Made by a program: the position numbers and the translations under genes. Below, one piece after another: positions 1 through 38,643 of a stretch of 38,643 nucleotides of DNA. Numbering within the stretch: the first letter of the stretch is position 1; each line of letters starts with the position of its first letter. This stretch comes from an uncultured Lentisphaerota bacterium. GTDB taxonomy: Bacteria > Verrucomicrobiota > Lentisphaeria > Oligosphaerales > CAITYL01. The stretch is from contig CAITYL010000338.1 of assembly GCA_903896595.1 (NCBI GenBank), forward strand, positions 1-38,643, read 5' to 3'. Below the pieces are notes generated by a model. It was given only the letters and a program-made list of their open reading frames with translations. It had not been told where the DNA came from and ran no database searches.

Positions 1-166
1 CAGCACTGACGAATTTGATTTGTGCTTGACCGGTCGGCGGTGACATAAAGCCGTGTTGGTGACGGTAGGGCGTGCGGAAGCACACGACAGCCGGGAGGTT
101 GTCACGTTTTTGGTGGAGTGGGCGGACGGACGGCGGGGCGGAGAGGGTCGGGTTACGGCCGGGAGT

Positions 167-1747
167 TCAACCGTCGGCGAAGCGCACCTGGACTTTGCGG
201 CCGTTCCACAGCGGGGCATCGTCCAGTAGCCGGGCGCGCAGGGATTCGATTAGGCGTTTGGCGTAGTTGCGCATGGTTCCGTAAAGTCGGGCGAAGGTGC
301 CGCGGACATCATCGGCCAGCGTGGCGAGCAGGTCGGTGAGGCTCACCAGGTTGTTGAGCAGTTGGGCCACCTGCAGGAGCAAGTAGTAGTTTTTCCAGGC
401 GTTGCCGCCCAGGCCGTAACCGTGTTCCATCTCGTAGCCGCCGTTCTTTTGGGTGTTGAACCCTTCGTTCTCGATTTTCCAGCGCAGCCGTCCATGCAGC
501 GCCAGGGAGAGGGCGTTTTTCTGGTTCGGTTTGAGGTTGGTAATCCAGGTGTTGTGGTAGGTAACCACGCCGCCAGCCGTGGCTTCGGTAAGGTCGATGA
601 CATGGTAAGTCTCCCGGTGATAGGTGACCGGGGTCTTCCAACAAACCCGGTGCGTCCCCTTCTCTGCTTGGCCTTTAATGGCGGCAAACACCGTGCGTGT
701 CCCGCTCCACATCCCGTCACCGGCGGGGAGTTGGGCGGTCACGGTGGGTAGCTTCTTGTCCTTGAGTGTGATCAGGAAATCCCACCCCAGTTCTTCGCAA
801 CGGCGGAACGTCTCCTCCTCCGCGAACAGACCGTCCCCCACCAACGCGATCTTCAATCGGGGATAGAGCCGGTGGATCTTCTCGATGAGCCGGCGGGACG
901 CCTTCAGCTCACAGTCCTGCTTGTCGAATTCCGCCAGCTCCATCGGGTTCTCGATAAACTCGAAGGCGAACGGCACGACCAGACCACAGGCGGTGATGAT
1001 CTTGGCCGCCAGGACATAATGCGAATAAGTGGTCTTGCCATCTTTCGTCTGGGTAAGCCACCCGCTACCAGTCGGATGCCCGACCCGCATCACCTGCACC
1101 CCGTCCATCGCCACCACCAAGTTGCCGTCCAGTAGGAACCGCCGCAACATCTTGCGTTCCCGCAATCGGCCGGCCATGAGGACGATGAGGCGTTCGATCC
1201 CCGCCGGATCGAGCCCTTCCATGACCTGGTTCATCGTATCCGTATGGCAAACCACTTCGCACGTCTTGCCGGCCAGTTTCCACACGTTCGCGGACAGCCG
1301 TGACCCCGTCAGTTCGCGCCCCAGTTGCCGGCGCGACCCGCACTGGCCGCCCAGCATGAGCAACCCCAGCAGCAGCAAATAATCCAGCGGAAACGTCGCC
1401 CGCTCGGGACGTTTCCGTGGATCCACCATCTCCCGCAACCACTTCAGGAAATCGGGGTAGATGTCCCGGGCGTGCCGCCAGGCGTCGCCGGCGTCGATGC
1501 CGCGCGCCGCCGGTTGCGGGCGGCGCCCCGGCTTGCCTTGACGAAGATCCGGATGGCCTCCTCCCCGAGTTCCGAAATCTCCCGCAGCAACACCTTCAAC
1601 CGCTTGTACTCCGCCGCCCATCGCGCCACTTCCTCCACCATGTCCCGCGGCACATGCACCGTGACCGTTTTCCCCCGCTCCTTGCGCGTCAGCACCCACG
1701 CCTCGTGGCGTTCGCCACTGGCGCACTTGCAGTTCGGGTTGCCGCAC
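167..1747 (-). CDS. DDE transposase catalytic segment (IS4/IS5 superfamily, DDE_Tnp_1-like). The meaningful reading begins near 1500; the Gly/Ala-rich first ~85 aa of the track ORF are out-of-frame overlap with orfA. A frameshift is implied, either programmed or a pseudogene.
   Basis: Conserved C-terminal HGRLRWKIENEGFNTQKNGGYEMEHGYG (the RWxIE/YREK-like block of IS4-superfamily transposases) and acidic residues in DGLFAEEE and LVGDG. The frame overlaps orfA between 1444 and 1747. Confidence 0.6.
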   Translation of the reverse strand: MRQPELQVRQWRTPRGVGADAQGAGENGHGACAAGHGGGSGAMGGGVQAVEGVAAGDFGTRGGGHPDLRQGKPGRRPQPAARGIDAGDAWRHARDIYPDFLKWLREMVDPRKRPERATFPLDYLLLLGLLMLGGQCGSRRQLGRELTGSRLSANVWKLAGKTCEVVCHTDTMNQVMEGLDPAGIERLIVLMAGRLRERKMLRRFLLDGNLVVAMDGVQVMRVGHPTGSGWLTQTKDGKTTYSHYVLAAKIITACGLVVPFAFEFIENPMELAEFDKQDCELKASRRLIEKIHRLYPRLKIALVGDGLFAEEETFRRCEELGWDFLITLKDKKLPTVTAQLPAGDGMWSGTRTVFAAIKGQAEKGTHRVCWKTPVTYHRETYHVIDLTEATAGGVVTYHNTWITNLKPNQKNALSLALHGRLRWKIENEGFNTQKNGGYEMEHGYGLGGNAWKNYYLLLQVAQLLNNLVSLTDLLATLADDVRGTFARLYGTMRNYAKRLIESLRARLLDDAPLWNGRKVQVRFADG

Positions 1748-1863
1748 TTCACCCCCACCTTCGCCAGCGAACCGGCAATGAACGGCTGGAGTTGCGCGAG
1801 TTTCTTGAGTCGGGCGTCCCGCCGCTTGGCGAGCGTTCCCAGTGATGCCTGCTTGATTGTCAT
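1444..1863 (-). CDS. Transposase N-terminal segment (orfA-like, Cys-rich zinc-ribbon-like region). The likely start is ATG at 1863 (MTIKQ) with a GGAGG RBS.
   Basis: The motif CGNPNCKCASGERHEAWVLT, the RBS ggagg 8 nt upstream, and the continuation into the DDE ORF in another frame. The upstream part of the track ORF (1864-1950) lacks an RBS. Confidence 0.5.
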   Translation of the reverse strand: MTIKQASLGTLAKRRDARLKKLAQLQPFIAGSLAKVGVKCGNPNCKCASGERHEAWVLTRKERGKTVTVHVPRDMVEEVARWAAEYKRLKVLLREISELGEEAIRIFVKASRGAARNRRRAASTPATPGGTPGTSTPIS

Positions 1864-2273
1864 TTTAAACCTCCAAACTTGGTAATATATATATTTCCAA
1901 GTTTTTGTCAAAGAAAAATATGTCGCGACAAAAAATATCGAACAACCCACCGCTGTCAGAGCAAATCAGCGCGACAAACGGCTAATTCGTCAATGCTGGG
2001 AACGGGGTGTGTCATGGGGGGCTTGGTGGGGCGGTTGCCGGGCCGCCGCCGGCCGGCGCAGGAGGGAGGGGGGGATGGATTGTTGAAAATTTCACAGGAA
2101 AGGGGTGGGTTTTGCAAGCCTTAATTAGCTTAATTACAAAGAGATAAAGCTTAAAACCCCATTAACTCTTTTGACCTCAATTGATTTGCCGCCGCCATGG
2201 TTTTAGCGTGCTGGCGGTGAAGGGATTAAATATTTAATAAAAATACAACAGGCAGTGGTTGCTTTTTTTTTAC

Positions 2274-2289
2274 CCACTAGGTATAGTGC
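2274..2289. promoter_or_regulatory. Candidate NrdR-box-like palindrome upstream of nrdD.
   Basis: ccACTAggTATAGTGc matches the ACACwAtATaTwGtgt-type consensus at about 12/16. It lies in an unusually AT-rich 5' region about 180 bp upstream of nrdD. Only one box was found. Confidence 0.25.
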
Positions 2290-2466
2290 TTTACGGGTTG
2301 GGTTTTGGGTTTGCACCGTGTCCGTTGAGGTCAGCGGGGGGGTAAGCGAATTTTCAGGATGCTGACAGCGGGGCGGCGGCGGGGTGGGGGTGCTGGGGCA
2401 AGGTGGTATTTTTTCGGACGTCACTGAACGCGTCCGTGTTTTTAATGAACTACGAGGGATGTCATT

Positions 2467-5187
2467 ATGATCAAGCAGACTGAAGCGGTGTTCCATGGAT
2501 TTCGCAAGCGCAATGGCATGATGGTGCCGTTTTGCCGGGAAAAGATCGAGGCGGCGGTGGCCAAGGCGGCGGATGTGGTGTTCCGGAAGGATGGCACGGT
2601 GGTCGGGTCCGACCTGCCGGAGCGCATCACCAACGGGGTGATTGAACAACTGGACGATTTGGGCAGCGAGTACTATGTCGCCCCGGATTCCAAGGGCCAG
2701 CGCATTCCCAAGATTGAGGATGTGCAGGATTTGGTGGAGATCGCCCTGATTGACGGCGGGTATTCGGCCATCGCCAGCGTGTACAAACGCTATCGGAAGC
2801 AGCGCGAGAAAGCCCGGACCCGCATCCATGTGCGCAACCGGTCGGGGGCGGAGGTGGATGTGACCGACGCCAGCCTGTTGCTGGTTCAGTCCACGACCGG
2901 CAATCTGACGCACCCGTGGAACCGGCAAAAGATCGTTGAGCAGTTGCAGAACGAGACCGACCTGTCCATCGAGGTCGCCAACAGTGTCGCCAAGTCGATC
3001 GAAAACCATGTTATCACCGGCGATTATCAGACCATCAACACCACGCTGATCCGGGAGATGGTCAACAATGAGTTGGTTGAGCGCGGCTTCCATACGCAAC
3101 TGCGCGACTTGTCGGTCTATGGCATCTCGAAGAGCTATGTCGAGAGTTTGATGTTCACCAAGTCGACCGAGAATTCCAATATTGTCAACAACAATCCCGA
3201 AGCGGTGAACTTGGGGTTGGCCGAGCTGGTGCTCAAGCAATGGGCGCTGGACACCATCTTTTCTCCCGAGGTCAAGCGCGCCCATGACACGGGCGCCATT
3301 CACCTGCACGACCTGGGCTATCCGCACCGGGTGTACTGCTCCTCGCACTCAATCGAGTATGTGAAGAAATATGGGTTGTGCGGCCTGTCCAACCTGAACA
3401 CCGAGAGCCGGCCCGCCCGCAGCGCCTCGGTGCTCACCGGGCATCTCAACACCTTTCTGGCCTCCATGCAGGCCAATTATGCCGGCGCCCTGGGGATTGC
3501 CTACATCAACATCTTCTATGCCCCCTATCTGGTGGGCATGGGCGCGAAACAGCTCAAGCAAGTCGCCCAGGAACTGATCTTTAATGGATCCCAAAACGCC
3601 TTCTCCCGTGGCGGCCAGACGCTGTTCCTTGACTTCAACATCCACACCGGGGTGCCGCGCTATCTGAAAGCCGTTCCCGCCATCGGGCCCGGCGGTCACT
3701 ACCAGTTGCGCCTGGCCGATGGCCGCATCGTGGAGTTGGAGGAACAGCTCCGCGACGACACCGACTCCGGCGGCAACGCGTTGATGAACTTGTGTTATCT
3801 CGATCCCGAGCAGGGGCCGCGCCTGGTTCTGCGCGAACTGCCTGACGCCACTCACGGCATCGTTTATGACCCGCAGGTCGCGGCAGACCTCCACGCCCGT
3901 GGCGAAAAGATGGTCACCTATGGCGACTACATCGCGGAAGCCCGCAACTTCACCCGGGCCCTGCTCGACGTGTGGCAGGACGGCGACCGGCACGGCCGGG
4001 TCTTCGAGTTCCCCAAGTGCGACTTCCATGTCAGCGATGAGACATTCAGTGACCCCGAGCAGTACGCCATCTTCATCAAGGCGTGCGAACTCGCCAGTCA
4101 CAACGGCTCCACGTATTTCATTTTTGATCGTGACGAGGTGACCCTTTCGGCCTGCTGCCGTCTGCGCACCACCATCAGTGACAACCGGATGCTCCGCCAT
4201 CCCGAGAACATGCGCTTCTGCGGGTTCCAGAACGTTACCATCAACATTCCCCAAGCCGCTTTCCGCGCCGCCCGCAACGGCAAGAACGGACTGGACGGTC
4301 TGTTTGAAGAGTTGGACCGCACCATGGATTTGGTGGTCGAAGCCCACTTGCAGAAGAAAGAAAAAATCTCGGTCATGATGTCCGGTCCCGGCCGGCCCTT
4401 GTGGCAGATCGGGCAGACGGCCAATGACGGCAAACCGTATGTGGACCTGGAGAAGTGCACCTACATCATTGGCCTGATCGGCCTCAATGACGCCATCAAC
4501 TTCATTCTCAAGCAGGAGTTGCACCAGACCGATGAGGCAATGGACATTGGCCTGCGCATTATTGCCCACATGTATCTGCGCACCAAAAAATTATCGAAGA
4601 AACACGGCCTCAAGTTCACTCTGGAGGAGTCGCCCGCCGAGAGTGCCGCCCGCCGCCTGGCCAAGACCGATCTTACCTTCTTCAAGGAAGAGGCGGCGCA
4701 GGTGATCAAGGGCGAGACGACGGATGTGGCCTTCTACACGAATTCCGTCCATCTGGCCGCCGACGCCCCGGTCAATTTGGTCGAGCGGATCCGGTTGCAG
4801 AGCATGTATCACAGCCTGATCGAGTCCGGCGCCATCATTCACGCCTTTATCGGTGAAGAACGGCCCGGCGCCGAATCCATTGCCGCCTTGATCACCGATG
4901 TCTTCCACCGCACCCAGGCGGCCCAGGTGACCGTCTCCCCCGAGTTCACCTACTGCAACAGCTGCCAGTTCATCGACCGTGGCATCAAGAGTGCCTGCGG
5001 CAAGTGTGGTTCCGACAATGTGGTGGGCGAAACCCGTGTGGTGGGTTATTTCAGCAAGATTCAGAACTGGAACAAATCCAAGCGGTTCGGCGAACTTCCC
5101 GCCCGTCAGCGCGGCAATTATGCCGTCATTGCCGGCGAGGACGCCATGGTCGAGGAAGCCGCCGCCCCGGTCCCCGCCGCCACCTGA
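2467..5187 (+). CDS. nrdD: Anaerobic (class III) ribonucleoside-triphosphate reductase with an N-terminal ATP-cone.
   Basis: N-terminal ATP-cone-like VFHGFRKRNGMMVPFCREKIEAAV, an internal CCRL loop, a C-terminal Cys4 zinc ribbon (CNSCQ...CGKCG) and the glycyl-radical motif TRVVGYFSK at the extreme C-terminus. RBS gaggga. Confidence 0.85.
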   Translation: MIKQTEAVFHGFRKRNGMMVPFCREKIEAAVAKAADVVFRKDGTVVGSDLPERITNGVIEQLDDLGSEYYVAPDSKGQRIPKIEDVQDLVEIALIDGGYSAIASVYKRYRKQREKARTRIHVRNRSGAEVDVTDASLLLVQSTTGNLTHPWNRQKIVEQLQNETDLSIEVANSVAKSIENHVITGDYQTINTTLIREMVNNELVERGFHTQLRDLSVYGISKSYVESLMFTKSTENSNIVNNNPEAVNLGLAELVLKQWALDTIFSPEVKRAHDTGAIHLHDLGYPHRVYCSSHSIEYVKKYGLCGLSNLNTESRPARSASVLTGHLNTFLASMQANYAGALGIAYINIFYAPYLVGMGAKQLKQVAQELIFNGSQNAFSRGGQTLFLDFNIHTGVPRYLKAVPAIGPGGHYQLRLADGRIVELEEQLRDDTDSGGNALMNLCYLDPEQGPRLVLRELPDATHGIVYDPQVAADLHARGEKMVTYGDYIAEARNFTRALLDVWQDGDRHGRVFEFPKCDFHVSDETFSDPEQYAIFIKACELASHNGSTYFIFDRDEVTLSACCRLRTTISDNRMLRHPENMRFCGFQNVTINIPQAAFRAARNGKNGLDGLFEELDRTMDLVVEAHLQKKEKISVMMSGPGRPLWQIGQTANDGKPYVDLEKCTYIIGLIGLNDAINFILKQELHQTDEAMDIGLRIIAHMYLRTKKLSKKHGLKFTLEESPAESAARRLAKTDLTFFKEEAAQVIKGETTDVAFYTNSVHLAADAPVNLVERIRLQSMYHSLIESGAIIHAFIGEERPGAESIAALITDVFHRTQAAQVTVSPEFTYCNSCQFIDRGIKSACGKCGSDNVVGETRVVGYFSKIQNWNKSKRFGELPARQRGNYAVIAGEDAMVEEAAAPVPAAT

Positions 5188-5212
5188 TCTGTTTTTTTGA
5201 GGAGTTCCCGTT

Positions 5213-5623
5213 ATGTCCGAAAAAACCTATTGTGTCACCGTGTTTGGCAAGGCCGGTTGCGACAAGTGCAAGGTTTTGCAGAAGCGCTTGGACGACATCC
5301 TGGCCAAGCCCGAGTGGAGTGATTTTGAAAAGGCGTATGCCGATGTCGAGACGGAAGACGGCCTGGTGGCGTTCTGCCGCGCGGAGTGCGTCAACCCGGC
5401 GCGCGTTCCCGGCTTTGTCGTGTCCCGCCGCGATCCGGTTTCCGGCCATTACCAGTTGGTGCTGAATCCCGAACCCGGGAAAGACGCCCCGGTGCTCAAG
5501 AAGGCCGGGCTGTATACCTACATCGGCTTGCAGACGGACTACACGGACGACGGGCAGGGGGTCATCACCCCGCGCATGATCACTACCACGCTCGAGGCCG
5601 CCCGCAAAGCCAGCGCCGCCTAG
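5213..5623 (+). CDS. Small CxxC thioredoxin/glutaredoxin-like protein (possibly NrdH-like) co-transcribed with nrdD.
   Basis: VTVFGKAGCDKCKVLQKRL fits the beta-CxxC-alpha start of a thioredoxin fold. RBS gaggag, 25-bp gap after nrdD. No radical-SAM CxxxCxxC motif, so it is not NrdG. Confidence 0.45.
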   Translation: MSEKTYCVTVFGKAGCDKCKVLQKRLDDILAKPEWSDFEKAYADVETEDGLVAFCRAECVNPARVPGFVVSRRDPVSGHYQLVLNPEPGKDAPVLKKAGLYTYIGLQTDYTDDGQGVITPRMITTTLEAARKASAA

Positions 5624-5702
5624 CCTGAATTATTCATGAATTTGAACAGGAGAGATCAGGAGAGAACGGAGAAAAACTTCTCTGTGACCTCTGCGGCCTC
5701 CG
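5624..5702 (+). repeat. Copy 1 of an ~80-nt repeat family (C) that begins immediately after a stop codon.
   Basis: About 90% identical to the reverse complement of 35856-35945 (cctgaatKattcatgaatttgaacaggaga...ggagaaaaacttctc...cctctgcggcctcc). Confidence 0.5.
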
Positions 5703-5814
5703 GCGCCATTAGGCGAAGGGGTTTTATTCGCATTCTGGCGTGCGCCGGTGTGGCAAAGGGCTTGTACGCCCGTCGGAACGTTGCCGGCGCGATGCGACCG
5801 TCCCGGCGAAACAC

Positions 5815-6846
5815 CTACGATGTCGCCAAGACGGCCTCTTTGTAGTATTCCACCTGGCCGGCCTCCGCGAATGTCGCGACCCGCCGGACGAGGGCCAGCC
5901 GGTCGGCGTCGTTCAGCGTGTGGAACTTCCGGCAGATGGCTGCCTTGTCCCGGACGTATTCGGGCTTTTCCGCTCCCGTGATCAGCACGGCGGTGGGGAG
6001 CGACCAGACGAACAGCAGACACTCTTCCAGCGACAACCGGGCCGGAACGATGGGGTTCCCGGTTTGCCAGGTGATCTGGCCGTTGACGGTTTTTTCGGCA
6101 AAAAACCGGCCGTCGGCGAGCGTTTTCATGGCCAGGACGCCCAGGCCATGCTGGACGGCTTTCGGCAGCGCCGATTTGGCAAAACTATGCGCGGCGGCGG
6201 TGTCCACCGGATTGACCGGCATTTGGCAGGCGGCGAAGGGCATGTCCTTGCCATAGCGTTCCATGATCTTGGCCAGCGCGTAGGGACTGGCATGTCCGGT
6301 GAAGCCGAGGTGGCGGACCACCCCCGAGCGCTTCGCTTCCAGAAGAACCTCGACCACGCCATTGGCGATGCGGGTATCCACATCCTCCGGGGACTCCAGG
6401 GCATGGAGCTGCCACAAATCAATCACGTCGGTCTTCAGGCGCCGGCGCGAGCCGTCGAGATGCGCCCGCGCCGTGGCCGCATCCTTGGCGGTGGTTTTGG
6501 TCATCAGGAACACGTTGTTGCGGAACTTGGGCACCAGATAGGTTCCATACCGCTGTTCGCTGACCCCGGCGGCGTAGCTTTCCGCCGTGTCGAAAAAGCG
6601 GATGCCTTCCATGAGCGCCGCCTCAATGGTGGCTTGGGCGCGCGCCTCGGTGGTCCAGCCGATATGATAGCCGCCGAGACCGAGCATCGTGACCGCTTCG
6701 CCGGTGCGGCCCAGGGCGCGTTTGGGTAGGATGGCGCCGCTGGCATCGGTACTTTTTTCGGCGGCGGTTTCCGCGGCGGCAAGGCGGGACAGCGCGCCCG
6801 CGCCCGCGAGTCCAGCCAGGGTGATCAAAAACTCTCGCCGTTCCAT
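5815..6846 (-). CDS. Tat-signal aldo/keto reductase family oxidoreductase.
   Basis: Twin-arginine N-terminus MERREFLITLAGLAGAGAL, AKR-like core (GIRFFDTAESY, LGFTGHASP). Confidence 0.85.
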   Translation of the reverse strand: MERREFLITLAGLAGAGALSRLAAAETAAEKSTDASGAILPKRALGRTGEAVTMLGLGGYHIGWTTEARAQATIEAALMEGIRFFDTAESYAAGVSEQRYGTYLVPKFRNNVFLMTKTTAKDAATARAHLDGSRRRLKTDVIDLWQLHALESPEDVDTRIANGVVEVLLEAKRSGVVRHLGFTGHASPYALAKIMERYGKDMPFAACQMPVNPVDTAAAHSFAKSALPKAVQHGLGVLAMKTLADGRFFAEKTVNGQITWQTGNPIVPARLSLEECLLFVWSLPTAVLITGAEKPEYVRDKAAICRKFHTLNDADRLALVRRVATFAEAGQVEYYKEAVLATS

Positions 6847-6966
6847 AAGTGTTTAGGTGCCCAGTGGCGGTTGCTGACGGTGATTTTTAGCAGCGGTAAC
6901 TCTAGTGTGCCGAAATCGGGAGATCAAGCGCGCGGGCGCCGTGGATGCATAACGGTTTTCTCGGAC

Positions 6967-7090
6967 GATGTTGGGAACCCCCTTTTGCGGATTCCGCAGG
7001 CAGCCCCGCAGTCCCAGTCATGGTCAGTCGCCCGAGAGCTGCCTGCGGAATCCGCAAAAAGATCCAAAAGTTTTGGGAAGGGGGTTGCAG
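6967..7090. repeat. Composite palindromic MITE/REP-like element (family A/B, copy 1) in the divergent AKR/pfk intergenic region.
   Basis: Inner perfect inverted repeat cttttgcggattccgcaggcagc / gctgcctgcggaatccgcaaaaag with a ~33-nt loop, flanked by gatgttgggaacccccttttg and ttttgggaagggggttgc arms. The modules are shared with 31845-31988. Confidence 0.55.
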
Positions 7091-7289
7091 AGTGAACATG
7101 TGAACGACCCGGCGGGGCCGGGACTGCGAAGCGCGAAGCGCGGAGCGTGGGGGAAGCACCCTTTTTCAAAAGGGTAGGCCCCAATATCGTCCGACAAGAA
7201 GGTCCTGAATCTGCTGCTCTCGCACTGACGCCGGGCATTATAGTAGGCGTCATTGTTGTGGCTTCATTCCGGCAAGGAGTTTTCCGCCC

Positions 7290-8621
7290 ATGACCGAACA
7301 GCAGCAGGCCCGTGCCCTGGCCATCCAGGCGCTGGATTTTTCCATTCCCACGGTGGGTGAGCCGACCCTGCCGTCGCCGGTGGCGGCCGGCTATCAGATC
7401 CCGGACGACCGGCGGATCAGTTATTTTCACGATTTGGAAACGCTGGCGTTTCTGGGCGGGCGCGGGCCGCTGCCGGCGTTCGAGGCGGCCGGGCCGCGGG
7501 GCCGGCTGTTTCATGACCCGGCCTGGACCCGGGTGGGCATTGTCACCTGCGGCGGGCTCTGCCCCGGCATCAATCATGTCATCAAGGCGCTGGTCGAAAC
7601 GCTGTATTTCGTCTATGGCGTGGAAAATGTCTTCGGCATCCGCTACGGTTACCGCGGTCTGGCGCCCCAGTTCAAGTTGGAGCCCATGGGGCTGGATCCC
7701 GAGGTGGTGGACACCATCCACGAGAGTGGGGGCTCGATCCTGGGCTCGTCCCGCGGTCCCCAAGATCCGGGCGAGATGCTGCGCACTCTGGACCGGCTGA
7801 ATCTGAGCATCCTCTTCACCATTGGCGGTGACGGCACCCAGCGCGGTGCCTTGGCACTCGCCAACGCCGCCCGGGAACGGCGGCTGCCAATCAGCATCAT
7901 CGGGGTGCCCAAGACGGTTGACAATGACCTGGATTTTACCGACATCACCTTCGGTTTCCAAACCGCCGTGCATGCCGCCGCCCCGATCATCGCCTGTGCC
8001 CATGACGAGGCCAAGGGCGCCTACAACGGCATCAGCATTGTGCGCCTGATGGGACGGGACTCCGGGTTTATTGCCGCCTTTGCCTGCCTGGCCAACCCGG
8101 TGGTCAACCTGTGCCTGGTTCCGGAATCGCCGTTCACCCTGGAAGGCCCCGGCGGGCTCCTCAACTGGCTGGAACGCCGTTTGGAGAAAAAGCATCACGT
8201 GGTGATCGTGGTGGCGGAGGGGGCCGGTCAAAACCTGTTTGCCGAGCAACCGGACGTCAAGGACGCCTCCGGCAATGTGCTGCACCGGGACATCGGCACC
8301 TTCCTGCGCGACCGCATCCATGAGCATTTGGCGACGAAGAAGGTGGAGCACGCCATCCGCTATTTCGACCCTAGCTACCAGATCCGGGCCGTGCCCGCCG
8401 AGGGCACCGACGCCGTCTTTTGCGGCCACCTGGCGGAGAATGCCGTGCATGCCGCCATGGCCGGCAAGACCGGCATGGTGGTGGGGCACTGGAACGGCCA
8501 GTTCACCCACGTGCCGATCCAATTGGCGGTGCAGGAACGCCGCAAGATCAATCTGGATGGCCAGCTCTGGCGCAACCTCCTCAACGTCACCCGCCAAGAA
8601 GCCTATCTGGCCGCGACCTGA
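7290..8621 (+). CDS. pfkA: 6-phosphofructokinase. Its GGDGT plus PKTVDND combination leaves ATP versus PPi dependence undetermined.
   Basis: Motifs GGDGT, PKTVDNDL and MGR; RBS aaggag. Confidence 0.9.
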   Translation: MTEQQQARALAIQALDFSIPTVGEPTLPSPVAAGYQIPDDRRISYFHDLETLAFLGGRGPLPAFEAAGPRGRLFHDPAWTRVGIVTCGGLCPGINHVIKALVETLYFVYGVENVFGIRYGYRGLAPQFKLEPMGLDPEVVDTIHESGGSILGSSRGPQDPGEMLRTLDRLNLSILFTIGGDGTQRGALALANAARERRLPISIIGVPKTVDNDLDFTDITFGFQTAVHAAAPIIACAHDEAKGAYNGISIVRLMGRDSGFIAAFACLANPVVNLCLVPESPFTLEGPGGLLNWLERRLEKKHHVVIVVAEGAGQNLFAEQPDVKDASGNVLHRDIGTFLRDRIHEHLATKKVEHAIRYFDPSYQIRAVPAEGTDAVFCGHLAENAVHAAMAGKTGMVVGHWNGQFTHVPIQLAVQERRKINLDGQLWRNLLNVTRQEAYLAAT

Positions 8622-8645
8622 CGGCCGCCCCAAGGGGGGGGCTTT

Positions 8646-8688
8646 CGATTGCAATCGACTGCGGCCGGTTGCAGTCGATTGCGGTCGG
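8646..8688. repeat. REP-like GC hairpin element between convergent pfk and PFOR genes; probably also a terminator.
   Basis: cgattgcaatcgactgcggccggttgcagtcgattgcggtcgg. It shares gcaatcgac / gattgcagtcg modules with 28860-28900. Confidence 0.4.
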
Positions 8689-8797
8689 TGGGACCCGATC
8701 ATCTTCGGGCTGGCACCACAAAAAAACGCGGCCCGGCGCGCCTGGGAGGCGGGCCGGGCCGGCATGAGGCGGGAACGATGGGCGTTCCTGCTGTGAC

Positions 8798-12331
<3,534 letters not shown>

Positions 12332-12797
12332 GATCCAGGCTCCTTGTGGGGGATGGGTAATGAGGGAAAAGGTGGGTTGTGAATTTTTTAACGGATCAGA
12401 TTAACATATAGCGTGGCGCCCGTTTTTCAACCGCGAAACCGCGGTCCACGCGGGCCGCGCTGGAACCTCAGACATCCTGACCTGATATGAATTGGGCTTG
12501 GCACCATCCGACCCCATTCGAGTGGGATGATCGAGCGCGAGCGCGAGCGCGAAAAAACCAAAACCAATCGGCACTTCGCGCTCAGCGTAGCGGCGCTCGC
12601 GCGTCGCCGTCGAATCCGTCACCTTTCCCCAAGCCTGTAAAGAACCCATGGAACCCGATAGCCCAACAAATACCCATACGGTCACCAAACCGCTGAACTG
12701 GTATCGTACGTCTCTGGGTCAATAAGTTCCCCGCCGCTTGGAATGGGGGGTCGGAAAACCTAATCGGCTCCCACCAGCGCATTCATTCCTAAAACCA

Positions 12798-12836
12798 AAC
12801 CGCTTGGAAATTTTCTACATTTCCAGCGGTTTTATG
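12798..12836. terminator. Hairpin with a U-tract at the left island border.
   Basis: aaccgcttggaaat-tttctac-atttccagcggtt followed by ttttatgg. Confidence 0.35.
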
Positions 12837-12885
12837 GCTTGTGCAACGGGTTTTGGCGCACTATTTTTCATGCTTCACATGAAAT

Positions 12886-12931
12886 ACTGACAGGAATTTT
12901 GATTTCAGGGATTGGGTCGGGCGGGGGAAAT
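12886..12931 (+). repeat. Island repeat family D, copy R1.
   Basis: actgacaggAATTTTGATTTCAGGGATTGGGTCGGGCGGGGGaaat. The same ~50-nt core recurs at 13706, 22380 and 23229, all on the same strand. Confidence 0.6.
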
Positions 12932-12982
12932 TTGGCTGATCGCTTTCGTGCAAGCTACACAAGTGAATTTGAGAATTGTTGA

Positions 12983-13615
12983 ATGATAAAAAGTTTGCAT
13001 CAAAATACCACAAGGGAAAAAATGAAAAAATTAAAGACACCCAAACTCCCAGAATCGATAACGGAACTGAACGAGACGCAGGCTAAGTGTCTGTCTTATC
13101 TCTATGATGAGTCAGATCGTGGTTGCGTGCTTGTTGCGAGTGGACTCATCGATGTGGCACTTGAGAGTTTATTCAAAGTTAAGTTGTTCCCAACGAAACT
13201 TAGCCAAGACAATGAGAACGCCATATTCAGCCCCATGGGTCCCTTGGGTGCGTTTTCGGCAAGAATCAAATTGGCCTATGCTCTGGGTTATGTCACCAAG
13301 ATTATCCATGACGATCTGAATTTGATACGTGCGCTTCGGAACTATTGCGCCCACAGTTACGTTGGGCCAGATTTTGATGATAACGAGTTTGCTCTGAAAG
13401 TTTCAGCCATTCAGACTGGAAAAACGATCTACAACTCCGTTATCGCTCAATTTCCATGCACCGAGAATTCAGCGTCTGACAGCTTGAATGACGTTGATGG
13501 AAGAGAGTTCTTGCCATCACGATTTCAATTCATGATATGCGCAGCCGAGATCGCGCACCAGATATTAGATCTTATACGCACGTCGGCTACTGAACACAAT
13601 GTTCAGCCGACATGA
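12983..13615 (+). CDS. HEPN-like protein (Rx4H motif; MtlR/DUF4145/Abi-like branch). The start may instead be the internal ATG at 13022.
   Basis: LIRALRNYCAHSYVG carries the R-x4-H HEPN signature. The gene is AT-rich (island composition); agggaaaaa RBS before 13022. Confidence 0.5.
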   Translation: MIKSLHQNTTREKMKKLKTPKLPESITELNETQAKCLSYLYDESDRGCVLVASGLIDVALESLFKVKLFPTKLSQDNENAIFSPMGPLGAFSARIKLAYALGYVTKIIHDDLNLIRALRNYCAHSYVGPDFDDNEFALKVSAIQTGKTIYNSVIAQFPCTENSASDSLNDVDGREFLPSRFQFMICAAEIAHQILDLIRTSATEHNVQPT

Positions 13616-13705
13616 CATAAGAACCTGATTTCCATGCCGACATTTTCTTGCAAAGGTCTTCAGGCGAACGGGGCGATGGCGGTGGGGCGGATTGATACGC
13701 CGGGG

Positions 13706-13756
13706 ACTGATAGAAATTTTAATTTCCTGGATTGGGTCGGGCGGGGGGAATAAACG
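13706..13756 (+). repeat. Island repeat family D, copy R2.
   Basis: actgatagaAATTTTAATTTCCTGGATTGGGTCGGGCGGGGGGAATAAACG. Confidence 0.6.
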
Positions 13757-13782
13757 CAAATCATGCTATCACATTGGTATGG

Positions 13783-14157
13783 CTAGTCTTCCAGAATTCC
13801 CACTCGGACAACGGCTTCACCAAGAATAAGCATCAATTCCAAATCAGGGGGTTGTTCGTATTCCGTTTCACTCAGTTTGGCCCGTGGTACTCGAAGATAT
13901 TTTCCCTCAGATCGACCAGTCACATACTGGCCAACATAAGTTTTGGAAGCGGCAAATTTTTGGCACCTTTTCCCCTTCATTTTAGTGCAGCTTAACGCTT
14001 CAGGGATTTTTATACAGCCATAGTTTTCGGGATGGCACGTAAAAATATCCAATTCTTCTTTGTCCAAGTAACGCCACCAGCATTCGTTTTCTGGGGTGTT
14101 AATTGAGAATTGTTTGTCCGTTGGTAGTGTTTTTCTTTTTACTGATAATGCTGACAT
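13783..14157 (-). CDS. Hypothetical Cys/Trp-rich small protein.
   Basis: 124-aa ORF, AT-rich, no recognisable motif. Confidence 0.45.
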   Translation of the reverse strand: MSALSVKRKTLPTDKQFSINTPENECWWRYLDKEELDIFTCHPENYGCIKIPEALSCTKMKGKRCQKFAASKTYVGQYVTGRSEGKYLRVPRAKLSETEYEQPPDLELMLILGEAVVRVGILED

Positions 14158-14803
14158 ATATATCCCTGTCGTTAGCCAAATGAAAGGGCTCAGTTTTGAG
14201 CCATCTCAGTTGGCACAGTTTTGGGCCATGAGGGTGCCCATTTGATGCTTCGCGTTTTGCTTCTCCCGACTTCATAACAAAAATCGGATTCTTCTGTTTT
14301 CTTGCTTATCTTCTTCCCCTCTTCACCGGTCATGGAGTTGCCAGTTTTGCACAAAACCGATCCAATACAGCTTGCTTAAATCGCATGCGAAGCCTGCCAT
14401 GGAGTGCGTTGAGGATCACCACCATGGTTTTGGGCGCTGGAAGCGCCCCTCCTGGACGGAAAACACGGTCAGGACAACGAAAGGCGGCTCCGCCGCCAAC
14501 CAAGGCGGCATTCCATGCCGCACTCCAAGGCGCGTATCATCCCATAAAAACGGTCAAAAATTTCACCCCAATGGCTGGGCACTCGAATGGCTAAAACGGT
14601 GCCAATCCCATGGCTCAAATCTGAGACTTTTGAGAGGATCGCCACACCCCAACGGTGGGAAATCTAGCGCTATCCCCACAAATCCCCCATAATGCCCCAG
14701 TATTCCCGCACTCCTCATTTAAAGCCGCTTTAGCTATCACAATACACCCTTATCCCTACGCCCTCGCATTTGGTTCCTAAAAGACAAGTTTGATACAAAT
14801 TGT

Positions 14804-15448
14804 TTACAACCCCCATTCGCGAAGAGGTATACTCGTGCCGTTTGGTTTATCCGGGCCAGGCTGATCCGGGTACCGTGCGTTTTGGCCCTCAGACCACATC
14901 ACCCGCAAGAAATCGTGATCGTACTCATCGAGATACTGCCCCCGCGCCCAGTTGTGGAGACGGTCGATGAGTGTTTTTGCAGCGGTCGTGTCGCCACCTC
15001 CGGTGCCTTTCCACTTGAGTATCTCAATGGTGGCGTGCGTCATTGCCTCAGCCATTACTTTTATTCGGGGACCAAAGACGAGGTCGGGTCCCGTTTCTCG
15101 CCCGAATATGTGCATGATCCCTGGATAACCACCATCGCAAGAATAGAAGACAAACGTACAGGCATTCGGTAGTTTTCCTCTAAGGAGGTGCGCAAGATCA
15201 TGCCAACGCACAGGGTTTTCCCATACATTGAACCCCATTAACGAACCGTGACCATGCCCACCGACAATAAGCACATTTAGGGACGTCTTGTCGAGAGCCA
15301 GTAAATGTGTTTTTAACTCATCCGGTGTCGTCACCTCATGCACGGTTAGATTCTGATTATTTTGGTCGCCCCATAAATTCAATTCCCGCCGTAAAGGTAG
15401 TTCTGCGGCATCGTTGGGAGGAAAACAACTCACATAATGAATTTTCAT
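14804..15448 (-). CDS. Small caspase-like (clan CD fold) cysteine peptidase candidate; last gene of the six-gene operon.
   Basis: A hydrophobic strand then His-Gly (NVLIVGGHGHG, His65/His67) and a second hydrophobic strand then Cys (TFVFYSCDGG, Cys104). The His-Cys spacing of about 38 aa is as in caspases and legumains. Strong RBS aggaga; 18 nt after the upstream gene. Confidence 0.45.
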   Translation of the reverse strand: MKIHYVSCFPPNDAAELPLRRELNLWGDQNNQNLTVHEVTTPDELKTHLLALDKTSLNVLIVGGHGHGSLMGFNVWENPVRWHDLAHLLRGKLPNACTFVFYSCDGGYPGIMHIFGRETGPDLVFGPRIKVMAEAMTHATIEILKWKGTGGGDTTAAKTLIDRLHNWARGQYLDEYDHDFLRVMWSEGQNARYPDQPGPDKPNGTSIPLREWGL

Positions 15449-15466
15449 GGCATCTCCTAATCTGGA

Positions 15467-16753
15467 TTATTGAGGCACAAGTTCACCATCCTTGAATTGG
15501 CCAACTTCCGTCGTTCCGTCCGGTGACGTCACTGTCACTTGGCCGTTGAGCTTGTCATCCTTCCATTCGCCGGCGCATTTCGTCCCGTCCGGTAACGTCC
15601 TTATTCCTTGACCATTGGCCATGCCGTGTTTGAATTCACCACCGTGTTTGGTTCCGTCCGATAACGTCAAGGTTCCGTGTCCATGCATCTTACCCTCCTT
15701 CCATTCACCGACGTACCCCATCCCGTTAGGAAGCGTCGTAGTTCCCTGGCCATTCCTCATGCCGTCCTTCCATTCACCGACGTATTTCTGCCCGTCCGAA
15801 AAAATGATCGTTCCCTGGCCATGCATCGTGCCATCCTTCCATTCACCAACGTACTCCTCTCCGTCAGGAAGCGTCGTTTTTCCCTGGCCATTCCTCATGC
15901 CGTCCTTCCATTCACCGACATACTTCGTTCCGTTCGGGAACGTCATGGTTCCCTGGCCATTGGGCTTGTAATCCTTCCATTCACCGACGTACACCTTCCC
16001 ATCAGAAAGTGTCATCGTTCCTTGGCCATTTTTCATCATATCCTTCCGCACACCGACAAAAAATTTTGACCAATTATGAATTGTGCCCAATAACATCAAA
16101 ACGCAAATGACAACAGTACAAAACCTAAGAATCCAGTTCCATTTCTTAAGTGTCCCATCCGTATTCGTCTTCTTGGTGTACACATTTCCCGTGATAACTA
16201 TAATGGAGGGGAATATCATGGCAAGAAATGCTAATGGCATTCCTACAAGCTGAAACGGGAAGTCGCCGGAATAAAAAAGGGCGGGGATACAAGGGAACAA
16301 TACCCAAAAAATAAAGCACAACAGTGCAAAGACATTGTGGGATTCAGCTCGTCGGCTCCATGGAACCTCATTATAATTGTAGTAGTTATTTTTACCGGAT
16401 ACTGGCACCGCACCACTTTGAAGCTTCTGGCCAGAAAGAAAGTTCCGCCCGCACATGGTACACAACACGGCGTCCGACTTGGCTGCGGCACCGCAAGACG
16501 GGCAGGTCTTTGTGCCACCGGACGCTACAGACGGATGGGACACGCCCGTGATCTTGAACTTGGGCTTAATCGCCTCTGGCGGCTTTTCCGGAACCAAGTT
16601 TTCAATATTGCGAGCGGCGGTCCATTCCGTCAGATCTTCTGTCCAGACCAGTGTGTCGGCGTTTAGCCCGTCGGTTTCAAGCAGGTGAACCAATTCATCT
16701 TCGCTAATCGGCCCCTGTTTCTCACCACCTTTTTCATAGTACCATGTCCGCAT
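15467..16753 (-). CDS. DUF4339 + zinc-ribbon + multi-TM + C-terminal MORN-repeat protein.
   Basis: N-terminus MRTWYYEKGGEKQGPISEDELVHL (DUF4339-like), CPSCGAAAKSDAVLCTMCGRNF zinc ribbon, 3-4 hydrophobic helices, then at least 7 MORN repeats (YVGEWKDGxxxGxGT). RBS gaaggga. Confidence 0.8.
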   Translation of the reverse strand: MRTWYYEKGGEKQGPISEDELVHLLETDGLNADTLVWTEDLTEWTAARNIENLVPEKPPEAIKPKFKITGVSHPSVASGGTKTCPSCGAAAKSDAVLCTMCGRNFLSGQKLQSGAVPVSGKNNYYNYNEVPWSRRAESHNVFALLCFIFWVLFPCIPALFYSGDFPFQLVGMPLAFLAMIFPSIIVITGNVYTKKTNTDGTLKKWNWILRFCTVVICVLMLLGTIHNWSKFFVGVRKDMMKNGQGTMTLSDGKVYVGEWKDYKPNGQGTMTFPNGTKYVGEWKDGMRNGQGKTTLPDGEEYVGEWKDGTMHGQGTIIFSDGQKYVGEWKDGMRNGQGTTTLPNGMGYVGEWKEGKMHGHGTLTLSDGTKHGGEFKHGMANGQGIRTLPDGTKCAGEWKDDKLNGQVTVTSPDGTTEVGQFKDGELVPQ

Positions 16754-16790
16754 ATTAGTTCCCTTCCATCAAACACCGTTGTTTTCATCA
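16545..16790. repeat. Copy 1 of an ~250-bp near-identical segmental duplication (5' ends of two DUF4339 paralogs plus their leaders).
   Basis: More than 90% identical to 17425-17674 over the gene start, RBS and about 40 nt of leader. Confidence 0.7.
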
Positions 16791-16847
16791 TAAACGCATC
16801 AAGTTTACGCTTCGCATGTCGTATGCAATAAAGGCACATGCAGTTGT

Positions 16848-17636
16848 CTACATCGTTTTTTTCTTCTCTTTCTTCCAAACATTCATCAGGACATTAAGGA
16901 ATGTCTCGCCCTGGTTAAGAGGCGCGATCTCTATCTTAATTGTTTTGCCGGCGATCGAGGTTATTTCGATGACATCTCCCGTTAGCATTCCGTTGCGGTG
17001 ACGGATGTTCTCGATATCGGAGATATTGATGGAGTCATTATTACCGTCCTTATGGTAGATGATACGTTTTGTCGACAGAATCGCGGCTTCTGTTCCATTG
17101 AGCGACACTGTCACGTCGTAATAGGCGAGAATATCCTCGGAATTATCAAGAATCTTGTTATCCATAATGTACTTAGTAGCATATGATTCCATGCTGTTTG
17201 GAAGTTGGACTCCGCTTTCGGGATATTCGGGGCCGAAAAATAGCCACACCACCCCGACGACTACGGCAATCGTCAAGATCAATATCAGCGTTCCACATCC
17301 TACTAATAGAAATTTTAATTTCAGGCGCCGGATTTGGAGGGGGGACGAAATAGCATCCGATTTAACCTCAGCATCGCAGGATGGGCAAATATTTGTGTTA
17401 GCAACAACCGCCGACGGAGGGGGCACGTCTGGAATCTTGAACTGGGGCGTTATCTTCTGTGGCGGCTTTTCCGGAACCAAATTTTCAATATTGCGAGCGG
17501 CGGTCCATTCCGTCAGCTCTTCTGTCCAGACCAGTGTGTCGGCGTTTAGCCCGTCGATTTCAAACATGTGAACCAATTCATCTTCGCTAACCGGCCCCTG
17601 TTTCTCACCACCTTTTTCATAGTACCATGTCCGCAT
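16848..17636 (-). CDS. DUF4339 + zinc-ribbon + TM protein, a paralog of 15467-16753 without MORN repeats.
   Basis: The first ~55 aa are near-identical to the neighbouring gene; CPSCDAEVKSD; one TM helix; the C-terminal domain is unassigned. Confidence 0.8.
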   Translation of the reverse strand: MRTWYYEKGGEKQGPVSEDELVHMFEIDGLNADTLVWTEELTEWTAARNIENLVPEKPPQKITPQFKIPDVPPPSAVVANTNICPSCDAEVKSDAISSPLQIRRLKLKFLLVGCGTLILILTIAVVVGVVWLFFGPEYPESGVQLPNSMESYATKYIMDNKILDNSEDILAYYDVTVSLNGTEAAILSTKRIIYHKDGNNDSINISDIENIRHRNGMLTGDVIEITSIAGKTIKIEIAPLNQGETFLNVLMNVWKKEKKKTM

Positions 17637-17674
17637 ATTAGTTCCCTATTCATCAAACGCCGTTGTTTTCATGA
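17425..17674. repeat. Copy 2 of the ~250-bp duplication.
   Basis: See copy 1. Confidence 0.7.
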
Positions 17675-17681
17675 ACTGGTT

Positions 17682-20480
17682 TCATTGTTTTTCTCCGACG
17701 TACTTGTCATTCCTCCATATCCCGTCCTTACTTTCAGAGCCATCAGCGGCGATTATCTTTCCACGGCCATGAAATTTGTCGTCTTGAAATTCTCCAACGT
17801 ATTTTTTCTTTCCATCCCACGATGTCAACGTCCCATTCCCATTAAATTGGCCATTTCTAAATTCACCAACATACATCTTTCCATCCGGAAACATCTTTTC
17901 TCCCAGGCCACTGAAATTGCCGTCCTCGAACTTGCCGACATATTTCTGTCCGTCCGGTGACGTCATCGTTCCTTGGCCATTTGGCAAACCATTTTTAAAC
18001 TCGCCAACGACTTTTATTCCGTTGGGGAAACTCAATGTTCCTTGGCCATTGAGTTTGTTATCCTTGAATTCACCAACGCATTTTGTTCCATCTACTAATG
18101 TTTTTGTCGCTTGGCCACAGCAGATGCTGTCTTTGAATTCCCCAATGTACGTCGTTCCTTCCCGCGTGGTCAATGTTCCTTGACCATTAACTAATCCGTT
18201 TTTAAATTGACCAACGTATTTATCTCCTTCGGGCGTAATCAATGTTCCTTGACTAGACCGTCCGTCCTTAAATTCACCAATGTATTTTCTTCCATCTTTA
18301 AAAGTGAATGTTCCATGGCCATTCATTTTGCCGTTTTTCCATTTTCCGACGTATATTCCGTCGTCCTGATAAATCATTGCTTTGATCTCATTAAACTTGG
18401 CCAAGGCAGCCGCATAAGCGTTCTTGCCTTCCTGGTACCGGGAGGAATGGCTGACGCACTCCTCGCCGAGCTGTTTTTGTGACTCCACTTCCGCCCATTT
18501 TTCGCCCCCCCCCTGGCTGAACGTCACAAGATCTGCCTCTTTCAATACGCTCTCAAACGCCTGCCGCGCTTTCCAATACTCCAAAAACTTGGCCGCCGGT
18601 TCCCATTTCGGTGCCAGTGTTATCGAGATACGTGCAACCTCCTCATAGTTTTTTGTACTCAAAGCGTTCCGATAGTCCGATTTCTGTTTCATCCGAATGC
18701 CGAGACTGCATCCGCCCCAGATCACAAGAATACCAACTCCCGCCCATGCACAGCGCTTGAAGGTCAGATACGACATCAGTGATATTGTGGGTTTAGCGTC
18801 CATGGGACTAGTCCCAGCGCTGTTATGTGGCACAGCCACCATGGTTCCAGTAAAACCGAGGAGCACTTTAGCCGTCCGATCTGCAAAATTATCCCATTTA
18901 CCCAGTAGCTCGATATTATCGTTCAGCTTATTCTGGTCGGCAGCCTCCTTTATGCTTTTACGTATTTCCTCAATGGTTGTGGTGGGATAAAGGGCTTCAA
19001 GCGCCTGCCGCACCGGTACGGGGGCGTTTAGCCAAAGTCGTGACAGGAACGCAAGACGATTATAGATAAATGATTTCCATGGGATTCCATCCGGAGACAA
19101 CCAACCTACAGTAATTACAACAATCAAAACCCCAAGCCATGAAAAAATGAACGTTAGTATTCTACTGCCGGCCAAAAATTGCTGGGTATCGTCTCCAAAT
19201 AACGCACAAAATGGGGCAAATATCGTACGAAGAAGGAAGTTAATTTCAGCACCTTCACCGTTTAAATAATAACCAATCGATAAAAAAAGTGCGATGACTG
19301 CATATGCGAACCAGATCCAAAAGTATATTCCATTAAGGGTATCAATTTGTTTTTGTTTCTGCCAGGCTAGCGCAGCTTCATTGGCTACAGCCGACACATC
19401 CAAAGGAAAATCCCCGGAGATGTTGCCATTCTGCAGATTTACAAAATGACGGAAATCGGAACCTTCCACGGCGTATCTCACAACGGCAAATGGAAGATAT
19501 ATCAGCGTGAAAGAACGAGACTGTAACTGTGGACTTACATGCCTGAGCCGACACACACAAGGCTCGCTTGCTTTTCGCGCCATGTCATCCAAAATCGATT
19601 GCGACCAAATTTTTTTCTGGGAGATCGAAGGCGATGTAATAGAGAAGCCTGTATCAGTACGGGGGGGATCACTGGGGTTAGCCTCGGCATCAAACCCGTC
19701 CTTTACCACTTTGACTTGCACATCTGAGAGGCCGTGCGCCGCAGGAAATCCGACGGTCTCGTCGAAACATGCCTGTCCTGAACTCGGCGTCCAAACAGTC
19801 CTGGTTTTTTGAACCGGCTCGTTTGTCTCATAGCTGCGCCCATCCACATTTTTGGTGACTTTTTGCCATTCAGTGTAGGTCTCTTCGTGAGGATTATCTC
19901 CTGTCCATGCGCAAGTCCCCTTAACGCAAATCTTCCAGAAGGGAAAAAAAACGCCTTTTATGTCCATCGCCAACGCATCGGTGTTCTTTAGCCCACATTC
20001 GTCCTTTTGGATGGTATCGATTATCCGATTCCGGACATCCTGAAGCGATAAGGCCGGTTCGATGTAGCCAATGTCCAGTGTCGGCCCGTTGAGATCCAGG
20101 AGCGATGCGTCACGCGTCTTGGGTGTATGCACCATGCTCTTGCTGCCACAGAAAAGGCAACTGGCGATTTCTTCATCACGACGCAAATCCAATTGCGCAC
20201 CGCAGCTTTTACACGCAGCCACTTCCAGAACTGACGAAGGCGGAGCAGCGGGGGATTTAGGTGCCCCCATGAAGACTTGTGATTTGGGTAATGGCGGTGG
20301 TTGCGCTGTGCGCGCGGACGGTTTTGGCAAGGGCGGTGGTTGCGGGGGCGCATGCGGTTTTACGCTTGGAACAACAATGGGTTGCTGACAGGAAGGACAC
20401 TCAACGGTCGTCCCCCTGTCGGAGTCATCGACTTGCAGGTTTTGCCCACAGTGAGCGCAAAAGAATTTTAAATTTCCCAT
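17682..20480 (-). CDS. Large (932 aa) protein with double zinc ribbons, a Pro-rich segment, multi-TM region and C-terminal MORN repeats.
   Basis: CAHCGQNL...CPSCQQ and CKSCGAQL...CLFCGS ribbons, a PPQPPPLPKP linker, hydrophobic helices at about 400-470, and about 10 MORN repeats at the C-terminus. RBS ggggga. Confidence 0.8.
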   Translation of the reverse strand: MGNLKFFCAHCGQNLQVDDSDRGTTVECPSCQQPIVVPSVKPHAPPQPPPLPKPSARTAQPPPLPKSQVFMGAPKSPAAPPSSVLEVAACKSCGAQLDLRRDEEIASCLFCGSKSMVHTPKTRDASLLDLNGPTLDIGYIEPALSLQDVRNRIIDTIQKDECGLKNTDALAMDIKGVFFPFWKICVKGTCAWTGDNPHEETYTEWQKVTKNVDGRSYETNEPVQKTRTVWTPSSGQACFDETVGFPAAHGLSDVQVKVVKDGFDAEANPSDPPRTDTGFSITSPSISQKKIWSQSILDDMARKASEPCVCRLRHVSPQLQSRSFTLIYLPFAVVRYAVEGSDFRHFVNLQNGNISGDFPLDVSAVANEAALAWQKQKQIDTLNGIYFWIWFAYAVIALFLSIGYYLNGEGAEINFLLRTIFAPFCALFGDDTQQFLAGSRILTFIFSWLGVLIVVITVGWLSPDGIPWKSFIYNRLAFLSRLWLNAPVPVRQALEALYPTTTIEEIRKSIKEAADQNKLNDNIELLGKWDNFADRTAKVLLGFTGTMVAVPHNSAGTSPMDAKPTISLMSYLTFKRCAWAGVGILVIWGGCSLGIRMKQKSDYRNALSTKNYEEVARISITLAPKWEPAAKFLEYWKARQAFESVLKEADLVTFSQGGGEKWAEVESQKQLGEECVSHSSRYQEGKNAYAAALAKFNEIKAMIYQDDGIYVGKWKNGKMNGHGTFTFKDGRKYIGEFKDGRSSQGTLITPEGDKYVGQFKNGLVNGQGTLTTREGTTYIGEFKDSICCGQATKTLVDGTKCVGEFKDNKLNGQGTLSFPNGIKVVGEFKNGLPNGQGTMTSPDGQKYVGKFEDGNFSGLGEKMFPDGKMYVGEFRNGQFNGNGTLTSWDGKKKYVGEFQDDKFHGRGKIIAADGSESKDGIWRNDKYVGEKQ

Positions 20481-20510
20481 TCGGATATCCCCCTACGTCT
20501 TTTGTCGAAT

Positions 20511-20981
20511 TCAGCCCTTGCCGGGGTCGGTTTTTTCGGCATGCAGCACGCTGAACCCAAGAAGCAGCGCAGTGATGGCGCATCCGACGAAAAGGACGAT
20601 TTGGAGCACGAGATGAATCCGCTCCGGGAACCAGTGGTTCGGCAGGACGCTATCCAGCAGGAGCAGGATCACGCTCACCGCACAGTAGCCACAGACGCCG
20701 AGGGCGACACCGGGGACCAGGCGGGCCAGGCCCCAGCGGTCGTGCGTGACCGCAATCGCGCGCAGCCAGAACCCCTGGGCGCCCCAGAAGAACAGGGACA
20801 GGCACAACAACCAAAACATTTTGCCCCAGAAGAGACCAGTTCTCTCACCAGCAGCGGTCAACAACAGCGGAACCAGAATCGCGACCACGGCGGTCAGCAG
20901 GAACCCGGCCACGCACACCACCAGGCTGTAGCGTAACGCCGGTGCGGAACCGCTCGGACAGGTGGGCCGGTTAGATTCCAT
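20511..20981 (-). CDS. 4-TM membrane protein (NfeD/YqiJ-like partner position).
   Basis: Four hydrophobic helices; its start overlaps the SPFH gene stop by 11 nt. Confidence 0.7.
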   Translation of the reverse strand: MESNRPTCPSGSAPALRYSLVVCVAGFLLTAVVAILVPLLLTAAGERTGLFWGKMFWLLCLSLFFWGAQGFWLRAIAVTHDRWGLARLVPGVALGVCGYCAVSVILLLLDSVLPNHWFPERIHLVLQIVLFVGCAITALLLGFSVLHAEKTDPGKG

Positions 20982-21990
20982 TGAGAATCTCCTTCTTCTT
21001 GGCCTCGAATTCCTCTGGCGTGATCAACTGTGCCCCAAGCATGCGCTTGAGGGTGCCCAGCCGCGCCACGGGGTCGGCGGGCACCCCGCTGGTATCGTCG
21101 AGCGAAACATGGAGCGCCTCACCAACCTGTTTCCCCAACGGCACGCCGGCGCCGACGCCGATGCCGAGTCCGAGCCCACCGGCCAGCAAGCCGCCGGCGC
21201 TGCCGCCTTCGTTGGCCGCCGCCTTTTCCAAGGTGTCGAACGTGCGCATGGTGGTATAGGCGACGCCGACCTTGGCCTTGCTGATCTGATCGATCTCCAT
21301 GCGGCGGCCCAGCACATCCTGAAACCGCGTCATCTCCGCCTCGGGAATGCTGATCCGTTCCACGTTGAAGTTGATCACTTCAATGCCGAACCGGGCCAGT
21401 TCCGGGGCGATCTGCTTTGCCGTTTCGGCCGAAATTTCATTGAGGCGGGAGTTGATCTGAAATACGGAAATCTTCTGTTCGGCGAAAAAAGTCGCCAACA
21501 GGTCGGAAAACTTCTGGTGTATCTCCCCGGTGAAGTACTCCATGACCTTCGTGCTATCCGCGCCCGCAAGCGTTCCAACGATCTGAGCCACAAAAACCTG
21601 GGAGTCTTGAATCCGCAATCCCCAGCGACCATAGGCTCGCACGGAGATGGGAAAGTTGTATTCCGGGTCAATCAGGGGGATCGGGGTTTTGGTGCCCCAC
21701 TTGAGGTCGCGCTTGACCGTCTTGCTCACAAACCAGACTTCAGCCGTAAACGGGGTTTGGTTGCCAAACGGCAGGCTCACCAGCTTCCCGAGCAAGGGGA
21801 GATTGCCGGTGGAAAGCGTGTGTGTCCCGTTCGTGAAGAGGTCGAGGGCCTGACCGCCCTTGACGAAAATCACCTCCTGGGTGGGATGCACGATGAGTTG
21901 ACCACCAAGCTTTAAATCCTCGCTTGGATACTTCCAAACAAGTACCTCGTCGGATGGTGAGTCAAACTTGATTCTGTCGAGGAGAGCCAT
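20971..21990 (-). CDS. SPFH (band 7/flotillin-like) domain protein with C-terminal SHOCT domain.
   Basis: SPFH core plus C-terminal LGTLKRMLGAQLITPEEFEAKKKEIL (SHOCT-like). First gene of the operon. Confidence 0.8.
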   Translation of the reverse strand: MALLDRIKFDSPSDEVLVWKYPSEDLKLGGQLIVHPTQEVIFVKGGQALDLFTNGTHTLSTGNLPLLGKLVSLPFGNQTPFTAEVWFVSKTVKRDLKWGTKTPIPLIDPEYNFPISVRAYGRWGLRIQDSQVFVAQIVGTLAGADSTKVMEYFTGEIHQKFSDLLATFFAEQKISVFQINSRLNEISAETAKQIAPELARFGIEVINFNVERISIPEAEMTRFQDVLGRRMEIDQISKAKVGVAYTTMRTFDTLEKAAANEGGSAGGLLAGGLGLGIGVGAGVPLGKQVGEALHVSLDDTSGVPADPVARLGTLKRMLGAQLITPEEFEAKKKEILNGI

Positions 21991-22170
21991 AAGCGTGGGC
22001 TTTCTTGTCTATCGATTGGCAAAAGGAGAGCGTGCGATATCTTTGCCGTCCTTGAAGCCGACATCGTTCGTCCCGCCCCGATTTTCACGATCAGCTGTCG
22101 TACAGTACACGGGAGTGCCAAGGTCTGCAAGGCGCATAATGCGACAGCGGCTCCGGTTGCGGAGTCCACG

Positions 22171-22199
22171 CCTTTTTTGCGCCGCGGCGCAAAAAAAGG
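22171..22199. terminator. Bidirectional intrinsic terminator upstream of the SPFH operon.
   Basis: ccTTTTTTgcgccgcggcgcAAAAAAAgg: a perfect GC palindrome flanked by T6 and A7. Confidence 0.5.
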
Positions 22200-22379
22200 A
22201 GGGCGCGAACCCCAAGTTTGCGCCTCCACGGAAGGGCTAGCACACCCCGGAATGGAAACAACAAACGAGGGGAACGCGCCCAAGTGAGCGCGTCCCCTCG
22301 CAAGTCGCCGCTTCCATTCCATTGAAAAGTGCTAGTTTTCCGTGGAAACGTTGAATTGCGATGAACGCAAACCTATGAT

Positions 22380-22430
22380 ACTGATAAGAATTTTTATTTC
22401 ATGGATTGGGTCGGGCAGGGGTAATAAACG
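22380..22430 (+). repeat. Island repeat family D, copy R3.
   Basis: actgataagAATTTTTATTTCATGGATTGGGTCGGGCAGGGGTAATAAACG. Confidence 0.6.
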
Positions 22431-22521
22431 TATCGATTCTAGTCCCCAAAATATTCATAATCAATCCATGTTTTTCTTCTTCTTCGCCGTCATCCTTTTT
22501 GTTGTGATCCGTCATACTGAC

Positions 22522-23187
22522 CTAACTCAAACCGAAACACCGCAAGGCGTGTTCAGTCAATCCTCGCTGCCAATCGATATCTGAGCGGGAGACTGCGATC
22601 TCCGTGATCCTGATCCAATCGGGGCTACCGTAGTGCGCTTTAAGGCCGGGTATTCCGATCAGTGGCTTCAGAAAGTCAGTTGTATCGGCATCTTTGTCAA
22701 GCGATGTCCCGCCAAAGACCCTGGAAAACGACTTTAATAACATTTCGTACTGGCAATCCAACGGTGCATGTCCGTCGCCGTCCAACATAAGCAAGCACAG
22801 TCCAACAAACGTGGGATCATGATTCGCGTTATAAAGGTATGTCTCTACTTTGCGTGCAACCCGCATGGTCGTCTCATTCTTTCCGCACACATCCACTATA
22901 TATTTCTGCCCTTGATATTCCACCGCAACATCGGGGTGACTCCAATGCAAGTCGTCCGCACTGATGCAGGTCATTCTGGAGAAAAGGCCACGGGTGGGCA
23001 CGAGTGCCGCAAGAGCTAATTCTGGGGTGCGGGAAAAACTGAAAGACGATTCAAAGCCATGTTTCGTTCCCAGAGCGGCATGAATCGTTACGCCCTTGGC
23101 TGGAAGCGCGGCTCGCAACGCCAGTGCTACGCGAAGCACGCACTGATGATGAGTCATGGGATCGTTAGCCGTTTTGTGCTGATTCAA
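22522..23187 (-). CDS. Hypothetical protein (221 aa) forming its own cassette between repeat copies R3 and R4.
   Basis: ORF with island-like composition and no secure motif (weak PD...E.K-like stretch PDVAVEYQGQKYIVDVCGK). Confidence 0.5.
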   Translation of the reverse strand: MNQHKTANDPMTHHQCVLRVALALRAALPAKGVTIHAALGTKHGFESSFSFSRTPELALAALVPTRGLFSRMTCISADDLHWSHPDVAVEYQGQKYIVDVCGKNETTMRVARKVETYLYNANHDPTFVGLCLLMLDGDGHAPLDCQYEMLLKSFSRVFGGTSLDKDADTTDFLKPLIGIPGLKAHYGSPDWIRITEIAVSRSDIDWQRGLTEHALRCFGLS

Positions 23188-23228
23188 AATAACGCCTGTT
23201 TGTCGATCTTGATCGTTGAACCACTACG

Positions 23229-23280
23229 TCTGATAGGCATTTTGATTTCAGGGATTGGGTCGGGCGGGGGGAATAAAAAT
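23229..23280 (+). repeat. Island repeat family D, copy R4.
   Basis: tctgataggcATTTTGATTTCAGGGATTGGGTCGGGCGGGGGGAATAAAAAT. Confidence 0.6.
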
Positions 23281-23342
23281 TTATAGGTAATTTGAATTTT
23301 AATGCTTATTGGATTGTTCCGGTGGTGGAACCCGTAAAGAAA

Positions 23343-23588
23343 CTATCTGATAATTTTTAGTCTGCGGAAATCCTCTTCTCCCCATCCAATATCAACAAAT
23401 AGTGCCTTTAGCAATTTTGGCCCGTAGGTTTTTCCAGGGTGGAAGTGAACACTCACGCGCCGTCCGGATTTATAAAATAACTGCTGGGAACCGCCTCGTT
23501 GCTCACAAACCCAGCCATCACGGACAAGAGCCCGGATTAATTCATCCGCGCTTATGCTTTTGAGTTGGTCCCAAACATTTTTATTCAT
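23343..23588 (-). CDS. hicA: HicA-family mRNA-interferase toxin.
   Basis: 81 aa; LIRALVRDGWVCEQRGGSQQLF...VSVHFHPGKTYGPKLLKALFVDIGW fits the HicA/YcfA fold pattern; ATGA overlap with hicB. Confidence 0.75.
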   Translation of the reverse strand: MNKNVWDQLKSISADELIRALVRDGWVCEQRGGSQQLFYKSGRRVSVHFHPGKTYGPKLLKALFVDIGWGEEDFRRLKIIR

Positions 23589-23920
23589 GCAAAAGCAGGG
23601 ACTTGAACATCTTCGGTAATGTAACGGATACGGTTTTTGGGTACATCATAGAAAACGTCCCGGCTTAAAACCGTACAACAGGGGATCGGTTCCCCATGCT
23701 CCATCATAGACAAGACATAAAGATTAATCGCATCACGGGCGTCCACCATGGCATCCTTGATGGTATCCCCGCAGGCATGCAACCCTTTAAAAACCGGGCA
23801 AAAAGCATGGTAACCATCACCATCTTTTTCAATGATAACCGGGACCGAGACGCGAAACATAATTTTATTTTTTTTCATATAACTGATACGGACTTTAGCA
23901 TGTCGGAATCCAGATGGCAA
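23585..23920 (-). CDS. hicB: HicB-family antitoxin. The start may be the internal ATG giving MKKNKIMF at about 23878.
   Basis: VIIEKDGDGYHAFCPVFKGLHACGDTIKDAMVDARDAINLYVLSMMEHGEPIP matches the HicB N-domain pattern; the stop overlaps the hicA start. Confidence 0.7.
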   Translation of the reverse strand: MPSGFRHAKVRISYMKKNKIMFRVSVPVIIEKDGDGYHAFCPVFKGLHACGDTIKDAMVDARDAINLYVLSMMEHGEPIPCCTVLSRDVFYDVPKNRIRYITEDVQVPAFA

Positions 23921-24069
23921 GTCCGCTAATCGTAGTCGTGCGGCCCGGCAGGGTTGTGGCGGGGGGTGGCTGGCGTTATGTTGACCCAGCGCAAGCGAAG
24001 CGGTAATCTGATCCTGCCGCTCGCCTCTGTCTGAACACGGTCATCCGCTTCCGGGTCTCGGATAACGCC

Positions 24070-25167
24070 ATGACGGAAACTCCAATCATCCGCCTCGAAG
24101 GTCGTTTGGACACCCGGACGGTGCCGGCGGCTTGGCTTGGGGCCATGGCGGTGTTGCGGCGGCATTCCGCCGTTCCGGTCGTGGTGGACGCCGCCGCTGT
24201 CGATTATTGCGACGGTGCCGGCGTGGCATTGTTGTTGCGCCTGTTGAGCCATCGCCGCCCGGCCGGCGCCACCGTCACCCTGCGGGGGCTTTCCCCCAAA
24301 TACCAGGCGTTGCTTGCCCAGTTCAAGGTGGACGACTACCGGGGGGTGGATGAGCTGGCCGGCGGCGTGAAAGCGGAGTCGTTGCCGAACCGGGTCGGCC
24401 GCATCACCCATGCCATGTGGCGTGATCTGCGGGAGATGGTGGAATTTACCGGTGAGTGCCTGGCCGCCTGCGCCCGCGTGGTGGTCCGGCCGACCCGCGT
24501 CCGCTGGGGCGATGTCCTGTCCATCGCCGAAGAGGCCGGGGTCAACGCCGTACCAATCGTGGTGTTGCTGAGCTGGTTGCTGGGGGTGATCCTGGCGTTC
24601 CAATCGGCCATTCCCATGAAAATGTTTGGCGCCGAGTTATATGTCGCCAATCTGCTGGGCATGGCGGTGTTGCGCGAATTGGGGCCGATTATGACCGCTA
24701 TCATCTTTTCCGGGCGCACCGGCGCCGCGTTCGCCGCCGAGATCGGCACCATGAAGGTCAACGAGGAAATCAACGCGCTGGAGACCATGGGGTTGGACCC
24801 GGTGCGGTTTCTGGTGGTGCCGCGCCTGTTGGCGGCGGTGGCGGTCATGCCCCTGCTGGCCATCATTTCCGACCTGGTTTGTCTGGCTGGCGGGGCGATG
24901 GTGATGTCGGCCATGAACGTGCCGGTGACCACCTATGTCAACCAGATCGTCGGCTTCGTGCATCCCCAGGATTTCGTGGGCGGCATCGCCAAGTCGGTGG
25001 TCTTCGGATTGTTGATCGCGGGGACCGGCTGCCTGCGCGGGTTGCAGACAAAAAGCGGGGCGAGCGCGGTGGGGCAGTCCACCACCCGCGCCGTGGTCAC
25101 CAGCATTACCCTGATCGTCATTGCCGACGGCCTGTTCGCGGTGCTCTCCTACCAGCTTGGTTTGTAA
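24070..25167 (+). CDS. mlaE: MlaE-family ABC permease with N-terminal STAS (MlaB-like) domain fusion.
   Basis: The N-terminal ~100 aa are STAS-like (IIRLEGRLDTRTV...VDYCDGAGVALLL); the C-terminal MlaE/YrbE permease core has 5 TM helices. Confidence 0.85.
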   Translation: MTETPIIRLEGRLDTRTVPAAWLGAMAVLRRHSAVPVVVDAAAVDYCDGAGVALLLRLLSHRRPAGATVTLRGLSPKYQALLAQFKVDDYRGVDELAGGVKAESLPNRVGRITHAMWRDLREMVEFTGECLAACARVVVRPTRVRWGDVLSIAEEAGVNAVPIVVLLSWLLGVILAFQSAIPMKMFGAELYVANLLGMAVLRELGPIMTAIIFSGRTGAAFAAEIGTMKVNEEINALETMGLDPVRFLVVPRLLAAVAVMPLLAIISDLVCLAGGAMVMSAMNVPVTTYVNQIVGFVHPQDFVGGIAKSVVFGLLIAGTGCLRGLQTKSGASAVGQSTTRAVVTSITLIVIADGLFAVLSYQLGL

Positions 25168-25202
25168 TTCCAATCACACATCAACTTGATTTCAAAATTA
25201 AC

Positions 25203-25280
25203 CGCAAAGATCGCAGAGATCGCAAAGATAAAACAATCTAAAAATGGCAATTGATCTTTGTGATCTTTGCGTTCTTTGTG
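25203..25280. repeat. Inverted repeat built from internal direct repeats in the mlaE-mlaF spacer.
   Basis: cgcaaagatcgcagagatcgcaaagat ... atctttgtgatctttgcgttctttgtg (about 27-bp arms, 24-nt spacer), followed by tagaat. Confidence 0.4.
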
Positions 25281-25326
25281 GTAGAATATAAGGATCAATT
25301 TGAAGTTTAATTGGAATAACAACCTT

Positions 25327-26094
25327 ATGTCTGACCAGGACCCCATTATCCGTGTCGAAGACCTCACCGTCGGTTACGACGGCGATATCCTTTTGGACCA
25401 TCTTCACTTCGAGGTGCGTCCCGGCGAGGTGTTTGTCATTTTGGGCGGGTCCGGCTGCGGCAAGAGCACCTTGCTCAAGCACATGATCGGGCTTTACCAG
25501 CCGATGTCCGGCGGGGTGCTGATCGGCGGCGACGACATTGTCACCGCCGCCGGGGAGGCGCGCCTGGCGATCTTGCGCCGGTTCGGGGTCATGTATCAAA
25601 GCGGGGCCTTGTTCGGGTCCATGACGTTGTTGGAAAATGTGCGCCTGCCCCTGGAAGAGTTCACCCATCTGGATGACGAGGCCAAAAATCTGGATGCCCT
25701 GATGAAACTGGACCTGGTGGGGCTGCGGTTGTTCGCCGGACACTTGCCGTCGGCCATCAGCGGCGGCATGCAGAAACGCGCCGGCATCGCCCGCGCCATG
25801 GCCCTGGACCCCATCATTCTATTCCTGGACGAACCGTCCGCCGGCCTGGACCCCATCACCTCCGCCGAGTTGGACCAGACCATTCTGCGCCTAGCCCGCA
25901 ATCTTGGCGTCACCTTTGTCGTGGTCACCCACGAACTGCCCAGCATCTTCACCATTGCCGACCGGGTGATCATGCTGGACAAGGTGCGCCAGGGGATTGT
26001 CGCCGAAGGCAAGCCCCAGGACTTACGCGAGCACAGTCCGGACCCGTGGGTCCGCAATTTCTTCAACCGGCACGTGGAAGGGACCGCCCCATGA
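25327..26094 (+). CDS. mlaF: MlaF-like ABC ATPase.
   Basis: Walker A GGSGCGKST, signature LSGGMQKRAGIARA, Walker B ILFLDEP. The track start at 25300 is TTG; ATG at 25327 was chosen. Confidence 0.9.
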   Translation: MSDQDPIIRVEDLTVGYDGDILLDHLHFEVRPGEVFVILGGSGCGKSTLLKHMIGLYQPMSGGVLIGGDDIVTAAGEARLAILRRFGVMYQSGALFGSMTLLENVRLPLEEFTHLDDEAKNLDALMKLDLVGLRLFAGHLPSAISGGMQKRAGIARAMALDPIILFLDEPSAGLDPITSAELDQTILRLARNLGVTFVVVTHELPSIFTIADRVIMLDKVRQGIVAEGKPQDLREHSPDPWVRNFFNRHVEGTAP

Positions 26095-27086
26095 GCGCCA
26101 AAGCGAACTATTTCCGACTGGGCCTGTTTGTCCTGGTCTGCCTCGGCCTCGGCGTCATGATCATCATGATGCTGGGGGTGTTCAAGTCCTTCGAACCGAA
26201 AATTCTTGTGGAAACGTATGCTAACGAGTCGGTGCAGGGGTTGGACATCGGGTCCAAGGTCAAGTACCGCGGGGTGCGCCTGGGCCAGGTCAAGGAGGTC
26301 GCGTTTACGTCCTGGATCTATGAAAGTCATAAAGAACCCGTGGATCGCAGAGGGTATATCTACATTCTCATGGAACTGAACCCGGTAAAGCTGAAGGGAA
26401 TGGCGCCGAACGGGGATCTCAGCCAACAAAAATTGGACGACGTCATTGCCCAGGGATTGCGGTGCCGGCTCAAGAGTGAAGGCATCACCGGCCTGATGTA
26501 CTTGGATTTCGACATGATGGATCCCGCCACCAACCCGCCGCTGCCGATCGATTGGAAGCCGGAGGATCTTTATGTGCCTTCCGCCCCCAGCACCGCCACC
26601 AAGTTTTTGGACAGTGCCGACCGGCTGCTCCGGCGGCTGGACCACCTCAAGATCGAGGAAACCATTCAAAACCTCAACACCGTCCTGACCACCATGAACA
26701 ACAAGCTGGCGGCGATGCAGACGGAACAGTTGAACAACGAGGCCACCAAGCTGCTGGGCGACCTGCGGCACACCAACCAAGCCTTGTTGGATGTCCTGCG
26801 CAACCCCAATAATCAGAACATTCAGAAGGATGCCGCCGCCTCCCTGGCCGGGGTGCGCAAGATCGTGGATAATCCCAAGATCCCGCAAAGCATCGACCTG
26901 TTCTGCGCCAACCTGACCAAGCTCGACCAGATGTTGAACAAACGCGACAACGATCTGGCGGTGTCCCTAGACAATCTGCGCCAAGTTTCCGAAAACCTGC
27001 GCGCCTTCAGCGAACATCTCAAGCAGTATCCCACCGGTGTCCTGCTCAGCGAACCGCCGGCGCCCTCCCAGTTGCCGTCAAAATGA
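26091..27086 (+). CDS. mlaD: MlaD-like MCE-domain protein with long C-terminal helical extension.
   Basis: N-terminal TM (YFRLGLFVLVCLGLGVMIIMML), MCE core (KVKYRGVRLGQVKEV); ATGA overlap with mlaF. Confidence 0.85.
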   Translation: MSAKANYFRLGLFVLVCLGLGVMIIMMLGVFKSFEPKILVETYANESVQGLDIGSKVKYRGVRLGQVKEVAFTSWIYESHKEPVDRRGYIYILMELNPVKLKGMAPNGDLSQQKLDDVIAQGLRCRLKSEGITGLMYLDFDMMDPATNPPLPIDWKPEDLYVPSAPSTATKFLDSADRLLRRLDHLKIEETIQNLNTVLTTMNNKLAAMQTEQLNNEATKLLGDLRHTNQALLDVLRNPNNQNIQKDAAASLAGVRKIVDNPKIPQSIDLFCANLTKLDQMLNKRDNDLAVSLDNLRQVSENLRAFSEHLKQYPTGVLLSEPPAPSQLPSK

Positions 27087-27124
27087 TGCGTGATACGTGA
27101 AACGTGACGCGTGATGTGTCTTTG

Positions 27125-27161
27125 ACCTACAGCCTAATAGCCTACAGTCTACAGCCTAACG
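27125..27161. repeat. Short tandem cctacag-type repeats, preceded by acgtga repeats.
   Basis: acctacagcctaatagcctacagtctacagcctaac. Confidence 0.3.
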
Positions 27162-27174
27162 AGAGAGGTGTGCC

Positions 27175-27831
27175 ATGAAGTTTATCCTGATGTCGTTCCG
27201 GGTGTTGTGCGGAACCGGAATTCTGGTGGCGGTCACGGCGGGCTGTTCGCTGATGCAACCGGCGGTGGTCAAACAGAAGTTTCTGCTGCCGGCGGTGCCG
27301 CCCGCCGCGGGCGCGGCGGATGCCGCGGCCCCGGTGGTACCCGCGTTGGTGCGGGTGAATCTGATTGGCGTGGCGGTGCCGTTTTCCTCCACCAATCTGG
27401 TTTACCGGCGGGATGACCTCCGGTATGACACCGATTTTTATAACGAATATTTTGTCGCCCCGCGCGACATGCTGACGGAGCGCGTCCGGGCGTGGGTCGG
27501 GGCGTCCGGCGTGTTTCGCGGCGTGGCGCCCGGAGGAAGCCCGTTGTCGGCGACTTACGAACTCAACGGGTTCGTGTCGGAGTTTTATGGCGACCTGCGG
27601 CCGGGCCGCGCCCCGGAAGCCGTGGTCGCCGCCGAGTTTGTCCTGTCCGAGGTCTCGGTCTCGCCGGCCCGCCTGGTCTGGCATCAGGCGTACAGCCGCC
27701 GTGTCCCGCTGGCCGGGACCGGCCCGGCCCAAGTGGCCCAGGGGCTCGACACCGCCCTGACCGGCGTGCTCGGCGACCTTTGCGCCGGCCTGCGCACCGG
27801 CCTGGCCGCCGAGGCCGCGGCTTCCAAGTAA
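27175..27831 (+). CDS. Lipoprotein, probable Mla/Pqi auxiliary component (PqiC/DUF330-like).
   Basis: Signal peptide plus lipobox LVAVTAGC; last gene of the mla operon; RBS gagagagg. Confidence 0.55.
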   Translation: MKFILMSFRVLCGTGILVAVTAGCSLMQPAVVKQKFLLPAVPPAAGAADAAAPVVPALVRVNLIGVAVPFSSTNLVYRRDDLRYDTDFYNEYFVAPRDMLTERVRAWVGASGVFRGVAPGGSPLSATYELNGFVSEFYGDLRPGRAPEAVVAAEFVLSEVSVSPARLVWHQAYSRRVPLAGTGPAQVAQGLDTALTGVLGDLCAGLRTGLAAEAAASK

Positions 27832-27904
27832 GCCCGCTAAGCGTGATGTAACCACGCGCCTATCGTCAAAAGTCCCCATCAAGGTGGCACCGTTTTTGGA
27901 GTGC

Positions 27905-27933
27905 GGCAATTCCTTTGCCGTTTTTTAATATCG
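27905..27933 (+). terminator. Intrinsic terminator of the mla operon.
   Basis: cggcaa-ttcc-tttgccg followed by ttttttaata. Confidence 0.5.
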
Positions 27934-27949
27934 GCGTTATTTCATGACC

Positions 27950-28084
27950 GGGAGCCGCCCGTCCTCGGGCGGAACTCGATGGCGTCACACTAGTTCCGCC
28001 CTTTTATTGGGCCATCGTCCATCAAGCCAATGATGCACGTCTCCGACGATGACGGGTTCGTCCGCCCGAGGACGGGCGGCTCCC
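27950..28084. repeat. Long-range GC inverted repeat (26-bp arms, about 80-nt spacer). The right arm belongs to a hairpin family also present at 32944-32982.
   Basis: gggagccgcccgtcctcgggcggaac ... gttcgtccgcccgaggacgggcggctccc. Confidence 0.4.
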
Positions 28085-28200
28085 AGGCGTGGGAAAACCG
28101 GAAAACCGAAAATCCTGAGGTTAGCCCCTCTGGTTGACGGCGGGCATTGCGCGGCTATTCTTCGGGCGGCCTTCCGCACGCTTTTTTAGGAAAGAGTCCC

Positions 28201-28836
<636 letters not shown>

Positions 28837-28859
28837 GGCGTTTAATCCGGCAGGCATCG

Positions 28860-28900
28860 GCCGCAATCGACCGTTGCCGATTGCAGTCGGTTGCAGTCGA
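28860..28900. repeat. REP-like hairpin element related to 8646-8688.
   Basis: gccgcaatcgaccgttgccgattgcagtcggttgcagtcga. Confidence 0.35.
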
Positions 28901-28957
28901 AGAACGGGGAGGCCGGTCCGGCAGCGAGCCCCGGGCGCTTTCGGGGCGGGGGGGAAA

Positions 28958-29172
28958 CCCCCATAAGCGCTAACTTAAACATCAACCGCGCCAGCCAGAA
29001 ACTGGGCTGGCACTTTAGAGTGTCGCCGGCTTGACGGCGCTTTCATGCTGTATTTAAACATGTTACATGAAAAATACAGTATCAAAGCGGTGTCGAGCCA
29101 CCGCCACTCTAGAGATTTCGGCCGCAGCCGAAATCAGTCAAAAACCAGCTCCCCGTTAGCGCTCATGGGGGG
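28958..29172. other. Candidate structured RNA region, or terminator complex, closed by a 17-bp long-range stem.
   Basis: cccccataagcgctaac ... gttagcgctcatgggggg pair across about 215 nt. Internal hairpins gccagccagaaactgggctggc and atttcggccgcagccgaaat, plus an AT-rich palindrome at 29048-29079. Confidence 0.25.
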
Positions 29173-29183
29173 ACCCCCGCCCT

Positions 29184-30206
29184 CTATGGGTTTTCCAGCG
29201 CGCTCTCGATCTCGCCGCCTTGGTTTTGCAGGTCTTCAATTTCCTGCCGCCACCAGGCGCCGCTGCCCCAGTCGGGGGCGAGGCGGGTGAAGCCGCCGTC
29301 GGCCTTTTGCCGGGCGCACCAGGCGGTGAAATGCAGGAAGCGCAGGGCGCGCAACGGTTCGATGAGGCGCAGGGACGGGAAATCGAAGTCGCGCATCTGG
29401 CAATAGCCGTCAAGCAGCAGGTCGATCTCCCGGCGGCAGGCGCGGGAGTAGCCGGGCAGCAGCATCCACAAGTCTTGGACGGGCGGGCCGACCGCCATGT
29501 CGTCGAAGTCGATCAAAAACAGCGGCTCGCCGGGACGGCTGAGCAGGTTGGCGCCGTGCAGGTCGCCGTGAATGCGCAGTTGTTCGCGGTCGTCAAAGAG
29601 CGGTTCGATCAGTTCGAGCACATTGCGGGCTGCGGTCTCGTACGGGCGTCGCCACTCGCTGGGCAGCACGTTGCTGCGGAGGATGTACTCGAGGTGGTCG
29701 GCGGCGGAGTCCCGCGGGCCGATGGTGATGCGGTCGTTGGGCGGGTGCTGGGCGCCGACGCTGTGGACGCGGGCGAGGAGCCGGCCCAGTTCCGCCCACT
29801 GGTCGGCGAGGGGTTCCTCCAACGGCCGGCCGCCACGCTTGGGAAAGAGGGCATAGGCCAGCCCGTCGTGGAGATGGAGTGTGGCGTCGTCCGGGCCGTC
29901 GGCGGCGGGCAGGGGGGCGATGACCGGCACCTCGGCGTCGCGGAGTTCGCAGAGAAAATCGTGCTCGTCCTGCAGGGCGTCCAGGCTCCAGCGGTGGGGC
30001 CGGTAGAACTTGGCGATCACCCAGCTGTCGTCGGCCATCCGCACTTCATAGACGCGGTTGATATAACTGGTCAGGGAGCGGCACATGCTGGTGGCCGGCC
30101 GGTCCAGAGTGTCTTCCACCAGGGCGATGACCCGCCGGGGGTCGAGGCTGGAAAAGTCCGGCAACGCATCGGGTTGGTCGGCCGCATCGGGTGTGTGTGT
30201 GGTCAT
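29184..30206 (-). CDS. SrkA/YihE-like serine/threonine protein kinase (aminoglycoside-phosphotransferase fold).
   Basis: IHGDLHGANLL catalytic loop, FLIDFDD motif, 340 aa. Confidence 0.7.
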   Translation of the reverse strand: MTTHTPDAADQPDALPDFSSLDPRRVIALVEDTLDRPATSMCRSLTSYINRVYEVRMADDSWVIAKFYRPHRWSLDALQDEHDFLCELRDAEVPVIAPLPAADGPDDATLHLHDGLAYALFPKRGGRPLEEPLADQWAELGRLLARVHSVGAQHPPNDRITIGPRDSAADHLEYILRSNVLPSEWRRPYETAARNVLELIEPLFDDREQLRIHGDLHGANLLSRPGEPLFLIDFDDMAVGPPVQDLWMLLPGYSRACRREIDLLLDGYCQMRDFDFPSLRLIEPLRALRFLHFTAWCARQKADGGFTRLAPDWGSGAWWRQEIEDLQNQGGEIESALENP

Positions 30207-30345
30207 GAAAACGTGGCCACCGCGTTCCGGCGGCCAGGATGCCTAAAACTCATTCGCGTGTTTCAGGCAATGTAACGACGGCGCCGGGATTGTCCAGCAA
30301 CAGGGTTTGGCGGCAAGCTTGGGGCTGATGCCATTGGGAAGGACG

Positions 30346-30438
30346 TGGGGGGAAAGGACCAAAAGGACCTAAGAGACCTAAGGGGAGACTGTTAAGTCCC
30401 CATAGGTCCTTTAGGTCCCTTAGGTCGTTTTGGTCCCT
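30346..30438. repeat. 93-nt imperfect palindrome built from GGACCTAAG-type tandem units.
   Basis: ggaccaaaaggacctaagagacctaagggga-gactgttaagtc-cccataggtcctttaggtcccttaggtcgttttggtcc, immediately 3' of the PEP-CTERM gene stop. Confidence 0.45.
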
Positions 30439-30446
30439 TGTTGCAG

Positions 30447-31175
30447 TCAGCTCCGCCGGCGGCGCAGGACGCACAGGCCGCCGAGGGCCAGCAGGGCGAG
30501 GCTGGCCGGCTCGGGGACCAGTGAGATGTTCATGTCCAAGCCCCAGGCTGCGCCAGCGTTGGTCCGGAAAATCTGCTGGTCCAGAAACCAGGAGTTCAGA
30601 TTCGAGTTGTACAGTTCCGCCATCAGCATAAAGCTGTTCGTGCCGGCGACGTACGTGGTCAGGTTGTTGATCGTACCACCATCGGTTACACTTGGGCCGC
30701 TCGGTGTGGTTTGGATCAAGTCGTATTGCGTCCCTGAACTGCCATTGTTGGTGGAGACGGACCACGCGACGGTCCCTACGCCGCCCGCCGCCGCCGCTAG
30801 TGACGCGTTGACGACCGTCGCCGTCGCGATCGGCGCGGTGTTGAAGTCAAACTCCCAAACCAATGTTGCGCGAGTCCCTGCGGCCCGACTGATATAGAGC
30901 GTTCCGTTGCCTTCGTTTATCTTCAGCCAATTAGCGGAAGTCGGCGACAAGCCCGCCTCAATGGTTGATTTCCAGGCGGTTGTCGTGTTGGTGTTGAGAT
31001 AATAAGCGTCGGCAGCCCTCTCGTAACGGATGCGGACGTCCGTGCCGTTGGCATCTTGGTTCCACTGGACATCGCCGGAGTTGATGGTGACGGTGGCGGC
31101 TTGGGCGAGGCCGGTGGTCAGGACGGCCAATGCCGCCAGCTTGCCGAGCCCGTTGAGTTGTGCTGTGCGTTGCAT
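30447..31175 (-). CDS. Secreted PEP-CTERM-anchored protein.
   Basis: Signal peptide MQRTAQLNGLGKLAALAVLTTGLAQA; C-terminal VPEPASLALLALGGLCVLRRRRS; RBS ggag. Confidence 0.75.
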   Translation of the reverse strand: MQRTAQLNGLGKLAALAVLTTGLAQAATVTINSGDVQWNQDANGTDVRIRYERAADAYYLNTNTTTAWKSTIEAGLSPTSANWLKINEGNGTLYISRAAGTRATLVWEFDFNTAPIATATVVNASLAAAAGGVGTVAWSVSTNNGSSGTQYDLIQTTPSGPSVTDGGTINNLTTYVAGTNSFMLMAELYNSNLNSWFLDQQIFRTNAGAAWGLDMNISLVPEPASLALLALGGLCVLRRRRS

Positions 31176-31253
31176 GGTCGATTCTCCTTGGGTTTTTATC
31201 TCCACACCTGACGGACCATCCGCCAGGGCATGAACGGGGATCAGGGGTTGGAA

Positions 31254-31770
31254 TTAGCCGGTTTCACCGGCAATCATCTCGCTGGTGTTGGCGTGGTGGA
31301 TTTCGGGGGCGCCGGCGTACCCGGCCAGGCGGCGCCGCAGCAGTTCGCCGGCGCAATAACCGACATCGTAATGCTGGTGGTCGATGGTGGTCAGGCGCAA
31401 TGGCGATACGCCCTCCACCTGGCATTTGAGCATGGAGACGACCTGGACGTCCTCCGGCACGCGGCGGCCGGTGGCTGTGGTGCAGGCCGGCACCCTGCAG
31501 GACAATGCCGGCGGGGCGCATGGCCACCGCCTGGTCGATCAACTTGTGGTACAGGTCAAAATCGGCATGGCTGCAATAGGCGCCCAGCATGTAGTGGTCC
31601 GGATCCAGGGCGTTCTGCAGGCCCCGCCCATATTCCACCACATTCTCCGACAGGCCGGTGGTGATCCAGGCCACCTGGTTCCGGGTATCGCCGTTGCGGG
31701 TGTCCGGCACCACCACTCCGCGCTGGGGTTGTTTGATCAGGTGGCCGTCGTTCACCAGCCACGCCACCAC
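31254..31770 (-). pseudogene. LacI-family regulator remnant: it lacks the HTH domain and has an internal frameshift.
   Basis: The C-terminal frame PEDVQVVSMLKCQVEGVSPLRLTTIDHQHYDVGYCAGELLRRRL is a LacI C-terminus. The mid part is in another frame (31506-31770). The 5' end abuts the repeat element at 31845. Confidence 0.55.
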
Positions 31771-31844
31771 GCGGCGGCATCCGTTGGAGATGCGGAGGCG
31801 AACGCGAGCGCCGCTACTCTGAGCGCGAACTGCCGGTGTTGTAC

Positions 31845-31988
31845 GTTTTTGCGGATTTTGCAGACCGCTTTAGTGCAACACCCCACACCGGGGATAACTG
31901 GGGTGGCCTGCGAAATCCGCAAAAGGCACAAACAGGTTTGACGGAGGGTTTGGGAACCGCCTTTGCTCAAAAGGGGGTTCCCAACATC
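31845..31988. repeat. Composite palindromic MITE/REP-like element (family A/B, copy 2).
   Basis: tttttgcggattttgcagaccgc ... ggcctgcgaaatccgcaaaagg inner inverted repeat. Its end aaaagggggttcccaacatcag is the reverse complement of the start of copy 1. Confidence 0.5.
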
Positions 31989-32003
31989 AGTCCGCCAAAG
32001 CCG

Positions 32004-32798
32004 TCATGTCTTTCCGGTGCGCAGAGGCAGCCAGGCGAGGAAGCGCTGGACTTGGCGGTCCCAGTACCCCCATTCGTGGGTGCCCGGGCCCTCTTCATAG
32101 GTCAGGGGCAGGCCGAGTTGGGTGACATGGTTGCGGAAGTGCTGGTTGCCGTCATACAGAAAATCTTCCGTGCCGCAGCACTGATAGAGTCGCGGTTGGG
32201 GGGCGGGCGAGGCCGCCAGGCGGGTGGCGAGGGCAAACAGGTCGTTGTCGGAACCGGCGAAGCGTTCAGGGCTGCCGAAAATGTTGTGGAAATCCAGGTT
32301 GTGGGCCGGGTCCGCCGCGGGCCACCAGCGGGCGACATCCAGGGCGCCGGAAAAACTGCCCGCCGCGGCAAACTGTTCCGGACAGCGCAGGGCGAGCTTG
32401 AAGGCGCCGTAACCGCCCATGGACAGGCCGGCGGCAAAGGTGTCTTCGCGGCGGTCGGAAACGGGGAAGAAGCTGCGGCAGAGGGCCGGCAGTTCCTGGC
32501 TGAGAAAGGTCCAGTACGGGCGGCCGCCGCAGGCCAGGTCGGTGTAGTAGCTGCGGTCCACGGCCGGCATCACCACGGCCAGGCCGAGGGGGGCCGCGTA
32601 GCGTTCGATGGAGGTGCGGCGCAGCCAGATGCTGTGGTCGTCGGAGAGGCCGTGGAGCAGGAACAGCACGGGGTGCCGGCCGGCGCCCGTCCGCCCGTTC
32701 ATGCCGATCTGCGCGGTCGTCGGTTGCGGCAGGATGACGGTCATGGAGCAACTCAGCCCCAGGGTTTCGGAAAAGAACTTGCAGTCGATCAGCGCCAT
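32004..32798 (-). CDS. Esterase (esterase D / S-formylglutathione-hydrolase-like alpha/beta hydrolase).
   Basis: GLSMGGYG nucleophile elbow, LHGLSDDH; ATG at 32798 with RBS gggag. The 165 upstream codons of the track ORF are read from tandem repeats and were rejected. Confidence 0.75.
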
Positions 32799-32821
32799 GG
32801 CATGCTCCCGTGGGTGGGATG

Positions 32822-32905
32822 AAAATAACGGAATAACGGAATAACGGAAGGACGGAAGGATGGAAGGATGGAAGGATGGAAGGATGAAAGGATGAAAGGA
32901 TGAAA
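32822..32905. repeat. Eleven tandem 8-mer units in the divergent esterase/regulator promoter region.
   Basis: (ggaataac)x3, (ggaaggaY)x5, (gaaaggat)x2. Confidence 0.6.
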
Positions 32906-32943
32906 ATGTGCCATGCCATGCCCCCATCTGCAATCCGGTTCCA

Positions 32944-32982
32944 GATGACGGGTTCGTCCGCCCGTGGCCGGGCGGCTTCCGG
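32944..32982. repeat. Second copy of the GC hairpin family (gatgacgggttcgtccgcccg...gggcggcttcc).
   Basis: About 85% identical to 28046-28084. Confidence 0.35.
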
Positions 32983-33114
32983 TCTTGGGCCAACCTCATG
33001 CGCCGCCGGTTTTGGGTGACGGCGGCTTGCAAAGGGCTAAAGTGGTTGTGTAGTGGGCTGTGTGTGGTGGATGAAGGGGTGGCGGCGGCCGGAAACGGCC
33101 AGGGTGGGCAGGCG

Positions 33115-34272
33115 ATGCGCAAGAACGGCGATAAAAAACGGGTGACGGTCAAGGCGGACCTGCCGTTGTATGCCCAGGTCCAGGAAAAGCTCCGCGGGCA
33201 TATCGCCCGGATGAAGACGGGCGACCGGCTCTCCTCGGAACGGCAGTTGTCTGAATATTTCAAGGTCGACCGGATCACCATTCGCCGGGCCATGATGGAC
33301 CTGGAGAACGAGGGCTATGTCGTCCGCCATCAGGGCCGGGGCACCTTCATTCGCCAACTGGCGGCCCAGGACCGGCGCCAGGTGACGGGGGTGAAGGCGA
33401 CCGGTGCGAACGTGATCGGCTTGGTGGTGCCGGACTTGGAACTGCCGATGCACGCTCAGTTGTTAAAAGGCGTTGAGGAGGCGGCGGCCCGCCAGGGAGT
33501 GAAGGTCTGGGTCCGCAACGCGCTGTTGGATCCCAACCGGGAATATGAGTTGCTGGAAAGTCTGGGCCGGGAAAATCTGGCGGGCATCATTACCGCCCCG
33601 CTGTCCGGCAATGTGTTTGCCAAGCCGTACGTGGAACGGATCAACCAGTTGGCGGCGGCCGGCAAGAAGGTGGTGCTGGTGGACCAGTACGTGCCGGGCA
33701 CGGCGGCGGCGGTGGCGATGGTGGACAAGTTCAAGGTCGGCTACATCGCCGCGGAGCATCTGATCATGCTCGGGCACCGGCGCATCTGCTACGCCTCCAC
33801 CCACACCTACGACACCTCGGGCGACGAGTCCTACCGCGGCTACCGCCAGGCGCTGGCGGATTACCGGGTGACCTTCCATCCGGAGCTGGAAGTCAATCTG
33901 CCGGTGGAATTTTCAGCCCAGCCGGCCGGCGACCGGGTCTGCCAGTTCCTCCGCGAGCATCCCGACCTCTGCACGGCCATTGCCACTCCGCAATTTTCCA
34001 TGGGCTACGGCATTTACAAGGCGCTGGTGAAATTCGGCGTGAAGATTGGCGAGGAGATCGCCCTGGTGGGCAACAACATGGGCTACAACCAGGAACTGGC
34101 GCACATCACGCACACGGATCAGCCGTATGAGGAGGTTGGCCGGCGCGCGGTGGGGCTGCTGTTCCCGGACGAGGGCGCGGCCGAACGCGTCCAGCGACAT
34201 TGCCTGGTGGATCCGGTGCTGGTGATCGGCGACACCTGTGGCTCCCAACGCAACAACGGAACAACGGAATGA
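33115..34272 (+). CDS. GntR-type HTH fused to a LacI/periplasmic-binding-like sugar-binding domain transcriptional regulator.
   Basis: [52 protein letters not shown] (GntR wHTH), then a LacI-type ligand domain (IGLVVPD..., LGHRRICY). ATG at 33115 was chosen. Confidence 0.8.
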
Positions 34273-34292
34273 CGGAATGACGGAATGACGGC
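34247..34292. repeat. Tandem 8-mer repeats overlapping the 3' end of the regulator gene.
   Basis: caacgcaac aacggaac aacggaat gacggaat gacggaat gacgg. Confidence 0.5.
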
Positions 34293-34403
34293 CAGCCCGG
34301 CGGCTGACGCCGCCCCATGAAATTCCTGGCCACCGGTGGCCCATGCCGGATCAGAATAACCACACGCCCCCCGCAAGCGACAAGAAACCCAAGGAGAAAG
34401 CCA

Positions 34404-35048
34404 ATGAACACGCTGACCAAGATGATGTCCGTGGCCGCTTTAACCCTGACCGCCGCCACCGGCTGGGGCGCCGTGACCCAGTACAACGAACCGCTGCCCG
34501 CCGGCATGATGCCGTACCGCACGTTTTTGGACGGGTATGTGGCGACGGCGGTCTCAGGATCGACCGGCGCGATTGCCTGGGCCGCCAACACCAATGCGTA
34601 CGGCCATACCGTTCAGAACATCAACATGAATCCGGGCTGGAAGAGCACGCGAACCTGGGTAAATGGCTCCGCCATACAATGGAGCAATGTGAACTTCACC
34701 TCGACCGGCACGCAGGAGGTGTGGATGTCCTGGATCTTCTTTGCGGACAAAGCAAATCAGACCGTCACCTACACGCTCAGCGCCGGGCCGAACGCCGCCA
34801 GCCTGACCACGCGCGGCACCTACAACCTGACGACCGCCAGCTATAACACCGGCATGTATTGGACCAAGATCGGCAGCAACTGGAACTTCAATACCACGGA
34901 CACGGTGGTGCGCCTGACCTTGACCACTCCCACGGATTATCTGTTTTATGTTCAGGGCGTGGACGAACTGGTGTTCGCGGTGCCCGAACCGGCCTCCCTG
35001 TGCCTGCTGGCGCTGGGCGGGCTGGCACTGCTGCGCCGGCGGCGGTAA
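34404..35048 (+). CDS. Secreted PEP-CTERM-anchored protein, paralogous in architecture to 30447-31175.
   Basis: Signal peptide MNTLTKMMSVAALTLTAATGWGAV; C-terminal VPEPASLCLLALGGLALLRRRR; RBS aaggag. Confidence 0.75.
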   Translation: MNTLTKMMSVAALTLTAATGWGAVTQYNEPLPAGMMPYRTFLDGYVATAVSGSTGAIAWAANTNAYGHTVQNINMNPGWKSTRTWVNGSAIQWSNVNFTSTGTQEVWMSWIFFADKANQTVTYTLSAGPNAASLTTRGTYNLTTASYNTGMYWTKIGSNWNFNTTDTVVRLTLTTPTDYLFYVQGVDELVFAVPEPASLCLLALGGLALLRRRR

Positions 35049-35079
35049 ATGGTTGCGCTGACCAACAAGGGGTAGATTA

Positions 35080-35148
35080 GGGGGGGGCGGTCCGACAGGT
35101 CCGACCCGTCGGACGTGTCGGATATGTCTGACATAAAACGCCCCCCGG
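35080..35148. repeat. GC hairpin containing (gtcSgac) hexamer-type repeats after the PEP-CTERM gene.
   Basis: gggggggcggtccgacaggtccgacccgtcggacgtgtcggatatgtctgac ... cgcccccc. Confidence 0.3.
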
Positions 35149-35160
35149 TAACCCGGCTAC

Positions 35161-35826
35161 ATGATGCACTCTCCCATGAAACGCTTTACCCTCATTGAAT
35201 TGCTGGTGGTGATCGCGATCATCGCGATCCTCGCGGCCATGCTGCTGCCGTCGCTGAACTCGGCGCGGGAGAAGGCCAAGACCATCTCATGCGCCAACAA
35301 CTTAAAGCAGTTGGGGCTGGTCGTCTATTTCTACGCGGGGGACTATGATGATTTCATTGTCGCGGAGCAGCAGGCGGATGGCTTTTTATGGTCGTTCCTC
35401 CTGGGCAAAAGCGGCGGCTGGATCGGCCAGTCGCTTGATCTGGCCTGGGCCGATCCCGTGTTCAGTCTGACCCCCAACAATCACTGGCTTTCCGGGAACG
35501 ATCGCATCATCTATTGTCCGAGCGACAAGCGAACTACGGTGTATCCCTATTGCTATTCGTCGTACGGGATCAATATCGGCGTTTCCGGAACGGATTTTAC
35601 CGCCGGCGCCTTTCCCGCCCAATATCTGTTCCGCGGCCGCCTGTCCACCGCCAAGAAAAATGCCATTTTATTGGCCGAAGCGGGGCAGGGCTATTTGTTT
35701 GTCAATCGGACGCAGCTGTCTTCAAACCATGCCAACCCGCTTACCGTCAACACCCTCTATTTGGACGGACATGTCCAATTGTGGCGCAATAACTTGGAAA
35801 TCCCCGAGGCGGAGATTGAGCCGTAA
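35161..35826 (+). CDS. DUF1559-type protein with prepilin-type N-terminal cleavage/methylation signal.
   Basis: [27 protein letters not shown]-terminus; C-terminal [10 protein letters not shown] (H-x-G DUF1559 end). Confidence 0.85.
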
Positions 35827-35855
35827 TTAAATTTCATCATCGCAATTGTTCTTGA

Positions 35856-35945
35856 TTTTGAACAGGAGGCCGCAGAGGCCACGGAGAAGTTTTTCTCCGT
35901 TTTCTCCAGACTTCTCCTGTTCAAATTCATGAATCATTCAGGCTG
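35856..35945 (-). repeat. Copy 2 of the ~80-nt repeat family C, again starting about 30 nt after a stop codon.
   Basis: The reverse complement is about 90% identical to 5624-5702, with an extra 11-bp ttgaacaggag/ctcctgttcaa inverted repeat. Confidence 0.5.
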
Positions 35946-36033
35946 CCGGGGCTGTTTCTCCCCGTGGCTGTTTTGCCGGCTGAAGCCGGGACAACGAACT
36001 TAAAACGTCCTTTTTATGCACTGGAGAATCATC

Positions 36034-38451
36034 ATGTCTTTGAGCCGTACTTTGTTCTGTCGTGGCTGGTTGCCGCTGTTGGTTTTGGCCGTTGCGCTGG
36101 CCGGGAGTTCCCCGGCCCCGGCTGGTGAGACGGCGGCGGCGGACAAGGGCGGTTGGCTGCGCAGCTGGCTGGTGGGCGGGCCGTTCGGCATGGCGGGGCT
36201 TTCCAGCATTGCCCCCCATTATGAGCGGCACTTCATTCCCGTGCCGGGCCCGGAATGGAACCAGTACTGGCTGGACACGATCCTGCACGTGACCTGGAAG
36301 GAATACGCCAGCCCGACCGACCGGATCAACCTGGACCTTCCCGGCACCTTCGGGGGGCGGCCGGCCTTTGAATGGCCGGTAGGCAATCCGGGGTGCGCCT
36401 ACGCCGCGCTTTACGTGACGTTTCCGGGGCAGATGGACGTGCTGCTCGACTTCGAGGCGTCGGGCAACGCGGAACTGTTGCTGAACGGCAAGCCGGTGCG
36501 GCCGGACCAGGCCATGGTCGGCGGCGACGGCCACGGCGGCTTTGCGCGGCGCGCGGGCGATCCGCCGCTGCGCACCGCCGTGACCATGCCGACCGGCACC
36601 AACCTGCTGCTGGCCAAGCTGTTCTTCCCCCAATCCCAGTACCGGGCCGGCAGCGGGAACGCCACCTGGTTCAAGTGCCGCTTTCTGAACCTGGACGGCA
36701 GTCCTGTCGAGGGGGTCGTGATCGGGGCCAGCTATGCCCAGGCCAACCTGCCGGGCGTGGTCCGTTATCAGACCGCCCCGCCGGACTGGCTGTTGCCGCC
36801 CGGCGGCCCGGCGGCCAACCGCCGCGGCATGCGGCTGGGCGAACTGCTCGACTTCACGCTGGCCAGCAACCGGGACATGAATCTGTTTGTGAGCGGGGAG
36901 CCGGTCCGGCTGCAAGGGACGTTGAAACTGCTCAATCCCGCCGAACGCCAAAAACGCTACGGCGTCAATCAGACCGCCTATGACCAGGCGCCGCCGGCGG
37001 TGACCGTTAGCTGGCAGTTGTATGATTTCAATGAAAAACTGGTGGCGCGCCGGGTCGTCAGGGTGGCGCTGGCCCTTGGTAAGGGCGGCTCGTTCGACCT
37101 GGATCTGAACAAATTGGGTCGCGGCCACTACACGCTGTTCACCGAGGTGTGGCAGGGGGCCAAGCGGGTCTGCCAGCCCCGGCCCAAGATGATCACCGTG
37201 GTGGATCCGCCGACCCTGCCGTTGCCCGGGGTCCATTCCAAGTTCGCCCACAGTGCCTATTACATCCTAAATAGCGACGATCCGCGCGCGCATGAACGCT
37301 GGCTGCGGCTACTGGCGCTGGCCAAGATCCGCCTGCAGATCGGCAGTGTCCACGACTGGTGGCTCACCCAGGCCGCGGCGGAGTGGGTGGCGTTGCCGCC
37401 GGAAAAGCGGAGCTGGCCGCGGGCGCCGCAGGCGGCGAGCGTCCAGCGGGCCCGGCAACTGGGGATCGAACTGGTCGGCCAGGTCGGCGGCTATTACCGC
37501 GGCTCGAAGTGCCGGCTGTTTGCCAACGACCCGGCCAAGGCCGACCATCTGATCATCAATGAGTGGATGGACTGCGGTCCGATCGACGGTCCCGAGGCGG
37601 AACGGATCATTGACACCTATGTGTATGAGACCGTGAAAAAGTACAAGAGCCTGTTCCGTTACTGGCGGATCGGCAACGAAATGAACCTGCGCGGCTTCAC
37701 CCCGGCGGAACTGCTGCACGTGCAGGCGGTGACGTCCAAGGCGATGAAGCGGGCGGACCCCAATTCCAAGCTGTGGAGCGGCTCCATTTCCGGCTTTGAT
37801 CTGCCCTATGTGGAGGCGATGTTGAAGCTGGGGTACGACCAGGTGGTGGATGTCCACGATTATCATCACTACATCTGGCCGCAGGCCGACCAGACGTATC
37901 AGGACCTGGGCGGTTTCAACGCCCTGGACAAGCTGTTCAAGGATTACAACGCGAGGCTGCCGATCGCCAACGGCGAGATTGGCTGCTACCGCTCGATCTT
38001 CCCGGACGGGGCGCGGGTCGAGGCGGCCATGGATGTCCGGGCGATCACCGTTGCCCACACCTACGACTCGCTGCAATGGATCGCGCCGCACACCTTCACG
38101 CCGCTGGACTGGACGCTGCTGGAGGAGGACGGCCTGGCGCCGTCCTATCTGGCCTATCGCACCGCCGCCGACTTTCTGGAAGGCGCCCGCCACCAGGGCG
38201 GGGTGACGGGGGTGGCGGCCGGCGTCGGCGCCTACCGCTTCACCCGGCCGTCCGGCAAGACCGTTCTGGTGCTGTGGGACGAACAGAATCGTCCGGTCAC
38301 CCTTCCCGGCGTGAGCCGTTCCTGGAAGGTTTATGACCTGCTGGGACGGAAACTGGCGCTGCCGGCCGACGGCCCCCTGCCGCTGAGCATCTACCCCATT
38401 TATGTCACCGACGGCGCCCTGGAAGAAGGCAAAACGCCGACGCCGCTGTGA
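36034..38451 (+). CDS. Large secreted protein, probable clan GH-A (TIM-barrel) glycoside hydrolase.
   Basis: Signal peptide MSLSRTLFCRGWLPLLVLAVALAG. WRIGNEMN is a candidate acid/base motif and ANGEIGCY a candidate nucleophile motif about 100 aa later. RBS ggaga. Confidence 0.5.
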   Translation: MSLSRTLFCRGWLPLLVLAVALAGSSPAPAGETAAADKGGWLRSWLVGGPFGMAGLSSIAPHYERHFIPVPGPEWNQYWLDTILHVTWKEYASPTDRINLDLPGTFGGRPAFEWPVGNPGCAYAALYVTFPGQMDVLLDFEASGNAELLLNGKPVRPDQAMVGGDGHGGFARRAGDPPLRTAVTMPTGTNLLLAKLFFPQSQYRAGSGNATWFKCRFLNLDGSPVEGVVIGASYAQANLPGVVRYQTAPPDWLLPPGGPAANRRGMRLGELLDFTLASNRDMNLFVSGEPVRLQGTLKLLNPAERQKRYGVNQTAYDQAPPAVTVSWQLYDFNEKLVARRVVRVALALGKGGSFDLDLNKLGRGHYTLFTEVWQGAKRVCQPRPKMITVVDPPTLPLPGVHSKFAHSAYYILNSDDPRAHERWLRLLALAKIRLQIGSVHDWWLTQAAAEWVALPPEKRSWPRAPQAASVQRARQLGIELVGQVGGYYRGSKCRLFANDPAKADHLIINEWMDCGPIDGPEAERIIDTYVYETVKKYKSLFRYWRIGNEMNLRGFTPAELLHVQAVTSKAMKRADPNSKLWSGSISGFDLPYVEAMLKLGYDQVVDVHDYHHYIWPQADQTYQDLGGFNALDKLFKDYNARLPIANGEIGCYRSIFPDGARVEAAMDVRAITVAHTYDSLQWIAPHTFTPLDWTLLEEDGLAPSYLAYRTAADFLEGARHQGGVTGVAAGVGAYRFTRPSGKTVLVLWDEQNRPVTLPGVSRSWKVYDLLGRKLALPADGPLPLSIYPIYVTDGALEEGKTPTPL

Positions 38452-38560
38452 ACCGGGCACGCCAATCCTCCGAAGTGCGTGCGACTCGGCAAAAATGGCC
38501 GCTGGCGGAACGGTGAGTCTGTTGGCGGCTTTCGTCCCGTAGGGACTGAACGACAATAGG

Positions 38561-38578
38561 CAGGGGCTTCAGCCCCTG
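38561..38578. terminator. Terminator-like hairpin after the hydrolase gene.
   Basis: caggggc-ttca-gcccctg with a nearby gtcccgtagggac hairpin; no clear U-tract. Confidence 0.25.
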
Positions 38579-38643
38579 TTCCAGTAAATCAAAAAAGGCG
38601 TGCCGTAGGTACGCCGCGAACCGTACGGCCACTCTGACCGCGA

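Follow-up and report, generated by a model that had tools for sequence, protein, structure and literature searches.

The analysed window, a stretch of 38,643 nucleotides, carries six genes (G1 to G6) on its minus strand. Their coordinates, together with those of internal domains, repeats, and hairpins, are listed in Table 1. An earlier note had described these genes as closely spaced on one strand and had read them as a single undescribed conflict or stress system. The layout was borne out: G1 and G2 overlap by 11 nt, and the remaining intergenic gaps from G2 to G6 are 30, 45, 94, and 18 nt. A terminator scan returned no convincing terminator between G3 and G6, which together with the 18-94 nt spacing suggests that G1 to G6 are co-transcribed.

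Table 1. Features of the six-gene locus and surrounding island (positions within the window)
Feature	Position	Strand	Size or detail	Basis
G1	20971-21990	minus	339 aa	ORF
G2	20511-20981	minus	156 aa	ORF
G3	17682-20480	minus	932 aa	ORF
G3 YdjG-family module	19371-20480	minus	residues 1-370	profile-profile comparison
G3 proline-rich linker	20226-20360	minus	residues 41-85, PPPLPK x2	sequence
G3 MORN repeats	17685-18365	minus	residues 706-932, ~9-10 repeats	Pfam MORN, E 2e-41
G4	16848-17636	minus	262 aa	ORF
Degenerate fifth repeat copy, within G4	17302-17352	+		71% identical to reference copy
G5	15467-16753	minus	428 aa	ORF
G5 MORN repeats	about 15494-16036	minus	8 repeats	repeat search
G6	14804-15448	minus	214 aa	ORF
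G6 His65-Gly66	15251-15256	minus		alignment, model
G6 Cys104	15137-15139	minus		alignment, model
Palindromic GC hairpin, perfect	22171-22199		A6/T7-flanked, upstream of G1	sequence
Second terminator-like hairpin	22270-22297			terminator scan
Island repeat copy, upstream of operon	22380-22430	+		repeat search
Other island repeat copies	12886-12936, 13706-13756, 23229-23279			repeat search

The operon shares a low-GC island (GC 0.45-0.51 versus ~0.63 in the flanks) with HicAB and a HEPN-like MtlR/DUF4145 gene. The AT-richer island of the earlier note is real, but G1 and G2 are not themselves AT-rich: their GC3 is 0.75-0.79 versus 0.49-0.57 in G3 to G6, so that the composition is mosaic. Repeat searching recovered four good copies of the previously noticed island repeat (47-51 nt), with 0.00 expected by chance, and additionally a degenerate copy within G4 that had been overlooked and that keeps a 17-nt exact core of the reference copy. 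The bidirectional terminator proposed as a boundary corresponds to a hairpin upstream of G1, perfectly palindromic and flanked on either side by A/T runs, as would suit such an element.

Following HMM searches, the earlier domain calls held up overall, with corrections to the zinc ribbons and to the order of N-terminal domains. G1, called as an SPFH/band-7 protein with a SHOCT tail, matched Pfam Band_7_1 (PF13421, E 6e-49), which is followed by a Gly-rich hydrophobic segment (aa 265-285) and a SHOCT-like tail (aa 310-336) whose match of 25.4 bits (E 1e-5) is slightly below the 27-bit cut-off. Judged from hydropathy and sequence, G1 is probably a cytoplasmic or membrane-peripheral SPFH protein like YdjI of Bacillus subtilis, which is itself a PF13421 protein and is 22% identical to G1 (BLASTP, E 2e-18). 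Identity is 71% to the orthologue at locus L010 and 26%, over 99% of G1, to a Ralstonia homologue in a DUF350 / DUF4178 / SpeD context. G2 has the four hydrophobic TM segments expected of the 4-TM partner it was taken for (hydropathy scan). No family match was found for it in Pfam or further profile searches, and it has no similarity to YdjH. A 158-aa gene in the equivalent position at L010 is 34% identical to it (E 2e-24), and G2 is by this comparison a conserved partner within the G1-G2-G3 triad.

G3 is composed, in order, of a first zinc ribbon, a proline-rich linker, a second zinc ribbon, a YdjG-type globular domain, TM segments, a helical region, and a MORN array. Both ribbons (matches at residues 6-35 and 88-114) are of the Cys4 type (C8/C11/C28/C31 and C90/C93/C108/C111), and the globular domain ends just before TM1 (residues 384-402; 3 strong and 1 weak TM segments by hydropathy scan). 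When the G3 family (A2) was aligned to the YdjG family (A3) using hhalign, a probability of 100% and an E-value of 4.4e-67 were obtained over 322 columns; the identity of YdjG was fixed by exact look-up (YDJG_BACSU). Zinc-ribbon sequence and TM helices had been recognised in G3, but not the YdjG-type domain that comes after its two ribbons. The long C-terminal MORN arrays reported for two of the genes are present in G3, where the repeats have a 69-nt period, and in G5 (E 2e-48). The closest G3 homologue, P0027, follows G3 colinearly as far as residue 706 and carries Sel1 repeats beyond. The C-terminal array of G3 is, as far as sequence can tell, an exchangeable module: MORN repeats in this locus, and Sel1, SH3, or WXXGXW among relatives.

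Both G4 and G5 matched GYF_2 (E 3e-15 each). In G5 this domain is followed by a Cys4 zinc ribbon (C84/C87/C98/C101; Zn_ribbon_3), three TM segments, and eight MORN repeats, and in G4 by half a zinc ribbon, a repeat-derived juxtamembrane sequence, one TM segment (hydropathy scan), and a beta-rich C-terminal domain. The two proteins had been said to begin with Cys4 ribbons ahead of TM helices; ribbon and TM segments are there, but GYF_2 comes first and the ribbon of G4 is reduced to CPSC, its second CxxC being replaced by repeat-derived sequence. At the DNA level, G4 and G5 are 97% identical from ~-20 to +176, ~65% identical to +285, and unrelated beyond, and the degenerate repeat copy sits exactly where the resemblance stops. 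G4 is a chimera, probably from recombination at this island repeat copy. Its reading frame is intact, and the predicted beta-rich domain may be PH-like, with bPH_4 and Vps36 matches that are sub-threshold only and a poor AF2 single-sequence model (pLDDT 49). The sole outside homologue found for the N-terminal half of G5, P0197 (47% identity), lies among (GYF)-zinc ribbon-TM paralogues arranged in tandem; its contig (L022), of only 2.6 kb, shows neither an SPFH nor a YdjG gene. G4 and G5 are a predicted pair of lineage-specific GYF_2-zinc ribbon-TM paralogues, rare membrane proteins of an adaptor-like type.

The GYF domain of Myxococcus GltJ binds a proline-rich sequence, an N-terminal GYF domain beside a zinc ribbon and membrane module is the typical bacterial layout, and the GYF-then-ribbon order has been reported from bacteria of the PVC group (PMC11135422). 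In the YdjG-like proteins of Phragmitibacter (L018, L019), the first ribbon is replaced by GYF_2, which provides a domain-fusion link between GYF_2 and the YdjG-type module. The GYF_2 domains of G4 and G5 probably dock on the PPPLPK linker of G3, a proposal resting on analogy and on one correlation; the PPPLPK motifs are absent from P0027.

G6 gave no profile match in Pfam (even at E <= 10, including Peptidase_C14 and CHAT), NCBIfam, PADLOC, or PHROG, and a profile search of PDB sequences returned no caspase and no PDB chain. Its predicted structure has the caspase-haemoglobinase fold, and the best structural match to the model was SAVED-CHAT. His65-Gly66 and Cys104 follow model strands E57-63 and E98-102, and H65, G66, and C104 are invariant across 20 aligned family sequences, in agreement with the caspase-like fold and His/Cys pair that had been proposed. 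The family has 25 known members including G6 and is without a Pfam model. The hydropathy scan gave no TM segments, and G6 is predicted to be cytoplasmic. It is a candidate stand-alone caspase/CHAT-like (clan CD fold) cysteine protease. Five other contexts of G6 homologues with DNA were compared over +-5 kb. The homologue itself was the sole gene in common, and no SPFH, YdjG-like, GYF, or MORN neighbours were found in any of them. Strong matches to PADLOC defence-gene models lie within a few kb in three of the five (BrxHI and PglZ of BREX; PD-T7-1-like; Ppl-like), and a fourth has a weak match to a caspase model only. Elsewhere, G6 is a solitary gene of variable regions, often by defence genes.

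Only G1, G2, and G3 recur jointly outside the window. The full triad is present in L010 (71%, 34%, and 34-40% identity), and an incomplete 153-aa gene comparable to G2 in size lies ahead of P0027. Both other triad loci have unrelated genes downstream of their G3 homologue and no G4-G6 or GYF genes, in a small sample of two other triad loci (one as a gene table) and one other G5-like locus, with most contigs short. Adjacent SPFH and YdjG-like genes recur in Bacillus (L017), Paracoccus (L021), L010, and L011/L012; no SPFH gene was found within 8 kb of the two Phragmitibacter YdjG-like genes. The claim of a single six-gene system thus fails on neighbourhood conservation, the test that the earlier note had itself set: in the five other contexts with DNA, G6 homologues are never beside relatives of G1-G5. 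Nor is the locus undescribed in kind, since its core varies on the YdjG/YdjI-type SPFH module, which is linked to the phage-shock response.

The reading that we favour, with a probability of roughly 60%, is that the locus combines three units, mosaic-like, on one strand in a low-GC, cassette-like island. The first unit (G1-G2-G3) would be a variant YdjI/YdjG SPFH membrane module without a PspA homologue in the window: tblastn with B. subtilis PspA gave no match at E <= 10 across the 38.6 kb, and the neighbouring contigs had no PspA_IM30 in their gene tables. On the Bacillus analogy, G1 would assemble as a scaffold on the inner membrane face, where the YdjG-like anchor G3 and the 4-TM G2 would hold it. 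In B. subtilis, YdjG and YdjH have been found by experiment to recruit soluble YdjI to the membrane (PMC8581546). A tblastn search of the window with YdjH (TPM_phosphatase) gave nothing significant, and because neither a PspA nor a YdjH gene is present in the window, the Bacillus mechanism may not transfer. The repeat array of G3 is probably extracytoplasmic and would be a ligand- or envelope-binding sensor part; this topology comes from a simple hydropathy count, and the positive charges that follow the final TM segment in G3 and G5 weakly favour the opposite orientation.

In the second unit (G4, G5), cytoplasmic GYF domains would dock on the G3 linker and so bring extra external domains (a MORN array and possibly a PH-like domain) to the G1-G3 complex, G4 itself being the presumed product of recombination at the repeat. 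Alternatively, G4 and G5 could be GYF-type membrane receptors in their own right, physically unconnected to the triad and carried as island cargo, with G4 perhaps decaying. The P0197 array without a visible SPFH/YdjG gene, the loss of half the ribbon in G4, the 94-nt gap ahead of G5, and the lack of GYF genes at other triad loci are all consistent with such receptors. We nevertheless regard them as unlikely, given the direct fusion of GYF_2 to a YdjG-like module in Phragmitibacter, the proline-rich insert of G3 that its closest homologue is missing, and the intact G4 frame; triad absence from so short a contig as L022 is uninformative.

The third unit of the mosaic is G6, most likely inserted or captured beside G5; it probably has substrates of its own to act on and is no obligate partner. 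Defence effectors are known among CHAT and caspase-like proteases, and a conflict or stress role for the locus is plausible, mainly because G6 relatives sit in defence islands. All six genes could be imagined as one new conflict or abortive-infection system, in which the SPFH/YdjG-like complex and the MORN/GYF receptors would sense phage or envelope perturbation and thereby release or activate the mini-caspase as effector or signal processor; the G6 family would then be a new single-gene, defence-island-associated protease wired here to a YdjG/SPFH surveillance complex. Beyond the company of HicAB and the HEPN-like gene and the SAVED-CHAT match, the tight spacing on a common strand with no convincing G3-G6 terminator means that G4-G6 may in this organism be functionally tied to the triad despite non-conservation. 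Same-strand, tight packing within a genomic island is, however, no proof of a functional system. G6 occurs without any of G1-G5 in five other contexts, G4-G6 are missing beside the triad both in L010 and on the P0027 contig, and recent assembly is evident from the composition and the repeat junction. PADLOC-DB 2.0 system models gave no significant match for any of G1-G6 (best weak match G4 to BnzA, E 1.7e-4 over 80 residues; others zinc-ribbon or short-segment matches). The six-gene system is therefore improbable. SPFH proteins are classically paired with proteases (stomatin/NfeD, HflKC/FtsH), and G6 might likewise process G1, for instance at its Gly-rich/SHOCT tail, which like G6 is predicted to be cytoplasmic, but with G6 four genes from G1, never by an SPFH gene in other contexts, and no such protease near the L010 orthologue of G1, we give this very little credence.

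Almost all knowledge of the YdjG/YdjI-type SPFH module comes from Bacillus, in which it serves PspA; the present locus and its relatives are a form without adjacent pspA. Their zinc-ribbon anchor bears interchangeable repeats (MORN, Sel1, SH3, WXXGXW) and sometimes a GYF domain, which suggests that modular receptors can be joined to SPFH scaffolds. The G3 linker offers a concrete candidate ligand for a bacterial GYF domain, and the minimal caspase-like proteins to which G6 belongs form a small, unannotated family, a candidate both for screens of phage defence and for studies of the minimal size of a working caspase fold.

Several known systems resemble parts of the locus. As in integron cassette arrays, short direct repeats in the same orientation separate low-GC segments of one or a few genes, a toxin-antitoxin pair among them. 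Unlike those arrays, the island has genes in both directions, and its ~47-nt repeats lack an attC-like hairpin fold, folding no better than shuffled sequence (z-scores -0.1 to 1.5); no integron integrase was found among the called genes or scanned larger ORFs of the window. G5, and G4 in part, share with GltJ-type proteins an N-terminal GYF_2 beside a ribbon and then a membrane module (the NCBIfam GltJ match is weak), whereas gliding-motility genes are absent here and the C-terminal parts are a small beta-rich domain or MORN repeats. The predicted fold of G6, in which adjacent strands end in His-Gly and Cys, is that of clan CD proteases (SAVED-CHAT of CBASS, TPR-CHAT of type III-E CRISPR, metacaspases), but at 214 aa it is without a sensor, TPR, SAVED, or p10-like extension, a conserved partner gene, or a sequence-level Peptidase_C14/CHAT match.

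Band-7 proteins with 2TM and SHOCT have been described in PSP-related polyamine operons (Ravi et al. 2024, PMC11237479). G1 resembles them in its SPFH domain, hydrophobic segment, and SHOCT, and its Ralstonia homologue lies in a context of the kind described there, whereas the window has no polyamine genes and the partner is a YdjG-like protein. Compared with the B. subtilis pspA-ydjG-ydjH-ydjI operon, the genes come in the opposite order, beginning with the SPFH gene, the unrelated 4-TM G2 stands in place of TPM-domain YdjH, the tail of G1 is Gly-rich with SHOCT where that of YdjI is a zinc ribbon, and G3 is ~590 residues longer through extra TM segments and the MORN array. The likenesses are an SPFH protein of the Band_7_1 type that has no classical TM anchor (YdjI or G1), adjacent SPFH and YdjG-type genes on the same strand, and, in YdjG and the N-terminal module of G3 alike, two zinc ribbons, a globular domain (NTF2/YpeB-like in YdjG-type anchors; NTF2-like for YdjG in PMC11237479), and a TM segment.

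The six minus-strand genes at 14804-21990 (G1, the upstream-most, to G6) are best read as an SPFH membrane module of the YdjI/YdjG type that lacks a neighbouring pspA and has a modular sensor tail (the triad G1-G2-G3), two GYF adaptor-type membrane proteins that are specific to the lineage and may attach to this triad (G4 and G5), and an independently mobile mini-caspase from an unannotated, defence-island-associated family (G6). ORF coordinates bore out the tight same-strand layout described in the earlier note, with an 11-nt overlap between G1 and G2 and subsequent gaps of 30, 45, 94, and 18 nt. G1 was matched to Band_7_1 in Pfam (E 6e-49), and the SHOCT tail claimed for it was present, but at 25.4 bits fell slightly under the 27-bit cut-off. 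G2 had no Pfam match, and a hydropathy scan identified four hydrophobic segments, as expected of the 4-TM protein proposed. Pfam matches likewise upheld the SPFH, GYF_2 (former DUF4339), and MORN calls: G3 has zinc ribbons at residues 6-35 and 88-114 and a MORN match (E 2e-41), G4 has GYF_2, and G5 has GYF_2, Zn_ribbon_3, and MORN (E 2e-48). The MORN arrays are 69-nt periodic repeats, with 8 units read from the sequence in G5 and about 9-10 in G3. The claim that G3-G5 all begin with Cys4 ribbons held for G3, but G4 and G5 begin with GYF_2, and G4 retains only CPSC, half a ribbon. G3 had been described as a ribbon followed by TM helices; its two ribbons are followed by a large conserved domain that this description missed. 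Promoter and terminator scans gave counts no higher than the shuffled expectation.

Island GC was 0.45-0.51 compared with about 0.63 in the flanks, which confirmed the AT-richer island, although G1 and G2 themselves are not AT-rich. GC3 was 0.75-0.79 in G1-G2, 0.49-0.57 in G3-G6, and 0.84-0.92 in core genes of the flanks. The composition breaks sharply at 20481-20510, the G2/G3 boundary (0.75-0.79 vs 0.49 in G3), whereas the triad at comparison locus L010 is uniform (GC3 0.54-0.57), which suggests that G3 and everything downstream were replaced by recombination. Bounding by copies of a roughly 50-bp repeat and by a bidirectional terminator was also recovered, the latter as a perfect terminator-like palindrome. 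All repeat copies share one orientation and divide the island into four cassette-like segments, containing the MtlR/DUF4145 gene, the 124-aa ORF and the six genes, the orphan 221-aa gene, and hicAB. Taken together, the ORF, Pfam, island, repeat, and hairpin data confirm the earlier observation. Matches to the repeat were found only in loci of the same genome, it was absent from the viral contigs searched, and Rfam returned no match across 12300-24200. An integron attC identity was rejected, with no attC-like hairpin folding and no integrase among the window's called genes and larger ORFs scanned.

Features of the island and window, and of comparison loci (prefix L)
Feature	Position or locus	Strand	Remark
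Island direct repeat, 47-51 nt	12886-12936, 13706-13756, 22380-22430, 23229-23279	+	Four good copies, none expected by chance
Degenerate island repeat copy	17302-17352	+	Inside G4
Perfect palindromic hairpin	22171-22199		Upstream of G1; A and T runs on both flanks
210-aa protein	12983-13615	+	MtlR E 4e-7, weak DUF4145, phrog_22031 E 1e-13; the 'HEPN-like' gene of the earlier note
Orphan 124-aa ORF	13783-14157	-	No match in Pfam, NCBIfam, PADLOC, or PHROGs
Region downstream of G6	14158-14803		About 650 nt with no credible gene; local GC-rich patch; no Rfam match
Orphan 221-aa ORF	22522-23187	-	No match in the same four databases
hicA/hicB toxin-antitoxin pair	23343-23920	-	Last segment; adjoins core mlaE-type ABC transporter genes
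Window-edge DDE transposase	167-1747	-	
PEP-CTERM proteins (two)	30447-31205; 34317-35048	-; +	
DUF1559 (SBP_bac_10) protein	35161-35826	+	
G6 homologue	L005-L007		Adjoins BREX locus (PADLOC BrxHI E 0, PglZ E 3.5e-261)
G6 homologue	L008 (Sorangium), 8118-10648 with neighbours		Two genes from PD-T7-1-like gene, near integrase and toxin-antitoxin genes
G6 homologue	L009		Adjoins PIN and ParE toxin-antitoxin pairs
G6 homologue	L013-L015		Follows Ppl-like ATPase
G6 homologue	L016		Near gene weakly matching PADLOC caspase model (E 2.8e-11)
GYF_2 YdjG-like genes	L018 7740-9884, 10149-12326; L019 about 7815-8884		Phragmitibacter (Verrucomicrobiota)
Three consecutive (GYF)-zinc ribbon-TM paralogues	L022 1-2624		First two with near-identical ribbon segment, different C-terminal domains

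When 5.8 billion protein clusters were searched with G6, a protein of 214 aa, 25 sequences were returned including G6 itself; the 24 relatives all share at least 43% identity with it and contain no Pfam domains. Residues H65, G66, H67, S69, S103, C104, G106, G107, and Y108 were invariant in an alignment of 20 family sequences. At the level of fold, the predicted caspase-like protein with its His65 and Cys104 is supported. G6 had no match in Pfam, NCBIfam, PADLOC, or PHROGs and does not belong to C14 or CHAT by sequence. Plasmids searched with G6 and G2, and viral contigs searched for the G6 family, gave no matches.

The surroundings of G6 homologues were read from DNA in five other contexts (see table). 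Using an all-against-all comparison of ORFs within 5 kb on either side across six contexts, the sole common gene was the G6 homologue, and a tblastn search of all comparison loci with G1-G5 placed none of them adjoining any G6 homologue. G6 thus stands alone in variable regions rich in defence genes and is not a member of a conserved cluster. That all six genes constitute one undescribed system, as previously proposed, is accordingly improbable: co-transcription is suggested by the close packing of the genes, but comparative evidence lends the idea no support. At L008, 43 nt separate the G6 homologue from a preceding 175-aa gene, which in turn comes after a PD-T7-1/PD-T7-5-like gene (E 1.5e-80), and these three may form a small defence operon.

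For the triad, L010 has the same order as the window: a Band_7_1/SHOCT gene (71% identity to G1), a 158-aa gene (34% to G2), and then a G3 homologue. A second homologue (P0027) is preceded by a partial 153-aa gene that is G2-sized, a comparison by size alone. Close relatives of the non-MORN part of G3 are few. Residues 86-392 of G3, used in an exhaustive HMMER search, gave 144 cluster representatives, many of 300-400 aa, and dozens of these were matched by B. subtilis YdjG (E 1e-30 to 1e-53; YDJG_BACSU, 'PspA localization factor', by exact look-up). Given that plain BLASTP of G3 against YdjG aligned only the ribbon, a profile-profile comparison of the two subfamilies was required, and gave a probability of 100% (E 4.4e-67, 322 columns). 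In a wider locus scan, the first G3 alignment was too diverse and a narrower one was used; this profile found only two Phragmitibacter loci in genome contigs and one short locus in metagenome contigs. SPFH genes adjoin YdjG-like genes also in Paracoccus and at L011/L012. In a Bacteroides 'plasmid', an SPFH gene, a hypothetical gene, and a zinc-ribbon gene are consecutive.

The C-terminal tail of G3 appears exchangeable. P0027 aligns colinearly with G3 at 54% identity as far as residue 706, the exact start of the MORN array, and has Sel1 repeats beyond; elsewhere in the long subfamily, the tail is Sel1, WXXGXW, SH3_3, or coiled coil. Of the hydrophobic segments in G3, three are strong, and a fourth weak one is deleted in P0027. 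If the N-terminus is cytoplasmic, the repeats would lie outside the cytoplasm; this placement is tentative, as positive charges past the last TM segment point the opposite way. In Phragmitibacter YdjG-like proteins, a GYF_2 domain replaces the first zinc ribbon; no SPFH gene was found within 8 kb of these genes at L018/L019, and neighbours at L018 include a polymorphic-toxin-type DSP-PTPase phosphatase and a resolvase.

The linker between the G3 ribbons (PPQPPPLPKPSARTAQPPPLPK) contains PPPLPK twice, an insert absent from P0027. This linker and the Phragmitibacter fusion of GYF to YdjG suggest, by inference, that G4 and G5 may attach to G3 through their GYF domains. G4 is chimeric: its DNA shares 97% identity with that of G5 from about -20 to +176 and about 65% to +285, and is unrelated beyond, and the break coincides exactly with the degenerate island repeat, which forms G4 codons 96-112 and replaces the second CxxC. 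PH-like matches of the G4 C-terminal domain were all sub-threshold, and its single-sequence AF2 model was too poor for use (pLDDT 49). The N-terminal half of G5 has one outside homologue (P0197), which sits in a tandem paralogue array with a near-identical ribbon module and differing C-termini. The L022 paralogues repeat the G4/G5 pattern of common head and exchanged tail.

In bacterial GYF proteins, the GYF domain is typically N-terminal and often beside a zinc ribbon, with a membrane module after it, and GltJ uses its GYF domain to bind a proline-rich AglZ sequence (PMC11135422); G5 has this typical layout. The order of GYF before ribbon, along with the DDE transposase, PEP-CTERM, and DUF1559 proteins of the window, may hint at a PVC-group host. 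In the Bacillus locus (L017), the order is pspA, ydjG (Zn_Ribbon_TF), ydjH (TPM_phosphatase), and ydjI (Band_7_1 and zinc ribbon). Soluble YdjI, and through it PspA, reaches the membrane only with YdjG and YdjH (PMC8581546), and YdjG is described as having a pair of zinc ribbons, an NTF2-like domain, and a TM segment (PMC11237479). PSP-related polyamine operons include band-7 proteins with 2TM and SHOCT (PMC11237479), and a Ralstonia G1 homologue lies in a DUF350/DUF4178/SpeD context of that kind. This literature fits the triad as a YdjI/YdjG-type module. G1 resembles YdjI (E 2e-18) and G3 resembles YdjG, whereas G2 is unrelated to YdjH, and tblastn with B. subtilis PspA found no homologue in the window. 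The YdjI/YdjG-type module itself is already known, and what is new here is a variant form of this SPFH module.

Follow-up and report, generated by a model that had tools for sequence, protein, structure and literature searches.

Results

The gene and its motifs

The window, by which we mean the whole stretch of 38,643 nt that was analysed, carries an ATG-initiated open reading frame (ORF) at 14804-15448 on the minus strand, with its stop codon at 14804-14806, that encodes a stand-alone, 214-residue protein with a predicted CHAT/caspase fold. This ORF had been singled out in an original prediction as a mini caspase-like peptidase; its extent was confirmed here, and the strand, absent from that prediction, was added. 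A Shine-Dalgarno sequence, AGGAG, was read from the DNA at 15454-15458 (minus strand), 5 nt 5' of the ATG and within the 18-nt intergenic gap that separates the gene from the stop codon of its upstream neighbour (15467-15469). Residues 2-184 of the protein make up the fold and residues 185-214 a conserved tail. Read from its translation, the protein has no transmembrane (TM)-like segment, and its N-terminus is not signal-peptide-like.

Both motifs named in the original prediction, and the residues His65, His67 and Cys104, were found where it had put them when the codons were read from the DNA. Motif 1, NVLIVGGHGHG (residues 58-68; 15245-15277, minus strand), consists of strand beta3 followed by His65-Gly66, while motif 2, TFVFYSCDGG (residues 98-107; 15128-15157, minus strand), consists of beta4 followed by Cys104 and Gly106. 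On the minus strand, the codons for H65, G66 and H67 lie at 15254-15256, 15251-15253 and 15248-15250, and those for C104 and G106 at 15137-15139 and 15131-15133. The predicted spacing of about 38 residues between the two sites agrees with the 39 residues from His65 to Cys104 and the 37 from His67 to Cys104.

Local context

The gene lies in a compositionally foreign island of about 8 kb (12600-20450; GC 42-53%, GC3 0.39-0.57) that contains the target gene, three MORN/GYF genes, orf124 and a HEPN/MtlR-like gene. Host genes around the island, which encode PFOR, NrdD, an aldo-keto reductase, SPFH and MlaE proteins, have GC3 values of 0.75-0.92. No tRNA, Rfam RNA or flanking att-like repeat delimits the island, and promoter and terminator scans gave background-level results. 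Backbone genes, including a DDE transposase (167-1747, minus), NrdD (2467-5187, plus) and pyruvate:ferredoxin oxidoreductase (8798-12331, minus), point to an anaerobic, high-GC bacterium. A second low-GC patch at 22200-23800 (44-52% compared to approximately 62%) holds a 221-aa ORF (22522-23187, minus) with no Pfam match.

Immediately upstream of the target are three genes for GYF_2/zinc-ribbon/TM/MORN-repeat proteins of 428 aa (15467-16753), 262 aa (16848-17636) and 932 aa (17682-20480), assigned from Pfam matches and TM-like segments. All are co-directional with the target on the minus strand, with successive gaps of 18, 94 and 45 nt, and the four genes are possibly co-transcribed. The three membrane proteins are paralogous and carry 7-8 MORN repeats with a 69-nt periodicity in the DNA. 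Those of 428 and 262 aa have 72 of their first 100 residues in common and include a 235-nt repeat of 92% identity; the 262-aa protein also gave a weak PADLOC match to BnzA (E 1.7e-4). Further upstream, at 20511-21990 on the minus strand, are genes for an SPFH protein with Band_7_1 and SHOCT domains (339 aa) and a 156-aa protein with four TM-like segments, which overlap by 11 nt. These two genes have host-like GC3 values of 0.75-0.79 and are positioned directly upstream, by 30 nt, of the low-GC gene for the 932-aa zinc-ribbon/MORN protein; the foreign island therefore seems to have entered a membrane-associated SPFH operon or to have been joined on to it.

Downstream of the target is a 650-nt non-coding gap, followed by orf124 and a convergent MtlR/DUF4145/Abi_2-like gene. 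The interval 14158-14803 has no convincing ORF and includes a 22-nt inverted repeat (14183-14204 and 14610-14631; 86% complementary, 405 nt apart) as well as two terminator-like hairpins on the minus strand (14497-14483 and 14202-14187), with no Rfam match. The MtlR/DUF4145/Abi_2-like protein (210 aa; 12983-13615, plus strand) carries an RNYCAH motif of the HEPN type (Rx4H) and matches phrog_22031 (E 1e-13). Its gene is flanked by a 46-nt direct repeat (12886-12931 and 13706-13751), whose two copies are 820 nt apart and 87% identical; a third, weaker one lies at 17302-17347. The repeat-bracketed gene looks like a small cassette within the low-GC island.

Homologues and conservation

When 5.8 billion proteins were searched with a word index, 25 close homologues with 43-100% identity were retrieved (E 1e-150 to 6e-46). 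Nearly all were 182-228 residues long, and every one was named 'hypothetical' and had no Pfam match. We also searched 1.84 billion cluster representatives exhaustively with an HMM and found 44 proteins at E <= 1e-3, 27 of which were at E <= 1e-10; a third search, using a broad alignment, gave no further homologues. In 185,579 species-representative genomes there were three loci, one each in a Myxococcales, an Acidobacteriales and a 'delta proteobacterium' metagenome-assembled genome (MAG), and an additional copy was found in Sorangium sp. So ce1504. IMG/VR, the INPHARED phages and the PLSDB plasmids contained no homologue, leaving a phage or plasmid origin without support. One homologue (locus L020; contig SDBT01063268.1, 2665-3303) is split into ORFs of 76 and 128 aa, either as a frameshifted pseudogene or through an assembly error. 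By these searches, the family is genuine but rare.

To the close homologues we added distant relatives from the profile search with 14-25% identity, which gave broad alignments of 26 and then 45 sequences. At 26 sequences the invariant set was already reduced to H65, G66, C104 and G106, and in the 45-relative alignment, where mean column identity was 23%, these four remained the only invariant columns. Within the close subfamily many positions are invariant, among them H65, G66, S69, G72, W82, D84, S103, C104 and G106. The four-column His-Gly/Cys-x-Gly pattern is the expected catalytic signature and, judged on the alignment, is not ascribable to chance. His67, which the original prediction had offered as a second candidate catalytic residue, is approximately 90% conserved in the close subfamily, is replaced by Asp in one sequence (P0010) and is not conserved outside the subfamily; because of this we do not place it in the dyad.

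The proline-rich C-terminal tail (residues 185-214; 14807-14896, minus strand) has the consensus W.EG...R[YH]P..P....P.G..I.LRGWGL. Within the close subfamily W185, P194, I207 and W212 are invariant, and P194 is at least 90% conserved across the 45 sequences; in distant subfamilies the tail is shortened or absent. Self-cleavage at the conserved PLRGWGL sequence was considered and ruled out, because Arg and Leu alternate at position 210.

Predicted fold

AlphaFold2 (AF2), run with the 25-sequence alignment, gave a model with a pLDDT of 92.9 and a pTM of 0.91, and all five models had a pLDDT of at least 86.7. From the N-terminus, the modelled elements are beta1 (2-7), alpha1 (17-30), beta2 (33-38), alpha2 (42-51), beta3 (57-63), a hairpin (72-81), alpha3 (82-89), beta4 (98-102), a short helix (109-114), beta5 (123-127), alpha4 (133-148), alpha5 (154-171) and beta6 (181-184). 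The tail has no regular secondary structure, yet it is placed confidently (pLDDT 83-91). Structure prediction had been proposed as a check on the original reading, and the model indeed has a three-layer alpha/beta architecture with a six-stranded sheet in the characteristic order; as modelled, the order of elements is that of the caspase-hemoglobinase fold.

As in clan CD, a conserved His-Gly follows beta3 and a Cys follows beta4. Strands 57-63 and 98-102 of the model end two residues before His65 and Cys104, respectively, in keeping with the earlier description of a hydrophobic strand leading into each catalytic residue. Caspase-3 has the same offset, with His121 two residues beyond beta3 and Cys163 two residues beyond beta4. 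The juxtaposition of His65 and Cys104 would follow from this fold equivalence. In the model, beta5 lies only 20 residues beyond Cys104, with the short helix included in that distance, a spacing that leaves no caspase-type inter-subunit linker. In this respect the modelled protein would resemble CHAT, separase and gingipain, which require no linker cleavage.

A Foldseek comparison had also been suggested, and it proved much less decisive. MALT1 and caspases were among the PDB matches, with MALT1 the best (E 6e-3) and caspases at ranks 4 and 37, but none reached E <= 1e-3 and flavodoxin-like folds were interleaved with them. Against BFVD, an uncharacterised Myoviridae protein ranked first (E 2.6e-7, TM 0.67) and giant-virus caspases came next. 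Our fold comparison lists metacaspase-9, caspases 1, 8, 9 and 3, MALT1, C11 clostripain-like enzymes, TPR-CHAT, DdvA, gingipains, separase, GPI8, GSU0716 and DUF4347/Tce1. SAVED-CHAT, whose H375/C422 dyad is experimentally validated, is noted as the top structural match of the target (10.1101/2023.06.23.546230).

Sequence relationship to CHAT proteins and caspases

The target protein had no match among Pfam, NCBIfam, PADLOC or PHROGs models, and no Pfam clan CD model, CHAT included, matched it even at E values up to 10. Searches of PDB sequences with HMMs of the protein and of the family returned no clan CD chain and only noise. The 45 relatives had no NCBIfam or PADLOC match of note. When each relative was scanned singly, CHAT (PF12770) was the sole Pfam family matched by more than two of the 45: P0058 scored 27.3 bits (E 3e-6), P0052 21 and P0047 13.8, against a gathering threshold of 24 bits, and the matched stretch spans the His and Cys motifs. 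None of the 45 matched the Peptidase_C14 HMM; the family motif is YSC[DN]G, and the short distance from Cys104 to beta5 also sets it apart from that family.

Using a profile of the window protein's own subfamily (A1), we retrieved P0052 at E 1e-6 and P0058 at E 6e-5. P0052 belongs to a family of approximately 200-aa proteins in 82 clusters, 9 of which have a precomputed PF12770 match and one of which is named 'CHAT domain' by JGI. Alignment of A1 with this family (A4) using hhalign gave a probability of 97.8% (E 1.2e-12) over 154 columns, with VLIVGGHGH placed on IFHLSCHGD, FYSCNGG on SSCVGG, H65 on H73 and C104 on C111. Since only remote relatives match PF12770, the link of the target to CHAT, as traced through these profiles, is transitive and at the superfamily level. 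The single alignment that hhalign returned with human caspase-3, whose sequence was verified against the PDB, placed H65 on His121 and C104 on Cys163, in the correct register, but was not significant by itself (E 0.016, probability 2.8%).

In the CHAT-positive sister family (P0066, found on many contigs), a 203-aa gene is followed 4 nt later by an unannotated 217-aa gene (loci L026/L027, 6001-7269), and an AAA_15/AAA_23 ATPase and Metallophos pair lies 3 kb away. This sister family may have a partner gene.

Neighbourhoods of homologues

The original prediction had placed the gene at the end of a membrane-protein operon. Locally this is borne out by the common strand, the 18-nt gap, the AGGAG sequence and the TM-like segments encoded upstream, but the arrangement is not conserved across the family. 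The GYF/MORN arrangement recurs only in contigs with an identical protein, which come from the same organism. All-against-all BLASTP of ORFs of at least 50 aa within 4 kb (E 1e-3), performed on 13 and then 15 independent loci, found no ORF common to any two of the 15. Because no neighbour recurs, the family is best described, on its genomic distribution, as a solitary and apparently mobile gene, and the membrane-protein operon of the window is a local accident or a lineage-specific recruitment.

The neighbours themselves vary. They comprise BREX PglZ, an SNF2 helicase and two Hypoth_Ymh genes at L001; an integrase and toxin-antitoxin genes in Sorangium (L004); PIN and ParE toxin-antitoxin genes at L005; and, at L006, an AAA_15 ATPase encoded 21 nt upstream and a Cap4 nuclease in the vicinity. 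The closest homologue (70% identity, L012) follows a gene for an 871-aa SMC-like ATPase. A REase-like gene, a KAP NTPase and a TonB-dependent receptor were found at L016, L020 and L023, and the KAP-family P-loop NTPase at L020 follows the split homologue. A weak Peptidase_C14 gene neighbours the homologue at L028 and a large serine recombinase that at L029, while L030 is a housekeeping region with gyrB and a GGACT-like gene.

We considered whether HEPN-type proteins (MtlR-like in the window, Hypoth_Ymh at L001) or the AAA_15 and SMC-like ATPases (L006 and L012) recur as parts of a system. These proteins are non-homologous and differ in distance and orientation, and we consequently treat their recurrence as defence-island background. 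The 45 members had no meaningful match in PADLOC-DB v2 and no conserved neighbour, so that the family falls outside the known defence systems in that collection.

Discussion

We consider it very probable that this protein of 214 residues is a reduced relative of the caspase/CHAT cysteine proteases. The AF2 fold, the invariant His-Gly/Cys-x-Gly residues and the hhalign link to a CHAT-positive family together support the original reading of a mini caspase-like peptidase, for which activity is predicted. More specifically, sequence and model make it probable that the protein is a soluble, cytoplasmic, single-domain cysteine endopeptidase with a caspase-hemoglobinase fold (MEROPS clan CD) and that its nearest branch is CHAT. 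It belongs to a new, rare, minimal and sensor-less family within the known CHAT/caspase superfamily, and no curated library covers this family.

By analogy with clan CD chemistry, Cys104 would act as the nucleophile and His65 as the general base. The oxyanion hole may be formed by the backbone NH groups of Gly66 and Cys104, as by those of Gly122 and Cys163 in caspase-3; such a role would explain why the glycines are conserved as strongly as the dyad. The protein can be pictured as a bare catalytic core with a conserved, proline-rich tail of 30 residues, free of a sensor domain, a prodomain and a long inter-subunit linker. Activation by linker cleavage is unlikely because there is no such linker, and, as there is no sensor domain, the protein would have to be controlled by its tail, by oligomerisation or by a partner or substrate that acts in trans.

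Several other readings of these data were weighed. The protein could be a dedicated processing or maturation protease for the GYF/zinc-ribbon/MORN proteins, in a local four-gene module where, for example, GYF_2 binds the proline-rich tail. The four genes lie on the same strand and have a common foreign composition, the target follows its neighbour by 18 nt with its own Shine-Dalgarno sequence, and other contigs of the same organism have the identical arrangement. GYF domains bind proline-rich peptides, and the tail is rich in proline. However, no MORN or GYF neighbour occurs at any other family locus, the BLASTP comparison of 15 loci yielded no common ORF, and the closest homologue follows an SMC-like ATPase instead. 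The tail, moreover, is conserved in homologues that have no GYF neighbours, and for that reason we leave GYF_2-tail binding as speculation and regard a dedicated module as unlikely.

GPI8 and asparaginyl ligases perform transpeptidation or ligation with a clan CD fold, and the same fold and Cys/His dyad might here serve transpeptidation or ligation, isopeptide or amide hydrolysis, or purely autocatalytic self-cleavage; we judge such a different reaction to be quite unlikely. Pseudo-proteases such as c-FLIP or the Raptor N-terminal domain offer a precedent for a catalytically inert scaffold that binds rather than cleaves, but they characteristically lose the dyad, whereas H65, G66, C104 and G106 are the only invariant columns among 45 divergent sequences, making an inert scaffold very unlikely. 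A chance resemblance of motifs on a generic three-layer alpha/beta protein of the flavodoxin or universal stress protein (USP) type, unrelated to proteases, could draw on the Foldseek matches to the PDB, which mix flavodoxins and FMN reductases with caspases at E values of about 1e-2, and on a weak HMM match to the 'GSHG' motif of universal stress proteins (E 0.048). This explanation was already disfavoured and we consider it barely credible.

Returning to the cysteine endopeptidase, we suggest with low confidence that it most likely takes part in conflict between genomes, either as a processing protease or as an effector of defence or of a toxin-like kind. The gene is solitary and moves from one variable region to another, frequently next to genes for defence, toxin-antitoxin systems or recombinases, and in the window it lies in a low-GC island; the suggestion stems from these observations. 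Against a role in defence, some copies lie in housekeeping regions (gyrB), none of the 45 members matches PADLOC, and none occurs in the phage or plasmid collections. In the organism of the window, the protein might also act on, or be recruited by, the GYF/MORN membrane proteins, although this is speculative. It is doubtful that the gene is a complete single-gene mobile module whose product, gated by its own tail or by direct recognition of an invader protein, serves as a counter-defence protease or as a protease of the abortive-infection or toxin type. If so, no smaller autonomous immune effector of the caspase type would be known, and CHAT regulation would gain a tractable minimal model.

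Caspase-type proteases, including CHAT proteins and orthocaspases, are emerging as executioners of bacterial immunity in Craspase, SAVED-CHAT, gasdermin and TIR-caspase systems. To our knowledge, all characterised caspase-type immune proteases of bacteria are large and have sensor domains or obligate partners. Our analysis suggests that the catalytic core also exists free-standing at approximately 215 residues, in a family that current annotation resources miss entirely. It would add a family to clan CD and, being very small and modelled with confidence, offer a scaffold on which restraint of the bare fold can be studied. It would also point to a candidate effector in those regions of Myxococcota, Acidobacteriota and related bacteria of soil and peat that are variable and rich in defence genes. 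Only the demonstration of an autonomous immune or toxin function would make it conceptually new.

[quoted passage not shown] Tce1 is secreted and carried by Hcp; the target family, by contrast, has no T6SS genes nearby in the loci examined. Compared to caspases, metacaspases and orthocaspases (Peptidase_C14, MEROPS C14), the target has no p20/p10 linker, Ca2+-binding or prodomain elements, and the QACxG pentapeptide is absent, with YSC[DN]G in its place. The family of P0052, which may be described as 'mini-CHAT', is alike in size, single-domain architecture and His/Cys register, and the two families share a C-terminal stretch in which 'F.YRRW....RYP' corresponds to 'FLRVMW....RYP'. It differs in having only about 20% identity, the motifs SCHGD and SSCVGG where the target's family has GGHGH and YSCNGG, and no long proline-rich 'P.G..IPLRGWGL' tail, and it is much commoner than the window protein's subfamily. 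The CHAT proteases SAVED-CHAT of Haliangium ochraceum (PDB 8tl0), TPR-CHAT/Csx29 of the type III-E Craspase, DdvA and HetF are 480-900 residues long and combine a SAVED, TPR or transmembrane sensor with a defined partner or substrate (cA3, gRAMP/Csx30 or a sigma factor). At 214 residues, the target has no extra domain and no conserved neighbour and falls below the Pfam CHAT model, in agreement with the original proposal of a minimal stand-alone domain far smaller than CHAT proteins.
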